Origin: a virus
Length of the DNA stretch: 64,000 bases
Direction: 5' to 3' (one strand)
IMG/VR virus record: IMGVR_UViG_3300002231_001563
Span: 32,001-96,000 of that record
In this document: in pieces, positions 1 to 64,000 of the stretch
Numbering within the stretch: the stretch's first letter is position 1
Layout: each line of letters opens with the position of its first letter
Program-made: the position numbers and the translations under genes
Notes under the pieces: model-generated
Told to the model about the DNA's origin: nothing
The model's database searches: none
What the model saw: only the letters and a program-made list of their open reading frames with translations

Positions 1-2
1 TG

Positions 3-491
3 CGAGACGAATGTAAAATTTGGCTTATTACAGTCTTGGATAAATTTAAACCAGAAAAAGGATCGAAAGCCTTTTCATATTTTTCTGTTATAACCAAAAA
101 CTGGTTTATTCAGAAGGTAAAGAAAAATAAGAAAAGCCGCCAACGAGAGATAGAGTTGGGCGAATTGTCCAAGGAATTGGAACAAAAATATATTTCTATT
201 GAAAATGAATATGATGATCTAAGGGAGAAGGACGAATTTTGGCAACATCTTTGGAAGGAAATAGACACCTGGGACACCGATAAGTTAAAAGAAAATGAAA
301 AGAAAGTTCTCGAAGCTGTAAAAATCCTCCTAAACTCCCCAGATGATATCGAAATTTTTAATAAGAAAGCTATTTATTTGTATATGAGAGAAATAACGGG
401 CCTCAATACTAAGCAAATTGTTAACTCTTTAAACAAAATGCGAAAAAAATACAAGACATTTAAAAATAAGTGGGACCGGGGAGACGCATGA
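3..491 (+). CDS. Late-transcription sigma factor, T4 gp55-like (5'-truncated)
   Basis: Frame is open from position 3 (RDECKIWLITVLDKFKPEKGSKAFSYFSVITKNWFIQ), so the TTG at 36 is internal. The D-K-F/Y-x-P-x-K-G-x-K-A-F-S-Y-F block resembles sigma region 2 of gp55-type phage sigmas. Confidence 0.6.
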   Translation, partial: RDECKIWLITVLDKFKPEKGSKAFSYFSVITKNWFIQKVKKNKKSRQREIELGELSKELEQKYISIENEYDDLREKDEFWQHLWKEIDTWDTDKLKENEKKVLEAVKILLNSPDDIEIFNKKAIYLYMREITGLNTKQIVNSLNKMRKKYKTFKNKWDRGDA

Positions 492-494
492 TAA

Positions 495-785
495 ATGAAA
501 GAGCTAGAAAAATATATTCAAGAAGTTACTGATAACATTCGCGAAGACCGCCGCGTCACCAGGCGACTACTAGATGACGTAATGGTATACCTCAGCAAGA
601 GTGAGGAGCGTCACCGCGAAGTAGGTATCACAGCGGCAAAATATGTAGAAACTCTTCAGCGCTCTAATGAGCAGCTTGTAAAAATCGCATCTTTGTTACA
701 ACGAAAGAGCACCAAGCAAACGGGCCTCACCGACGATGACAAAAAAGATATCTTCGATCTTTTACAGGGAGACGTCCCTGAATGA
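495..785 (+). CDS. Hypothetical helical protein
   Basis: 96-aa ORF tightly packed between sigma and hub genes; ATGA overlap with next gene. Confidence 0.7.
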   Translation: MKELEKYIQEVTDNIREDRRVTRRLLDDVMVYLSKSEERHREVGITAAKYVETLQRSNEQLVKIASLLQRKSTKQTGLTDDDKKDIFDLLQGDVPE

Positions 786-2485
786 AAATCAATGACACCA
801 TTGATCGCCTGGATAAAACCAATCGCGAAAGCGGAATTTACCAGGCCCGCGCTGCTTTGGAGCAAGTATTCCAAGACAGCTATTATTTGGATACCAAAAG
901 AGCTTACGAAGCTGTAGTTCTTTACAGGGAAGAGGTTTATCCTCCAGAAGCTTCGTCAGCTATGGCTAGAGAAATTATAGGTTATCCCTATACCGCACTA
1001 GGCTCGCCCGGAATCCAATATTATAAAATTTATTTTCGCATTCCATCTTTACATAAATTCTTGCCACTCCCGTCTTCTTTTAAGGAAGCGTTAGTCAGCA
1101 ACAAATTGGGACTTCAGGCAATGCCCACTAGTGAAAAGGATGCCTCTGAGCGCGGCTTATCGAACGAATTTTACTCCTTAATGAACACTACCAAGTCTAA
1201 ACTAACAACTTCAGCACTAGATGATTTATTAATTAAGAGCCATCCTCACATTATTGTTTCCGAAAAGGATTTAGAAGCCGCCTCAAACATCCTCCCGGAT
1301 CCGATGGATACTATCGAAATTAGATTTACGACTCCTAATTATACTGCCGCCTCTTTTGTGGGGTTCCTGGAAAAAGGGCCCAATGCAGTATTCTACAAGA
1401 AATCGCCATCGGGCGACATTGTTATGTCTCCGAAGTCATTGGCCGATTATGACACTTTGAATTTTAAAAAAATTTATAAGGAAAAGGTGAAAGCATGTCA
1501 TGGATCCGAAGATGGCTCTTTGGCACGCCTAGCTTCCGAAATTGGTTTTGAGGATCCCTATATTTTGGTAGCAATACGCAAAAAGGAAAGTAACGGAGAC
1601 CCCCAGGCGGTACGTTTTGAGCCCAATTTATTTCTCTCTTCCGGAAGGCCAGGTAATGGTAATGAACTACGCCACATTCCAAAAAATTGGGAAACTTATG
1701 GATATAAGCTAAAAACAATCTATATTAATGTCGATGGAAAAGCTAGAAAATATTTTACTTATGAACCCAGCGATTCTAATTATGATCCCTTATCTGGAGA
1801 ATCTTATAGCTCTTATATTAAACCAATTATGGACAATCCCAACGGCGCCGTGATGCGATCTGGCGGCATTAAATACCTCCTTCCCGACACCTTCTATAAT
1901 TTAAAGGGCTCAACACAGCAGTTGATAGGAGGAAAATCAGTAGTTGTATGGGACCCCAGCGACAAATGGGACGATAAATTAATAGCTCAAGGATCTTCCG
2001 GAACTAATCAATCAGCTTTTATGAACGCTTATAAATTGGATCCAGCAAGAGCCATAAAAAGCACATCATTTGGTATGTATCAGGTAATGGGCTGGGCCCT
2101 CCTTCGAGCTAATGACGAGAGTCCCACTAAGGCATTGGATGCTTTTTTAACTGACCCTCTTCATGCGAGCGAAACAACTCTGAAAGGATTTTTTACCCGC
2201 GCGGATAAGCAGAAAGTAATTCCCCTCATGAATCAAGAATCGCCCCCTTCTGACGCGTCGTGGACAGCATTCGCCAAAGCCTATAATGGCCCAAAGTGTT
2301 GTGGTATGAAAGAAAGCGGCTTTTTGTTGACAGAAGAGGAGCTAAGTCGAAAGGGTCAAAAAAAATATGATGTCGATATTAAGAAGAAATATGAGGCAGC
2401 CCTCAAGGAATGTGATATTAATTTGGATACCTCCGAAACGCTGCACCCATATGACGATCCATATACCACGGTTCCGTTGATGTGA
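782..2485 (+). CDS. Baseplate hub-associated protein with C-terminal N-acetylmuramidase (DUF3380/PF11860-like)
   Basis: Motifs AIRKKESNG (putative catalytic E269), RFEPNLF, STSFGMYQVMG, WTAFAKAYNGP and KYD..I...Y match the DUF3380 pattern AV..VES / FERH.F / ASWG.FQIMG / W..FA..YNGP / YD.KL..AY. Located directly before the spike gene. Confidence 0.7.
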   Translation: MKINDTIDRLDKTNRESGIYQARAALEQVFQDSYYLDTKRAYEAVVLYREEVYPPEASSAMAREIIGYPYTALGSPGIQYYKIYFRIPSLHKFLPLPSSFKEALVSNKLGLQAMPTSEKDASERGLSNEFYSLMNTTKSKLTTSALDDLLIKSHPHIIVSEKDLEAASNILPDPMDTIEIRFTTPNYTAASFVGFLEKGPNAVFYKKSPSGDIVMSPKSLADYDTLNFKKIYKEKVKACHGSEDGSLARLASEIGFEDPYILVAIRKKESNGDPQAVRFEPNLFLSSGRPGNGNELRHIPKNWETYGYKLKTIYINVDGKARKYFTYEPSDSNYDPLSGESYSSYIKPIMDNPNGAVMRSGGIKYLLPDTFYNLKGSTQQLIGGKSVVVWDPSDKWDDKLIAQGSSGTNQSAFMNAYKLDPARAIKSTSFGMYQVMGWALLRANDESPTKALDAFLTDPLHASETTLKGFFTRADKQKVIPLMNQESPPSDASWTAFAKAYNGPKCCGMKESGFLLTEEELSRKGQKKYDVDIKKKYEAALKECDINLDTSETLHPYDDPYTTVPLM

Positions 2486-2494
2486 GAATAAGAA

Positions 2495-3451
2495 ATGAAA
2501 AAAGAGACAAGAAAAGCACGAATATTAGAAAACCTACCAGATGACTATAAATCTGTCCCGGGCGAAGTAAATACTAGAAATCCATCCGCCGGCCTCAATG
2601 TCAATAATATAGTGGAACCAGTACCCTCATATATTAGAGGCGCTTCAGAGGTAGTCTTAAGCAATCCCAATAACGCTTGGATCATTTTAGGCCGCGACCG
2701 ACCATCATCCCGCGTAAGTGGGTACGGAGGAGCAGGCGGAACCCAATGTGCTTCTATTGATTTAGTAGTGGGGAGGATGTCTTCTACGGAAGGAGGTCCG
2801 AGGTCGGGAGCATATGTAGATCCCAATTTTGAATCGGATGCTGCTCGTATCTATGTTAGTCAGAAAACAGATATTGATAAGAATTTTAATCTTGTTGCCG
2901 GAAATGTAGGCACCTCCAAGGCTAAGTCTGGAATCGGCATTAAAGCAGATGGCGTTCGTATTGTGGGCAGGGAGGGGATAAAATTAGTAACCAATACTGA
3001 TCCTAAAAACTCCCAAGGTGGAAAAATTAAAACTACTTATGGTATTGACTTGATCGCCGGTAATGATGATTCTAAACAAAAAGTCAAAGGAAAGCCTTTT
3101 GGAGACAAAGTGGATTTTTTGCAGCCAATTGTGAAGGGAGATAATCTGACCGACGCCCTGTCCGAAATGGCTGATCAAATAGGAGATTTAGCGACTAGAT
3201 TCAATGAGTTTGCTAAAAATCAGGTAAAATATAATGCGGCCCTTGCAACCCACATACATCCCCACCCAATGGGTCCTACCCTGCCTTCTATCGAGCTGAC
3301 TCCTACTTATTTGCAGGTAAATACTCAACAATTTGTCAATTCTTTGGCGACAGATTGGTCCCAGCACGTCAATTTATCTAATTTTAAGAACAACTATTTA
3401 AAACCTTATGGAGATAGGTGGGTGTGCAGCCGGTATAACAGGACAACCTAA
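2495..3451 (+). CDS. Baseplate central spike protein (gp5-C / gpV-like)
   Basis: Beta-rich Gly/Ile repeats (IGIKADGVRIVGREGIKLVT), C-terminal HIHPH (HxH apex motif), and position upstream of gp25/gp6. Confidence 0.55.
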   Translation: MKKETRKARILENLPDDYKSVPGEVNTRNPSAGLNVNNIVEPVPSYIRGASEVVLSNPNNAWIILGRDRPSSRVSGYGGAGGTQCASIDLVVGRMSSTEGGPRSGAYVDPNFESDAARIYVSQKTDIDKNFNLVAGNVGTSKAKSGIGIKADGVRIVGREGIKLVTNTDPKNSQGGKIKTTYGIDLIAGNDDSKQKVKGKPFGDKVDFLQPIVKGDNLTDALSEMADQIGDLATRFNEFAKNQVKYNAALATHIHPHPMGPTLPSIELTPTYLQVNTQQFVNSLATDWSQHVNLSNFKNNYLKPYGDRWVCSRYNRTT

Positions 3452-6400
3452 ATGAGTGTTTATGATGAAATAGCCTTGGGAATATCCCAGATGAATCCCA
3501 TGCGCAAGACTTTGGCAGAGGTAAATAAGCTTGCTTATAAGGGTAAAATAAATCCCACAAAAAGTCAGCTAGACTTTATAGAAATCTCCGAAGAAAAGCC
3601 GGGCAAAAAGCACGATGAACCATCTCCTGGTACCGACAAGGGCTCTTATTACAAAAAAAGTGATCCTCAAAATGAATCATGGGGATACAATCGGAACTGG
3701 CTTGAGGCGAGAATTATATCTTTTGGCTCCGAGGCATTAACTGATTTTTTGTGGAAGCCCCTGTGGGACGCCACAAAATCAACGTCTGAAAGAATTGTTT
3801 TACAGCCCGGCCTTTTTAGAAAAGAGGATCTATTTTATTTTTATGCCGGAGTCTTCCAGCGCCTTTTGGATCCCAAGTATAAGAAATATGCGAAGCTCGG
3901 CGCCTCTACTTTGGGATCTCCCAGCATATCGTCTGGCGATGATAATATGAGATACGACCCCCTCATTACGATGATCCCCGCAGCTTTTGAGGATTATGTT
4001 ACTCTGGGCCATGAATTTGGATCCTATCCGGGCGTGTTTGGCCTTGGGCCAGAAAAAATATATGTCACCAAACATAATTACGCTGTATCTGTATCCAACC
4101 AAATTGAGAATAGCACAGTACGCACAAGTTGGTATCATTTAATGGACCATCGCTCGTATTCGGCTGGAGGCGGGGCTGATGGCAAGGATGGATTATTAAA
4201 AGACGAACTAATGTCCTTAAAGGAAATTCAGGGATTATTTTCTCTTGAGATGATATTAAACCTTCGAGACGATATCGAGAACAATAAAGTTTTATATAAA
4301 GATTATGAAAGCCAATGGCTTATACCAACATTTAGTATTGACACTTTTTTGGGCCCCGGCGCCCGCATCAATTATGACCAGGCTTATCTATTCTGGACTT
4401 CTTTTTTAGACGAACTCGAAGGTATAGTGTCTGATGAGGCAGGCGAAGAAGCCGTGGCAGCAGCCACAGAAGCCTCCGATATCTTCCTCTTTGATCCAAA
4501 TGCCTGCAAAGTAGATATAACAGATCCCATCCCACCAGAATGTGATCCCCCGTGTGTTCCCAATCCGAAAGGTTCTTCCACTATATGGCAAGATTTACCA
4601 GATCGGCAGCCTTTCTCTAACGATGAGGTGTGTGAAACGTGGGTATCCCTCACCACCCAATATACAGATGCCATAACAAAAACAACCTCTGAAATCATTA
4701 ATGAATATATATCTGAGGGAATTGAGCTAATACTCCAGGGAGCCGGAAAATCTTCGGACGAAGCTACTATTATCTCGCTGGCATCCTCTACAGTGACTGA
4801 ATTTTTTATGGATTTCAGGAACCTATCTCATGCCAAGGTTCTCGTAAGAATTCCTTATAGCGCAACTTTGCCAATAGAGGACAAACCTCCAAAAACATCC
4901 AGCGAGACTACCGATTCTGCAGAATTTTCATTAAATGTGGTACTTGATGCCTCTGATCTCCGGGGAACTGGGAGTATGTTAAATCTTGTCAGTAGGGCAA
5001 TTGGCCGCAAATACGCCGCCCAATATGAAATTGCCCGAGAAATGGGACAATTATCGGGATTGCCACAAAATATTCTCCTAGGAAAAGAAGGCCCCCGTAT
5101 AAGAGAATTTAAAAAAGAATTAATAAAATTATTAAAAAGTCAGGGTTTTCGATTCAACCCCGCTCGAAAAAAGATAGGAACCCTAGAGGCCGTCGAAATC
5201 GGTTTTGCTGAAAATTTTACCTCTGTTGAATATGTTAAAGCCAACAACATCGGCTGTGACCCGGTCGAGCTGACACAGCAAGCAGGCTGGAACACTTTCA
5301 AATCTTCAGCGCCCGCGACTTATCCCACCACTTTGGCGTTTGTGGCAAACGCGCCCTCTATATTCGATGCTATTACTTCTGATTCACCCCCATCTGTATC
5401 TGATTTTTTGAAACAATATTTCTTCCCCCGTCCCCCCGCTAGAGCCGGCCAAGACTTAGAGTTAGCTGAATCACTCACTAACGAAGAGGGGTGTACAGCG
5501 AGCGACGTCGCTAAGCACTTAACAAAGCCAGCCCTAATTTTAGGATCCGAAGTAGCTGGAACAATATTATCATATCCCGAATTAGTGGTATCTACTCTCG
5601 GAGACACTGCGTGCCTTGATTTAGAGGGAAAAAAGGCTCAAGATGAGAAATTTAATGCCCTCGAAGAAATTGAAAAGAGGTGGAAAGATGTTGATTTGCG
5701 GAGATATTTTAGTGGCGACGGGGTCTTAGAGGACCTCCCCCACAAGCTGGATGAGGTAACTAATTTAAAGGAGCTTTACGGCGAAATCATAAATAAGCTG
5801 GGGGTATGTGGAATATCCGCCCTCGTTATGGACGCGCTTGGCTGCTTGGTGAAAGGGTTGGATCTCGGAGACTCGATGGAGGGTCTTGTGCGCTCATTTA
5901 TTACTTCCGCTACCGATAAAGAGATGGAAAAATTATATTTCCGACTCAATCCAGCCCTGCAGCAATTTATTCGCGATTCGGTTTCCGAGCTGACTTCAAT
6001 TCCCCTTCCCTGGGAAGCTGGGTATCGAGAGGGTAGTTACAAGGCAGCGGGCACAACATTCTCGGCTGATTATGTATCTAACGGTACATCCCTGGACGAT
6101 CGTCTAGCTAAGACTTCTTCCGAAGCCGATTCCTATACAACTGTCACGGTTGACGATGAATTGCGAATGTTTCGCGCAAAATCAAAAACGACCATGGAAG
6201 AACAAAGGGAAAAGTTTAGCTCCTTCACTCCCATCCCTCTTACTAATACTGATGGCTCACCCATTTTAGATGAAGATGGTAACCCCATAATCATAACTAG
6301 CCCTGAAGGCGTGACACCCGCTCCAGGCCTAGGTCCCCGTAAATTCGCAGGCCCATTCGCTCATGCCGGATCTGTAGGTACTGCACTAGATAATATCCAA

Positions 6401-9400
6401 GACAACGCTATCCGCTACTTAAAGGAGGCTATATTTAAGGCCATCGAGGAAAATATAATTTCAGCCGACGCATTTATAGCAGCGATTGATAAGATTCCGG
6501 GCGGCTCACTGGTTAAAAATGTAATTACTGAAGTATTGGACTGTCCCCTTCCTCCTTTGTTCTCGCCTCCCTTAGATGATATTCTCAAGACTCTGGAATT
6601 AGATTTCTGTGATGGCCATTATGCAATCACACTGCCAGTTGTTCCCAAGATGCGCACCCGCCCATTCATGGGAGATATAAAGACGGTCCTCATAGAATCC
6701 GCAGAGGAAGCGCTAGAAAGGCTTGTGGCTCAATCTGTTATTGCTATCATAAGGAAAATCATAGAAGTGTCGCTTAATGCCACTTGCGAAGTGATTACCG
6801 ACACCGCTGGAATGATTCAGGATTTGGCGGGAGGGTCAAGCTTTAGGGAAATCGTGGCTAATAATTTATGCGGCGATAATTTAAATGAAGATGCTTTAAA
6901 CGCGAGCCTAAATCAGCTCAATGATGCATTGGGGTCACTGGGACTCCCGGCCGTACCTAAGCCTAGTGACCAGGAGATGGGAGAATTCATGGATGGGATC
7001 TCCGCTATCTTAACCCAGGATGAACTTATGGGCCTTTTGGATGGAGACCCGGACGCGCGCACAGTCGCCTATGTAAGGCAAGTCGTAGGCATGATTCCTA
7101 GCTTATCGGCTGCTTTACCCTCGGATCTCGATATTCAAAATATGTTTGCAGGGCTTGGTAAAGTCTTTGACCGCGAAGCTATACGAGATAAGATGCCCAA
7201 TTCCTATAGGCCCGTAAGCCCTTCAGTATGTGCCTCTCCCCAGCATCTAGAATTATTTGATGAATTAAGGTGCTCCATCCTGAGAGAAAAGGGCCTAACT
7301 CCGGAGCAGTGCGAAGAACAACTAACCAAGCTCAAAGAACAAACCAAAAAAGACTTTGATGATTTAGCTGATTTGTTGAATGAAAACTATTTCGATGTGA
7401 ATGTTTTAGGAGACCCTGAGTGTTCCGATAGTGGAATTTATGCGGGCGAAGACCCAGCTACGAAAAAACAAGCCCAAGAACTGTTTTCCTCCAACTATGA
7501 TGTAATTAATACGACTTTATTAACTGAACTTACGTCTCGTCGTGGCCTCCTAAACATGATATTATCCGACACGCGCGGTACTGGCTACAAAAAACATAAT
7601 GAATTTTGGGTTAACTTCTTTGGCCAATCACTTAGTAAAGATCTGGGGCCTTTCGGGTTCTATATTGACGCAGAGACTGGGGGTTCCGGTTCATCGGCCT
7701 TCGTGAACTTGCTTGGCGGCCCCTATGGTGCCTATCCCGATGAGGTGGCTCCGTATTTGAAAGACATTTTAGGCGGGACGCTTGCGGTGAATTTTGTTAA
7801 TGATACTATTCCCAACCTCACTCTGGCTTTCGATAATTGGGATAAGGATTTCGGTGCACCCGACTGGCTAAATGTAGATTATAGCTACATTGCTCCGAGT
7901 GGACACGTCCAGATTGGCATCTATTCGGACGATGACGGCTTCGGCGATCCTATCATCTTCAATACTGTTCCTGGAATTAGCACTGCCACGCAAGAATATA
8001 TCGCAGCGCTACCCCCCACTCCATTTGCAACCCCCGAGGCATCAACATTTGCCTCTTTTATTTCCACTGCTTGGTCTCCGTATACCACCAACCAACTAGA
8101 GGGCATCGAAAAGCACGCCTATGAAATTTTATTTCCTTATTTGACGTCTAAATCGGTGGAAAAAATTGCTCTGAAGATGTCTTCTAATGCGAGAGCCTTT
8201 AACTTTGGCTTCAACGAGAATGCTGAATATACTACGGTCGATTTAGACCCCGCAGTTTATGGAGGGAGTGAAAAAAATCCCTATTTTTACGTTAAAAGTC
8301 CGGTCCATTCCGGATGGGTCGGCCTTTATGATAAAATAATTCCTGAAGTGGACGGATGCACCCCGAATACAATCGTTAATTTCAATTCAATCTCTTCCCA
8401 GACAGCAGATTATAATGACAAACTCCCTCCAGATCCTCGCTTAGAGATTCCTGAATCCTGTGCGTTGGATGGGGAGCGCCCTTATGACCGCATAATGCCC
8501 AAAGAGACTCTAGCAGGTACTGATGGCGCGATCCAAGCAACGGTGCGGCTCTATATTTTGGAAGCATTTTTATCGGGAATGCCTGCATTTTCCCTATTCC
8601 AGCCTTCTTTTCCTGATGTTTTTAACGAAACTCTCTTAAATTATATTGCATCTACTCTGAAGGTAGGTTTATTAGAAACAGGATTAAATTTCCGAAGCAA
8701 AAAGAGTAAAGAAAGATATTATTATACGTTTTTAGAAGAAGTGGTCCAAAATTTTGGTAAAAAAGTAGATTTAGGCCTCATTTCTCCTACATCGCAACAA
8801 ATTGCCGCGATGGAAAAGATCAATAGTGTCCAATCATGCTGGACTAATCCCAAAAGGGGCCTCTATTATCAAAAAAGACGCAAAGAACAATACTTAAATT
8901 ATCTCAAAGCAACTGAATCAAGCGCGCTGATTCTTCTTCAACATTATATTCGAGAGCAATTTGAAGAGGTAGCTCAATTATTTAAAGAAATAATGACCCC
9001 CTCCATTCCTAATTTGGAAAGCTGGATTTTCGGCTCTCCAACTTGGATGTTCGCCGGCGCCATCAGCGCTGGAGGGCCTCTGGATGTAGCTACGGACCCC
9101 TCTAATTTGAGTGATCCCACGACGGCCATTATTATGGGTCTCACGCCCACCACCTTGAGTCATGCAAAGAGTTCGGAGTTCGGCAACGGATTTTTTCCTT
9201 TTATTTTGGAGAAATATATAAAAGTTACTCCCCAGGGAGATTTCTTTGGTGCAGGATCGGAGCCTCAAATCTTTGGTCTCGAATGGTGGCGCACGTATTT
9301 AGACGCTGGCTACGGCGTACCTACAGCAGGATCCCTCATTACTGAAAATTATAAAGAATGGAGTTATGGAATCCGCATTTCTATTCTTCTCCCGGAAGAT

Positions 9401-10012
9401 ATTAACACAGGAGGCTCCACGGGATTAAAATCCAAGGCAGATTTTGACAACTCCATCTCGGCCGCATCCGTGGGTCGCATAAAATCTCTTAAATTTGGCC
9501 CCGATCTTGCGAGTCGTCGCTATGTGGTCCCAGTCGCATCCGCCGAAGTGCCCATTCCTGGAGACACAATCCTGGAGAGTTCTTTAATCGACGCTTATGA
9601 CATTAATTGTATGATAGGGGAACTCATCCAGACGCCCGAATATGAAACTCTTTTTAAATATTCCCTCCCTCTTCAAACTTTATTATCATTAATAACTATT
9701 TATTGTATTGAGACTTTTACATTATCCATTGGACAAGAGTGGAAAAAGCCAGGGGGTACGCCTGGTAGTCAATTTAGAAGGTGGGACAAGACAGCCAATT
9801 TCAAAAAAACAAAGAAAAACTTAAGGCGCCTTTTTGAATCTTTTTATCACGCGCGAGATGCCTCCTATGAAGACGAGGAGGAAGAGAGCGAGGAAGAAAA
9901 GACGCTCAAAAAGGTGAGGGTTAAGAAAAAATTACCCAATAGTACAGATATTAAATGGTGGAAAAAGCGCAAACAAGTGCCTAAACCCGCCGACGAATGT
10001 GAGGAGGAATAA
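3452..10012 (+). CDS. Giant uncharacterised protein (2186 aa), probably virion/baseplate-associated
   Basis: Long uninterrupted ORF abutting the spike gene (TAA-ATG) and ending 2 nt before gp25; Cys-rich, with an acidic then basic C-terminus. Confidence 0.6.
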   Translation: MSVYDEIALGISQMNPMRKTLAEVNKLAYKGKINPTKSQLDFIEISEEKPGKKHDEPSPGTDKGSYYKKSDPQNESWGYNRNWLEARIISFGSEALTDFLWKPLWDATKSTSERIVLQPGLFRKEDLFYFYAGVFQRLLDPKYKKYAKLGASTLGSPSISSGDDNMRYDPLITMIPAAFEDYVTLGHEFGSYPGVFGLGPEKIYVTKHNYAVSVSNQIENSTVRTSWYHLMDHRSYSAGGGADGKDGLLKDELMSLKEIQGLFSLEMILNLRDDIENNKVLYKDYESQWLIPTFSIDTFLGPGARINYDQAYLFWTSFLDELEGIVSDEAGEEAVAAATEASDIFLFDPNACKVDITDPIPPECDPPCVPNPKGSSTIWQDLPDRQPFSNDEVCETWVSLTTQYTDAITKTTSEIINEYISEGIELILQGAGKSSDEATIISLASSTVTEFFMDFRNLSHAKVLVRIPYSATLPIEDKPPKTSSETTDSAEFSLNVVLDASDLRGTGSMLNLVSRAIGRKYAAQYEIAREMGQLSGLPQNILLGKEGPRIREFKKELIKLLKSQGFRFNPARKKIGTLEAVEIGFAENFTSVEYVKANNIGCDPVELTQQAGWNTFKSSAPATYPTTLAFVANAPSIFDAITSDSPPSVSDFLKQYFFPRPPARAGQDLELAESLTNEEGCTASDVAKHLTKPALILGSEVAGTILSYPELVVSTLGDTACLDLEGKKAQDEKFNALEEIEKRWKDVDLRRYFSGDGVLEDLPHKLDEVTNLKELYGEIINKLGVCGISALVMDALGCLVKGLDLGDSMEGLVRSFITSATDKEMEKLYFRLNPALQQFIRDSVSELTSIPLPWEAGYREGSYKAAGTTFSADYVSNGTSLDDRLAKTSSEADSYTTVTVDDELRMFRAKSKTTMEEQREKFSSFTPIPLTNTDGSPILDEDGNPIIITSPEGVTPAPGLGPRKFAGPFAHAGSVGTALDNIQDNAIRYLKEAIFKAIEENIISADAFIAAIDKIPGGSLVKNVITEVLDCPLPPLFSPPLDDILKTLELDFCDGHYAITLPVVPKMRTRPFMGDIKTVLIESAEEALERLVAQSVIAIIRKIIEVSLNATCEVITDTAGMIQDLAGGSSFREIVANNLCGDNLNEDALNASLNQLNDALGSLGLPAVPKPSDQEMGEFMDGISAILTQDELMGLLDGDPDARTVAYVRQVVGMIPSLSAALPSDLDIQNMFAGLGKVFDREAIRDKMPNSYRPVSPSVCASPQHLELFDELRCSILREKGLTPEQCEEQLTKLKEQTKKDFDDLADLLNENYFDVNVLGDPECSDSGIYAGEDPATKKQAQELFSSNYDVINTTLLTELTSRRGLLNMILSDTRGTGYKKHNEFWVNFFGQSLSKDLGPFGFYIDAETGGSGSSAFVNLLGGPYGAYPDEVAPYLKDILGGTLAVNFVNDTIPNLTLAFDNWDKDFGAPDWLNVDYSYIAPSGHVQIGIYSDDDGFGDPIIFNTVPGISTATQEYIAALPPTPFATPEASTFASFISTAWSPYTTNQLEGIEKHAYEILFPYLTSKSVEKIALKMSSNARAFNFGFNENAEYTTVDLDPAVYGGSEKNPYFYVKSPVHSGWVGLYDKIIPEVDGCTPNTIVNFNSISSQTADYNDKLPPDPRLEIPESCALDGERPYDRIMPKETLAGTDGAIQATVRLYILEAFLSGMPAFSLFQPSFPDVFNETLLNYIASTLKVGLLETGLNFRSKKSKERYYYTFLEEVVQNFGKKVDLGLISPTSQQIAAMEKINSVQSCWTNPKRGLYYQKRRKEQYLNYLKATESSALILLQHYIREQFEEVAQLFKEIMTPSIPNLESWIFGSPTWMFAGAISAGGPLDVATDPSNLSDPTTAIIMGLTPTTLSHAKSSEFGNGFFPFILEKYIKVTPQGDFFGAGSEPQIFGLEWWRTYLDAGYGVPTAGSLITENYKEWSYGIRISILLPEDINTGGSTGLKSKADFDNSISAASVGRIKSLKFGPDLASRRYVVPVASAEVPIPGDTILESSLIDAYDINCMIGELIQTPEYETLFKYSLPLQTLLSLITIYCIETFTLSIGQEWKKPGGTPGSQFRRWDKTANFKKTKKNLRRLFESFYHARDASYEDEEEESEEEKTLKKVRVKKKLPNSTDIKWWKKRKQVPKPADECEEE

Positions 10013-10014
10013 AA

Positions 10015-10422
10015 ATGGGAGTAGGAATAGGACCAAAATTACCATTAGTCTATGACAGCACTGATGGTCCCTATTTATTAACAAAGACTCTGAAAGGAGA
10101 GATGGTTCAGAATTTTAAAAATCTGTTACTCACTAATCCTGGCGAAAAGATGATGGACCCCGATTTCGGTGTGGGATTACAATCTTATTTATTCGAAAAT
10201 GCCCACCCCTCTCTTTACGAAGATATTGCTGAAAAGATACGCTCCCAGACCGATAAATATATGAATGCTATTGAGATTGTGGACATTCGTTTCACCGACG
10301 GCGCCGAATGGGCCCCAGATATGCAAACGTCCGCCGATGCACATTCATTATATATTCAGGTGGCCTTCAAAATTCTTCCACGAGAAATCGTAAATGTTTT
10401 GACTTTGCCCCTATTTACTTAA
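10015..10422 (+). CDS. Baseplate wedge subunit, gp25/GPW family
   Basis: NFKNLLLTNPGEKMMDPDFGVGLQSYLFE is the typical gp25 signature; 135 aa. Confidence 0.9.
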   Translation: MGVGIGPKLPLVYDSTDGPYLLTKTLKGEMVQNFKNLLLTNPGEKMMDPDFGVGLQSYLFENAHPSLYEDIAEKIRSQTDKYMNAIEIVDIRFTDGAEWAPDMQTSADAHSLYIQVAFKILPREIVNVLTLPLFT

Positions 10423-10451
10423 GAAAATAAAATAAAGGAATATTAAAATAA

Positions 10452-12248
10452 ATGGCCGATAAAAAGAAAACTCCCATCCGGTATACTAGTCGAGATTTCG
10501 CATCGATTAAGCAGGATCTGATAGAATATACTAAGACTTATTATCCGGAGTCTTTTCGAGATTTCAGTGAAGCCTCGTTTGGCTCACTGATGCTGGATAC
10601 GGTGTCCTATGTGGGTGATATACTCTCTTTTTATCTCGATTATCAGGCAAACGAATCTTTCCTAGACTCTGCAGCGGAATACAACAATGTACAGCGCCTC
10701 GCGCGCCAATTGGGTTATCGCCAGAAAGGGACCCCCACCTCAAGTGGAGTAGTAAACTTTTTTGTTGTCGTCCCTGCTAATTTGACAGGCCTAGGCCCAG
10801 ATACTACCTATTTACCCATCTTAAAGCGAGGATCTACCTTATCATCTTTGGGTGGTGGAAGTTTTATTCTCAATCACGACATAGATTTCGCCGACCTGCG
10901 CCACGAGGTGGTAGCAGCGCGCATTGATCCAGTGAGCGGCGTCCCTACTAGCTACGCTATTAAAGCGCCTGGACTTGTCCTATCGGGCAAATATGTTCAA
11001 GAAACTTTCGCTGTTGGATCCTACGAGAGATTTAGAAAGTTAGCCTTATCAGTCCCGCGCGTCGCCGAAGTTATTAGTGTTTTTGATTCAGAGGGCAATG
11101 AATATTACGAAGTAAATAATTTATCTCAAGATGTAATTTATAAAGATGTGATTAATCGGGGCTCTGATACAGCGACCGTACCTTCTCTTTTGAGACCTTA
11201 TAGTGTTCCGCGTCGATACGTTGTAGAGTCTCTAGGCCCTACCACATTTCTACAATTTGGTTATGGCTCTGATGATGAAATCGCTGAAGCTTCCCCTGTC
11301 GATCCTTCTAACGTGGTGTTGAAGCAATATGCTAAAGATTATATTAGTGATGAATATTTTGATCCATCGAAGTTAATTTATTCGGACAAGTTTGGTATTT
11401 CTCCAACAAATACTACGCTCGCTATCTCCTATCGTGTAAACACCATCGCGGACGTCAATGCCGCCGCACAATCTGTGTCGGAAGTGAGTAATGCGTTCTG
11501 GTCGTTCAGGGATCTCACAAGCCTCCAACAATCCAAGGTGGAATCAGTAAAAAACTCCATAGAGGCCTCAAATCCGGAACCCATCACAGGGGATATTTCT
11601 CAACCGTCTTCCGAGGAAATTCGCCATAGAGCGATAGACTTTTTTGCCACCCAAAACCGAGCCGTCACGGCCGAAGATTATGAATCTCTGGTTTATAAGA
11701 TGCCTCATAAATTCGGTGCAGTAAAGCGATGTAAAATTCGCCAAGATGAAGGGTCCTTTCGTCGAAATTTAAATCTTTATATTCTGTCAGAAAGTACAAC
11801 AGGACACCTCACTCAAGCTTCTGCGACGTTAAAGAATAATTTAAAAATCTGGCTCAACAAGAACAAGATGATCAACGATACAATAGATATAGTAGACGCC
11901 TATGTGGCAAACGTGGGAATTGATTTTGAAATCATTCATGATCTTAATTATAATAAATACGATGTTCTCAATTCTTGTATCGATGTCTTAGTGAAGCGTT
12001 TTTCTGACCCCCTCTATATTGGAGAGCCTCTCTATATTACGGATGTATATAATTATTTGAATGATGTTATTGGCGTAGTAGATACTACCAAGGTAACCAT
12101 TATGTCTAAACAGGGTGGACTCTATAGTGATGTTTTCTTAGATATGGACGACTTATTATCTCCCGACGGAAGATATGTACAAGCCCCAGATAACGTGGCC
12201 TTTGAAATTAGGTATCCCACTACGGATATCCAAGGAGCAGTTAAATAA
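10452..12248 (+). CDS. Baseplate wedge subunit, T4 gp6-like
   Basis: YTSRDFASIKQDL...DF.E.SFG.LMLD..SYVGD.LSFYLD.QANESFL..A and QNRAVTAEDY; 598 aa. Confidence 0.9.
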   Translation: MADKKKTPIRYTSRDFASIKQDLIEYTKTYYPESFRDFSEASFGSLMLDTVSYVGDILSFYLDYQANESFLDSAAEYNNVQRLARQLGYRQKGTPTSSGVVNFFVVVPANLTGLGPDTTYLPILKRGSTLSSLGGGSFILNHDIDFADLRHEVVAARIDPVSGVPTSYAIKAPGLVLSGKYVQETFAVGSYERFRKLALSVPRVAEVISVFDSEGNEYYEVNNLSQDVIYKDVINRGSDTATVPSLLRPYSVPRRYVVESLGPTTFLQFGYGSDDEIAEASPVDPSNVVLKQYAKDYISDEYFDPSKLIYSDKFGISPTNTTLAISYRVNTIADVNAAAQSVSEVSNAFWSFRDLTSLQQSKVESVKNSIEASNPEPITGDISQPSSEEIRHRAIDFFATQNRAVTAEDYESLVYKMPHKFGAVKRCKIRQDEGSFRRNLNLYILSESTTGHLTQASATLKNNLKIWLNKNKMINDTIDIVDAYVANVGIDFEIIHDLNYNKYDVLNSCIDVLVKRFSDPLYIGEPLYITDVYNYLNDVIGVVDTTKVTIMSKQGGLYSDVFLDMDDLLSPDGRYVQAPDNVAFEIRYPTTDIQGAVK

Positions 12249-13744
12249 TGGGTATAAAAAAATATATTGCCAATGCCAACAATACCATCACAAGCGCCTT
12301 CAGATCCAACTTACAGACTAGAGGCACCGGCGCAAACATGGGACTCTCGGACGTCCTAGAAACTTTTTCAATTTATGGGCAAGCCTCTTCGGGGTCAACA
12401 GAGCTGGAAAGAATACTCATCAAATTTCCAGTTTCTGACATCATTACTGACCGAGCAGCAGGAACAATACCTGCAGAAGGAAAAGTAAATTTTTATTTAA
12501 AAATGTATAATGCGCGCAGCAATCAAACACTTCCCCGCCAATTAAATTTGGTGGTTCTTCCCGTCAGTGAGCCATGGCAAGAGGGGGTGGGCCTTGATAT
12601 GGAAGAATATAGAGATGTCACGGAAAACGGGGTGGGATCCAACTGGATCAATGCGTCTGCCTCAAATCCCTGGACACGTCCAGGCGGAGATTATTTAACA
12701 TTCCCGGCCCCCAATTATTCCCAACTATTCCCAGTTGGAAATGAAAATCTTCAAATCGACATTACAACTCTCGTAGAGCAGTGGGTAGATGGAACATTGG
12801 ATAATTATGGCGTCGGCGTCCATCTCACCGGAACTCAAGAAGCCTATTTTTCTAACTCCGCAGGCCTCGATGTAGGAAGCCAATTATTCAATCCTAGTGG
12901 ATCGCGCGATACTTATTATACAAAAAAGTTCTTCGGCCGTGGAACTGAATTTTTCTTTAAACGCCCAGTCATTGAGGCAGTATGGAATTCTGCGGTAAAA
13001 GATGATAGGGGAAGTTTTTATCTTAGCAGCTCCCTCTTACCGTTATCCGAAAATATGCATACCCTTTATTTATATAATTCATTTGGCGGCCGTCTCTTCA
13101 ATATTCCAGCCGTCGGAACAGGGGATATTTATTTAAATATTTTTACATCTTCTGCTGGGGGAAGTAGAGTAAATGCTGTCCCAATTACAGGTGGCTATGT
13201 ATCTCGCGGCATTTATTCAGCCTCGTTCGAATTGGATACAACAGCCAGTACTGTCTATGATCGGTGGTATCATCACCTTCTTGCGGCCTCCACCGGTACA
13301 TGTTATCATACTGGTACCTTTAATGTGCGCACTCATTCAATGCGAGAATATAATCCTTACCCCAAATATGTCTCATCGCTAACTAATTTACAGGACTCCT
13401 ACAATGTGGCTGAAACAGCACGCTTCAGATTTTATGTAAGAGAAAAAGATTGGAGTCCAACTATTTACACAGTAGCAACCAAAGAAATTGATACTCTTAT
13501 AATAGCAAGTGCATCCTATCAGGTATATAGAATAATTGATGATCTAGTGGTCATCGCTTATAATACCGGGAGCGATAAAGGGACGGAAATGTCATACGAT
13601 GTGAGTGGAAATTATTTCGATTTAAAAATGAATCTTCTAGAACCTGGATATTCTTATGGAATAAAAATTGCCTATTATAATGAAACAGTCAACAGTTATG
13701 TAGAGCAGCCATATGATTGGAAATTCAGGGTAGAAAAAGTATGA
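12248..13744 (+). CDS. Putative baseplate/tail protein with DNRLRE-like beta domain
   Basis: RILIKF...YLKMY...LPVSEPWQEG.G...W...GGDY pattern; translationally coupled to gp6 and the next gene. Confidence 0.5.
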   Translation: MGIKKYIANANNTITSAFRSNLQTRGTGANMGLSDVLETFSIYGQASSGSTELERILIKFPVSDIITDRAAGTIPAEGKVNFYLKMYNARSNQTLPRQLNLVVLPVSEPWQEGVGLDMEEYRDVTENGVGSNWINASASNPWTRPGGDYLTFPAPNYSQLFPVGNENLQIDITTLVEQWVDGTLDNYGVGVHLTGTQEAYFSNSAGLDVGSQLFNPSGSRDTYYTKKFFGRGTEFFFKRPVIEAVWNSAVKDDRGSFYLSSSLLPLSENMHTLYLYNSFGGRLFNIPAVGTGDIYLNIFTSSAGGSRVNAVPITGGYVSRGIYSASFELDTTASTVYDRWYHHLLAASTGTCYHTGTFNVRTHSMREYNPYPKYVSSLTNLQDSYNVAETARFRFYVREKDWSPTIYTVATKEIDTLIIASASYQVYRIIDDLVVIAYNTGSDKGTEMSYDVSGNYFDLKMNLLEPGYSYGIKIAYYNETVNSYVEQPYDWKFRVEKV

Positions 13745-16700
13745 GCATTAGAGATCTTTTTGATAAAAATATTCCAACATCCATAGTAACCAGTCGCGAC
13801 CTGGCTGAGTTGGGGAAGGATGTTGAGTCAGCGGCTAATATTACTCAAAAAATACGCCAAAAGACACGCTTTATTCCCCAAAAAGACTATGGAGATCCGA
13901 AAAATTTTGCCCACTTTGGTTCAGCGGTTCAATATTATAATGATGCATTTTCGCGAATTGCTAACCAATACCCTTACGACGGGTCCCTCAGTGAGCAGAC
14001 TAAATTTATAAATGATTCAACTTTCTTGGATCTTTACATTTTTGACAAGCTATACCCTCGCCGCACTGGATATGTTAAAATAGCTCCTTCCGGATTTGGT
14101 GTTTCCGGTGGGTCTACGGCTTTTTCTGGAACGTCGATAGGCCTCCCTGTAAGTTTGGAGTATATCCAAGCTATAGGCGGCCCCCACACTGCGTCTAGTG
14201 GTATGATCGGTCAGCCGCTCGAAAAGACATTCGCTCATTCTAATATTTATGACACGGCTCAAGACCGAGAGTCAAATTTAAAATGCGATATGGAGAGCGG
14301 GGTTACCATCGAATTTTGGATGAAAAAATCATCACTTTTTAATTCCCTCACGGAAACTGAAATCGAAGTTCCAGCTATGCTTTCCAACGGCGTATCCGGC
14401 TCTGTTATGGTACTTATTGACACCACTACACCCGGCGATGATACCCGCAATCGTATCAGCATCAAAGCGACTTCGGGATCTGCCTATGTAGGATCATGGA
14501 ATACTGGCCTCACAAATGTGCAGATTTTGGACAATAAATGGCACCATTATGCCTTTACTTTTAAAAATACAGCCACTACATTGACGGCTCAGGCCTTCTA
14601 TGACGGCGCTCCCTACTCGTCAGGAACGGCGGCCCCTGCGCCGATGGGGGAAGTTACAGGAGCTTTGAAATTAAATATTGGTTCTGCGCGCACCCTCCGC
14701 TGGGATGCCGGCGGCCTCGACCTCACAATTCCGGCTGACGGCTATGGAAAACTAACGGGATCTATCGATGAATTCCGCTATTGGAAGACAGCCCGCACTG
14801 CCGAAGACATTGGGAGATATTGGTTCACTCAATACGGAGGAGGAACCAACACTGATCTTGCCAATACTTCTCTGGGGGTGTATTATAAATTTAATGAAGG
14901 AATCACAGGAATCACAGCCACTGACTCTACAACTCTCGATTATTCGGGCCGAATTTCAAATGGCACATGGGTAGGATATACCTCGGGAGCGCGCTCCACC
15001 GGATCTGCCATAGATACTTATTTAGGTCGTCAGAGTGAGTTCCGAGACCCCATTATTTATACAGATCATCCAGCAGTTATCAGTTTACAAGATTCTCTCA
15101 TTGGTTCAGCATCAGCCTATGATTTGCAAAATAATTCCTCTATTTATCGCTCGTTGCCATCATGGATTGTGGACGAGGATGGAAATAGTGGACAAGAATT
15201 ATTAAAATTAACACAAATTCTTTCCAGCTATCTAGACACCCTATATTTACAAATCGAAAATTATCCTCGCCTTAAAGATATACAGTATCCTGGCCCCGAC
15301 TCAAAGCCAATTCCTTTCGCACATAAATTGCTTGAGGGATATGGTCTGGCTACTTCTGAGATGTTCGTGGATGCCACTATTTTAGAACAGATATCGAATC
15401 GAAATGAAGAAGCCAAATTTGATGAAGATTTGTCCGATATTAAAAATTTAATATATAAAAATATTTATAACAATCTTGTTTATATATATAAGTCCAAGGG
15501 GAATATAAAAGCTTTTAGAAACGTGATGAGGTGCTACGGCATTGACACAGATTTAGTAAAAATCAACCTGTATGGGGACAATACCACCTATAGATTAAGA
15601 GACAATTACGAGACCCTTTCCACACGTAAAAAATATATAGATTTCAATCACCCTTCTAGATATGGGGGAACCCTCTATCAACAAGATCTAGGCTTGGGAT
15701 CTACGGCCAGGTCCTACATCACAGGGTCTCGCACCACTCAGGAAATATATACCGCCTTCACACTAGAAGGGGAAGCCATTTTCACCACACCGCAGCCCGT
15801 AAAGCAGGCTGATTATTTCGCCACTCCCTTCATTACATCCTCCTTGTTTGGTTTTCATGGGGTAAGTCCAGTAGCTCCCTCTAACTTAGCTTTTCCTGGA
15901 TCTGATGATTTTGTTAATGTTTACGCCGTAAGGGAGGCAGCTGAATCTCCCAACGTAAAATTCTGCTTTGTTTATGGCGTGTCCGGAATTACTTTGGGCA
16001 CCGTGATGAGTCCGCTTTTTTATGATGTCTATAATAATCAAAAGTGGAATTTTGCCCTTCGGTTTAAATCCACCAAAGAGGGTGGAAATTTAGTAAGCGG
16101 ATCGACCACCGGCAATGATTATATCCTCGAATTATATGGCGCAAATGCCGAAGCGGGACAAATATCACAACAATTCACCATTACAGCATCGCTCCCTGTG
16201 GGACTAGGGGTAAATAGATATAAATATCTTTCGGAACCTAAACGCATTTACGCAGGCGCCCATAGACAAGATTTTGTTGGAGCCATTCTCCAATCTACCG
16301 ACATTAAATTGGGTTCGGTGCGATATTGGACAAAATATCTAGAAGATGGGGAGATTAACTCACACGCCCGAGATCCACAAAATTTCGGCAGCCTAGCTCC
16401 ACACCAGAGCACTTATCTCTATCCCACTTCCCTTACAGGAACTCATATTCCCCAAATAGAGACTTTGGCTTTAAACTGGGAATTCGATACAATCACGGGA
16501 TCTAATGCATCGGGAAGATTTAAGGTATTAGATTTATCCTCTGGCTCGGCCAATAAGCAAGATAAATACCGGTGGATGGGCGATATTGTGGGTACTAATC
16601 ATCCGGCCAGCGCAAGCTTTTTTCCAGCCAATAGTTCAAAAGCTCTAGATACCAGGTTTGTTTACACCGCCCAGCAAACTCTACCTGAAAATATTCAGGG

Positions 16701-19700
16701 CCACAACATGGTTTCTATTGGGGAAAATGATAACATCTTTAAAAAGACTACGCGCCCAGTGGAATACTTTTTCGCCATTGAAAAGAGCATGTATCAAAAT
16801 ATTTCTCAAGAAATATTAAATGTCTTTGCAACGATTGCAGATTTTAATACCCTAATAGGGGATCCTGTCAATCGTTATCGGGGAGAATATAAAGCTCTTC
16901 AAAAATTGCGTCAGCTATTCTTCGAGCGCGTCGAGAATGAGCCAGATTTAGACAGGTATATAGAATTTTATAAATGGATCGATAGTTCTCTTACTACATT
17001 TTTAATGCAACTAGTCCCCGCTTCAGCACGCTTTTCGAACTCAATGCGCACTATGGTAGAGAGCCATGTTTTAGAGCGCAACAAATATCGAACAAAATTT
17101 CCCACTCTGGATCTAGAAATCCCCGAATTATCTGTAGGAATAGCCGGAATCAATGAGCTATTGGAAGATTGGGAAACAGATCACCACCCCGTTAGCGGAA
17201 GGCAAGATGAAAATTGCCCCTGGTGGAAGACACGAGCAGAAAGAAGAGGAGTAATCTCCTCGGGCGTACCGACCGTCGACGAAAACCGTTCAGCCTATTT
17301 GAGCGCAAGTCTTCAGGTTTTGAATCGCCAACGAACGACTCCTTATAAGTATGGTGTCGAAAAAGCCACTATTTTAAAGGGTGGTTCTAATTTTTATGAC
17401 AATAAAATAGGAGATTATGTAAAGAATACTCTTCCCTGGATGGATTCTGGGGCAACTACGGGACTCTACATCTTATCGGGCAATATCGAGCCCTACACTT
17501 GCTCGGATCCCCCTCCCCCAAATACCAAGAGAAAATTAAAGTACGGAGTTTTCACAGCAGACTCGGGAATGGCATCTTTCCCTAATTCTTACAATTATAC
17601 TTCCGGCAAGGGCGAAATGTTCGTGCCCTTTAGTATTTATAGCGCGTCTTACGTGAATGCATTTTCTCAAAATTTAGTCACCGCCCTGGGCTATAATTTG
17701 GAAATTACCAACGTCGATAATGACTCTTATGGGGTCTCTGAAGGTGTCCCCATGCAGGGCCCTTTTACTGACAAGTTTGTGGGGGGTAATCAATATAGAC
17801 ATGTGGATCCCAATTTAGATGGGACCGACACGCCCCTTACTCGCCCGGAAGCTTGGAGATTGAGGGCTGGAACGGGAGTCGTAAAAATTGCAAGACAACC
17901 ATTTCAGCGCCCTAGAGCGATGCTATATCGCGATATGGTTGCTAAGAGGCCTCTTAATCTTCAAAATATTAAGCAAGTTAATGGTACAGACACCCGCTAT
18001 GTTTCAGGAACCCTGCAAGCTCAGATTGGTAATTATCGCAAATCCTATGAAATAGTTCAAGCGCCTGGCCGCACGACCAACAACCGCGCTTGGGTACGCA
18101 AGGGCCCTTGGATCTTAAATGACGCCCTCGACCCCTCCCACTTGACAGCATCTATGTTTGTGGGTGGCATGTTTGATGCACCCGAAATAGATAGGGGAAG
18201 AACGGGATACGTGATGGTCTCGCGCTTTTCATCTCCAGGCGGCCCCGACACGGCTGGTGATAGCAACGGTGGCCCCGGTCTAGACCGCTTCGCCGCCGAG
18301 TTTTCCCCAAATAACGAAATGAATTGGAGAAATAGTGAAGTTAGGGATCCTTTAAGAAAGTGGCTATTAACCCCCCATGTGAATCAGTTTGGTTTCTATA
18401 GCGGCGTACCTGACAGAATCGCTTCTTCTTCAGTAAATGCAACAAATTACAGAGGTACGGGCTCCTTTTACCAAATTAATCGCAATCGCCGCAGAGTAAT
18501 TAAAGAGGTTGCCCCGGGAACTCTCGGAACAGCTTCGGTATACGACAATTACTATATTCAACATCCTATCCCATCTACTGATTTAAGGTATGCGTGGATC
18601 ACTGCCTCTTATCTTTCAACCACCCCTGTGGGTCTCGGATATTGGCCAACTGAATTTTATATTCCTGACTTATATACCGCCAGTATCGGCCCGGTTAATT
18701 TTGTTAGTGCCAGCGCGCAGAGCTATTCAATCCCGGTAGATTTTGTGGGGATGAATAATCTCGTTTATTCACCTATTATGGATCGCTACGCATATGCAAA
18801 AGATGGACCTTCGGGCTTAAGGGTAAATTTGGATACCCGGCAAGAAGCTGCAGCCTTTGACTATAAGAACATCTTAGAATACAAAAATTCCAATATTACA
18901 ACGCCTCCGGACATTGATATGCTCAACATTTTGGATTTGCACCGTAACGGGCCATATCAAGCACCTAACTGGAAATTTATGCGCACTGCACAGAGCCCTA
19001 CCGCCCGTTATTTGCGAAAAAATAATTTTATAGGATGCACCGGCCAGAGATATATAACCCCCAGTTATATGGTGTCCCCTAAATTAGTAGAGGACACACA
19101 GACTACGCTATATTATGAACCGGCCGTATCAAAAATATCGACACCTTTCGAGATAATGGTGGGCACTCAAGGTCCAGGCGCCCCTCAATGTCAAGATCCC
19201 AATGTTTCTTCCACCGATGCATCTTCGGAAGTTGTGGTTAGCTTAGGCGTCTCTCTGATAAATGCCTATGGTTTTGCCAATGAAAATTTAACTAAATGTG
19301 CCAAAGGGGTTGTGACAATCGCCAATAATGATGATTCTGGCGGTCCCGATACGGCATGCCTCCAAACCGATACTGGCTACGGTACTATGACGGGGATGTA
19401 TTTATATGGCGCCCTCGACGATGACTCCAGCCCAGTCGATAGTTTTGTAGAGGCAAAATATCAATCCCCGGTATTCCCCGCAGCTATCAACCAATTTAGT
19501 CGCTTCTCACGCGCGCGCTCTCTCTATTATAATCGTTTCTGGAATTCTAGCCGGGCGACTCGCACCACCCGAGGCGAAACTAAATTTATTTCTCACGCTA
19601 CGTCGCAAGGGTGGGACGTGCCACAGAGCGAATGGGCCTTGGACGCCAATGCGAATTTCACCATGGGCCCCATCTATAATGCCAATACGGCAACAGGAAG

Positions 19701-22700
19701 TACGGCAGGAGAATTGCAGAATGATTACGCTCAATGTCATGGCGCCTCAATGTTTACGAGCAGCTGGTTCTTATCCTGTAGTGCAGTTAACGTAAATGCT
19801 GGCTTTACTCCTACGCGAAATTTAAATTTCGGATCAGTTTTATATAACGGTATTTTTACACCTCTAATGGGTACCCCTAAAACGGCGGGAACTTATGCAC
19901 GCGAATTTGCCGAACGCGCAATTGTGCGCCCCCTTACTGGCACTTACGCCGATACCGGAGTACCAAACGCCTACACCCTTTCAGCCTGGGTGCATCCTGA
20001 GAGAGTTTTGCCTCCCGTTAAGCCCCCAAGCCTGAGAAACGACAAAAAATACAATATTATCTCTTTTTTATCTGCTGATCACCCTAAGCCAGCTACAAAA
20101 GTTGCCGGCCAATGCGCAGTTCAGTTATTTCTAACAGGGGGTGTTCCGGCCCTACAGAATAGGCGAATCGGAGTTCGCACGATGGTCTCTTCTGCAGCGG
20201 GGGGCATCCAAATAGATGAGGGGTATACCGACTCGGCGCTCATGAATGGCTGGTTTCATATTTTATATTGTTATGATGCCACAGCCCCAGGCGATACTTC
20301 TGTGGGAAATGATAGACACAAAATTTATGTAAATGGAGAACTCCGACCTCTCGTAGCTTCCAGTTCTTTACCCGACGGACTCGCCAGTGTATTTTACGGC
20401 CAAATTAATCCTTCGACGGGCGCGATTGGCAGCGACGCCTCTTACAACTTCAATATGTCGACGTTGACTGGTGGCGTTAATCCCACTCCGGCCTTGGGAG
20501 AATATTTCATTAATGGGTTATTCGAAGGCTCTATTACAGAGGTGAGTATATTCAACTATTCACTTCATACGATGGATGCCACTCGCCTTCCTGCTGCCAT
20601 GTATAACGGCGGATGCCCTCCAGATTTATCGAAAATAACATTCTTCCAACAAGAGGCTTATAAACCCTCGGCATGGTATAGAGTAGGCGCGTTCAAAGGG
20701 CCGGCCATCGGCCCCCAGTATCAACCAGGCCTGCGAAAACTCGGCCCTGGAGATATCCCGGGAAGCTCCAGCTGGAACCCAGCCGAGCCGCCTCCTGTAG
20801 GTCCCTCAATGACTGGTTCGCGATTGGTTAATCTAGCTGCTGTCTATTGGGACAGCGAAGACGGCCTCTTGTCCAAAGGAGACGGTTATCCAGTAGTAGA
20901 TTATAGTATTTCAGCTGGAAGTGCCACTTTTAATATGTCTTTCCACAATCAAATGGACCTAGCCGACCGTCCGTGTCGCAGCGGATATAGGGTGGGAAGC
21001 GCGGAAAATATTCACAGTGCGCCACTCTACAATCGAAAACACACAGTGGATACACCCTTCTCGGTGACGCCTTTCGGATGGTCCCTTCCTAGCTCTTCTT
21101 ATCCAACCGAGACTACATGGCCAATTCGAAACCGCGCAGTATCGATGGACATTCCAGAATTATCAGCCTCTATTAATAAGTGGATTTCGACCTACCCTGT
21201 GGCAGTACTAACTTCAGACGCCGACGCTATAGCTCACCCACTCGGTGAAATCCAGATTAATGGTGGAAATGCCCTCTTTGAGGCAAATCGCTTAGCTGGC
21301 TACGAAAAAGACGGCACATGGCTGCCGATACCTTCAGCTCCATCCTATGATACCTATGGGGATTATAGCCAATATATGCATCTTAAAAATCAGGATTTCT
21401 CTATTGTTCCCGAATTCCGAATCAGTGATCACATGGGATTTTATCTTAATGATAATAGGGGAGATTTTTTGGCAGAAAATAACAGCCTATTTTCTATCCC
21501 GGGCTCTACATCAAGCGCTGCGTCTAATGTTCCCCTGAATAGTTCCGATGAGTCTTTTTATCAAGTATTTTCAAATTCAGATTTCCTACGACACTTCTCT
21601 ATCATAAAGCAAGACCACAAAGGCTTTGCAGATCCTTCTGCCATCACTCTGCGCTGCAGCGGCCTGATGAAATTCCTGCCTTATGACGGCTTTTTTCCAA
21701 GCGAAAGAAGTTTGCAGATAGCTAGTCAATTTTCCCAGTCTTATTCTTCTTTTCTTGAATACGCAGGTTTAGATTCCTCGCTCGCCGACGCCCGGATGCG
21801 TCCCTTCATGGCACCTTTCTTCCAGCCCGGCATTATTTATAATACTATCAAAGCCGGCTTGGCGGTAGATTATCCTCTCTATACCAGTTCTTACAATGTC
21901 ATTAATTATGCATCCTACCGCTACGCTGGTGGATCGAGGCTAAATAGTAATTATTATGCCCTCGGTACCCAAAAGGTGTATAATCCTCCCGCTACACTGT
22001 TTTCTGCCAGCTGGGACGTTCGAATTCCGTTTGAGGCAGCGGTAGAGCCCGAGAAATATGCTGCAGGTTACTTTATTTATGATGCTGAGCCTCACCCAAG
22101 TAGCGCCTTGGATGTCCAAGTGCGCTGGAATGGGGGTGGAGACAACCTCTATAAGCGAATGATGAGCAATTATCTGGCGGCCATACCGGAGTTCTTCCTT
22201 CCCGAGGGTACTTTCACCTCTCTCTCTAGTAAATCGGAAAAGAATTTTGCCAATGTAAGATCTGGTACCAATTATGGGATGCGCGTCAAACTTCGTCGCA
22301 CATTGAATAAGCCCAGAGCGTGGCGATCTTATACAAATCCAGAACCCATTATTACCTATGATGTTCCCCAGGATCCTCGTAATTTAAGCGGAATAGCCAA
22401 AGACCTCAAAGAGACCTTTACGATGTATAGTAGGCCCTCTGCCTTCGGGCCTCCCGTCGCCGCGTCAGATTTTCTGGGATACACCCCTAGTTTAACGCCG
22501 GATAACCTGAATGTAGTATATTTTAATACCGATCTTTATCCATCGGATAGTCTAATGGGAATCAATCCTTCCTTTACGCCCCCTTATTATGGAGGCGAGT
22601 CATGGGCAGATATTGTCTATGCGGCTACCAGCTCAGGCCCAGTAACCCTAGACGAGATTTTTGCTGCCTCCACTGTAAACTTGTGGAGAATTGATGCATC

Positions 22701-24150
22701 TCCGGTGCTGAATGGCGCTACTGGTTCTGAAAGCTCACTCTTTGGGTCTAACGAGAAGCAGGCCTTCTGGGCGTATCATGCAATTCACACTGAGACGGCA
22801 GCCCCTATGACAGGGCGGTATGCTAATGCATACGCCATGCAGCTAGACGCATCAATTAACCTTTTTGGTAAAAACGGAGATAAGTGGGTTATTGAGCCAA
22901 AGTTTGAAACCCCGCACTATAATTTTAATTCCGATTCTTCAATCCGCCCCCTTACGAGCGCCAGCAATACGTTGACAATTCCCACAAATGGTTCGGAGTC
23001 CGTCCCACGAGGAATGTGGCATCAATTTGGCACCATGGAGACTGAAAAGGGAGTCTATCTTGAAGTAGACAGTATTCCGGACAACTGGCGCCTTATTCGA
23101 GGATCAGCTCCGGCTGATGACTTCACGAAGGTGTCAGGTATAGACATGAGCGTTTATCAGGCATCTTCTTTTAAATCCCTATCTCAATTGGTTGGGTTTG
23201 AGGAATCTAAAAAGTTAGGTAATACTGCCGAATCTCTCCAGGTTTCTGAGGCTGTTGTGGCCGTACCATTTATCGTCGTGGACGGTGAAAAACAATTTTT
23301 CGAAATTCCCGCAGACACTATTCGAAGCGCATTAGGCTCCTTACCTGAACAATCGGAAGATGCGGCCAGAACACGCGCCAAACGCGCCGCCAGGGCCGCT
23401 GCAGCAGGCCTAGGAGACGTCCTGGATGATTTATTGGATACTGAAGCGGAGCGCACCGCCGCACGCGTCAGGGCCGCAGCAAACGCAGCTTCTTCGGGCG
23501 CTTCATCTGCTCTCGACGAAGGGGAAACATCCATTACTACGCCTGCGCGCTCAATTATCGATATGGTAAAGAAAATGAAAAAATATGTTTTCCCCCCTCG
23601 CATGGACTTTGTTCACAATGTTGGAGCAGTAAGGCCATTTGCCATGTATATTTTCGAATTTGAATATGAGCTTGATCAGGTTGATTTAAGCTATATCTGG
23701 CAAAATGTTGCTCCGCGACCCCGCGACCAAAAGATCGTTCAAAAAGATGTTGAAATTTCCCATAAACTTTTTGCTAATGAGCTTATGGGGTCATTTGGTA
23801 ACGGAGATAACGATCCCATTCGCGATGGTTTGCGCTGGATGGTCTTCAAAGTAAAGAAAAGGGCCAATAATAACTACTATAGTAAAGTAAGAAAAAATAC
23901 GGGCCCGATAACCCAGCAGCATCCCTATAGCTATAACTGGCCGTATGATTTCTTTTCTCTGGTGGAGTTTGTGAAAATGGATGCAAAAATTGGCTTTGGA
24001 AAGGGCCTTAAGGATAAAGGGATATCGCAAGAGGTTTTCGAAGTGCGAGAGGATCCTTTAAAAATCGCCCAAAAGCGCAAAAAGATGCGAGGAGGAAAAG
24101 AGGAGGAGACTCCACAAGAAAATAATCCACCCGGGAGACTTAGAAAATGA
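13741..24150 (+). CDS. Giant baseplate wedge/fibre protein (gp7-like segment plus about three LamG domains), about 3470 aa
   Basis: Start at 13741 gives an ATGA overlap with the upstream stop. YKSKGNIKAFRNVMRCYG resembles the gp7/gpI YK.KGT motif. LamG motifs: TIEFWMK..WHHYAFTF..GSIDEFRYW; KWNFALRF..LGSVRYW; TLSAWVHP..WFHILY..IYVNG..FEGSITEVSIF. Confidence 0.65.
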   Translation: MSIRDLFDKNIPTSIVTSRDLAELGKDVESAANITQKIRQKTRFIPQKDYGDPKNFAHFGSAVQYYNDAFSRIANQYPYDGSLSEQTKFINDSTFLDLYIFDKLYPRRTGYVKIAPSGFGVSGGSTAFSGTSIGLPVSLEYIQAIGGPHTASSGMIGQPLEKTFAHSNIYDTAQDRESNLKCDMESGVTIEFWMKKSSLFNSLTETEIEVPAMLSNGVSGSVMVLIDTTTPGDDTRNRISIKATSGSAYVGSWNTGLTNVQILDNKWHHYAFTFKNTATTLTAQAFYDGAPYSSGTAAPAPMGEVTGALKLNIGSARTLRWDAGGLDLTIPADGYGKLTGSIDEFRYWKTARTAEDIGRYWFTQYGGGTNTDLANTSLGVYYKFNEGITGITATDSTTLDYSGRISNGTWVGYTSGARSTGSAIDTYLGRQSEFRDPIIYTDHPAVISLQDSLIGSASAYDLQNNSSIYRSLPSWIVDEDGNSGQELLKLTQILSSYLDTLYLQIENYPRLKDIQYPGPDSKPIPFAHKLLEGYGLATSEMFVDATILEQISNRNEEAKFDEDLSDIKNLIYKNIYNNLVYIYKSKGNIKAFRNVMRCYGIDTDLVKINLYGDNTTYRLRDNYETLSTRKKYIDFNHPSRYGGTLYQQDLGLGSTARSYITGSRTTQEIYTAFTLEGEAIFTTPQPVKQADYFATPFITSSLFGFHGVSPVAPSNLAFPGSDDFVNVYAVREAAESPNVKFCFVYGVSGITLGTVMSPLFYDVYNNQKWNFALRFKSTKEGGNLVSGSTTGNDYILELYGANAEAGQISQQFTITASLPVGLGVNRYKYLSEPKRIYAGAHRQDFVGAILQSTDIKLGSVRYWTKYLEDGEINSHARDPQNFGSLAPHQSTYLYPTSLTGTHIPQIETLALNWEFDTITGSNASGRFKVLDLSSGSANKQDKYRWMGDIVGTNHPASASFFPANSSKALDTRFVYTAQQTLPENIQGHNMVSIGENDNIFKKTTRPVEYFFAIEKSMYQNISQEILNVFATIADFNTLIGDPVNRYRGEYKALQKLRQLFFERVENEPDLDRYIEFYKWIDSSLTTFLMQLVPASARFSNSMRTMVESHVLERNKYRTKFPTLDLEIPELSVGIAGINELLEDWETDHHPVSGRQDENCPWWKTRAERRGVISSGVPTVDENRSAYLSASLQVLNRQRTTPYKYGVEKATILKGGSNFYDNKIGDYVKNTLPWMDSGATTGLYILSGNIEPYTCSDPPPPNTKRKLKYGVFTADSGMASFPNSYNYTSGKGEMFVPFSIYSASYVNAFSQNLVTALGYNLEITNVDNDSYGVSEGVPMQGPFTDKFVGGNQYRHVDPNLDGTDTPLTRPEAWRLRAGTGVVKIARQPFQRPRAMLYRDMVAKRPLNLQNIKQVNGTDTRYVSGTLQAQIGNYRKSYEIVQAPGRTTNNRAWVRKGPWILNDALDPSHLTASMFVGGMFDAPEIDRGRTGYVMVSRFSSPGGPDTAGDSNGGPGLDRFAAEFSPNNEMNWRNSEVRDPLRKWLLTPHVNQFGFYSGVPDRIASSSVNATNYRGTGSFYQINRNRRRVIKEVAPGTLGTASVYDNYYIQHPIPSTDLRYAWITASYLSTTPVGLGYWPTEFYIPDLYTASIGPVNFVSASAQSYSIPVDFVGMNNLVYSPIMDRYAYAKDGPSGLRVNLDTRQEAAAFDYKNILEYKNSNITTPPDIDMLNILDLHRNGPYQAPNWKFMRTAQSPTARYLRKNNFIGCTGQRYITPSYMVSPKLVEDTQTTLYYEPAVSKISTPFEIMVGTQGPGAPQCQDPNVSSTDASSEVVVSLGVSLINAYGFANENLTKCAKGVVTIANNDDSGGPDTACLQTDTGYGTMTGMYLYGALDDDSSPVDSFVEAKYQSPVFPAAINQFSRFSRARSLYYNRFWNSSRATRTTRGETKFISHATSQGWDVPQSEWALDANANFTMGPIYNANTATGSTAGELQNDYAQCHGASMFTSSWFLSCSAVNVNAGFTPTRNLNFGSVLYNGIFTPLMGTPKTAGTYAREFAERAIVRPLTGTYADTGVPNAYTLSAWVHPERVLPPVKPPSLRNDKKYNIISFLSADHPKPATKVAGQCAVQLFLTGGVPALQNRRIGVRTMVSSAAGGIQIDEGYTDSALMNGWFHILYCYDATAPGDTSVGNDRHKIYVNGELRPLVASSSLPDGLASVFYGQINPSTGAIGSDASYNFNMSTLTGGVNPTPALGEYFINGLFEGSITEVSIFNYSLHTMDATRLPAAMYNGGCPPDLSKITFFQQEAYKPSAWYRVGAFKGPAIGPQYQPGLRKLGPGDIPGSSSWNPAEPPPVGPSMTGSRLVNLAAVYWDSEDGLLSKGDGYPVVDYSISAGSATFNMSFHNQMDLADRPCRSGYRVGSAENIHSAPLYNRKHTVDTPFSVTPFGWSLPSSSYPTETTWPIRNRAVSMDIPELSASINKWISTYPVAVLTSDADAIAHPLGEIQINGGNALFEANRLAGYEKDGTWLPIPSAPSYDTYGDYSQYMHLKNQDFSIVPEFRISDHMGFYLNDNRGDFLAENNSLFSIPGSTSSAASNVPLNSSDESFYQVFSNSDFLRHFSIIKQDHKGFADPSAITLRCSGLMKFLPYDGFFPSERSLQIASQFSQSYSSFLEYAGLDSSLADARMRPFMAPFFQPGIIYNTIKAGLAVDYPLYTSSYNVINYASYRYAGGSRLNSNYYALGTQKVYNPPATLFSASWDVRIPFEAAVEPEKYAAGYFIYDAEPHPSSALDVQVRWNGGGDNLYKRMMSNYLAAIPEFFLPEGTFTSLSSKSEKNFANVRSGTNYGMRVKLRRTLNKPRAWRSYTNPEPIITYDVPQDPRNLSGIAKDLKETFTMYSRPSAFGPPVAASDFLGYTPSLTPDNLNVVYFNTDLYPSDSLMGINPSFTPPYYGGESWADIVYAATSSGPVTLDEIFAASTVNLWRIDASPVLNGATGSESSLFGSNEKQAFWAYHAIHTETAAPMTGRYANAYAMQLDASINLFGKNGDKWVIEPKFETPHYNFNSDSSIRPLTSASNTLTIPTNGSESVPRGMWHQFGTMETEKGVYLEVDSIPDNWRLIRGSAPADDFTKVSGIDMSVYQASSFKSLSQLVGFEESKKLGNTAESLQVSEAVVAVPFIVVDGEKQFFEIPADTIRSALGSLPEQSEDAARTRAKRAARAAAAGLGDVLDDLLDTEAERTAARVRAAANAASSGASSALDEGETSITTPARSIIDMVKKMKKYVFPPRMDFVHNVGAVRPFAMYIFEFEYELDQVDLSYIWQNVAPRPRDQKIVQKDVEISHKLFANELMGSFGNGDNDPIRDGLRWMVFKVKKRANNNYYSKVRKNTGPITQQHPYSYNWPYDFFSLVEFVKMDAKIGFGKGLKDKGISQEVFEVREDPLKIAQKRKKMRGGKEEETPQENNPPGRLRK

Positions 24151-25148
24151 CATTTTTTGATAAAAAAGAAGAAGTTTTAGATATTCAACTCACTCCCTTC
24201 GGTAAACAAATGTTGTCAATAGGCAAGTTTAAGCCCGTTTATTATGCCTTTTATGACAATAATATTCTCTATGACGGCGCACACGCTGGCATTGAAGAAG
24301 TGCAGAATGACATTGAAGAAAGAATACAGGATAATACCCCCCAGAATAAAACACAGCACTCCTTTTCCTCCCGCGAACATGATTTCTCCAAATATCTCCA
24401 CGCACGAGATGACCTCTCATTGCCAGAGATCGATCGAATTCGAATTCAAGCAACTCCCGAAAAAGAGTTTTCTTTAGTGCGCCCTATGGGGACTTCCGAT
24501 CTTGATTCTACTCAGGCACCCAATTGGAAAATTACATTACTGGAGGGAGAAATAGAAAAGGCGTCCCATTTTCTAACTAGTTCTTTCCAGGATCTACCCA
24601 TTCCTCAATTGGATATTAATTTTACTTATACGACAAAAGTAGTGGATAATTCCACTACTCCCTCTAGCTTCATTGATCCTAATTCTACCGCACCCGATGA
24701 TTTAACGAATTATATATTTAGCGATGGCTCGCGAATAGATATTGATATTAAAGATGGCTACAGCAATTTATTATTCATGGTGGAAGAAGGCGGCACGCCT
24801 TTTCAAAAGGAAAATTTTGATGTGGAAGTATATTATGTAGAGCCATCTGACGGGTCTTATACTCCTCTATCATTTACTCAAAAGATGAGCAATATTATAA
24901 ATGGCCTCTTCGTTCCGGAGTCTCAGCGTTCGGATACAAATATTGATGAGACGTATGTGGAATTTTTCTTTGATTTAAATACCGACACTCACATCAACAA
25001 GAGGGATTTGTGTGAAGGAATTCAGAATGTTAAATCACAAGGACTATATATTGATTCAGAGTTAGATTGTATTGATACAGCTAATACTCCCACCACCCTA
25101 AGTCCTTACTCGACAAATACATCCGAACCTGATTGTTCAGATAAATAA
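24147..25148 (+). CDS. Putative baseplate/fibre-attachment protein
   Basis: N-terminus LDIQLTPFGKQMLSIGKF..YYAFYD parallels the N-terminus of 31542..32519; ATGA overlap with upstream gene. Confidence 0.5.
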   Translation: MTFFDKKEEVLDIQLTPFGKQMLSIGKFKPVYYAFYDNNILYDGAHAGIEEVQNDIEERIQDNTPQNKTQHSFSSREHDFSKYLHARDDLSLPEIDRIRIQATPEKEFSLVRPMGTSDLDSTQAPNWKITLLEGEIEKASHFLTSSFQDLPIPQLDINFTYTTKVVDNSTTPSSFIDPNSTAPDDLTNYIFSDGSRIDIDIKDGYSNLLFMVEEGGTPFQKENFDVEVYYVEPSDGSYTPLSFTQKMSNIINGLFVPESQRSDTNIDETYVEFFFDLNTDTHINKRDLCEGIQNVKSQGLYIDSELDCIDTANTPTTLSPYSTNTSEPDCSDK

Positions 25149-25167
25149 AGAGGGTTTTTAGAACTCT

Positions 25168-25175
25168 ACTATTTA
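25168..25175 (+). promoter_or_regulatory. Candidate late promoter motif ACTATTTA
   Basis: Intergenic, 24 nt before ATG 25200; motif recurs in most intergenic gaps. Confidence 0.55.
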
Positions 25176-25199
25176 GTAATGCGGAGAAAATAATATAGC

Positions 25200-28100
25200 A
25201 TGAGCATTGAAACAATAAACTCTCCTTCGGGAGACTCGCTGGCTACCGACGTTAACGTATCGCCACTCCCTTTAGTACATTTTGATAATATTACCCTCGA
25301 TTCACCTCCCTCTATGTCAACAGGGGAAACTAAAATTTCTCAACCTCTCGTAACAACGTTAAAGTTACATCTGGAAATTCCTGTCGAATCCGATTCAGTT
25401 ATAGATATTAACAATATTGTCGATAACTTGTCTATTTTTTTGATAAGCTCTCAAAGCGCAAAAAACGATAGACAACTAGAGAGGGGATCCATCCCCGCTG
25501 ACGTTAAACGCCGCCAATTGCCCCTAGCGTCTTTGGTGGATATCGCCGAACTAGAACACAAATTAGAAAAGAAAATATTCACAACATCCTCATCGGGACA
25601 GAAATTTTTAGAGATTTTTTTTGAGATAAGTGAAACTACTCTCTCTACTCCCGATCATCTCTCCTATTATGCCTGCACACATTTGGATATGGGAGATATA
25701 TTGGAAGCTGTTGGGCTTGACCAACCCGGCTTCTCCTATTACAGTGGAATGAGCGCCGAAAATGTTATCAAAGAGGGTAAAGTCAATACGACGGCTTTTG
25801 TCTTTATAATAACTTCCCCAGGCCCCAACGCCGGCTCATATTGGACGGGCCCTGTTATGAAAAAACCCAATGGATCATGGATGACGGCAAAACTATCAGT
25901 TGCTGGCCTAGTCCCTACACAGCCCCCTTCCGACCTGGAGCAAAGAATAGTCTCCAATTCCACAATTCATGATTTACGTGTTGCTCAAACCATTCCTTCT
26001 TTGAATATCGATTTGAAGCCCGCTAAGATGTTTCCCCTCACTATTAAGGGAAATAATCGTTTTGATAATTCTACCCCCACACCAGATGCCTATATTTCCA
26101 ATGCTTTCTTGTCGCGCGATATGCACAATAATTGTCGATTTATATTTGAATTTGATTATCACGGCTTTCTGGTTGCGGAAAGCCAATTTGGAAAGATGCT
26201 CACCAATCCTTTTGTCCCACTCAATACCAAAAAGAAAATCTATGCATATTCTCGAATCACTAATTTGCAGATTATTCGTCGACAGGTGGAAGTAGCCCGC
26301 TCTTATAACCGTCTCAGTTCTCCTATTTTGGGCATCAGTCGCTCGCAGCTAGATCCAGAGGAAGTGCTCATCGTTGAGACCTCATCGGATAAGGCAAAAA
26401 ACAACTTACTATCTACAGTGGTTGCTTATGCTCCGGGCAACGCCAATGGCATGATAAATTCTCAAGTAGGGACAATTATGGAGTATCCTTTGATCAGTGG
26501 ATCTCCCCGCGAAACACGCACTATTCTAGTTACAGATAACTCGGTGCAGCAGTTAACCGACGGAACTTATCAATACGGGACGCAAATTGAAGTAGAAGAT
26601 GGTACGGTAAAATTTTTAAACGATCGAATTTTAAGACTTATTAGGGTAAAGGAATATCTAGTTGAATATCTCCATGTTCTGGAGAGGCCCACAGGCGCTC
26701 AGCAAAATAATTCTGCCAAATATATGGAGAAATATTATGATCTTTATTTTGGGAAACAAGACCGCCAAAGTAACATCGACGCTATCGAGATAAATAACTT
26801 ACGCAATGAAGTTGGTATGCCAGTTGGTAATCTTGATTCTCGATCAATACTGTATCCCTGGATTTTAGCAACAGAATATTATGTAGACACCCTCCAGGCT
26901 ATTTCTGACTTTAAAGAGGCTCCAGCTAATAATGTCATGAGATCTCCAGACCTCATTCGGACACCAGCGGCCATTTTAGAAGAAAAAAACAAAAAGAGAA
27001 GTCCTTCGGATTCACTTGCGGTGACTCCACGTTACGAATCTTCTGTAAAACCAGGCGAGATCCGCAATGCATTAAAAAATTTATTGGACCCAGCCAACGC
27101 GTCTCCAGAGACAATCCTCCAAGTGCTTTCTTTATACGATTATTTACTAGAAAAAGTGAGAGCTATGTTGGGCCACAATGCCCAGATGTACGAGCCGCCA
27201 AGAGCCACAAAGATGCTAGGAGTTTCTAAAAACTATAAGGTCGCATTGCTCTCTCTCAAAGATTATTTTGTAGAATTATACGACGCTCAATTATCTACTT
27301 ATCCGGCTGTAGATTATATAGGATTTATGGGATCCCCCGGTAGCTATGCGTCCCAAAGCCCCCCGCAAGACACCCAATTTCAAATATCTCCAACCGCAAA
27401 TACCAATGCTTTCGAGAATCCAGCGCCAGATACGTCGCAGAATAGCGATAATGTTCCCGGACTATTGGGTTTGTCAGCAGATGATTTCGACACGCGTATA
27501 GAAGATGAAAAGCAGATGGCGGAACAATTGGGGGGGAATTTCGCACCTACGACGACAGGAAATACAAGTCAATCCACTCCAAGTCCGTCCGACAAAAAGG
27601 ATAAATTACAAAAATTAAAAGCCCTCAAGGCGGAGAAGCAAGCTAACAAAGCTGCGAACGATATGATCCCCAGTACTTCCACCAGTGCAGTCTCTCCATC
27701 CCTAGCCTCCAACTCCGCCACAGCTGCCGCCCCAACGCTTCCAGTGGAGACGCAGGAGGAGTCGACCCCATCGTCGCCCCCTGGTGGCGGTGGTATGATG
27801 ACTACTTACAACTCTTCCACAACGAGTGGATTTGAGAAGGATCCAGGCAACAACAATATGGCCTCTCCATCTGCACCTATAACCTTATCAGCGCCTACGT
27901 CCGCCCCGACAACTGCTCCTCTATTTCTAAGCCCATCGGTCTTGGACTCGAAAGAAGGATTAGTTATAGAGCGCTCAAGCGTAGTCGGCGAAACCTGGAA
28001 CCCTGCAGTATATGAAGATCTACAGACCCTTGTCGTAGGAAAATCTTTGGGAAGAGCATTTCCTTCTGCAGGTGCCGGCGTGGATGCTACATTCGATGGA

Positions 28101-29027
28101 GTAATGGGCGCCCTCAATATCACACCTCAGTCAAATAAGACCCCCATGAGTGTGGAGATTAGTTTGCAGGACGTCGGCCAAGGTTCGCCTACCGATGTTG
28201 TTCCTGCACGAGAGATTTTTGGTAATAATAGCCGCCAAATTGCAGGCCATCAGGAATCTTCCCCTAACCAATGTATTCCAGGAGCAGAAGCGGGCGCTGG
28301 CAATCTTGAGATGGAAATGTGCGAGCAACGCTCTAATGCGCGCCCCATAACCCAAGGTTTTATGGATGTAGTCGCCCGCAATGGCGCCCTGAGCCAAGTA
28401 AGACAAAAGGCGGACGGAAATCCTCAGATGTTAGGAAAAATATATGACCGAGGGCGCTCTAATCCTCAGGCTAGAAATAAACTGCAGCAACTGGCACAGC
28501 GAGGAGGCACTCCTGCACAATATAGGAAATATGCAGAAGCTCAGCTGGCCCGGAAGGGGCCCCTTTCACGGGGCGAAGCCGGAGCCCCAGCAATGAAAAG
28601 ATTTACTTTAGATATGTTGGCTAAGATTATGGTATTTGACGGCTATGCAGCAGATGGCGACGGAAATTTCATGATAAAGAGGCCGGTTTTCCGCACCTTG
28701 GATGAGATGACGTGGAAAAAGATGCTCCTCCAATTAAAAAATCCAAATAATAATATCCGCGCACTGCTGTGTAAAGTAGAGCCCGCCTATGATCCCTCTT
28801 TGGAAATTGGAACAGTGGATGGACTGCAACTTGTGAGTGCAAACTCTTATTTCCTCATAACACAAAATTCTCTAGCTTTAGTGGATATACCTAATGATTT
28901 CCTAGGCGCCACTCAATATAACCGAGAGTTTAGTCCAACGAAAACACGTACACCCAGTCCACGCGCCGTAAGGAGCATAGTGGTCAACACCATCCCTGAT
29001 ATTCGATCCGGCTTAGGGGGTAAATAA
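25200..29027 (+). CDS. Large hypothetical structural protein with Ser/Thr/Pro/Ala-rich low-complexity region
   Basis: 1275-aa ORF in the tail module; low-complexity stretch at about 27350-27920. Confidence 0.6.
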   Translation: MSIETINSPSGDSLATDVNVSPLPLVHFDNITLDSPPSMSTGETKISQPLVTTLKLHLEIPVESDSVIDINNIVDNLSIFLISSQSAKNDRQLERGSIPADVKRRQLPLASLVDIAELEHKLEKKIFTTSSSGQKFLEIFFEISETTLSTPDHLSYYACTHLDMGDILEAVGLDQPGFSYYSGMSAENVIKEGKVNTTAFVFIITSPGPNAGSYWTGPVMKKPNGSWMTAKLSVAGLVPTQPPSDLEQRIVSNSTIHDLRVAQTIPSLNIDLKPAKMFPLTIKGNNRFDNSTPTPDAYISNAFLSRDMHNNCRFIFEFDYHGFLVAESQFGKMLTNPFVPLNTKKKIYAYSRITNLQIIRRQVEVARSYNRLSSPILGISRSQLDPEEVLIVETSSDKAKNNLLSTVVAYAPGNANGMINSQVGTIMEYPLISGSPRETRTILVTDNSVQQLTDGTYQYGTQIEVEDGTVKFLNDRILRLIRVKEYLVEYLHVLERPTGAQQNNSAKYMEKYYDLYFGKQDRQSNIDAIEINNLRNEVGMPVGNLDSRSILYPWILATEYYVDTLQAISDFKEAPANNVMRSPDLIRTPAAILEEKNKKRSPSDSLAVTPRYESSVKPGEIRNALKNLLDPANASPETILQVLSLYDYLLEKVRAMLGHNAQMYEPPRATKMLGVSKNYKVALLSLKDYFVELYDAQLSTYPAVDYIGFMGSPGSYASQSPPQDTQFQISPTANTNAFENPAPDTSQNSDNVPGLLGLSADDFDTRIEDEKQMAEQLGGNFAPTTTGNTSQSTPSPSDKKDKLQKLKALKAEKQANKAANDMIPSTSTSAVSPSLASNSATAAAPTLPVETQEESTPSSPPGGGGMMTTYNSSTTSGFEKDPGNNNMASPSAPITLSAPTSAPTTAPLFLSPSVLDSKEGLVIERSSVVGETWNPAVYEDLQTLVVGKSLGRAFPSAGAGVDATFDGVMGALNITPQSNKTPMSVEISLQDVGQGSPTDVVPAREIFGNNSRQIAGHQESSPNQCIPGAEAGAGNLEMEMCEQRSNARPITQGFMDVVARNGALSQVRQKADGNPQMLGKIYDRGRSNPQARNKLQQLAQRGGTPAQYRKYAEAQLARKGPLSRGEAGAPAMKRFTLDMLAKIMVFDGYAADGDGNFMIKRPVFRTLDEMTWKKMLLQLKNPNNNIRALLCKVEPAYDPSLEIGTVDGLQLVSANSYFLITQNSLALVDIPNDFLGATQYNREFSPTKTRTPSPRAVRSIVVNTIPDIRSGLGGK

Positions 29028-31480
29028 TGGCTGATAGTACTAAAAGTTATAAAACAAGAAACTCCGACCCCCTCTTTGAGGCCGCAGAATCTTCCTCGGA
29101 AGTGAAAACTGCCTATTCTACTGCGATCTCCAATCTTTCGACTGCTAATTTCATACAACTCAGACAAACCCTTAAATTTACCCAAACTGCGGCCTTTGAT
29201 GATAGCAATCAAACGTGGGAGGAATATGTTAAGGGAAATTTTGAAGATTACATCAACCAACACAGCTCCCCCACCGCCTCTATCCGCGATATCACTTTTA
29301 CACGCCCTGTTCCTTCTGTAATAAAGGACTTTTCTCCTTTTGTGGATCAGTTGGTAGGGATAAATGAGGTAAAAGAGGAGTTTGTAATTAATTTTTTAGA
29401 GCAAAAATATGAATCTGCCATTGCATCTTCAAATGTGGAAGAAACGTCGCTCCCTAATTTTTATCAAACTTTGGAGGACCTCGGTTCCGTGACCGATTCT
29501 TATTTTGATAAATATGCGGATAATATCCCTCCGGCAGACACGCGCTATGAAAATATTATGATTCCCATGGACAACTATAAAGAGCTGGGTCAATGGAATA
29601 ATTGGGCCCCCGTTTTCCCCCTAGAAACTCGGCTAAGCCCCATTAATGCTTCGATAGTGGGCCCCACCGAAGTTATAACTGCTCTCGATAAGTCTAATTT
29701 AGACTGCCTGTTGATGAAAACATCCTTTTTGATGGATGGTCGATTTGAACAAGGGGAATTGGAAAGTGTCCTTCCCTTTGAATATGCTACTCTTGAAATG
29801 ACCCAAACTTATTCCGACGGAGCCCTTTCGGCCCAAGTAATAAGTCGATCTCTTTTAGATTTGCTCGGATGGTCTCGTGATGTGGTAAATATTTCTCACG
29901 CGTTGAGTGCTGATAAGGTGATCACTAACGCCATTCCTCAAAATAAAATTTATTTAGGACCCAACAATCAGGCCATCACGGTGGCCGAAAACAAAGGAAG
30001 TGATTTGGAGAAGATTTTAGCTTCCGCCTCCTTCCTTATGAATCTAAAATCTATTATCCCAGGAAAAGCGCGCTCTTATGAGGATTTGGTGGCCAAAAAA
30101 GAGAGCTATAGTGAAATATTATTTTATAAAATAGAAAAAAGATCCTCCGTCGACGCTTATTATCCGGTTCAAACTATCTGGATCCCAAACATTCCGCAGA
30201 TAAATCCCCTTGAATATATCGATACCCAAGTTAAATATAATAAAACCTATTATTATAGAGTATTTGCCTACAATATGGTAGTAGGAACAAAATATTATTA
30301 CGATGCGAGTACGTTTGAGGCCTCATATGATTCCACCACCGTGATTGATTATGTGGCCGGCCCTGACCCCCACACCTCAGTCTCAGATCTGGCCCCGGTA
30401 TCGACTACCACGGGTGGTGTTCCTAATGTGGGATATAGCGTCGGAACGACGCAAAATTTACAGCAAAGCGGCATCGTCACTACCAATCCAAATTTGGGAG
30501 CAGGACTTGGTTTTGATCCTTATGGGCAAAAACTCGGCGCCATAAATGCTTCGGGCTTCAAGCCTCTGCAAACTAACCAGAGTGCCCCACCACCCGTAGA
30601 TTTAACCTCTGTCGCTCACCCTTTCTTTAAGGTGGGCGTCGTGTGTGAGCCAACCGTTGACCTCATTAGGACAGAGTTTTTTGATTTTCATGGAACTATT
30701 TTAGATGATCCCCCTATGATACCCGATGTGAATTTTATTTCGTATGTTGATGTTGACAACACTATTACGGTGGACATGAGGGCTCAAATAGGCGAATATA
30801 AAGGTCCCGCAGTTATTCTAAATTCCTCGGAAGCCCAATACATTGATGATTTGAGAAGCGTGAGGGGCCTAAGTTCATCTGATTTAATAACGTATCGAAC
30901 GGATGACGAAATCGCCTCGTTTGAAATTTATCGATGCGATACTTTGCCAACGTCCTATAATGATTTTTCTTCCAAATTACGAGATACAACTTCTACTTTA
31001 CAAAGAAGTGATTTTGATCTTATTTATTCGTGGAGTTCGTCGTATGAGGACAAGATCGAGCCCAACAAGATATATTATTATATGATTCGGGCTGTCGATA
31101 TCCATGGCCACAAGTCTTTTCCGTCACCGGTTTACAAGGTGACGCTCGTTAATGACTCTGGGGCTATTTACCCCCTCATCGATACAATTGAGATTAAACC
31201 TCCCCCCAAATCACAACAAAAAACAAAGAGTTTTAAAAAATTCCTTCAATTAGTGCCGAATGTGGCACAAGTGATGGTGGATTATGAGGCGGGGATTAAA
31301 GACTCTGCAGGGCTGATGCCCTCATCGGCTTTCGGCCATGAAGAGGATATTGAATTGGGGGTTGTAGCTCCCAAATTATTTGGAAAACCCGGTCGAACTT
31401 TTAAAGTGCGGCTGGTATCCAAAAATACTGGAAAGAAGCTAGATTTGAATATTACGTTTAACGTAGAAAATGAATTGTAA
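29027..31480 (+). CDS. Structural protein with two FN3-like motifs
   Basis: IDTQVKYNKTYYYRVFAYN and YEDKIEPNKIYYYMIRAVDIHGHKSFPS resemble FN3 C-terminal strands. Confidence 0.5.
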   Translation: MADSTKSYKTRNSDPLFEAAESSSEVKTAYSTAISNLSTANFIQLRQTLKFTQTAAFDDSNQTWEEYVKGNFEDYINQHSSPTASIRDITFTRPVPSVIKDFSPFVDQLVGINEVKEEFVINFLEQKYESAIASSNVEETSLPNFYQTLEDLGSVTDSYFDKYADNIPPADTRYENIMIPMDNYKELGQWNNWAPVFPLETRLSPINASIVGPTEVITALDKSNLDCLLMKTSFLMDGRFEQGELESVLPFEYATLEMTQTYSDGALSAQVISRSLLDLLGWSRDVVNISHALSADKVITNAIPQNKIYLGPNNQAITVAENKGSDLEKILASASFLMNLKSIIPGKARSYEDLVAKKESYSEILFYKIEKRSSVDAYYPVQTIWIPNIPQINPLEYIDTQVKYNKTYYYRVFAYNMVVGTKYYYDASTFEASYDSTTVIDYVAGPDPHTSVSDLAPVSTTTGGVPNVGYSVGTTQNLQQSGIVTTNPNLGAGLGFDPYGQKLGAINASGFKPLQTNQSAPPPVDLTSVAHPFFKVGVVCEPTVDLIRTEFFDFHGTILDDPPMIPDVNFISYVDVDNTITVDMRAQIGEYKGPAVILNSSEAQYIDDLRSVRGLSSSDLITYRTDDEIASFEIYRCDTLPTSYNDFSSKLRDTTSTLQRSDFDLIYSWSSSYEDKIEPNKIYYYMIRAVDIHGHKSFPSPVYKVTLVNDSGAIYPLIDTIEIKPPPKSQQKTKSFKKFLQLVPNVAQVMVDYEAGIKDSAGLMPSSAFGHEEDIELGVVAPKLFGKPGRTFKVRLVSKNTGKKLDLNITFNVENEL

Positions 31481-31512
31481 ATTTTAATTATTGTATTTTT
31501 TAATTATATAAT

Positions 31513-31522
31513 ACTATTTATA
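31513..31522 (+). promoter_or_regulatory. Candidate late promoter motif ACTATTTATA
   Basis: Intergenic, followed by AAGGAG/AGGAG RBS and ATG 31542. Confidence 0.6.
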
Positions 31523-31541
31523 AGGAGAGAGGAGAACACCT

Positions 31542-32519
31542 ATGGCGTTTTTAGATAACAGCGGCGATATTATATTAGACGCCGTTTTAACAGACACAGG
31601 CCGCAAGAGAATGGCTAGAGGAGACGGGACTTTTCGCGTAATGAAATTTGCCCTCGGAGATGACGAGATTAATTATGGAACCTATAATGGTTCGGCACCA
31701 GCCGGACAAAAAGATTTGCAAATTCTTCAGACTCCTATTTTGGAGGCGTTCACGAATAACACCTCTATGATGCATTCTTATCTACAAACATACACTAATA
31801 ATACTTCTCACCTATATTTGCCGGTAATGAAATTAAATCAATTAGCCGCCGGCCGTACTTTTAATACTCAATTTAAGAGTTATATGGTGGCCGTTGATAA
31901 AAACACCGCCATCGGCCTGGGAACTGCCACAACCGCAGCCGGAACTCCAGGGCAATGGGTCCCCACTCAAGACGGTATCCTATACGGCTTTAACCCATCC
32001 CAGGTAAAAACTGGCATTCGAATTGATCAGGGAGTTGATAACGCCCTAGTATCGGCCGCTCAGGGTCTTCCTACTAGCGAATTTTACGAAAACCAATATT
32101 TAATAGAAATGGATTCTCGCTTTGGGCAGGTGATCGATGTCGTGGGTGGAACCTTGGCAAATCCCTCATTTATTGATGACGACCAAATTGCTTCCTATTA
32201 TTTATCAAAAAATGTAAATAGAAACTTTATTACAGATAATTCAAGTACAAGCGATGTGGGAGAGGGAACACAAGTATTGGCAGGCGCTCGCGGAACTATT
32301 TTACAATTTCAAATTCAAGTTACTCCTAATTTGAATAGTAATGCAAGTTGGTTTACGCGGTTAGGGGGAACGTTCGACGCCGCCAAGCTCGGCGCCGGCG
32401 GCGCTGTACCAAGTTACTTCATCGACACCATCGTTAGGGTAACTGGGCTGACAACGGGCTTCCGACTGGATGTCCCTGTCCGGTATGTTAAAGCTCAGGG
32501 CGCTTGGACACTCCCATAA
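31542..32519 (+). CDS. Putative baseplate/fibre-attachment protein (DUF3751 N-half-like start)
   Basis: DAVLTDTGRKRMARGDGTFRVMKFALGDD resembles the P2 gpH N-terminal LT..G...LA....MAVGD pattern; strong RBS. Confidence 0.55.
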   Translation: MAFLDNSGDIILDAVLTDTGRKRMARGDGTFRVMKFALGDDEINYGTYNGSAPAGQKDLQILQTPILEAFTNNTSMMHSYLQTYTNNTSHLYLPVMKLNQLAAGRTFNTQFKSYMVAVDKNTAIGLGTATTAAGTPGQWVPTQDGILYGFNPSQVKTGIRIDQGVDNALVSAAQGLPTSEFYENQYLIEMDSRFGQVIDVVGGTLANPSFIDDDQIASYYLSKNVNRNFITDNSSTSDVGEGTQVLAGARGTILQFQIQVTPNLNSNASWFTRLGGTFDAAKLGAGGAVPSYFIDTIVRVTGLTTGFRLDVPVRYVKAQGAWTLP

Positions 32520-32540
32520 ACATGATCAAAAGGATAAAAA

Positions 32541-33512
32541 ATGGCTACTGTATTTAAAACTTTACTATCAAACGATGTGGCTACAACGCGCACACTATTG
32601 AATGAGGCAATTCCTATTACTGGAACGGTTGTTTCGGGCACGTATGGCAACAATAATATTAAAAACTATATGCATGGAATGTTTCAAAGCGTATACGATT
32701 ATCCCTATGCATCTTCCTCTGCAAACCACATTTTCGACCTCTCCTATGGTTATTCATCCGCAGTTTCAAGCTCGACCTCTATGAACGCCAAAAAGATGAA
32801 TATTTACAGCCAGATGGCTCAAGTATTAGTGGGGTATGATGAGACCGGATCCATTCGCCGCTTTGACGCCGATGGGGATTTTACTACTACCACTGATGCA
32901 ATGGATGCCTGTGTTTTCATTAACTATGCACGCCTCCTCGTCAAAGATGAGATTAAGAAAGGGTCGTATACCCTTACTCTTCAGACTGGCTCTTCATTTG
33001 TAACAGTGGGTGACTATGGAGCTAATAGTGATTATCGTGTCAACTCTCCAGCTGGAGAATTCGGATTATTATATACTTCTTCAGTTGCTCCCTATGGACA
33101 ATCTGTGGGGCTCATCTATTATCAGGCTGGCGTCGTAGCTCTAACTGCCTCTGCCCCCCTCTTCGACTCATATTTGACCTTTACTGGCACCCTATCAATC
33201 ACTGGTACTGCGGATAATGTAAGGAGCAAGTGGGATGATAATGATTTTCAAAACACCACGGAACTAAACAGCACTATTTATTTCTGCCGAGCAGCAAATA
33301 ATGAATTTAATTATAGTGCAAATCCGACATATCTCTCTTCCAGTCAAATTATCGTAAAGAATAATAATGTAGACCAGCCTCCGGTAACATATATTACTAC
33401 AGTGGGTCTCTATTCGCCTGACAACGAACTGTTGGCAGTGGCCAAATTATCTGAGCCGCTCAAAAAAGATCCTGCAACCGAGTTAATCTTCCGGGTGAGA
33501 TTAGATTATTAA
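32541..33512 (+). CDS. Putative tail/baseplate protein (DUF3751 C-half-like end)
   Basis: C-terminus FCRAANNEFNYSANPTY...YITTVGLYSPDNELLAVAKLSEPLKK; paralogous to the next gene. Confidence 0.55.
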   Translation: MATVFKTLLSNDVATTRTLLNEAIPITGTVVSGTYGNNNIKNYMHGMFQSVYDYPYASSSANHIFDLSYGYSSAVSSSTSMNAKKMNIYSQMAQVLVGYDETGSIRRFDADGDFTTTTDAMDACVFINYARLLVKDEIKKGSYTLTLQTGSSFVTVGDYGANSDYRVNSPAGEFGLLYTSSVAPYGQSVGLIYYQAGVVALTASAPLFDSYLTFTGTLSITGTADNVRSKWDDNDFQNTTELNSTIYFCRAANNEFNYSANPTYLSSSQIIVKNNNVDQPPVTYITTVGLYSPDNELLAVAKLSEPLKKDPATELIFRVRLDY

Positions 33513-33528
33513 GTTGGAGGTGTAAAAC

Positions 33529-34701
33529 ATGCCTTTTAAGAAATTTTCTGAAGATGATGTGTTCAATAATACACTGAAGACATTTCCCCGAAATCGCTTT
33601 GGTATCTATGGTGGACGCGTCTATCGTCAAAATATGTCCCAAGAATCGGGATCTTTTACGGGAAGTGTTCCTTGTGTGCCTACGGGATTCGTTTCATTAT
33701 ATGAATTAAACGTGGACCGCTCCGCCTCTCGTACTGGACTTATTTATCCTTTTGTTACTAAAAATGGAACTTTGACTAGTTTTCGAACTATTTCTTCCAC
33801 CACATTTAATACGGATTTTGCATATGGCGACATGTTGACAGGCTCTTATCCCTTATCGGCCAGCGTGAGCAGGAATTATGTTATAGGGCCTATTCACCGC
33901 AATAAAATTAATGCCCTCCGTGTGACGCTGGATTCATATACGTGTTGGAGCCCTCATTATCAATTTAGTTCTTCGCTCGGAGATAAAGCAACGCAGACCA
34001 TTAATTTAATTTCTATTCCATCCATTTTTTACGGTTCCTCAATAAATAAAGAGAATGGTTCGGTTAGTTTGAAATATTATGTCTCAGGCACATTAATTGG
34101 AGAATTAAAAGACATTAATCGTAATGGCGAGCTGATCCAGGTCGGCCCCCCAGGAAGTGTTGGGTCTGGTTCGGTCGCAGGTGTAGCTCTCTATAATGAA
34201 GGATTCTTGTTGTTGACCGGCTCATGGCCTCTCGAAACAGGCCACGCGAGAGATTATTTAAATGATCCCACTACTTTTATGACCTCTTCCTGGCTATTTT
34301 TCGGAACTGGAATGAATGATTCATCGGGTTCGGGAATTCCCTACGTCCATTATGATATGGAGTTTGAGGGGGTCAACTATATTGAAACTTTGACTTTGAT
34401 GGCTCATGCTGAAAAGGGAGAACTTAATCACTCTAATAATCCTACTTATACTCTCTTAAGTTCCGGATCCTTTTACAATAGCGGAGTTAATACTTACAGC
34501 GAGAACGGCCGCCCCATCAAAAATACAGTTAAGAGTCCTTATATTTATCCTACTGCCTCCTTCGAGAAAACGACCTATATCTCCAAAGTGGGCATCTACG
34601 ATGAGGATAAAAATCTTATAGGAATAGCCACCGTCTCCAAGCCAGTGAAAAAAACACTTGACAGAGACTATACTTTTAAGTTAAAATTAGATATACAATG
34701 A
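33529..34701 (+). CDS. Putative tail/baseplate protein, paralog of upstream gene
   Basis: C-terminus AHAEKGELNHSNNPTY...YISKVGIYDEDKNLIGIATVSKPVKK. Confidence 0.55.
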   Translation: MPFKKFSEDDVFNNTLKTFPRNRFGIYGGRVYRQNMSQESGSFTGSVPCVPTGFVSLYELNVDRSASRTGLIYPFVTKNGTLTSFRTISSTTFNTDFAYGDMLTGSYPLSASVSRNYVIGPIHRNKINALRVTLDSYTCWSPHYQFSSSLGDKATQTINLISIPSIFYGSSINKENGSVSLKYYVSGTLIGELKDINRNGELIQVGPPGSVGSGSVAGVALYNEGFLLLTGSWPLETGHARDYLNDPTTFMTSSWLFFGTGMNDSSGSGIPYVHYDMEFEGVNYIETLTLMAHAEKGELNHSNNPTYTLLSSGSFYNSGVNTYSENGRPIKNTVKSPYIYPTASFEKTTYISKVGIYDEDKNLIGIATVSKPVKKTLDRDYTFKLKLDIQ

Positions 34702-35210
34702 TATTAGGTTTAGATATTAGCACAAGCATAGTGGGAGTCTGTATATTGGATGATAACAAAATTATCCATGCGGATTATATTGATCTACGAAAAGTGGGGT
34801 CTTTTTTTGAGAAAGCAAGGACCGTTAAGGAAGCTCTGGTCTCTCTTGGTAAAACCCACCCTCTAGAACATATTTATATCGAACAGGCTTTGATGTTTTT
34901 TCGCAAAGGCGGATCGACAGCAAAAACTATGTCTACCTTACAACGTTTTAATGGCATCGTCTCGTGGATATGTTATGAGGAATTGTCCATAGAGCCTCAA
35001 TATTTGACACCCATATCAGCCCGATCCAAATGTGGTATAAAAGTACCACGCGGAAAGAAAGCTAAAGAGGTGGTAATGGAGCACTTTATAAAAACACAAG
35101 AGTTTCCCATCGAATATACGCGGTATGGCAATGTTCAGAAATATTGCTATGATATTGCCGACGCTGTAATTGTGGCCCGGGCCGCCCATATCAGTATAAC
35201 TGAAAAATAA
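34698..35210 (+). CDS. ruvC: RuvC-like Holliday junction resolvase
   Basis: ILGLDISTSIVG (D), IYIEQ (E) and DIADA (DxxD) catalytic pattern; 170 aa. Confidence 0.8.
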   Translation: MILGLDISTSIVGVCILDDNKIIHADYIDLRKVGSFFEKARTVKEALVSLGKTHPLEHIYIEQALMFFRKGGSTAKTMSTLQRFNGIVSWICYEELSIEPQYLTPISARSKCGIKVPRGKKAKEVVMEHFIKTQEFPIEYTRYGNVQKYCYDIADAVIVARAAHISITEK

Positions 35211-35213
35211 TCC

Positions 35214-35242
35214 TTGACAAAGAGTCGCTTATATGTTATATT
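35214..35242 (+). promoter_or_regulatory. Sigma70-type (early/middle) promoter with extended -10
   Basis: TTGACA (35214-19), 17-nt spacer, TG-n-TATATT (35234-42). Confidence 0.8.
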
Positions 35243-35248
35243 AACAAT

Positions 35249-36172
35249 ATGCGTACAAAGAAGGCTATTTTACACAATTTTCTCGGTAAATCATATGTCT
35301 CCAGTGGGGAATACTTGTTTGAGTGTCCTTTCTGCAAACATCATAAGAGAAAATTTTCTGTCAATATAGAAAAGGGAGTGTATAAGTGTTGGATTTGTGA
35401 CAAGCGCGGCGCCAATCTTTATCGTCTTGTTAAAATGTTTGGTTCTCAAAAAGATCGCAATGATTGGGTTACTTATTTTGATGTAAAGCCCGACCTTACT
35501 GAATTTGAGGCACTATTTGGTGCACCGATTTCGACTCAAGAGGCGCCTCCACTAGACATGCCACCCGGTTTTCAAACACTCTGCACCCTCTCTCCAGCTA
35601 AGAGGCCTTTAGCTTATCTTAGAAATAGGGGCATATCTCCCTCGGATGTCTTGAAATGGAAAGTAGGTTTTTGTTCCCACGGCCCCTATGGGGGAAGGGT
35701 AGTTATCCCCTCATTTAATCAAAGCGGCGAGTTAAATTTTTTTGTAGCTCGCAGCTACATTAATCATAATTATCGCTATAAGAATCCCCAAGTTTCACGC
35801 GACATAATTTTTAATGAATTATATGTAGATTTTGACTCGGAATTGACATTAGTAGAAGGGGTGTTCGATGCCATGAAAGCGTCCAATGCAGTACCTCTCT
35901 TGGGGTCCACATTAAGAGAAGACTCGGTCTTATTTAAAAAAATTATAAAATATGACACCCCCGTTTTGTTAGCTCTCGATCCTGATGCAGCCTACAAATC
36001 CACTAATATAAAAAAATTATTCCTGAAATACGGAATAGAATTGAGGGAAATACAGTATACTGATGATAGAGATATAGGAGATATGTCTAAAGAAGAAGTT
36101 GAGAAATTAAGCAATGTAGCTCCCCATATTCAGGAAGAGGATGGTCTTCTTTCTGCCATTGCTAGTTTATAG
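35249..36172 (+). CDS. DNA primase (zinc finger + TOPRIM)
   Basis: CPFCKHH...CWIC zinc-binding domain; YGGRVVIP; TOPRIM LVEGVFDA and LALDPDA. Confidence 0.85.
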   Translation: MRTKKAILHNFLGKSYVSSGEYLFECPFCKHHKRKFSVNIEKGVYKCWICDKRGANLYRLVKMFGSQKDRNDWVTYFDVKPDLTEFEALFGAPISTQEAPPLDMPPGFQTLCTLSPAKRPLAYLRNRGISPSDVLKWKVGFCSHGPYGGRVVIPSFNQSGELNFFVARSYINHNYRYKNPQVSRDIIFNELYVDFDSELTLVEGVFDAMKASNAVPLLGSTLREDSVLFKKIIKYDTPVLLALDPDAAYKSTNIKKLFLKYGIELREIQYTDDRDIGDMSKEEVEKLSNVAPHIQEEDGLLSAIASL

Positions 36173-36182
36173 GAGATAAAGC

Positions 36183-39100
36183 TTGAAGTTTGCCCATATA
36201 GCCGATACACATATTAAAAATTTAAAATATCATTATGAATATAAGATTGTTTTTGATAAGATGTATGAAATTTTACGATCGGAGAGTCCCGATTACATTA
36301 TTCACTGTGGAGATATCGCCCACACTAAAACTCAAATCTCACCAGAATTTGTAGAAATGTGTTCAGATTTCCTTAGTTCGTTGGCCGATATTGCGCCCAC
36401 ATATGTAATTTTGGGCAATCATGATGGTAATCTAAAAAATAGCAATCGTCAAGATGCTATCACGCCTATTGCCGAGGCACTGGCTCACCCTAATCTTTTT
36501 CTTTTGAAGAATTCAGGAGAAACTAATTTAAATGATAACTTTTCCCTCAATGTCTTATCAGTTTTTGATGAGGATGGATGGATGCAGCCGTCCGACCCTT
36601 CAAAGGTTAACATTGCCCTCTATCATGGTTCTATTTCAGGGGTAACGACGGATACTGGATGGGTAATGACTCATGGTGAGCATCCTATTGAGGTTTTTGA
36701 CGGACATGACTACGCGTTGCTTGGAGATATTCACAAGACCAATCAATGTCTTGATCAAGAGGGGCGCATTCGATACGCTGGCTCTACAATTCAACAAAAC
36801 CACGGCGAAACAAACGACAAGGGCTTTCTCTTGTGGGAAATACAGGATAAAGAGAATTTTACGTGTCGCCATATTGAACTTAAAAACCCTCGGCCCTTTG
36901 TTACCATTACATTGACGTCGGAAGGGAAAATTCCATCAAAGGTTAAAATATCCCCCCATAGTCGCTTAAGGCTCGTATCTAATAATAACCTTCCCATTGA
37001 TGTGATGCGTAAGGCGATGGAGGTGGCAAAAAGAAAGTATAAGCCCGAAGTTGTCACTTTTTTAAACCGCGCATCGGGCAAGCGCGGATCTGTCGAAGAT
37101 ATTACGGATGGCCTTCAAACTGAAGATTTGAGAAACACCGAAATACAAGAGAATTTAATTCGGGAATATCTAAAAGATTACGAAGTAGAGGAAGCGCTAA
37201 TGAAGCGCGTATTAAATTTAAATTTAAAATATAATAAAATCGCCGAAGACAATGAGGAAATATCTCGCAATGTAAACTGGCGCCTCCGCTCCGTATCGTG
37301 GGATAATTTATTTAATTATGGAGAAGATAATCGAATCAATTTTGATAATCTAGAGGGAATTGTGGGAATTTTCGGAAAAAACTTCTCAGGAAAATCCAGC
37401 ATTATTGACTCTATTTTATATACTCTCTATAATTCTACATCCAAGAATGATCGCAAAAATCTCAACATTATTAATCAGAATTGTGAATACGGCGCCGGAA
37501 CTGCCACTATTTCCATCGGAGATCGTGATTATACTGTAAATAGAAAATCTGAAAAATATACTCGCAAACTAAAAGGCGAAGTGACTCTCGAAGCTCGTAC
37601 TAACGCATCTTTTGAGGTCTATGACCCTACCACCGATTGTTCGGAGAGCCTAAATGGACTAACCAGAAACCAGACCGATAAGAATATTAGGAAAATTTTT
37701 GGCACTCTAGAAGATTTTTTATATTCATCCATGTCGAGCCAATTGGACTCTCTCACCTTCATCAAGGAGGGTTCAACTAAACGAAAGGAAATCTTGGCCA
37801 AGTTTTTAGATTTAGAATTTTTCGAGAGAAAATTTAAATATTCTAAGGAAGATGCGGCCGACACCAAGGGCGCCCTCCGCAAATTAGAGGATAAAAACTT
37901 TGATGAAGATATCGATGCAGCCCAGGAGCACTTAGATGAGGCTAATGCTAAATTAGATAAAAAGAAGAATACTTGCACCTCTTTATTACAAAAAATTTCC
38001 GATGTCAATACTGAGATAGGCGAAATTAAGGAAAACATCAATTCTATTCCGGCCGAGATCATCGACGTATGCAAGGTGAGAGATGAACTAAAAGACACGA
38101 AAAACCAGATTTTATGTGTTTCAGACGAAAATGAAACACTTACCGAGGAAAGGACTCATGCAAAGGAGAAATATCAAAAAATCGTTGATTTTTTAGCCGA
38201 ATATGATGAAGTGTCGCTTTTTGAGAAGCAAGAGAAGGCATCGGAACTTTTAGAACAATTACTAAATGTAGAAAATTTACTTACAGAGGAGCAGGGAGAA
38301 TTTACACGTAATACCCAAAAATTACAGCTTTTGCAAGGAATTCCTTGCGGAAATGCCTACCCTAAGTGTAAGTTCATAAAGGATGCCTATATTGCTAAGG
38401 CGACCGCGCCCCAGAACGAGCGCGAAATTCAACGATTAGCTTCCATTGTGGATGACCTAAATGATGACATTAAAGAGATAGATCCTGACATGGTTGACGA
38501 TCACATCAATAAATATACCGCCATCGTCAACAACAAGAATGCAGTTTCAAATCAAATTACTAATTGTGATTTGAAAATTGAAAAGAACGACTCGATTATC
38601 CGACAGCTTATTTCAGAATCTGAAAAATTGAGTGCCACACTCTCTGAATATGAATTAAATAAGGATATTATTGAAAATGCCGAAGCACTCAATAAAAAAA
38701 TGAAGTCATTAACCCTCAAAGCTAAAACCTTAAAGACCAATCATGACAAATGTCACCAAGACGTGCTAGATTTATATAAACTGGTAGGTTCTACGGAACA
38801 ATCTGTTGCCCACCTCGTAGAGCAAAGGGAAGCTTATATAAACTTGCAAGAGGAATATTCGGCCTATGATTTATACATGCGCTGCATGCATCCCAATGGT
38901 ATAGCTTTCGATGTTATTAAGCGCAAATTACCCGTCATTAATGAGGAGATTGCCAAAATGTTGGCAAATATTGTGGATTTTGAGGTCTTTTTTGAAGACG
39001 ACGGCCGTCGGTTAGATATTTTCATCAAACATGAAAATTATGACCCGCGCCCTCTTGAAATGGGATCAGGGGCCGAAAAAACCATCGCGGCCATGGCTAT

Positions 39101-39335
39101 CCGCCTAGCACTGTTGAGTGTCTCCAGCCTGCCAAAATCTGACTTATTTATTTTGGATGAGCCGGGCACCGCACTGGATGAAGAAAATATGCAAGGCTTT
39201 ATTGCTATTCTGGATTTAATTAAATCCTATTTCAAAACAGTGCTGCTTATCTCTCATTTGGACAGCTTGAAAGACTGTGTGGATATGCAAATCACTATTG
39301 ACAAGAAAAATGGGTATGCTTGTGTAAATATCTAA
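36183..39335 (+). CDS. Fused SbcD-SbcC (Mre11-Rad50, gp47-gp46) nuclease-ATPase
   Basis: TTG start with AGGAG RBS. Phosphoesterase motifs IADTH, HCGD, LGNHD, YHG, LGDIH; Walker A GKNFSGKS (aa 398); coiled coil; Walker B FILDEP; H-loop LISH; no stop between the domains. Confidence 0.9.
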   Translation: MKFAHIADTHIKNLKYHYEYKIVFDKMYEILRSESPDYIIHCGDIAHTKTQISPEFVEMCSDFLSSLADIAPTYVILGNHDGNLKNSNRQDAITPIAEALAHPNLFLLKNSGETNLNDNFSLNVLSVFDEDGWMQPSDPSKVNIALYHGSISGVTTDTGWVMTHGEHPIEVFDGHDYALLGDIHKTNQCLDQEGRIRYAGSTIQQNHGETNDKGFLLWEIQDKENFTCRHIELKNPRPFVTITLTSEGKIPSKVKISPHSRLRLVSNNNLPIDVMRKAMEVAKRKYKPEVVTFLNRASGKRGSVEDITDGLQTEDLRNTEIQENLIREYLKDYEVEEALMKRVLNLNLKYNKIAEDNEEISRNVNWRLRSVSWDNLFNYGEDNRINFDNLEGIVGIFGKNFSGKSSIIDSILYTLYNSTSKNDRKNLNIINQNCEYGAGTATISIGDRDYTVNRKSEKYTRKLKGEVTLEARTNASFEVYDPTTDCSESLNGLTRNQTDKNIRKIFGTLEDFLYSSMSSQLDSLTFIKEGSTKRKEILAKFLDLEFFERKFKYSKEDAADTKGALRKLEDKNFDEDIDAAQEHLDEANAKLDKKKNTCTSLLQKISDVNTEIGEIKENINSIPAEIIDVCKVRDELKDTKNQILCVSDENETLTEERTHAKEKYQKIVDFLAEYDEVSLFEKQEKASELLEQLLNVENLLTEEQGEFTRNTQKLQLLQGIPCGNAYPKCKFIKDAYIAKATAPQNEREIQRLASIVDDLNDDIKEIDPDMVDDHINKYTAIVNNKNAVSNQITNCDLKIEKNDSIIRQLISESEKLSATLSEYELNKDIIENAEALNKKMKSLTLKAKTLKTNHDKCHQDVLDLYKLVGSTEQSVAHLVEQREAYINLQEEYSAYDLYMRCMHPNGIAFDVIKRKLPVINEEIAKMLANIVDFEVFFEDDGRRLDIFIKHENYDPRPLEMGSGAEKTIAAMAIRLALLSVSSLPKSDLFILDEPGTALDEENMQGFIAILDLIKSYFKTVLLISHLDSLKDCVDMQITIDKKNGYACVNI

Positions 39336-39344
39336 CTAATTATA
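39335..39344 (+). promoter_or_regulatory. Candidate late promoter motif ACTAATTATA
   Basis: At the SbcDC stop, about 24 nt before ATG 39367. Confidence 0.5.
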
Positions 39345-39366
39345 CGTGCGAAAGGGGGATTTACTA

Positions 39367-39561
39367 ATGACAGAAATGGCAAAGGGAGCCTTAGATAAGG
39401 TTGTAGAAAAAGTCGTATCGCGCAAACTATTAGTATGGGCCACAGCCACAGCGCTCTTGTTTACATCCAATCTAGAGAGTGAACATTGGCTCTATTTGAG
39501 TGCACTATATATTGGCGGCCAATCAGTGATTGATGCGATTGTTAAACTTAAAGGTGCGTGA
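39367..39561 (+). CDS. Putative holin (2 TM)
   Basis: 64 aa with two hydrophobic segments (LLVWATATALLF; WLYLSALYIGG) and a basic C-terminus; ATG 39367 preferred over GTG 39346. Confidence 0.5.
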   Translation: MTEMAKGALDKVVEKVVSRKLLVWATATALLFTSNLESEHWLYLSALYIGGQSVIDAIVKLKGA

Positions 39562-39962
39562 TGATTAATATTAATTTTGGAGAAGCGTTTAAATCATTGG
39601 GCGCTTTTATAACTAAAAATTGGCAAGCGCTTGGTCTAGTTATTATGGTGATCTTATTCTTTGTAACGAAGAATGATTATGGCGCTTTGAAAAAATCGAT
39701 GGAAGTGATGAATAATTCTTATGAAGAGCAAATTGCAGCCCTGCAGTTGTTGCACGAGGAAGAGCTGAAGAAGCGGGAAGATGCAATCGCGAATTATGAA
39801 GAGGAGCTAGAAGACCTCACCCAGCGCTTTAACGACGAATTGGAAGACTTGCGTCGTACGAAAGAAGAGGATGTAGAAGAATATATGCGGGACTTTGCGG
39901 TTCAGCCAGAAAAATTGGCTCTAGAGATTGAAGAACAGTTTGGTTTTACTTATGTGGAATAA
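39558..39962 (+). CDS. Membrane-anchored coiled-coil protein (i-spanin-like)
   Basis: N-terminal TM (ALGLVIMVILFFV) followed by an acidic coiled coil; follows the holin. Confidence 0.45.
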   Translation: MMININFGEAFKSLGAFITKNWQALGLVIMVILFFVTKNDYGALKKSMEVMNNSYEEQIAALQLLHEEELKKREDAIANYEEELEDLTQRFNDELEDLRRTKEEDVEEYMRDFAVQPEKLALEIEEQFGFTYVE

Positions 39963-40380
39963 AATAATATTATTGACCGCCCTGAGTACATCTGGTGCTT
40001 TTGCAGCAGACGGAAAATTTACTTTTGTGCAGGAAGATGAGCCCTCTCCATTTGTGGGCACTCTTTTTGATCCTGAAGCTACTGCGCGAATTATGGCAAA
40101 TCACAAATTTCTCAAAGAAGAATATCAGCTAACTCTGGGATTTGAGCTGGAGAAGCAAGAGAAAGAATTCAACCTTAAATATGAACAACTTCAAATTACC
40201 CTGGATACTACTATCAAGAAATACGATACCATCCTCGCCATCAAAGATACGGAAATAGAACAATTGAATAAAATAATTGCCAAAAAGCCAGGAAAAAATG
40301 CTTTGATTTGGGGAATTGCAGGAGGCTTTGCAGTAGGTGTAGCAGCCACCATCGGAATAACATATGCGGTGAATAAATGA
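39952..40380 (+). CDS. Secreted coiled-coil protein with C-terminal TM (spanin-partner-like)
   Basis: Signal-peptide-like MWNKIILLTALSTSGAFA, coiled coil, C-terminal TM ALIWGIAGGFAVGVAATIGITYAV; no lipobox Cys. Confidence 0.45.
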   Translation: MWNKIILLTALSTSGAFAADGKFTFVQEDEPSPFVGTLFDPEATARIMANHKFLKEEYQLTLGFELEKQEKEFNLKYEQLQITLDTTIKKYDTILAIKDTEIEQLNKIIAKKPGKNALIWGIAGGFAVGVAATIGITYAVNK

Positions 40381-40766
40381 AAAAAGATTTAAATACGATA
40401 GCTAAATTAGAGCAGGCCATCGCTAAGAAGTACGGAGATGAGGCCATAAAGCACCCCAAAGCCGACTGGACTCCAGAAAAAGAAAAAGAATATCAATCCC
40501 AATTGGCACAATTGTATGAAAAAGAGAAGAGCATTGAGGAAAAAAGTGAAAAAATTGAAATCGATGGTTTTTTAATTTCTCAAAAACTATTTATTAAAGA
40601 TAACAATCGGGTTTGCCCCGTATGTGCCACCTATTCTTTCGAAACTAAAGATGATGTATATATGCTCAAATTCAACAGTTGCTTTAAATGCTATGTTCAA
40701 TGGGTAGAAGGTCGAGAAGACAGATGGAAATCTGGATGGCGCCCCACACAAGGATCAGAAAAATGA
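40377..40766 (+). CDS. Hypothetical protein with CxxC...CxxC zinc-finger-like motif
   Basis: CPVC...CFKC in the C-terminal half; ATGA overlaps on both sides. Confidence 0.65.
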   Translation: MKKDLNTIAKLEQAIAKKYGDEAIKHPKADWTPEKEKEYQSQLAQLYEKEKSIEEKSEKIEIDGFLISQKLFIKDNNRVCPVCATYSFETKDDVYMLKFNSCFKCYVQWVEGREDRWKSGWRPTQGSEK

Positions 40767-41407
40767 AAATCGTAAAATCACAACTAAGAAGACTCATTCA
40801 AGAAGAGCTAAGAGCACTTCTTCAAGAGCAACTCCCTCCGTCCGATGAAGAAGTGGCATCCGCTTTTGGTCATTCTCTCTCAACCGGCTTGTCCGACGAC
40901 GGAGAGTGGACTTCTGTAGATCGCTTAGATGAACCTGAATATGCAGCGATGCAACATGTGGTGGATCAGATTAAGGATTCCGGCGCCTTAACCGCCCTAA
41001 TGGATGAGATGCTCGAAGAAGAAGGGGTCTTGAAGGTATTACGAGTCGACCCCAGTCAAGTTTCAATCTTACGCCCTAAGTTGGAGCATTATTTAGATAA
41101 AGTGGTCTCTCACTTGCTCCAAGAAATCGATATCGAAACTATTATTACCAAGGGAATCGACGGCCAACTGCCCACATGGAAAGAATTTAATGGCTTTATT
41201 CGCAAGACAGTCGAGCATATGCCCCTGGATAGTCACAAACGCGTTGACCGCGTTGCTCAAGTTGCCCTCCGCTTGCTGTTGGGAGAATTAATGACACGCA
41301 CCGGTGGCCTGGGTACCGCCGCCGACAATCAATATGGCGTCGACGACTGGAATAGGAAAATGAAAGGCTTTCAGGATATCACTGAAGGCCGAAAGGGGAG
41401 GAAATAA
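40763..41407 (+). CDS. Hypothetical acidic protein (possible head/internal protein)
   Basis: ATG 40763 overlaps the upstream TGA; begins MKIVKSQLRRLIQEEL. Confidence 0.6.
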   Translation: MKIVKSQLRRLIQEELRALLQEQLPPSDEEVASAFGHSLSTGLSDDGEWTSVDRLDEPEYAAMQHVVDQIKDSGALTALMDEMLEEEGVLKVLRVDPSQVSILRPKLEHYLDKVVSHLLQEIDIETIITKGIDGQLPTWKEFNGFIRKTVEHMPLDSHKRVDRVAQVALRLLLGELMTRTGGLGTAADNQYGVDDWNRKMKGFQDITEGRKGRK

Positions 41408-41411
41408 TCCG

Positions 41412-41930
41412 ATGGCAACAACATTAGAAATCATTCAAGGAATCAACCAGGCAGCTGCAAATGCATATGACGGCGCACACGACGAGCGTTTTGTCACTGG
41501 CGACACCAAAAAGCTCGGCCTAAGCCGGGAAGAGGGGTGCCCTATCATGGATAGCCGCGTGTCTGATGGTTTTGGTATCAAAATTATAGGCAATAAGCTC
41601 CAAATCAATTATGAAGCCAATGTGCGCCTTCAGGATGTGTATGCTGTTGGCTTTGAGGAAGAGTGTGAGCGCCGAATTGAGCAAATTGCTGCCTTTTTGG
41701 TGAAAGAATATAAAATTATTACTGGAAGCACACTCTCTCTGACGGCCGAGGGTGAGGCGCACTGCTTCGTTCAGAATACTTCCCGAGTCCGCACTTTTGT
41801 GATGTGTCATAAACTTTATCGCATCAATTCTCTTAAAAATGTAGAGACTCTAGGGGAAGCTGTGACGGACCCTATGGACGTCAAATACCAGAAATTTTTA
41901 AAAGAAGGTAGTTTTTTAGATAGTGAATAA
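41412..41930 (+). CDS. Hypothetical protein upstream of terminase
   Basis: 172-aa ORF abutting the terL start. Confidence 0.65.
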   Translation: MATTLEIIQGINQAAANAYDGAHDERFVTGDTKKLGLSREEGCPIMDSRVSDGFGIKIIGNKLQINYEANVRLQDVYAVGFEEECERRIEQIAAFLVKEYKIITGSTLSLTAEGEAHCFVQNTSRVRTFVMCHKLYRINSLKNVETLGEAVTDPMDVKYQKFLKEGSFLDSE

Positions 41931-43520
41931 ATGTCGTACACTTTATCCAAAAAGGAGATAGTGGCAGAAATACTAAAATCGGGGAAAGATCCCGTTTATT
42001 TTATTAACAATTATGCCCGAATATCTCACCCCATCAGGGGGTTAATTCCTTTCAAGACCTACGATTACCAATCGGATTTGTTGGTCGATTTTAATGATTA
42101 TCGCTTCAACATTATCTTAAAAGCGCGCCAATTGGGGATCTCAACAATCGCCGCCGCATATATTGTGTGGCTCATGCTATTTCACCGCGATAAAAATATC
42201 CTTGTAATGGCCACCAAATTCAAGACGGCGGCTAATTTAGTCAAAAAAGTAAAAGCTATCATGAAGAACGTTCCTGATTTTCTCCTAATAGCAGAGATAT
42301 CTATCGATAATCGAGCCTCTTTTGAATTATCCAATGGGTCACAGATCCAAGCTGCCTCCACCTCCGGCGACGCCGGCCGATCAGAGGCCCTCTCTCTACT
42401 GGTTATTGATGAGGCAGCCCATGTGGAGAATTTGGATGAGTTGTGGGCCGGCCTCTACCCTACCATTTCAACTGGTGGTCGCGTGATAGCCTTGAGTACG
42501 CCCAACGGTGTGGGAAATTGGTTTCACAAAACATATGCGGAATCGGCCGAGGGAGCTAATGATTTCCATCCTATCTTGTTGCCTTGGGATGTTCATCCCG
42601 ATCGCGATCAAGCGTGGTTTGATAAAGAGACACGTAATATGTCTCGCCGCGAAATTGCCCAAGAACTGGAGTGCAATTTTAATACTTCCGGTGAGACAGT
42701 CATTCACCCCGATGATATCCAGTGGATAGAGTCTATCGTAACTGATCCTAAATATCGCACTAGTTTCGACAGAAATATGTGGATTTGGGAAGAATATATA
42801 CCCGAATGTACTTATTTATTGGTAGCTGACGTGGCCCGAGGCGACGGCGCCGACTTTTCTGTCTTTCATATTATAAAACTAGAGACAATGGAGGTGGTGG
42901 CCGAATATCAGGGAAAGCCGAGTCTAGATATGTATTCCAATGTATTAATGCAGGCTGGAAAAGAATATGGAAATTGCCTTCTGGTCGTGGAGAATGTGGG
43001 AATTGGGATATCCATCTTGGAAAAACTGGTAGATCTCGGCTATCCCAACTTATATTACTCCATTAAAAGCACTCATGAGTTCGTAGACAGCAACCAGGGA
43101 GAGACGGATAGCTCCGCCATTCCGGGTTTTACCACATCTTTGAAGACGCGCCCCCTTATTGTTGCAAAATTAGAAGAATTCATCAGAAACAAACTAATTA
43201 AGGTATATTCAGTTCGTTTTTCGAATGAATTGCGAACTTTTATCTGGCATAATGGAAAGCCGCAGGCGATGCGAGGTTACAATGATGATCTCATTATGGC
43301 CTTGGCAATAGCCTGCTGGGTAAGAGACACAGCTTTAGCGGTCAACAAGAGGGAAGTCGAATATAAAAAAGCATGCCTTAATTCAATAATAGCAGTCAAT
43401 ACTAAAATTAATACTGCCATGCCGGGAATGGAAGGCTATGATCGAAAGCAATCATTAGACGAGAAAATGTTTAAAACAAAAGAAGAATATAAAAAATATT
43501 CATGGCTAATCAAAGGATAA
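41931..43520 (+). CDS. terL: Terminase large subunit (T4 gp17-like)
   Basis: ILKARQLGIST (Walker A), LLVIDEAA (Walker B), ALSTPNG (motif III), nuclease ADVARGDGADFS and NDDLIMALAIA. Confidence 0.95.
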   Translation: MSYTLSKKEIVAEILKSGKDPVYFINNYARISHPIRGLIPFKTYDYQSDLLVDFNDYRFNIILKARQLGISTIAAAYIVWLMLFHRDKNILVMATKFKTAANLVKKVKAIMKNVPDFLLIAEISIDNRASFELSNGSQIQAASTSGDAGRSEALSLLVIDEAAHVENLDELWAGLYPTISTGGRVIALSTPNGVGNWFHKTYAESAEGANDFHPILLPWDVHPDRDQAWFDKETRNMSRREIAQELECNFNTSGETVIHPDDIQWIESIVTDPKYRTSFDRNMWIWEEYIPECTYLLVADVARGDGADFSVFHIIKLETMEVVAEYQGKPSLDMYSNVLMQAGKEYGNCLLVVENVGIGISILEKLVDLGYPNLYYSIKSTHEFVDSNQGETDSSAIPGFTTSLKTRPLIVAKLEEFIRNKLIKVYSVRFSNELRTFIWHNGKPQAMRGYNDDLIMALAIACWVRDTALAVNKREVEYKKACLNSIIAVNTKINTAMPGMEGYDRKQSLDEKMFKTKEEYKKYSWLIKG

Positions 43521-43523
43521 AAA

Positions 43524-45482
43524 ATGGCAGATAGAGAAAAAAACCCCAATAATCCCCAATCGGAATTATTTCGCCGACTGACTAGATTATTTTCAGGGCC
43601 GATTGTGAATTGGCGCACTCAGATGAACCGGAAGATTCGCAGAACTTCGCTGGATAAGTACGCAACCCAATTCCAGTCAGCTTCGGGGCAACAATTCAAG
43701 CGATCGGAGTATTCTCCATTCGATGTGATGCATTCTAAAATAATGGCTCAACAAAATAGAGCCGAACGATATATCGATTATGAACAAATGGAATATATGC
43801 CTGAAATTGCGTCGGCTTTGGATATATATGCAGATGAAATGACCACGCATTCGGCGCTGTCACCCATGTTGCACATTCAGTGCAGCAATGAGGAAATCAA
43901 GGCCGTCCTTCATTCTTTATACGAGAATGTGCTCAATGTAAACCATAATTTATTTGGCTGGTGCCGCTCTATGTGTAAGTTCGGCGACTTTATTCTATAT
44001 ATGGATATCGATGAGCGCCTCGGGGTTAAATCAGTGATCCCTATTCCCTTGAGAGAGGTGGAACGCATGGAGGGAGAGGACCCCACCAATCCCAATTATG
44101 TACAATATCAATGGAACTCAGCCGGAATGACTTTTGAAAATTGGCAAATCGCTCATTTTCGCATTTTAGGAAATGACAAATATGCGCCGTATGGCACTTC
44201 AGTACTCGACCCAGCGCGCCGCATATGGCGCCAATTAGTCCTGATGGAGGATGCCATGATGGCATACCGCATTGTGAGATCTGCCGAGCGCCGCGTTTTC
44301 TATGTGGATGTGGGCAATATAGCTCCTCAAGATGTGGAAACCTATGTCCAGAAAACAATTACTTCAATGAAGCGAAACCAAGTTGTCGACGCAAACACCG
44401 GCCGAGTGGATTTACGGTATAACCCTATGTCTGTCGAGGAGGATTATTTTATTCCAATTCGCGGAGGAGAGTCATCAAAGATAGAGACGCTGCCGGGAGG
44501 ACAATTTACGGGAGACATCGACGATGTGAAATATTTGAGAGACAAAATGTTTGCAGCCCTAAAGGTACCACCCGCATATCTATCCAGTGATTCAGAAGCC
44601 GGCGCCAACGAAGATAAAACGACTTTGGCTCAGAAAGATGTGCGATTTGCGCGCACCATTCAACGCCTTCAACGGGCCGTTCTCACCGAATTAGAGAAAA
44701 TTGGAATTGTCCACCTATATACATTGGGATTTCGTGGTGATGATTTGGTGAGCTTCCGTGTTAAGCTTAATAATCCTTCCAAAATCGCCGAACTGCAAGA
44801 ATTAGAACACTGGAAGACTAAATTTGAAATCGCTGGCGGAGCAACTGAAAATTTCTTTAGTCGGCGTTGGATTGCAGAAAATATTTTTAACCTCTCTGAA
44901 GAGGACTTTGTGCGCAACCAGCGCGAAATGTTCCATGATCGTAAGTACGAAGCCGAGCTAAATGCGGTGGCCGAGGTCGCAGGGGAGGAAGCAGCTATTG
45001 CCCTTGGTGGCGGCGAAGGTATTGAAGAGATGGGCGAAGAGGAATTTGGAGAAACCGCCTCTCCTGGTGGAGACACCGATTCAGAAGGCCTTGATATCGA
45101 TATGGACACCGATACTGAAGAAGGGGCCCTCTTAGATGTACCAGCCAAAAGAAATGATACGGAGCGAGATTCCCGCGCCCGTCGAGTCTATCGCACGCCG
45201 GGCGATAAAGGTAAAAAGCACGTCCCACGCCGATTCCGAGGAGGCGACGGCCGAACAAATGGGCGCCCCGCCCAGATGGCCGCCCTTGCATTCCCGCGAG
45301 CCAAGGATGTTGTACCGGGCTCTAGTGATTTGGTAGGGGGGCTTTCTAAAGGTATTTACGAGTCGAAACCCACTATTTATAGTAAAGAAGAAGAGCTTTT
45401 ATTCGAAGCGTCCTCTCAGGTTCAAAATTTGATTGGGGAATTACAAAAATCGGAGATTCAGTTAGATGAAGATGAAGCATAA
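43524..45482 (+). CDS. Portal protein (T4 gp20-like) with extended C-terminus
   Basis: PEIASALDIYADE; LMEDAMMAYRIVRSAERRVFYVDVGN; EDYFIPIRGG...IETLPGG...IDDVKYLRDKMFAALKVP. Confidence 0.95.
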   Translation: MADREKNPNNPQSELFRRLTRLFSGPIVNWRTQMNRKIRRTSLDKYATQFQSASGQQFKRSEYSPFDVMHSKIMAQQNRAERYIDYEQMEYMPEIASALDIYADEMTTHSALSPMLHIQCSNEEIKAVLHSLYENVLNVNHNLFGWCRSMCKFGDFILYMDIDERLGVKSVIPIPLREVERMEGEDPTNPNYVQYQWNSAGMTFENWQIAHFRILGNDKYAPYGTSVLDPARRIWRQLVLMEDAMMAYRIVRSAERRVFYVDVGNIAPQDVETYVQKTITSMKRNQVVDANTGRVDLRYNPMSVEEDYFIPIRGGESSKIETLPGGQFTGDIDDVKYLRDKMFAALKVPPAYLSSDSEAGANEDKTTLAQKDVRFARTIQRLQRAVLTELEKIGIVHLYTLGFRGDDLVSFRVKLNNPSKIAELQELEHWKTKFEIAGGATENFFSRRWIAENIFNLSEEDFVRNQREMFHDRKYEAELNAVAEVAGEEAAIALGGGEGIEEMGEEEFGETASPGGDTDSEGLDIDMDTDTEEGALLDVPAKRNDTERDSRARRVYRTPGDKGKKHVPRRFRGGDGRTNGRPAQMAALAFPRAKDVVPGSSDLVGGLSKGIYESKPTIYSKEEELLFEASSQVQNLIGELQKSEIQLDEDEA

Positions 45483-46284
45483 TAAAAAGCGTAATACTGC
45501 TTTTATATTTGAAGTATTAATTCGGGAATTAACCAAAAGTGTCATTTCTAAAGATGAGCGCGCCAAAAGAAAGATTATGCGCATCATCCGCGAGCATTTT
45601 AAGGGAAATACCCTGTTGGCTAAGGATCTGGAACTATATAAATCTATTTTAGAAACGGAAAATGTGGAGCGACATATTGCTGAGCGCATCATTTTTGAAT
45701 CGAGAATGGTTAAGAAGAGCATTAATGCGAAACAACTATTTGTCGAGCAAACAGAAATTATCGATCGCATCAATAAAGAGATTCCGGGCCCTGTTTTTTC
45801 TAATTTTGTGCCCAATTACAAGGATTTGGCCACCGTTTTTCAAATTTTTAATCCCAAATCGCGCACTAAACAGCGGGTTTTGCTAGAACACCAAATGGTG
45901 GAGACTATGATTTCGGATGAGGAGCGAGAAAAGGACCTTCTGAAGCCCATTGATAACTTAACTTACAAAACTTTTGTCAAAAAGTTTAATGAAAAATACA
46001 CCGATAACCTAATGGAAGAACAAAAGAGCCTATTACAGAAATATGTTACTTCATTTACGGACAATGGCATTGAAATCAAAATATATTTAAATGAAGAGAT
46101 CCCGCGCCTACACGAATTGCTCAAAAAAGCTTTAACGATGCCAGCAATAAAAAACGACAAAGATATGCTTCACAAAACGGAGCAAGTTATTGAAATTCTG
46201 CAATCATCTTCAAAGAGGCCTCTGGATAACAAATTTGTTCATGATATCCTCAAAATTCAAAATTTAACTAAGGAGTTGGGATAA
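45466..46284 (+). CDS. Hypothetical head-module protein
   Basis: 272-aa helical ORF (KHNKKRNTAFIFEVL) after portal; start may be 45472. Confidence 0.65.
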   Translation: MKMKHNKKRNTAFIFEVLIRELTKSVISKDERAKRKIMRIIREHFKGNTLLAKDLELYKSILETENVERHIAERIIFESRMVKKSINAKQLFVEQTEIIDRINKEIPGPVFSNFVPNYKDLATVFQIFNPKSRTKQRVLLEHQMVETMISDEEREKDLLKPIDNLTYKTFVKKFNEKYTDNLMEEQKSLLQKYVTSFTDNGIEIKIYLNEEIPRLHELLKKALTMPAIKNDKDMLHKTEQVIEILQSSSKRPLDNKFVHDILKIQNLTKELG

Positions 46285-46835
46285 TGGCCATTACTATCAC
46301 AGTGGGAGCAGCTGCTAAACAACAGACCGTACAGCTGGAATTAAAGGCTCGCAAGACGCTTGATGGTAATATTTTAATTTTTGACCACGAGGAGATGGAT
46401 ATTGTTATTATGCCAGCCAAGAGTAAAGTGGTCACATTTGCTAAAAACGCCTTTAATACGACTGTATATGAGGCCCAAAGCCGATTATTTAGCTTTCTTA
46501 AAAAGAGTGGAGTTATTGAGTTTGAATCTATCCGAGGCGGCAGTGTCTACGGCTCTTTAGAGGGAAGTATTCCTATACCGCTTAATGAAGACGTCAATGC
46601 CATTGATTACACTATTTATGGAATTTATAAATTTCTTAAAGAAGAACAGCCTTATTACGATTATATTGAAGATTATGAACACATGTTGGATGATTATTAC
46701 ACCGAACCCACAGACAAGGATTCTACTGCCCTAGGAGAAGTACCTCAGGCCACCGAGAAAGGTTCGATCAAGCCAGGATACAACTATTCTCCCTATTGGA
46801 TGAGTTATATGTTAGAAGAACAAAAGGAAAAATAG
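46284..46835 (+). CDS. Hypothetical head-module protein
   Basis: 183-aa ORF; TAATG overlap with the upstream gene. Confidence 0.65.
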   Translation: MAITITVGAAAKQQTVQLELKARKTLDGNILIFDHEEMDIVIMPAKSKVVTFAKNAFNTTVYEAQSRLFSFLKKSGVIEFESIRGGSVYGSLEGSIPIPLNEDVNAIDYTIYGIYKFLKEEQPYYDYIEDYEHMLDDYYTEPTDKDSTALGEVPQATEKGSIKPGYNYSPYWMSYMLEEQKEK

Positions 46836-47119
46836 TGTCTCTTTTGTATTTTGTTTTGGCTTCCTATGGGCTGACTCAACTCTTGTGCTATGGGCGAATC
46901 TTCCAGCGCATCCGACCGACCGGATATTTTTGGTCATGCCCTATGTGTGTGGGATTTTGGGTGGGAATTTTTTTATGTGGGATTAGCCCTTGGACCGAAC
47001 TATTTACTTTTGAACTGAGCATCACAAACTTATTTATTTGTGGGTCGCTGAGTTCAGGAACTTCATATATTTTAAATATGACATTTGGAGACAATGGCAT
47101 AAATCTACAGAGGAGGTGA
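46835..47119 (+). CDS. DUF1360-like small membrane protein
   Basis: GTG start overlapping the upstream TAG; hydrophobic segments with SCPMCVGFWVG, similar to the DUF1360 LSCP.C...W motif. Confidence 0.55.
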   Translation: MSLLYFVLASYGLTQLLCYGRIFQRIRPTGYFWSCPMCVGFWVGIFLCGISPWTELFTFELSITNLFICGSLSSGTSYILNMTFGDNGINLQRR

Positions 47120-47122
47120 GTT

Positions 47123-47176
47123 ATGCTTATCAGATATATGCTTCGTGGGGTTCGACGCTGCAAAAACGGTTGTTGA
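47123..47176 (+). CDS. Micro-ORF, 17 aa (MLIRYMLRGVRRCKNGC)
   Basis: Perfect SD AGGAGGT at 47111-47117 with 5-nt spacer; fills the gap before the protease; not in the ORF track. Confidence 0.5.
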   Translation: MLIRYMLRGVRRCKNGC

Positions 47177-47227
47177 ATTTAGCGCCCGCTAGGGCGCGCC
47201 CTTTACTAAAGAATGGAGAAAAGACTA

Positions 47228-47842
47228 ATGTCTAAAGTTTTATTGAGAGAATACTACGCGTTGTGTGAGGGTGGCGTTTGTCAAGATTTGCTCACCGAGG
47301 CGGAAAAGAGAGATATTAAAGAAAATAATGCCATGTATTTGACTGGCCTCATGCAACAGGCAGATACTCAAAATGGAAATGGAAGAGTATATCCTCAGAA
47401 AGTATTGATGAGGGAAATGGAGAATTATCGGAAGCTCGTTAAGGAAAAGCGCGCCCTGGGAGAATTAGACCATCCTGATGATTCAGTCATCAATCTAAAA
47501 AATGCAAGTCACATGGTGACTAATATTTGGTCCGATGGGCCAAAGGTCATGGGTACCGTTAAGATTCTGGATACTCCGGCCGGAGGGATCCTGCGATCCT
47601 TGGTGGAGTCCGGGGTTCAGTTAGGTATTTCATCACGAGGCTTGGGATCAGTCCGCGAAAGCATGAATGGGGGAGTGGTGGTGGAGGACGATTTTCAACT
47701 TATTTGTTTTGATTTCGTGTCTGAGCCGAGCACTCCAAACGCTTATATGAACCTCCAGGAAGGAAAACAATATAGCGAGCCAAATATTTTTACTAAAGCT
47801 GACAGGATAAACCGAGCTTTAAACGAGGTCTTAGGTAAATAA
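47228..47842 (+). CDS. Prohead core protease (T4 gp21-like)
   Basis: NGNGRVYP; ALGELDHP; SHMV (His); GISSRGLGS (Ser); CFDFVSEPST. Confidence 0.95.
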   Translation: MSKVLLREYYALCEGGVCQDLLTEAEKRDIKENNAMYLTGLMQQADTQNGNGRVYPQKVLMREMENYRKLVKEKRALGELDHPDDSVINLKNASHMVTNIWSDGPKVMGTVKILDTPAGGILRSLVESGVQLGISSRGLGSVRESMNGGVVVEDDFQLICFDFVSEPSTPNAYMNLQEGKQYSEPNIFTKADRINRALNEVLGK

Positions 47843-48261
47843 TGAAAAAATCAGAACTAAAGGCGACTTTAAAACCTCTTATCAAAGAATGTATTAAAGA
47901 AGTGATCTTCGAAGAGGGTGTCTTGTCAGGTTTAATTAAGGAGGTAGCTCACGGGCTGGCTGAGCCCCAAGTTATCACAGAAGTGGACCCACCAGCGCAA
48001 GATTTTAGCCGCCAACGCGCAGAAATGCATGAAGAAATGAAAAATACTCTCAATGAGCGCAAGCGAACCCTTGAAAAAAGCTTGGGCTCTTCTTTTGACG
48101 GAGTATTTTCGAACATGTCCCCTATGGATACGCCACCATCACCTGGAAGCGGCAATTCCCCCCAATCCCCGCTTGCAGGCCACGCGCCGTCTGACCCGGG
48201 GGTAGATATTAGTGGTATTTTAGCTCTAGGTTCGGGCGAGAATTGGAAAAAGATGATTTAA
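47842..48261 (+). CDS. Hypothetical head-module protein
   Basis: 139 aa, TAATG-coupled to the protease; N-terminus MKKSELKATLKPLIKECIKE. Confidence 0.65.
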   Translation: MKKSELKATLKPLIKECIKEVIFEEGVLSGLIKEVAHGLAEPQVITEVDPPAQDFSRQRAEMHEEMKNTLNERKRTLEKSLGSSFDGVFSNMSPMDTPPSPGSGNSPQSPLAGHAPSDPGVDISGILALGSGENWKKMI

Positions 48262-48272
48262 GTTCTCTAAAT

Positions 48273-48282
48273 ACTATTTATA
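48273..48282 (+). promoter_or_regulatory. Candidate late promoter motif ACTATTTATA
   Basis: Intergenic, upstream of bS21. Confidence 0.55.
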
Positions 48283-48321
48283 GAATGAAGGCTAGATGCC
48301 TTGCCTCACCATGGAGTCACG

Positions 48322-48543
48322 ATGGCTAAAAAACCAGTAAATGTCTCAACGCGCCCACGTGGCCGCAATGACAATCCCTTGCGCATGATCCGGAGATTCA
48401 TGAAAAAGGTAAAAAAAGAAAGGGTAATAGAAACTTATAGAGAAAAACAACGCTATGAGAAGCCCTCTGAAAAAAGATCGAAAGCCAAAAAGCGCCGCAA
48501 ACGCGTTTTAGATAAACTACGAGAAAAAGAAAGAATTTCATAA
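48322..48543 (+). CDS. rpsU: Phage-encoded 30S ribosomal protein bS21
   Basis: 73 aa, very basic; V.V.......PLRMIRRFMKKVKKERVIETYREKQRYEKPSEKR matches the bS21 pattern ALRRFK...G.L.E.R.R..YEKPS; GGAG RBS. Confidence 0.75.
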   Translation: MAKKPVNVSTRPRGRNDNPLRMIRRFMKKVKKERVIETYREKQRYEKPSEKRSKAKKRRKRVLDKLREKERIS

Positions 48544-48550
48544 AATAAAA

Positions 48551-48558
48551 ACTAATTA
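48551..48558 (+). promoter_or_regulatory. Candidate late promoter motif ACTAATTA
   Basis: Intergenic, 28 nt before ATG 48587. Confidence 0.5.
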
Positions 48559-48586
48559 TTATATGAAATAGGAGTGTCATAATCAA

Positions 48587-49012
48587 ATGTCCATATACGA
48601 ATACAAAGCGGGCCTAGGAAATTCCGCATCTTATCAGGTATCAGGAAAGCCGTGGGCTTCGGGCTCTATCAATGTAAATACCATCTCATCTGCAGGAACC
48701 GACCCTCAAAGAATCGCCTTTCCTTTTGTCACACAATGGTTTAATATCCGAAATCACGATACCGCCAGCAGCCGCGACATATATCTCGCCTTCTCTAAAG
48801 CAGGCCTTCCTTCACAAGGGGGCACTAACCACATCAAGATTCCAGACGCAGGAGCCACCACTCCCAATTCCCCCGCGTTCATGATGCGCTTTAAAGTGTC
48901 AGAGATATGGATAGAGGGTACCTCCACGGAATGTGATATTATGGCCGGACTCACCGGAATTCAATCAAGCGAACTCTTAAACAACTGGTCTGGCAGTGCC
49001 GGAGTGGGCTAA
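48587..49012 (+). CDS. Hypothetical beta-rich protein (possible capsid decoration)
   Basis: 141 aa, AGGAG RBS, located in the head module. Confidence 0.6.
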   Translation: MSIYEYKAGLGNSASYQVSGKPWASGSINVNTISSAGTDPQRIAFPFVTQWFNIRNHDTASSRDIYLAFSKAGLPSQGGTNHIKIPDAGATTPNSPAFMMRFKVSEIWIEGTSTECDIMAGLTGIQSSELLNNWSGSAGVG

Positions 49013-49067
49013 TTTAAAAAACCGAATAATCCCTTTTATAAAAATGTGTCTTTTTACATTTTTCTAA

Positions 49068-49075
49068 ACTATTTA
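49068..49075 (+). promoter_or_regulatory. Candidate late promoter motif ACTATTTA
   Basis: Intergenic, 34 nt before the scaffold ATG 49110. Confidence 0.55.
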
Positions 49076-49109
49076 TTTTTGAGTATTTTTATAAGAGGGG
49101 AGTCTTTTT

Positions 49110-50099
49110 ATGTCTTCATTATTGGAACAAGCTATAGTCGATGCATCGGCACTTCGCGACGCGGCAATCAAGAACGCCGAAACGGCAATTTTAAATAAGT
49201 ATTCTACCGATATTCGAGAAGCGGTAGAGGCTCTTCTTGAGCAGGATGAGGAACAGGGTGAGGAGCTATCTGCCAGTTTGGAAGACACAATCCCCCTTGC
49301 ATTGGAGCCCCAAGCGGCATCGACCGCCGGCGAAATAGTCCTCAGCATGGAAGAATTGAAGGATATGGCGGATGCCCTTGCAGCAGAAGACGAAGCATTG
49401 GTAGGGGAGCCATCTTCGCATGAAGATTTGACAAACTCGGTTGACGCAGTTACTGATGGTCCACCGGCCCCACGTCCCGACGCAGACGACGTCGCCGCAG
49501 TTCCGGTGACCGCCACCCTAGAGGAAGAGGTGGAAATAGAAGATTTGGAAGACCTCTTAGAAGAGTTGGTAGTAGATATCACTCCTCAAAAGTCGGGATG
49601 GGCGGGTACACCTGAACCCATCATGATGTATAAAACTGAACTAGAGCTGGCACATCGAGCAGCCACCAAAACTAAAGAAGAAATAGAAGCATTAACTAAA
49701 GCTGGAGAGAGACTATCCGAGGACAACGCCTCGTTGAAGAGCAAGAATAAGAAAATGCTCCACGCCCTCCAAGCTTTAAAAGAAAATTTTGATAAAATAA
49801 ACCTCTCAAACGCGAGGTTGGTTTATACGAACCGCATTTTGACAACTGGCTCCTTGAATGAGCGGCAAAAAGAAAAAATTGTTGAAGCGTTGTCTAAGGC
49901 TGGTTCGATCGAAGAAGCAAAGGTAATTTTTGAAACTCTTGAAAGCGCTGTGGGAGGAGTAACGGGTAAAGCCCCTCCACAATCACTCCGTGAGACCATC
50001 GAAAGACCTTCTGCCACTTTACCCAGAAGAGCACCTAAGACTGAGCATGTTCCTGCAATAAGCAGGATGCAAGTTTTAGCTGGAATTAAAGACAAATAA
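49110..50099 (+). CDS. Prohead scaffolding/core protein (gp22-like)
   Basis: Acidic coiled coil directly upstream of MCP; C-terminal RMQVLAGI. Confidence 0.7.
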   Translation: MSSLLEQAIVDASALRDAAIKNAETAILNKYSTDIREAVEALLEQDEEQGEELSASLEDTIPLALEPQAASTAGEIVLSMEELKDMADALAAEDEALVGEPSSHEDLTNSVDAVTDGPPAPRPDADDVAAVPVTATLEEEVEIEDLEDLLEELVVDITPQKSGWAGTPEPIMMYKTELELAHRAATKTKEEIEALTKAGERLSEDNASLKSKNKKMLHALQALKENFDKINLSNARLVYTNRILTTGSLNERQKEKIVEALSKAGSIEEAKVIFETLESAVGGVTGKAPPQSLRETIERPSATLPRRAPKTEHVPAISRMQVLAGIKDK

Positions 50100-50114
50100 G
50101 GAGATTTTTACATT

Positions 50115-51875
50115 ATGTCTATTATTAATAAATTAACTGAAGGCATTGTGCGCCGAGATCTCTCTAAAGAAGGTCACGCTCTTCTCACTAAGTGGGAAAA
50201 GACGGGACTTTTAGAGGGACTGGGTGCAGAACGCAAAAAGCATGGTATGGCATGCTTGCTTGAAAATCAAGCGAAGGAGCTTCTTCGAGAGGCATCCACT
50301 ATGGCAGGCGGTGACGTCGAAGGTTTTGCATCTGTTGCATTCCCAATCGTACGCCGCGTTTTCGGCGGATTGATCGCAAATGATCTTGTGTCCGTTCAAC
50401 CAATGAGCCTCCCATCGGGACTCATCTTCTTCCTGGATTTCACCTATCAGCGCGATCGCCTTGATATCACAGCGGATACTTCCGTATATGGTGGCGGAGT
50501 AGTTGGTTCGCAGATCACTGGCGGTGTTTCACTGGCCGGTAATGAATCCGAGCAAAGCTTTTACGCCCTCAACAACGGATATTCAAGTCCGACTGGTACA
50601 GCGGTCCTTAACTTTGACCACGCCGTAGGCGCCCTGGTCGGAGAAATTGTCGCTTCCGGTACAGTAGGTGCTGGCGTCCCCGGTGATTGGGGTGGTATCG
50701 GCGCAACCGCGACGGCATATAGTGCACTTGGCGATGGTCTTGTGCGATTCGATCCAGATATCGCTTCGGGAACTAATGTGGTTGTAGCAAGTATTCCTCT
50801 GGCAACATTGGCCGCAGGACTCCCAGCTACCTTGGCATTCAATATCAAAGATTATATTACTTTGACCCTGACCGATGGTGGATCAACAAGCCTAACAGCG
50901 GGCGCACAAGTTCGCCGCTTAACCGTGGATGACCCAATTACTGCTGGAAATGTTTTGGTCGCTGTTGCAGAAGGCACAGCCGCCGCAACAATCGCAAATT
51001 TGTCGGGTGCTTTAATGGCAACTGACGGCTGCGCGTTCGTTGCCGACGACAATTTTGACCAAGCAAGTGCAATCGGCGCGGTAGTGGGCGCCGAACAGTG
51101 GGGACTGGAAAACTCAGTACAGATTCCAGAAATCGACATCAAAGTCGACTCTGTGGCTGTCACTGCGAAGACCAAGAAGCTCAAAGCTAAATGGACACCA
51201 GAATTGGCCCAAGACTTGAATGCTTATCACAACCTCGATGCAGAAGTTGAATTGACAAGCATCCTTTCGGAGCACATTGCTCTCGAACTGGACCAAGAAA
51301 TCCTAGAAGACCTTATTAAGGGTGCTACAGCAGCAACTCTTCACTGGTCTAGGCTTCCTGGTAAATTCGTTAATCGTGAGACAGGCGCTCAATTGCCAAC
51401 CGTTGGAGCAGCACCAGACTTTACTGGTAATGTGAGCGAGTGGTATGAGACCTTGGCTGAAACTATTAACGATGTATCAGCACAAATCCACCGCAAGACC
51501 TTGAGAGGAGGCGCAAACTTCGTCGTGTGTTCACCTGAAGTTGCAAACCTTCTTGAATTTACCGCCGGATTCCGTGGAAGCATCACTCATGATGATGATC
51601 GCGGTACAGTGGGAGCTGTCAAAGTTGGTAACTTGAGTAAGAAGTTCGACGTCTATGTCGATCCTTATTTCCCAAGAAACGTGGTATTAGCAGGCCGTAA
51701 GGGATCCTCTTTCCTTGAAAGTGGATATGTATACGCGCCGTATGTACCTCTCCAAATGACTCCTACCATTTTCGGTACCGAGGACTTCGTGCCTCGTAAG
51801 GGCGTCATGACTCGCTATGCGAAGAAGATGGTCCGTCCGGATATGTATGGCCTTGTCATCGTAGAAGACCTCTAA
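50115..51875 (+). CDS. Major capsid protein (T4 gp23-like)
   Basis: LLENQ; FPIVRRVF; VQPMSLPSGLIF; KLKAKWTPELAQDL..H.LDAE.EL..ILS..I..E.D.EI; YAPYVPL; MTRYA. Confidence 0.97.
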   Translation: MSIINKLTEGIVRRDLSKEGHALLTKWEKTGLLEGLGAERKKHGMACLLENQAKELLREASTMAGGDVEGFASVAFPIVRRVFGGLIANDLVSVQPMSLPSGLIFFLDFTYQRDRLDITADTSVYGGGVVGSQITGGVSLAGNESEQSFYALNNGYSSPTGTAVLNFDHAVGALVGEIVASGTVGAGVPGDWGGIGATATAYSALGDGLVRFDPDIASGTNVVVASIPLATLAAGLPATLAFNIKDYITLTLTDGGSTSLTAGAQVRRLTVDDPITAGNVLVAVAEGTAAATIANLSGALMATDGCAFVADDNFDQASAIGAVVGAEQWGLENSVQIPEIDIKVDSVAVTAKTKKLKAKWTPELAQDLNAYHNLDAEVELTSILSEHIALELDQEILEDLIKGATAATLHWSRLPGKFVNRETGAQLPTVGAAPDFTGNVSEWYETLAETINDVSAQIHRKTLRGGANFVVCSPEVANLLEFTAGFRGSITHDDDRGTVGAVKVGNLSKKFDVYVDPYFPRNVVLAGRKGSSFLESGYVYAPYVPLQMTPTIFGTEDFVPRKGVMTRYAKKMVRPDMYGLVIVEDL

Positions 51876-51912
51876 GATATATAAAGCCCAGCTTTATACA
51901 TAAGTAAAATAT

Positions 51913-51946
51913 ACCCCTTCACAATTTGTGAAGGGGTTTTGTGTTT
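51913..51946 (+). terminator. Rho-independent terminator after MCP
   Basis: 11-bp stem ACCCCTTCACA / TGTGAAGGGGT followed by TTTGTGTTT. A second 8-bp hairpin TATAAAGC-CCA-GCTTTATA lies at 51880-51898. Confidence 0.8.
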
Positions 51947-51952
51947 CTAAAA

Positions 51953-51960
51953 ACTACTTA
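51953..51960 (+). promoter_or_regulatory. Candidate late promoter motif ACTACTTA
   Basis: Just after the MCP terminator and 19 nt before the neck gene ATG, where re-initiation would be needed. Confidence 0.55.
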
Positions 51961-51979
51961 ATGCAGAGGTTTTTATATC

Positions 51980-53248
51980 ATGGCTTTCCCTACCCTAACG
52001 CCCGCTAGTCAGGCAAGTAAATCAATTCTATCCCCAACTGGAACTGTTGCAGATGTCGCCGCATCCCTCCCTCTGGCCGTATATTCGAACTCTGACCCCT
52101 TTCTATCGGGTGCAGCCTCTCAGGTCGCCTATACTTACAGGAAATTGGGGGGAGATGTCCTTGATATCGAAATTAAGCCCGAGAATGTGTATGCTAATTA
52201 TCAAGAGGCAGTATTAGAATATAGCTATTTGGTGAACGTCCATCAGTCTAAAAATATGTTGTCGGATGTCCTCGGTCAGGCCACAGGAACTTTCGACGAA
52301 GACGGTCAATTAGTGACAGGCCCTACTGATGTTAATCTAAAATTCCCCCGGGTGATGTTTGAGTACGCCCGCAGGGTATCCGACTCTTTCTCATTTGAAG
52401 CCAATGTAGGGGGAACCATTCCCATCTATTCGGCATCGTTTACACTCAATAAGGGACAGCAAGATTATAATCTTCAGGCCATTATTTCTGGAAGTTCCGC
52501 TGCGGGAACTGGCTCGACCGGAACAACTGTGCCCTACGCCGGAGTGGTTGGGGACAAGAGAGTGATAATTAAAAAGGTGTATTACAAAACTCCGGCGGCA
52601 ATGTGGCGGTTTTTTGGGTATTTCGGCGGTCTTAACGTCGTGGGAAATCTTAATTATTATGGACAATACACTGATGACTCTACGTTTGAGTTAGTGCCAA
52701 CATGGCAAAATAAACTCCAGGCCATGGCATATGAGGACAATATTTATACTAGGCTTTCTCAATATTCGTATGAATTAGAAAACAATCATTTGAGAATCTT
52801 TCCAATGCCAGAACTTTTGAGCACATATAGACATATGTGGGTAGATTTTTCAGTGATTCCTAATAGTTGGGATAATCCGCCAGACTATGATGCCGGCGTC
52901 GATGGCATCAACAATATCAACACCCTCCCTTTTGATAACATTCCCTATGAGAATATAAATGCTATTGGGAAACAATGGATTCGCCGATTTGCTCTGGCCC
53001 TATCTAAGGAAACTTTGGGGCAAGTACGAGGCAAATTCCAGACGGTCCCTATTCCGGGGGAATCCGTCACTCTGAACGCCGCCGAACTTCTCGGTCAAGC
53101 GCAGGCTGAACAAGAGGCATTGAGGGAGGAACTGAAGACAATTCTCGATGAATTGACATATACGGCCATGGCCAAATCTGACGCTGAAAAGGCAAATGCG
53201 GTAGAAGATATTCAAAAGAAGGTACCAACCTTAATTTTCCAGGGGTAA
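51980..53248 (+). CDS. Neck protein (T4 gp13-like head-tail adaptor)
   Basis: Follows MCP; YRKLGGDVLDIEI....Y...QEA..EY and WIRRFALALSKETLGQVRGKF..VPIPG..VTLN..EL are gp13-like motifs. Confidence 0.8.
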   Translation: MAFPTLTPASQASKSILSPTGTVADVAASLPLAVYSNSDPFLSGAASQVAYTYRKLGGDVLDIEIKPENVYANYQEAVLEYSYLVNVHQSKNMLSDVLGQATGTFDEDGQLVTGPTDVNLKFPRVMFEYARRVSDSFSFEANVGGTIPIYSASFTLNKGQQDYNLQAIISGSSAAGTGSTGTTVPYAGVVGDKRVIIKKVYYKTPAAMWRFFGYFGGLNVVGNLNYYGQYTDDSTFELVPTWQNKLQAMAYEDNIYTRLSQYSYELENNHLRIFPMPELLSTYRHMWVDFSVIPNSWDNPPDYDAGVDGINNINTLPFDNIPYENINAIGKQWIRRFALALSKETLGQVRGKFQTVPIPGESVTLNAAELLGQAQAEQEALREELKTILDELTYTAMAKSDAEKANAVEDIQKKVPTLIFQG

Positions 53249-53254
53249 TAAGAG

Positions 53255-54124
53255 ATGAGTAGTAAGAAAGAAGACTTCGATGAATTTCGTCCATATTACC
53301 CTCCTGCCCCAGCTAAGGAAAAGGTTCCCCTCAAAGAAGTTACCCTCATGCCATCGACGGTGGAGACGATCGATTTTGCTTTGAGCGATTGGCTCGAAGA
53401 AGATATGGATATTTATTGCACTACTAACGAGGGGTGGAAAAAGGTACCCATCGTCTGGTCAATGCCGGAAAGAGCATTTCAGGTTAAAGACAATAAAGAT
53501 TTAAGAAACAAAGATAACATTTTCACTTTTCCAGTAATGAGTGTGGAGCGAACCTCCCTCATTAAGGATCCGAACATGAAGGGAGTAGCATGGGCTCATA
53601 TTCCTCGCTATAATGACCCTCGCGGCGGCGCCATAACTGTAGCTCGGCGCATTCAACAAGAGAAGAGCGCGAATTTTGCAAATGCCGGAGCAAAAAGACG
53701 ATTTAATCAACCCACCTTTCCTTATGATAATAAGAAAGTGGTATATGAAACGATAACGATGCCCGTTCCGACCTATGTAGTGGCAAATTATAAAGTCACT
53801 ATTCATACGGAATATCAGCAACAAATGAATGAAATTTTCACTCCTTTTATGACTGCAACCGGGCAAATAAACAACTTTTTTATCACCCGTGACGGCCATA
53901 AATTTGAGGGGTTCATTCAGGATGATTTTTCTTTAGAAAATAATTTGTCCAATTTGGGCGACGAAGAGAGAGAATTTAAAACTATCATTAACTTGAAAGT
54001 TCTAGGTTATCTAATCGGCTCGGGCAAAAATGATAGCCAACCCAAAATTACCACCCGCGAGACAGCAGCTGAATTTAGATTCACCCGCGAGCGAGTGATG
54101 CTTGGCGATAAAAAGGACTATTAA
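53255..54124 (+). CDS. Tail completion/terminator protein (T4 gp15-like)
   Basis: KVPIVW..PER; P.MSVERT; MPVP.Y....Y.VTI.T....QMNEI resemble gp15. Confidence 0.6.
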   Translation: MSSKKEDFDEFRPYYPPAPAKEKVPLKEVTLMPSTVETIDFALSDWLEEDMDIYCTTNEGWKKVPIVWSMPERAFQVKDNKDLRNKDNIFTFPVMSVERTSLIKDPNMKGVAWAHIPRYNDPRGGAITVARRIQQEKSANFANAGAKRRFNQPTFPYDNKKVVYETITMPVPTYVVANYKVTIHTEYQQQMNEIFTPFMTATGQINNFFITRDGHKFEGFIQDDFSLENNLSNLGDEEREFKTIINLKVLGYLIGSGKNDSQPKITTRETAAEFRFTRERVMLGDKKDY

Positions 54125-54127
54125 TGA

Positions 54128-55033
54128 ATGGCAGATAATAAATGGACAAAGCCTACAAATCCCCCTCCCCCCTTATTCCTGGGAGAGAAGGAGCGCGATT
54201 TAGTTAAACAAGTCAATGACGAACTCTTGGAACGCGTCATTGGTCAGGCTATAACCTATCTCCCTTTATCCATGGAATATACTAATTTTCACCCCCTCTA
54301 TGGTGAAGCCATAGAGAAATCCTTTCTGCCTCCTGTTCGAGTTTACGCACTAGTGGAATTTGACGGAATTGGAACTATGACTTCCGATTATGGCCTTGAT
54401 AAGACCTACTCTATTGTAGTGCGCTTTCATGAACGCCGACTGCAGGAAGATCAGAATTTATATGTGAGAGAGGGTGACTATGTACAATATGGGTCTTCCT
54501 TTTTTGAAATCGTTAATCTTACCGAAGATCGCCAATTATTTGGCCAAGTAGAACACCTTTTTCAGATCGAAGCGCAATGTGTGCGAACCCGGAAAGGACT
54601 AATCGACTTCCAGGTGCTTTCAGAGGAAGTTCAACGTGCGGCCATTGCCAATGCCACGGCCATGGCAGCCCCCGCTGCACCCGCCGAGGAGCCGCCCGCC
54701 CCCGCTCCCGAAGCACCGGAGCCATATGAAGCGGCCCAGATTGTGTACGAGGCATCAGACCCCGACTCGGAGGTCGCGGGCGTTATTGCCACTCCTATTG
54801 CAGAAGGCGAATCCATCAATGATCTCTTTGGCATCGCCGAAGGAACTGAGCTGGACCTGAATACTATGATGATTTTCCAGAATGGTCTGTTGCAATTAGT
54901 AACTGAGACTGAGGGAGTGGGAGATTTTTATTTAAATGAAGATAATGAAATTATTTCTAATGGGGATTTAGCCCCCGGCACAACGCTGGTAGTGATATTT
55001 TTATCGGCTATCATGTCTTATTTTGGAGCGTAA
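54128..55033 (+). CDS. Neck/head-closure protein (T4 gp14-like) with Pro/Ala linker and extra C-terminal domain
   Basis: E.DL...N.EL.E..IGQ...YLP....HPLYGE...K.F and REGD.V pattern; extension after about aa 170. Confidence 0.6.
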   Translation: MADNKWTKPTNPPPPLFLGEKERDLVKQVNDELLERVIGQAITYLPLSMEYTNFHPLYGEAIEKSFLPPVRVYALVEFDGIGTMTSDYGLDKTYSIVVRFHERRLQEDQNLYVREGDYVQYGSSFFEIVNLTEDRQLFGQVEHLFQIEAQCVRTRKGLIDFQVLSEEVQRAAIANATAMAAPAAPAEEPPAPAPEAPEPYEAAQIVYEASDPDSEVAGVIATPIAEGESINDLFGIAEGTELDLNTMMIFQNGLLQLVTETEGVGDFYLNEDNEIISNGDLAPGTTLVVIFLSAIMSYFGA

Positions 55034-56245
55034 ATGAGTACTTTTCGAGAGCATAAAACAAGCGCAGATCGTTCAGCAGCCGACCGCAAAAGGCATAAAT
55101 CAAAAATTGAAAAAGCCCTCCGAGAAGGAATAAAAGATGTAGTAGCTGACGAATCTATTATAGGTCAGGATGGAAAAAAGAAAGTAAAAATTCCAGTCAA
55201 AGGAATTAAAGAATACCAGTTTGTATATGGAGATAATTCTCAAAATCAAAAAGCCGGCGCCGCCGGAGATAAAAATGTCAAAAAAGGACAGGTTTTGCGC
55301 AAAAAGGGCCGCTCACGCCAAGCCCAGGCGGGCGAAAAGGGCTCAGATAAGGTAGGCGAAGAATATTATGAGGTGGAAATTACCCTCGAAGAACTGGCGG
55401 AATATTTATTTGCTAATTTAGAACTTCCAGAATTGGAGAGAAAGAAGCTGCGCTTCCTAAAAGACAAGAAGCTACGCCGAAGTGGTTATAGAAAGAAAGG
55501 GATGCGTTCTAGGTTATCGAAGAAAGAGACTCTCAAACGAAAGATTCGGCGCCGCAAAAAAGCTGAAGCCAATGGGACATGGGATCCCGAATCTGGCGAA
55601 CGTTTTCCGTTTCATGAAGACGATTTAAAATATAAACATATGAAAGTAAAGAATAAAGAAAGCAGTTCGGCAGTTATTTTTTTCCTCATGGATGTGTCTG
55701 GCTCCATGGACAAAAATAAAAAATATATTGCTCGTAGTTTTTATTTTTTGTTGTATCAATTTCTGCGCTATAAGTACGAGAATATTGAGGTTGTTTTTAT
55801 CTCTCATTCCACTGACGCCAAGGAGGTAACGGAAGAAGAATTTTTCCAAAAAGCCACCACAGGGGGCACCATCATGTCTAGCGCCCTAGAATTAGAAAAA
55901 GAAATTATCTCCAAGCGATATCACCCGTCGAGTTGGAATATTTACACATTTTATACTGGAGACGGTGAAAACTGGACCACGGATAATAATAAGACGGTAA
56001 AACTCCTTAACGAACTTAAAGAAATAAATCAGATGATTTGTTATGCGGAAATTAATCCTTTTAGGAATCCGGAGTATGATGCTGATTTCGGCCGGAATTT
56101 TGGATATTCTCCAGACGCCGATCCCAACTCTTTGTGGTCTCGGCTCCTGCCACATCTTTCAGATAAATTTAAGGCAGTTAAACTTATGAGTCCCAAACAT
56201 ATTTGGCCCTCATTTCAGAAGATATTCGGAGGCATTACCCCATGA
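55034..56245 (+). CDS. yeaH: YeaH/YhbH (DUF444) VWA-domain protein
   Basis: D..RH..KI..AL...I.D.V..ESII..DG...VKIP...I.EY (YhbH-type N-terminus); ITLEEL...LF..LELP.L; MIDAS DVSGSM, GGT.MSSAL, GDGENW. Confidence 0.9.
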   Translation: MSTFREHKTSADRSAADRKRHKSKIEKALREGIKDVVADESIIGQDGKKKVKIPVKGIKEYQFVYGDNSQNQKAGAAGDKNVKKGQVLRKKGRSRQAQAGEKGSDKVGEEYYEVEITLEELAEYLFANLELPELERKKLRFLKDKKLRRSGYRKKGMRSRLSKKETLKRKIRRRKKAEANGTWDPESGERFPFHEDDLKYKHMKVKNKESSSAVIFFLMDVSGSMDKNKKYIARSFYFLLYQFLRYKYENIEVVFISHSTDAKEVTEEEFFQKATTGGTIMSSALELEKEIISKRYHPSSWNIYTFYTGDGENWTTDNNKTVKLLNELKEINQMICYAEINPFRNPEYDADFGRNFGYSPDADPNSLWSRLLPHLSDKFKAVKLMSPKHIWPSFQKIFGGITP

Positions 56246-57549
56246 AGAAAGTAACAATCAAAGAATTGCGTAAGTACGATAAAGAAATCTGCGATATCGC
56301 AAAAGAAAAATATGGTCTCGACTGGTTCCCTATTGAATATGAGATATTAGATTATAAAGAAATGTTGGGTGCCATGGCCTACACAGGCCTACCTACTCAC
56401 TATCGCCACTGGTCCTTTGGAAAATCATTTGAACGCACAGCTACCCGCTATAAATTAGGCATGGAAGGCCTGCCCTATGAAATGATCATTAACAGTGACC
56501 CCAGTATCGCTTATCTCATGCTTGAAAATCCCATGAGTATTCACTTACTTACGATGGCTCACTGTGTGGGCCATTCGGACTTTTTTAAGAATAACCGCAT
56601 GTTTCGGGAAACTGATCCTCAAAACATTTTAGCGCGCTTTAAGTCCGCATCAAAAAGGGTGCAAAAATATATTGAAGATCCCAACATTGGTATCGAGGCT
56701 GTGGAGATGATATTGGATGCGTGTCATGCTATTCAGTATCAGGTACCCCGCACACCCAATATCGCCCGCGACAGGCTGAGGGAAATGCTGGATGTAGCCA
56801 AGCGCCTAAAGCGGGAAAAAAATGACGACCTCCTTTTAGAAGAAGATAGCATGAAAGATTATAATTTACTAGCTTTTATAAGAAAGAATGCCCGAAATTT
56901 AGAAGATTGGCAAAGAGATCTGATGGAGATGGTGGAAAGAAGGGCGAAATATTTTATCCCCCAAGCCCGAACTAAGATTATGAACGAGGGGTGGGCAGTC
57001 ACTATACATGAAAAGATCATGAACGATCTTAAGCTCGGAGATGAATACCACCTTGGATTTTTGAAGACTCATAATCAGGTAGTTCGACCTATTGTGGGGA
57101 GAGTTAATCCCTATCATTTGGGATACACTATCTTTAAAAAAATCGAAAAAGAACATGGATTTGAAGAATGTAAGTTAGTTCGCGAGACTCAAGATGATGA
57201 AAGTTTTATACGAAAATATTTAGACGAAGAGTTGTGCCGAGAGCTAAATTTATTCAGCTACAGCTATAGTCAGCGCACAACAAATTATTCTATTGATGAT
57301 ATTTCTGATAAAGAAGGGTGGAAAAGCGTCAGGAGCGCCCTAATTAAGAACGTAGGGCTTAACTCCGTCCCGATTGTCTATGTGAGTGGATTTAATAAGA
57401 AAATGCAAACACTTTATTTAAAACATGAACACGACGGCCGCGACCTGGAGTTGGGTTATGCGAATAAAGTATACGACCATATTAGATATTTATGGGATGA
57501 CGATATTATTTTTACTTCTATCATAGAAGGGGAGCTTTGGGAATTTTAA
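56242..57549 (+). CDS. spoVR: SpoVR/YcgB family protein
   Basis: ATG 56242 overlaps the yeaH TGA and has a GGAG RBS. Motifs GLPTHYRHWSFGK, YEMIINSDP.IAYL, AHCVGHSDFFKNN, TKIMNEGWA, NPYHLG and LYLKHEHDGRDL. Confidence 0.93.
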   Translation: MKKVTIKELRKYDKEICDIAKEKYGLDWFPIEYEILDYKEMLGAMAYTGLPTHYRHWSFGKSFERTATRYKLGMEGLPYEMIINSDPSIAYLMLENPMSIHLLTMAHCVGHSDFFKNNRMFRETDPQNILARFKSASKRVQKYIEDPNIGIEAVEMILDACHAIQYQVPRTPNIARDRLREMLDVAKRLKREKNDDLLLEEDSMKDYNLLAFIRKNARNLEDWQRDLMEMVERRAKYFIPQARTKIMNEGWAVTIHEKIMNDLKLGDEYHLGFLKTHNQVVRPIVGRVNPYHLGYTIFKKIEKEHGFEECKLVRETQDDESFIRKYLDEELCRELNLFSYSYSQRTTNYSIDDISDKEGWKSVRSALIKNVGLNSVPIVYVSGFNKKMQTLYLKHEHDGRDLELGYANKVYDHIRYLWDDDIIFTSIIEGELWEF

Positions 57550-57550
57550 A

Positions 57551-59491
57551 ATGACAGATTCAAAAACAAATAAATTTATGAACATTGCGGAAAAGCACAA
57601 GAAGGCAACCAAGAGAAAGAAATTCTCAGGCACCTTCGCAGATTATCTCAACTTGATTGAGGAAGATCGGAGTATTGTGGATCTGGCCCACAAGCGGCTT
57701 TATAAAACCATTTTAGGGGAGGGAGTTACGAAGCTATCCCCCGAAGACCCGCGTTGCGCCAATCTATTTAACAGCGAAACCCTAAAAACTTATGATTATT
57801 TTCAGTCTAAGTTTTTTGGCATGGAGCGCCCCCTGGCTAAGGTGATGCGATATTTGCATTCTGCGGCCCTCAAGGGTGAAGAGAGTCGACAAGTTTTACT
57901 ACTTCTCGGGCCCGTAGGTGCAGGAAAGTCGGCCCTCGTGGAGCACATCAAGCGCGCCTTAGAGGCGTCTGGTCCACTCTACCAACTCAAAGATTGCCCC
58001 ATTCAGGAAGAACCAATTCACCTTATTCCACGCGGACTCCGCGAAGAATTCAAGAATATATATGGTATTCGTGTTGAGGGGGATTTATGCCCGGTATGCC
58101 GCCATCGTCTCTTAGAGGAATATGGAAGCAACTATATGGATTTCCCGGTTGTAGAATCGTCTTTTTCTATTCGCGCTCGACGCGGAGTGGGGGTTGTTCC
58201 ACCTATGGACGCCAATACCCAGGATACAAGCATTCTAATAGGGTCAGAAGACATTTCAAAGCTCGACCTATACCCAGAGGACGACCCCCGCGCGCTAAGC
58301 CTTAACGGGGCGTTTAACGTGGGAAATCGCGGAATTGTAGAGTTCGTCGAGGTATTCAAAAATGAGATCGAATTTTTACACACCATGATTACTGCAACTC
58401 AAGAAAAAGCAGTTCCCAGTCCAGGAAAAGGGGCCATGATTTATTTTGATGGAGTTATTCTGGCTCACTGTAATGAGGCTGAGTGGAATAAGTTTAAGTC
58501 TGAAAACACCAACGAAGCTATTTTGGATCGTATCGTCCGCGTGAATGTTCCTTATTGCCTGGAAGTGGAAGAAGAACAGAAAATTTACAATAAATTACTC
58601 AGTGAGTCGGATTTTGATTCTCACATTGCCCCCCACACTTTGGAGATCGCAGCCATGTTTTCAGTGTTGAGTAGACTAAAGCCCTCAAATAAAGTCGATC
58701 CTATTACTAAGATGAAGATATATAATGGCGATGAGATCGTTGAAAAGGGATATATTAAGAAAATTGATATTAATGATTTGAGAGAGGAAGTCCGCGATGA
58801 GGGGATGACCGGCATTTCGACTCGCTTCATTATGAAGGCTATTGATGCAGCGCTGGCCGATTCAGAGAAAGCTATGGTCACTCCCATCTCCATCCGCGAC
58901 GCCCTCATCAAACAAGTAAAAGAGCAAATTGTTGTTGAAGATTTGAGAGAAAAATATCTCTCCTTTTTACAAAAAGAACTTCACGATGAATACTTGAAAA
59001 TTTTAGAGACGGAAATTACGAAAGCTTTCGTTTCTGCCTATCAAGAGCAGGCAGAATCTCTCTTTGATAACTATTTGGACCATGCCGAGGCTTATGTCAA
59101 TTCGAGCAAGGTAAAAGATACGATTACGGGAGAGGAGATGGTACCCGATGAAGAATTCCTTTGCTCCATTGAAGAGCAGATAGGAATTGTAGGCGCCGCA
59201 AGAGAAAACTTCCGAGCAGACATCACAGCTTATATGTTTGCTAAACTGCGCCGCAAAGAGAAGATTGATTGGACTTCTTACGGGCCACTGAAAGAAGCGA
59301 TAGAGACAAAGCTCTTAATGTCAGTGCGTGATATATCTCGAATTGTAACCAAATCTAAGTCTCGCGACAAAAAACAACAGCAGAAATATAGTGAAATGGT
59401 AAAGACCCTCATTGAGGATTATGGATACAACGAAGATTCAGCCACTGAAATTATTAAATATGCTTCCAATAATCTATGGCGCGACAGCTAA
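57551..59491 (+). CDS. prkA: PrkA/YeaG family AAA+ ATPase (serine protein kinase family)
   Basis: 646 aa; LLLGPVGAGKS (Walker A); CPIQEEP.HL; NRGIVEFVE.FK; AHCNEAEW; EAILDRI...VPY.L; EGMTGISTRF. Confidence 0.95.
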   Translation: MTDSKTNKFMNIAEKHKKATKRKKFSGTFADYLNLIEEDRSIVDLAHKRLYKTILGEGVTKLSPEDPRCANLFNSETLKTYDYFQSKFFGMERPLAKVMRYLHSAALKGEESRQVLLLLGPVGAGKSALVEHIKRALEASGPLYQLKDCPIQEEPIHLIPRGLREEFKNIYGIRVEGDLCPVCRHRLLEEYGSNYMDFPVVESSFSIRARRGVGVVPPMDANTQDTSILIGSEDISKLDLYPEDDPRALSLNGAFNVGNRGIVEFVEVFKNEIEFLHTMITATQEKAVPSPGKGAMIYFDGVILAHCNEAEWNKFKSENTNEAILDRIVRVNVPYCLEVEEEQKIYNKLLSESDFDSHIAPHTLEIAAMFSVLSRLKPSNKVDPITKMKIYNGDEIVEKGYIKKIDINDLREEVRDEGMTGISTRFIMKAIDAALADSEKAMVTPISIRDALIKQVKEQIVVEDLREKYLSFLQKELHDEYLKILETEITKAFVSAYQEQAESLFDNYLDHAEAYVNSSKVKDTITGEEMVPDEEFLCSIEEQIGIVGAARENFRADITAYMFAKLRRKEKIDWTSYGPLKEAIETKLLMSVRDISRIVTKSKSRDKKQQQKYSEMVKTLIEDYGYNEDSATEIIKYASNNLWRDS

Positions 59492-59610
59492 ATAAAAATT
59501 AAAAACTCTTTTTTATAAAATAAGTGTCATAAATACGGTATTTTATCGATACTTTTATCAATAAAATAGGTTTTTTTTGCTTTTGGTGAAAGTGGGGTCT
59601 ATCTACGGGC

Positions 59611-59647
59611 GAACAGGTCTGTCCGCAGACCACGTTCACGTTTTTTT
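59611..59647 (+). terminator. Hairpin plus U-tract, probable terminator after prkA
   Basis: GAAC-A-GGTCTG-TCCG-CAGACC-AC-GTTC followed by ACG and T7. Confidence 0.55.
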
Positions 59648-59740
59648 CAAAAATCGAGGTTTTTGTAAAGGACATATTTTCTTTTTTCAAGGAGGAAATA
59701 ATATGAAAATAAATCACAACAATAAGGGAGGACTAGCATT

Positions 59741-62700
59741 ATGGCTATAATTTCAAAATACCTTTTTGCAGGTACCTTCCAAGATTCTGTGGGTACAGTT
59801 CATGGAACGGCAAACGGAGGCATGGATGCTAGTGCCACCGATGGCGACCGAACCGTAGCTGTATTCGACGGAACCGATGATTACATTGATTTGGGTAGTG
59901 ATTTTCGCTTCAACACTGAAGACTTCACCTTTAGCATGTGGATCAAGCCACAATCCTCTCAGCAAGACTGGGCCAGGATTATGGGTACCTTGTACAATGA
60001 TCCAATTAGAGGCTGGGGTTTCGAACAAGAAGCGGGACAAACTAACAGATATAGGTTCCAATCATTTGATGGAAGCACTTGGACCGAGTCTGACGCGAAC
60101 AATGTACTTGAAATCACTCCTGATGTATGGTCTCACCTAGTTATTACTAGGTCTGGAACAGCCATTAAGGGGTACATAAACGGACAGCATGTGTACACGG
60201 CAGTGACACACGCTACGATGGATAGCACTCACAACTTTCAGTTGGGTACCAACCCCGCAGTCTCTCAGAATAACTGGGGCGACTATTGGGCCGGCTCAAT
60301 TGACGAATTCACAGTTCATGATGTAGCCTTGTCCGATGGGGAAGTGGAAACTTTGTACGACAATGATCCACTCACTCCGGTCACCGTTTCTTTGACCTTT
60401 GAAATGGTCGATTCCTACGGCGACGGCTGGAATGGGTCCACATTCCAGATATACGATGATGCAAATGTTACAGTCCAATCACTGACTCTGGCAGGCGGAG
60501 CGGGCCCCGAAGTGGTCTCGTTCGAACTTCCGGAAGGTGATTACACTTGGGCATTTGTGAGTCAAAATTGGATGAGCGAGGTTACGGCCACACTCACTAA
60601 CACAACAGCGGATCCTGACGAGCAGATACTTTTCAGTTCGGGTGGGAATTTATTGAGCGGAGCTTTTACTCTCTCGTTGCCCTTCCCGTCGATTTCGCCA
60701 ACTCTCGAAACGAGCGCTGGTGATATCACTATCTCTGTCACTCTCAATGATCTTGCTGTCAGTGCAGGCGCAACCGGCTGGGCATATTCATTGACGGATA
60801 TTTTCGTCGATGGCCAAGCCCACGGCGGCACTGCAGTGGCACTAGGAGCAGACGCAACAGTGAGCCCTACTCCGCATGGCGAACATGCTGTATATGTAGC
60901 AGCTATCGACACCAACGGACTTGTAGTGGTCAAGAATCAGGCCAGTATTAATAATACACCCCCCATAGAGGTAACGATTGTAAAGTCTGACTCTTACAAC
61001 GACTCGTGGGATGGCACAGTTCTTGAGATCCGCAATGCCGGCGACAACGCCCTGGCGCATTCTTCCACATTGGCCTCCGGAGCATCTCCCGAAACCATTT
61101 ATGTGGATTTAACTCCAGGTGATTATACTTGGGCTTTGGTGGGAGGAGGATATCCAGAGGAACATTCTGTGGATATCACACGTTCAAGCGACGGCCTTGC
61201 CTTAGCTTCGAGCGCAGCTTCTGTTCCGTCTAATGGTTCATTTACTCTAGCAGCACCCGGCCCATCCATTTCAGTGGATTCGACCACACAGCTGAATGGA
61301 GAAGTGACCATGGCAGTTTCGGCAAATGCTTTAGCAATCGCTGAAGGCGCAACCCACTGGGCTCACCAGGACGCTACGCCATTTGTCTTAGGAGCAACGC
61401 ACAGTGGAGCTACCAGCCTTTTGGCTGCCACTAGCACCGAGACATATGCTTCTGCGGGAGTAGAAACAATTCACGTCGCCGCCTTGGATGGCGCCGGGAC
61501 TGTTCTTGCTATCTCTAGTGTAGATGTGGACATATGGCTTCCCAAGGTGGCCATAGATGATGAATTTATCCTCACTACTTATTTGGACCACCCGTCAATT
61601 CCAGGCACTGGGGCCCATCCTCTTCTCGATGAAGATAATGAGCAATGGGGTCCTTTCTGGATCGGAGAACTTACAGTTAAATCTCTGTCAGTAGATTCTC
61701 AAGATGAGTCTACTATAGAGCAGGCTGTGACCTTTGATGATGGATCAGGCGGAACCCTGGATCTAGATTGGTTGATAAAGCAACTAATTATCAAAAACAA
61801 ATTGCACGAATTGAGCGGACCTCACGCCACTGCCGGCGCTGTGTTCAAATCAATTATAGATGGTACTGCGGCATTTGATGCAGCCGACCTACTCTCATGG
61901 AACGCTGAAGATACTCACACCATTCTCACGCCGGCTTCGCCGAGTGGATGGTCAGCAGACTATGATTTGCAGTTGTTTTCCGATAGTGGAACTACTACTC
62001 TTATCGAATATGCTTCGGGCACCGGTACGGTTAGTGGGCCCAATGGCGCAGGAAATGTAGCATATCTTTTCGCCGCCGACTTCGAAGTGGCCGCAGACCC
62101 GACCGCGCAACACCCTAGAGGTGCTGCAGACGCCCAATACGACCTGTCAAGCGATGGGGCGGATAGTGTGGGGTCGAATGACGGTACTCTATTCGGAGAT
62201 CCACAATTTGGACTAGAAGATGGTCGAGGATTTATTACCCTCGACGGTACAGGGGATTATGTGAGAGTTCCCCACGACGCGTCTAATAATTTTGGAGATC
62301 CAAGCCAGAACTTCACTATAAGTTTCTGGTTTAAAACGGATGCTGATTACAGTATTCTGTCGAAAGGGCGCCCATCTTCAGCAAGCGATTTCTGGGGCTT
62401 CTATATAGACGCGGGCCGAATTGTGTTCCGAGCTTGGGATCAAGGGCCAGACGCGGCATATACCGCAACCAGTGAAACCGATACTTTCACCGATAATTTG
62501 TGGCACCACGTAGTTGTTTCACACGACTCTGGTACGGCATATTTATATGTGGACGGAAATTGTGAAGCTTCTGTGGAATTAACTCAGAATCATTCCAATA
62601 GTGATTATCTCACTATCGGAGCCTATTTCAATTATTCTTGGGGTGACAATTACTTCACCGGGGATATTTCAGACGTCCGTTTGTGGACTTCAGAAAGTTC

Positions 62701-64000
62701 TTGGCTTAATGTCACGACCATGTACCAGGAAGGAGTTCCCTCGTCTCTCGGGGCATCGACTTCTGTTTCTGGCGACGACGTAACTATCTCTGTTTCGCCC
62801 AATCTAAATGCTATCGCAGATGGCATTGTAGCATGGGCTTATTCAGTGGACACTCCTTTGGGTGCAGTAGGGAATCCTCACGGTGGAACTGCGGCGGTAC
62901 TTGGGAATAGTGAAGTAGTGACGGTTGCAGTAGGACAGCATGATATCTATGCTGCGGGAATTGATGCATCTGGAAATGTGGTTTTACCACAATCTCAAGT
63001 GTCTATCGATACAACTCCCATGGTAACCCTGAGGTTTGATTGGTACGCTGATCACTGGAGCGGTTTTAACTCCAGGACTTTCGAGCTATTGGATTCAGGG
63101 GATAATATAGTCCACTCCGTCTCACCTGCTTCCGCAGGCGCAGGCACAGAGAATATTACTATCCCCCAGGATACTTATAAATGGCAGGTTGTAGCTTATC
63201 GTAACGACTATAAGGATATCGAGAACCACGCGCAAGCAACGTTCCAGGTCTGGCAGATTGACATCGATGAGTATGGTTCTGACTTTCTCTTGCTAGAGAA
63301 GGGATCAGATCTGGATGGAAATCCAGGACCCTTCGTCGCACAAGCGAATAACGGAGGTTATGGCAACATAATGCAAGGCCCGCACAACATAGTTCTTCCA
63401 AGGCCGCCTGAACATGAAAACCTCACGGTTCCAGTTTGGGAAGCAGGAAAAACATACCAGTGGGCAAACTGGCAATCAGAACAGAATGTGACGGATTATG
63501 GAGGGTATGTTGATTTCTCACTTAGTGTAGACATCGATGATCTTCCTTTCGCCCCAGGTGGGCTACCATCTGCTGGTGCCATCACACTAGTTGTTGATGG
63601 AATCGATATCAGCGGTGCACCCTTTGCTGACAGGACCCTTATCTACACTTATACAGGTCTAGATAATCCAGGCTCTCTGTACGATGGGGCCACATTGCAG
63701 ACGATTAACGGCAACGCGGCAAGCCCACTTGAGGAGAATTTCTGGAGAATACACCAGTTAAGCAATTATGACTTCGATGGGTCGGATAATGTGACGGATA
63801 ACGTAATTATATCTTTGCAGCCGGGTTTTCCGAATATTGCAACTCCAAATCCAGCAAGGCCAATGCCTGGCTTATTACAGCCTGGAAGTAATCTTGTCAT
63901 TAAGGCACTCCTAATCACCTCTGCTGGGGTAGATTATGACGTCTTGGCAAACATTAAATACTCCAGTTCCTTGACTAGTCAAGCTGTTGATGTAGTCTCT
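59741..64000 (+). CDS. Large modular LamG/adhesin-like protein (3'-truncated, >1420 aa)
   Basis: Translated by hand: ATG 59741 with AGGGAGG RBS, open to the window end. LamG domains (FTFSMWIKP..WSHLVIT..GYING..GSIDEF; FTISFWFKT..WHHVVVS..LYVDG..GDISDVRLW), DSYGDGW-type modules and three WAY..HGG..AA.D..G.V repeats. Confidence 0.9.
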   Translation, partial: MAIISKYLFAGTFQDSVGTVHGTANGGMDASATDGDRTVAVFDGTDDYIDLGSDFRFNTEDFTFSMWIKPQSSQQDWARIMGTLYNDPIRGWGFEQEAGQTNRYRFQSFDGSTWTESDANNVLEITPDVWSHLVITRSGTAIKGYINGQHVYTAVTHATMDSTHNFQLGTNPAVSQNNWGDYWAGSIDEFTVHDVALSDGEVETLYDNDPLTPVTVSLTFEMVDSYGDGWNGSTFQIYDDANVTVQSLTLAGGAGPEVVSFELPEGDYTWAFVSQNWMSEVTATLTNTTADPDEQILFSSGGNLLSGAFTLSLPFPSISPTLETSAGDITISVTLNDLAVSAGATGWAYSLTDIFVDGQAHGGTAVALGADATVSPTPHGEHAVYVAAIDTNGLVVVKNQASINNTPPIEVTIVKSDSYNDSWDGTVLEIRNAGDNALAHSSTLASGASPETIYVDLTPGDYTWALVGGGYPEEHSVDITRSSDGLALASSAASVPSNGSFTLAAPGPSISVDSTTQLNGEVTMAVSANALAIAEGATHWAHQDATPFVLGATHSGATSLLAATSTETYASAGVETIHVAALDGAGTVLAISSVDVDIWLPKVAIDDEFILTTYLDHPSIPGTGAHPLLDEDNEQWGPFWIGELTVKSLSVDSQDESTIEQAVTFDDGSGGTLDLDWLIKQLIIKNKLHELSGPHATAGAVFKSIIDGTAAFDAADLLSWNAEDTHTILTPASPSGWSADYDLQLFSDSGTTTLIEYASGTGTVSGPNGAGNVAYLFAADFEVAADPTAQHPRGAADAQYDLSSDGADSVGSNDGTLFGDPQFGLEDGRGFITLDGTGDYVRVPHDASNNFGDPSQNFTISFWFKTDADYSILSKGRPSSASDFWGFYIDAGRIVFRAWDQGPDAAYTATSETDTFTDNLWHHVVVSHDSGTAYLYVDGNCEASVELTQNHSNSDYLTIGAYFNYSWGDNYFTGDISDVRLWTSESSWLNVTTMYQEGVPSSLGASTSVSGDDVTISVSPNLNAIADGIVAWAYSVDTPLGAVGNPHGGTAAVLGNSEVVTVAVGQHDIYAAGIDASGNVVLPQSQVSIDTTPMVTLRFDWYADHWSGFNSRTFELLDSGDNIVHSVSPASAGAGTENITIPQDTYKWQVVAYRNDYKDIENHAQATFQVWQIDIDEYGSDFLLLEKGSDLDGNPGPFVAQANNGGYGNIMQGPHNIVLPRPPEHENLTVPVWEAGKTYQWANWQSEQNVTDYGGYVDFSLSVDIDDLPFAPGGLPSAGAITLVVDGIDISGAPFADRTLIYTYTGLDNPGSLYDGATLQTINGNAASPLEENFWRIHQLSNYDFDGSDNVTDNVIISLQPGFPNIATPNPARPMPGLLQPGSNLVIKALLITSAGVDYDVLANIKYSSSLTSQAVDVVS

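What the first reader, a model, noticed from the sequence alone, without database searches (positions are those of the whole stretch)
55034..59491. Complete phage-borne YeaH-SpoVR-PrkA (VWA / SpoVR / AAA+) three-gene system
Seen: three full-length, uninterrupted ORFs (403, about 435 and 646 aa) with intact Walker A/B, Arg-finger region and MIDAS residues, flanked by phage neck genes and a phage-type LamG gene. Established: prkA(yeaG), yeaH(yhbH) and spoVR(ycgB) are a conserved cellular trio linked to stationary phase, nitrogen starvation and sporulation, with unresolved biochemistry. Inference: the phage either reprograms host dormancy/starvation physiology, or uses the trio as an AAA+/VWA remodelling machine for virion assembly (precedent: the MoxR AAA+/VWA pair of Acidianus two-tailed virus). 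This is the best candidate for an undescribed system in the window.
Basis: partly seen in the sequence, partly recalled or inferred. Interest (0 to 1): 0.9.

Follow-up and report, generated by a model that had tools for sequence, protein, structure and literature searches.

The report
Phage-borne YeaH-SpoVR-PrkA protein-turnover module
An uncultured 168-kb marine T4-like phage carries intact copies of a bacterial three-gene starvation module (YeaH, SpoVR, PrkA), probably to break down or remodel proteins late in infection. Other phages, including isolates sequenced since 2006, already carry this trio, so this is a well-supported example and not a new kind of system.

Summary
yeaH is 55034-56245, spoVR is 56242-57549 (ATGA overlap) and prkA is 57551-59491. 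All three are intact, with strong Pfam matches and conserved Walker A and MIDAS motifs. They form the 3' half of a six-gene unit behind the major-capsid terminator.

The trio is not a recent passenger. At least 77 IMG/VR phage contigs keep the same order, and their PrkA forms one phage-only clade. The nearest cellular trios share 55-59% PrkA identity and always have the order prkA-yeaH-spoVR.

It is not new either. Thermus phages (phiYS40, 2006), Ralstonia phage RsoM2USA and several huge phages captured the trio independently. PHROGs holds all three families, and this scan has noted phage trios about 32 times on other DNA.

New here:
- The SpoVR model has a zincin-like fold, with H-x-x-G-H plus Glu but no catalytic Glu.
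- YeaH has a VWA/MIDAS fold.
- The YeaH N-terminus is predicted to dock on SpoVR (score 0.84, best control 0.00).
- A phage promoter-like motif, AAACTAYTTA, precedes the unit.

Best reading (about 45%): a late-expressed ATP-driven protein-turnover machine that recycles host protein, by analogy with E. coli YeaG/SpdA. Virion-assembly and host-regulation readings remain open. Verdict: new member of a known kind, moderate interest.

The parts
51913..51937 (+). Intrinsic terminator after the major capsid gene gp23 (11-bp stem followed by a T-run)
   Evidence: Found by the terminator scan. The hairpin and T-run are conserved at the same place in 10 close relatives.
51951..51960 (+). Promoter-like phage motif AAACTACTTA, about 20 nt before the first gene of the six-gene unit
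   Evidence: AAACTAYTTA occurs 4 times in the window, all on the + strand, against 0.41 expected. GAAACTAnTTA followed by AGGAGG and ATG is conserved in 10 relatives. The same motif lies 12-26 nt before yeaH in 15 of 64 more distant loci. That it acts as a late promoter is inferred.
51980..53248 (+). Head-tail adaptor-like gene, first gene of the unit
   Evidence: Matches phrog_211 (head-tail adaptor Ad2), E 1.6e-11. Syntenic in the 12 closest loci.
53255..54124 (+). Unknown gene (289 aa), probably co-transcribed
   Evidence: ORF. No Pfam or PHROG match. Conserved in the 12 closest loci.
54128..55033 (+). Unknown gene (301 aa); its stop codon abuts the yeaH ATG
   Evidence: ORF, with a 0-nt gap to yeaH. 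Fast-evolving: dN 0.38 against close relatives.
55034..56245 (+). yeaH/yhbH (DUF444). A conserved N-terminal tail is followed by a C-terminal VWA/MIDAS domain.
   Evidence: PF04285, E 3e-108. The MIDAS motif is conserved. The AF2 model matches VWA domains by Foldseek (best E 5e-7, 159 hits at E <= 1e-3).
56242..57549 (+). spoVR/ycgB. A zincin-like N-terminal domain carries H107-x-x-G-H111 and E249.
   Evidence: PF04293, E 1e-117. AF2 model: pLDDT 82, pTM 0.81. All top 50 VIA-align hits have the zincin fold, Z up to 11.9. The residues are universally conserved.
57551..59491 (+). prkA/yeaG/spdA. An AAA+ ATPase is joined to a kinase-like C-terminal domain.
   Evidence: PF08298, E 7e-145, and PF06798, E 5e-79. 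Matches solved structure 9xip, E 8e-100. Walker A is conserved. It is the slowest-evolving gene of the unit (dN 0.12, against 0.16 for gp23).
59586..59647 (+). Terminator-like hairpin plus U-run in the 250-nt AT-rich spacer after prkA
   Evidence: The RNA fold of 59490-59700 has z-score -3.58, and a U7 run follows the stem. The simple terminator scan did not flag it.

Best explanation
The three genes form one ATP-driven protein-turnover or remodelling machine. An ancestor of a large clade of marine gp23-type phages captured it as a block from bacteria and permuted the order to yeaH-spoVR-prkA. The clade has kept it under purifying selection.

Proposed mechanism:
1. PrkA, a hexameric clade-III AAA+ protein with a pore loop, supplies unfolding or translocating force.
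2. YeaH is its VWA/MIDAS adaptor, as in other AAA+/VWA pairs. Its conserved N-terminal tail holds SpoVR.
3. SpoVR, a zincin-like metal-site protein, is the effector or the regulated partner.
4. The operon is transcribed from a phage promoter-like motif together with the virion genes.
5. Late in infection the machine degrades or remodels bulk host cytoplasmic protein. This frees amino acids and energy for virion synthesis in nutrient-poor hosts. It would be the phage counterpart of YeaG/SpdA-dependent starvation-induced protein degradation in E. coli.

Shown here: gene integrity, conservation, phylogeny, operon layout and folds.
Inferred: physical assembly (predicted only), late timing (motif only), and the substrate and physiological role (by analogy).
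For: - Integrity and family membership.
- Tight coupling: gaps of 0, -4 and +1 nt.
- Conservation: the trio has the same order and strand in 77-80 of 80 IMG/VR loci at 62-86% PrkA identity, across at least 5 different genomic contexts.
- Phylogeny: phage PrkA is monophyletic (SH-aLRT 100). All three proteins are closest to one cellular clade (PrkA 55-59%, YeaH 41-49%, SpoVR 38-44%), which has the order prkA-yeaH-spoVR in 69 of 69 loci.
- Selection: dS is saturated and dN is low. PrkA evolves more slowly than the capsid protein.
- Recurrence: other phage lineages made at least 4 further independent captures.
- Neighbours in most relatives are a GroEL-like gene, PIN-PhoH and NUDIX.
- Folds: YeaH is VWA/MIDAS, like NorD and Rea1. 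SpoVR is zincin-like with a conserved H..H..E triad.
- Operon signals.
- Literature: yeaG, yeaH and ycgB are mutually the most cofit genes in six bacteria (10.1101/072470). YeaG is required for bulk starvation proteolysis (PMC13684143). Pure PrkA lacks protease activity but is a pore-loop AAA+ protein that oligomerises with ATP, which implies a partner (PMC13001217).
Against: - No expression or proteolysis data exist for any phage copy.
- The host is unknown, so whether it has its own trio is unknown.
- SpoVR lacks the catalytic Glu of HExxH, so it may be a non-catalytic pseudo-peptidase.
- The role of yeaH and ycgB in E. coli bulk proteolysis was not reported in PMC13684143 (neither word occurs).
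- The B. subtilis PrkA protease claim (PMC9512850) is contradicted for the B. anthracis protein.
- gp23 relatives that are complete or nearly complete lack the trio (G006 100%, G007 88%). It is therefore dispensable for this kind of phage.
- In this sub-clade the trio sits in the neck operon, and a chaperonin-like gene neighbours it elsewhere. Both facts fit an assembly or proteostasis role equally well.
Confidence: 0.45

Rival explanations
1. Virion-assembly or proteostasis helper. The AAA+/VWA/SpoVR machine acts on the phage's own proteins. It would fold, disaggregate, process or quality-control capsid, neck or fibre proteins made in bulk late in infection. This would resemble other AAA+/VWA remodelling pairs.
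For: - In the window and its 11 closest loci the trio is the 3' half of the unit that starts with an adaptor-like gene, directly behind gp23.
- The same promoter-like motif precedes structural genes and, in other sub-clades, yeaH itself.
- In 37 loci a divergent GroEL-like gene follows prkA.
- The window's own genome also encodes a true Cpn60.
- The YeaH fold matches MIDAS partners of remodelling AAA+ proteins.
Against: - The neck-operon position is confined to one sub-clade. Elsewhere the trio sits far from gp23.
- Unrelated phages with different virion types captured the trio independently.
- The cellular module has no link to virions.
- gp23 relatives assemble without it.
Confidence: 0.2
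2. Targeted reprogramming of host physiology. The machine removes or remodels particular host regulators or defence proteins, such as factors of the stringent or RpoS-type stress response, dormancy or sporulation. This would keep a starving host productive or block dormancy-based escape. It would not act as a bulk recycler.
For: - The cellular trio is tied to stationary phase, nitrogen starvation and sporulation, with species-specific phenotypes (10.1101/072470; PMC9512850; PMC13001217).
- In relatives its neighbours are PhoH and NUDIX, which are typical host-takeover or starvation genes.
- Many phage lineages captured it independently.
Against: - Host takeover would be expected early, but the motif shared with structural genes suggests late expression.
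- No match to any known defence or anti-defence family.
- No specific target is known even in bacteria.
Confidence: 0.2
3. Ser/Thr protein-kinase signalling. PrkA phosphorylates host or phage proteins, and YeaH and SpoVR are accessory signalling parts. This is the classical annotation.
For: - The Pfam PrkA C-terminal 'serine protein kinase' domain matches at E 5e-79.
- Older reports of YeaG/PrkA kinase activity are cited in PMC13684143 and 10.1101/072470.
Against: Two independent studies found no autophosphorylation or kinase activity. They also report degenerate Hanks motifs and a missing P-loop in the C-terminal domain (PMC9512850; PMC13001217).
Confidence: 0.07
4. Non-functional passenger, host contamination or assembly chimera.
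For: - Some gp23 relatives lack the trio.
- The listed contigs do not bridge the spacer downstream of prkA.
- One GenBank 'phage' record (LAU1) carries yeaG-yeaH only as probable host flank at its end.
Against: - The genes are intact and under purifying selection.
- The phage-only clade has its own gene order.
- Phage-type regulatory motifs flank the unit.
- Independent assemblies from other samples span the upstream and internal junctions.
- Composition matches the rest of the contig.
Confidence: 0.03

Closest known systems
Cellular PrkA/YeaG(SpdA) - YeaH/YhbH (DUF444) - SpoVR/YcgB module. The nearest subtype is found in MAGs labelled Bdellovibrionota, Oligoflexia, Binatia and Acidiferrales.
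   Same: The same three Pfam families, domain architecture, Walker A, MIDAS and SpoVR H..H..E residues. The yeaH-spoVR adjacency is kept, with tight coupling. All three phage proteins are closest to this one cellular clade.
   Different: - Gene order is cyclically permuted: yeaH-spoVR-prkA in the phages, prkA-yeaH-spoVR in 69 of 69 cellular loci.
- Identity is only 55-59% (PrkA), 41-49% (YeaH) and 38-44% (SpoVR).
- The phage copies form a separate clade on a long stem.
- The unit is driven by a phage motif inside a virion-gene unit, not by a stress sigma factor.
Trios of isolated and assembled phages: Thermus phages phiYS40, TMA, MN1 and Lalka; Ralstonia jumbo phage RsoM2USA; huge phages LR745206, LR756502 and LR756511
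   Same: A complete DUF444 + SpoVR + PrkA set in a lytic tailed phage. The Thermus phages share the yeaH-spoVR-(x)-prkA order.
   Different: These are independent captures. Thermus-phage PrkA groups with the Bacillus/Thermomicrobium type. RsoM2USA and two huge phages fall inside the proteobacterial YeaG clade and keep the bacterial order. Identity to the window is 30-35%. No paper found here treats the trio as a system.
MoxR-type AAA+/VWA remodelling pairs
   Same: An AAA+ ATPase is encoded next to a VWA/MIDAS protein. The YeaH model matches NorD and Rea1 MIDAS domains by fold.
   Different: PrkA is not a MoxR/AAA_5 member: the AAA_5 match scores 17.9 bits, below the cut-off of 22. PrkA carries an extra kinase-like domain. 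A third obligatory partner, SpoVR, is present. The comparison concerns how it works, not membership.
FtsH/Yme1-type AAA+ zinc proteases
   Same: A clade-III pore-loop AAA+ protein (PMC13001217) working with a zincin-fold domain (SpoVR model).
   Different: - The two parts are separate polypeptides bridged by a VWA protein.
- There is no M41 domain.
- The first His of the SpoVR motif is not followed by Glu (H-C/V/A-x-G-H), so catalysis, if any, is non-canonical.

Membership tests
PrkA/YeaG-YeaH-SpoVR module | PrkA with the AAA_PrkA (PF08298) and PrkA C-terminal (PF06798) domains above the gathering score | tested here: met
   483.1 and 266 bits, against a cut-off of 25 for each.
PrkA/YeaG-YeaH-SpoVR module | Intact Walker A and Walker B ATPase motifs in PrkA | tested here: met
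   GPVGAGKS and the EFVE region are conserved in 78 phage copies and align with E. coli, Bacillus and Thermomicrobium PrkA.
PrkA/YeaG-YeaH-SpoVR module | DUF444 (PF04285) partner with a VWA fold and a MIDAS motif | tested here: met
   362.9 bits against a cut-off of 27. DxSxS...T...D is conserved. Foldseek gives VWA hits with E down to 5e-7.
PrkA/YeaG-YeaH-SpoVR module | SpoVR (PF04293) partner | tested here: met
   393.9 bits against a cut-off of 27. SpoVR_C scores 25 bits, just under its cut-off of 27.6.
PrkA/YeaG-YeaH-SpoVR module | Canonical operon order prkA-yeaH-spoVR | tested here: not met
   The order is yeaH-spoVR-prkA in the window and in all informative IMG/VR loci. It is prkA-yeaH-spoVR in 69 of 69 cellular loci. 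The order is a cyclic permutation that keeps the yeaH-spoVR adjacency. Gene order is a typical feature of the family, not a strictly defining one: in E. coli ycgB is unlinked.
PrkA/YeaG-YeaH-SpoVR module | The three proteins act together (cofitness or a physical complex) | tested here: inconclusive
   Only a prediction is available. YeaH-SpoVR scores ipSAE 0.84 against a best control of 0.00. That mark was reached by 58 of 80 solved complexes and 2 of 110 mismatched pairs. The runs agree in at least 93% of contacts, and the partner pLDDT is at least 84. The counts hold only roughly, because my own alignments were used. PrkA contacts were not tested.
PrkA/YeaG-YeaH-SpoVR module | Role in starvation or stationary-phase protein turnover or sporulation | not testable with these tools
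   This needs infection experiments. The literature covers cellular copies only.
MoxR (AAA_5) AAA+/VWA chaperone pairs | The ATPase belongs to the MoxR/AAA_5 family | tested here: not met
   The AAA_5 match is E 0.0031, 17.9 bits, below the cut-off of 22.
Lon/FtsH AAA+ proteases | A protease domain (Lon_C S16 or M41) on the same polypeptide as the AAA+ module | tested here: not met
   PrkA has no peptidase Pfam family at E <= 0.01. PMC13001217 reports no protease active site and no protease activity in pure PrkA.
Zincin (clan MA-like) metallopeptidases, for SpoVR | Zincin fold | tested here: inconclusive
   All 50 listed VIA-align matches are zincin-fold proteins, with Z 6.3-11.9 and 108-201 aligned residues. 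Foldseek found nothing at E <= 0.001, and Z in this range can occur by chance for helical models.
Zincin (clan MA-like) metallopeptidases, for SpoVR | HExxH motif with a catalytic Glu | tested here: not met
   The conserved motif is A-H107-(C/V/A)-x-G-H111, with no Glu after the first His in phage or cellular SpoVR. A third conserved acidic residue lies in N-E249-G-x-A.
Hanks-type Ser/Thr protein kinases | Match to a canonical kinase domain, and kinase activity | tested here: not met
   There is no Pkinase family match; only the PrkA-specific PF06798 matches. Kinase activity is absent in two studies of cellular PrkA.

The most novel reading that the evidence does not exclude
SpoVR is the missing hydrolytic, or substrate-gating, component of the YeaG/SpdA bulk-proteolysis system. 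It would be a non-canonical zincin whose cleft is occupied or completed by the invariant N-terminal tail of YeaH and powered by the PrkA unfoldase. A large clade of marine phages, and several other phage lineages independently, would use this machine late in infection as an autophagy-like auxiliary gene set that turns host proteome into virions in starved cells.
Probability: 0.15. Interest if true: 0.85.

Novelty: new member of a known kind. Interest (0 to 1): 0.5.

Why it matters
The PrkA-YeaH-SpoVR module is one of the most widespread bacterial gene sets whose mechanism is still unclear. In 2026 its ATPase was tied to starvation-induced bulk protein degradation in E. coli.

Large phages have captured the complete trio at least five times, and one abundant marine lineage has kept it for a long time. 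This suggests the three proteins are a self-contained machine that works in foreign cells and is useful when resources are scarce.

Phage copies therefore offer two things:
- A compact, portable version for reconstitution. This report adds a concrete structural hypothesis to test: the YeaH tail docked on a zincin-like SpoVR.
- A candidate new class of auxiliary metabolic function, amino-acid recycling from host protein, alongside the known recycling of nucleotides and phosphate.

It is not a new kind of system. Its value lies in making an open question testable.

Tried and rejected
- T4-type late promoter TATAAATA: 13 matches, but only one on the + strand and that one inside a gene. Rejected as the control element.
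- The sigma-70 promoter scan gave no more hits than shuffles.
- The search for related loci on genome contigs with two PrkA alignments failed for lack of a conserved stretch. A single protein, P0123, worked.
- The listing of cluster members gave no useful names for the nearest representatives.
- PADLOC found no defence-family match.
- Foldseek of the SpoVR model against PDB found nothing at E <= 0.001.
- Profile searches of YeaH and SpoVR against PDB sequences gave only marginal hits.
- The ESM Atlas gave no usable hit for SpoVR.
- dN/dS could not be computed because dS is saturated; only dN is reported.
- Metatranscriptome run X9: contigs lie on gp23 and on the LamG gene, with almost none on the trio. 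These are contigs of relatives, so nothing can be concluded about expression.
- The downstream spacer 59655-59721 is not bridged by the listed contigs of X2-X4. It is an AT-rich, hairpin-rich stretch, and this is not evidence of a chimera.
- Trio presence on the MCP tree needs at least 3 changes as drawn, but well-supported branches do not force more than one origin. Vertical descent with losses cannot be told apart from transfer among phages.
- Enterobacter phage LAU1 was set aside as probable host flank, because YeaG and YeaH lie at the record's end.

Full report
**Observation**

The window is bases 32001-96000 of an IMG/VR virus record of 167,580 bp, estimated 92% complete. Three uninterrupted + strand ORFs lie at the stated coordinates.
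- 55034-56245 (403 aa) is DUF444/YeaH (PF04285, E 3e-108).
- The next ORF is SpoVR (PF04293, E 1e-117, plus SpoVR_C just under its cut-off).
- 57551-59491 (646 aa) is PrkA (PF08298, E 7e-145; PF06798, E 5e-79).

The listed TTG start of spoVR at 56203 is probably wrong. prkA starts 1 nt after the spoVR stop, and yeaH starts directly after the stop of the preceding gene.

The context is a T4-like virion block: TerL, gp20 portal, gp21 protease and gp23 capsid upstream, an adaptor-like gene (phrog_211), and a giant Laminin_G_3 protein downstream. Base composition is uniform across the region.

**Is the assembly real?**

Contigs from other samples and studies lie on the stretch with 0-3 differences.
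- One from seawater run X2 spans 52883-55381, across the neck-gene/yeaH junction.
- X2 55699-57463 and X3 55151-56898 cross yeaH/spoVR.
- X3 57303-58969 and X4 57204-57729 cross spoVR/prkA.
- The listed contigs do not bridge the AT-rich spacer after prkA (59655-59721).

**Operon layout**

A strong terminator (51913-51937) follows gp23. Then comes the motif AAACTACTTA (51951-51960), a ribosome-binding site and the adaptor-like gene. From 51980 to 59491 six genes are packed with gaps of 6, 3, 0, -4 and 1 nt.

After prkA lies a 250-nt AT-rich spacer. It holds a hairpin at 59586-59639 followed by a U-run; the fold z-score is -3.58.

The arrangement of terminator, GAAACTAnTTA, AGGAGG and ATG is conserved in all ten close relatives. 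The same motif (AAACTAYTTA or AAAGTATTTA) lies 12-26 nt before the yeaH ATG in 15 of 64 more distant loci, where the trio stands in other contexts. In the window AAACTAYTTA occurs four times, all on the + strand, against 0.41 expected. The core ACTATTTA occurs 12 times against about 2 expected, several times 30-40 nt before virion genes. T4's TATAAATA is not used on this strand.

I read the motif as this phage group's promoter for virion-class, probably late, genes. That is an inference from position only.

**How widespread, and from where?**

A scan of IMG/VR found 149 viral contigs with a close PrkA relative. In the best 80 (62-86% identity), yeaH, spoVR and prkA are present in the same order and strand wherever the contig reaches far enough: 77, 79 and 80 of 80 loci.

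Five of the distant records (132-293 kb; two estimated 100% complete, one of them with terminal repeats) all encode gp23-type capsid proteins, far from the trio.

The flanks fall into at least five different syntenies. The gp23/neck context of the window is shared by only 12 loci. The commonest context has a NUDIX hydrolase and a helicase upstream. Downstream it has a divergent 441-aa GroEL-like protein (phrog_5725, E 1e-13), a 156-aa unknown and a PIN-PhoH protein.

Outside this clade, PrkA identity drops sharply to 41% or less, apart from a few representatives at 50-56%. Those representatives lie on cellular-looking contigs with the order prkA-DUF444-spoVR. Their relatives are in MAGs labelled Bdellovibrionota, Oligoflexia, Binatia, Acidiferrales, Udaeobacter and others. 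In 69 of 69 such loci the order is prkA-yeaH-spoVR. All three window proteins are closer to this clade than to Thermomicrobium, Bacillus or E. coli:

| Protein | This cellular clade | Thermomicrobium | E. coli |
|---|---|---|---|
| PrkA | 55-59% | 40% | 33% |
| YeaH | 41-49% | 37% | 32% |
| SpoVR | 38-44% | 35% | not found |

In trees the marine-phage PrkA sequences are one clade (SH-aLRT 100, stem 0.43), with more internal divergence than the multi-phylum cellular sister group. The simplest history is one capture of the whole operon, a cyclic permutation that kept the yeaH-spoVR adjacency, and long retention.

Against ten close relatives, synonymous sites are saturated. dN is 0.12 for prkA, 0.20 for spoVR and 0.25 for yeaH, against 0.16 for gp23. 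This indicates purifying selection, strongest on PrkA.

The trio is not universal among gp23 relatives. Five records with 59-63% capsid identity lack PrkA, including a 100%-complete 185-kb genome and an 88%-complete one. On a capsid tree the carriers sit in at least three places. Supported branches do not force more than one origin.

**Not new in phages**

A protein search of GenBank phages found PrkA in 17 records.
- By Pfam, Thermus phage phiYS40 (sequenced 2006) has DUF444, SpoVR, an unknown gene and PrkA in that order.
- MN1 has DUF444-SpoVR-PrkA.
- Ralstonia jumbo phage RsoM2USA has PrkA-DUF444-SpoVR.
- The huge phages LR745206 and LR756511 carry the trio in the bacterial order. In LR756502 prkA and yeaH were found but no SpoVR ORF.
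- In the trees these sequences fall in separate places, among the Bacillus/Thermomicrobium type or inside the proteobacterial YeaG clade. That makes at least four or five independent captures.
- Enterobacter phage LAU1 carries yeaG-yeaH at the very end of a 30-kb record, probably as host flank.

PHROGs already holds all three families as 'unknown function'. The RsoM2USA paper lists SpoVR and PrkA separately and does not treat them as a system (PMC8504454). I found no paper on the phage trio as such.

This scan has noted phage trios before: 32 notes in at least 30 genomes. They include the permuted order, a late-type motif and the GroEL-like neighbour.

**What the proteins look like**

PrkA:
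- It matches a solved structure deposited as 'serine protein kinase' (9xip, E 8e-100).
- The Walker A, EFVE and NEAILDR regions are conserved in 78 phage copies.

YeaH:
- The MIDAS pattern is conserved in 73 copies.
- The AF2 model (pLDDT 72) matches VWA domains. The best E is 5e-7 and 159 matches have E <= 1e-3. They include the MIDAS partners of AAA+ machines, Rea1 and NorD.

SpoVR:
- It has no solved relative by sequence.
- The AF2 model is confident (pLDDT 82, pTM 0.81).
- Foldseek found nothing.
- An exhaustive structural comparison returned only zincin-fold proteins in its top 50: DUF885, M1, M3, M32, M4 thermolysin, M48 and YbeY, with Z 6.3-11.9 over residues 1-337. Z in this range is not decisive for a helical model, but the uniformity of the list is notable.
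- Residues conserved in every SpoVR lineage examined are H56-W57, A-H107-x-x-G-H111, (N/H)-E249-G-x-A and N-P-Y. This looks like a zincin-type metal site without the catalytic Glu. Earlier notes of this scan reached the same 'pseudo-zincin' reading on other DNA.

A complex prediction for YeaH with SpoVR passed the tool's mark.
- The score is 0.84 and the best of three controls is 0.00. That mark was reached by 58 of 80 solved complexes and 2 of 110 mismatched pairs.
- The runs agree in at least 93% of contacts, and the partner pLDDT is at least 84.
- The counts hold only roughly, because my own alignments were used.
- No similar complex is solved by sequence, so the pass is unlikely to come from memory of a solved structure.
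- The contact runs from the invariant N-terminal tail of YeaH (residues 1-24 and 58-89) onto SpoVR residues 55-61, 105, 151, 155, 162-167, 283-292, 335-354 and 395-413. This lies along the side of the putative metal site.
- This is a model's confidence, not a measurement.

**What is known of the cellular module**
- yeaG, yeaH and ycgB are each other's best cofitness partners in six bacteria (10.1101/072470).
- B. subtilis PrkA was reported as a slow ATP-dependent protease and not a kinase (PMC9512850).
- Highly purified B. anthracis PrkA has no protease activity. It is a clade-III pore-loop AAA+ protein and oligomerises with ATP (PMC13001217).
- E. coli YeaG, renamed SpdA, is required for RpoS-dependent, largely nonspecific degradation of cytoplasmic proteins in carbon starvation. 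That degradation supplies amino acids and ATP (PMC13684143). The paper does not mention yeaH or ycgB.

**Explanation**

Together these results point to a three-part ATP-driven machine. PrkA is the motor, YeaH is the VWA adaptor that holds SpoVR by its tail, and SpoVR is the effector or a regulated pseudo-enzyme.

For the phage, my best reading (about 45%) is that the unit is made together with the virion genes. It would then turn over host cytoplasmic protein to feed virion synthesis in nutrient-poor cells.

The same data allow other readings:
- A proteostasis or assembly role on the phage's own proteins (about 20%). The neck-operon position here, the late-type motif and the chaperonin-like neighbour elsewhere favour it. 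The variable position and the captures by unrelated phages count against it.
- A targeted attack on host stress or dormancy regulators (about 20%).
- Kinase signalling (about 7%).
- A passenger or artefact (about 3%).

**Verdict**

This is a well-documented further member of a known kind, the phage-borne PrkA-YeaH-SpoVR trio. It adds the size and age of the marine clade, the permuted order, the shared promoter-like motif, and a structural hypothesis for the YeaH-SpoVR pair. Interest is moderate (0.5). It would rise sharply if SpoVR proves to be the missing hydrolase of the SpdA pathway, or if phage-driven host proteolysis is shown.

Noticed in passing
L040:11938-13263 (and 36 other related loci, directly downstream of prkA): A 441-aa protein with only a weak PHROG match to GroEL (phrog_5725, E 1e-13) and no Pfam match follows the trio in 37 of 80 related phage loci. 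After it come a 156-aa unknown and a PIN-PhoH fusion. It may be a fourth, phage-specific partner of the module.
   Followed up: partly
G000:C1 about 142.2-143.8 kb (locus L176:850-2427), outside the window: The window's own phage genome encodes a full-length true chaperonin (Cpn60_TCP1, PF00118, E 2e-67, 526 aa), and a PhoH at about 16.1 kb (L177).
   Followed up: partly
window 3030, 40584, 49066, 51951 (AAACTAYTTA); also 25168, 31513, 45372, 48273 (ACTATTTA): A + strand motif is enriched about tenfold, often 20-40 nt before virion-gene starts, and is conserved in relatives. It is probably this phage group's promoter for virion-class genes and replaces T4's TATAAATA.
   Followed up: partly
G004:C1:176509-178137 and 178501-180120 (loci L261, L262): A 293-kb trio-bearing phage genome with terminal repeats has two tandem gp23-type capsid paralogues.
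   Followed up: no
Proteins P0128, P0130, P0132, P0149, P0167, P0169 (representative search): PrkA homologues of 1000-1573 aa carry a large insertion or an N-terminal extension. One cluster is named from a Ktedonobacteraceae MAG. These may be fused or expanded forms of the module.
   Followed up: no
Loci L167-L175 compared with L097-L161 (PrkA tree): Cellular PrkA sequences from MAGs assigned to very different phyla (Acidobacteriota-like, Binatia, Verrucomicrobiota, Eisenbacteria, Bdellovibrionota) differ by very short branches. The cause is either extreme conservation or recent horizontal spread of this subtype.
   Followed up: no
window 59741-64000 (open at the window's end): A giant structural protein (more than 1419 aa) has two Laminin_G/ConA-like lectin domains. 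One also matches the neurotoxin receptor-binding N-terminal domain family (PF07953, E 4e-7), which here means a lectin-like jelly-roll fold. It is probably a fibre or decoration protein.
   Followed up: no
L092 (MN688132.1, positions 1-3308): The record of Enterobacter phage LAU1 begins with yeaG-yeaH of enterobacterial type, next to tail-fibre and cor genes. This is probably host flanking DNA of a prophage and not a phage-borne module.
   Followed up: no
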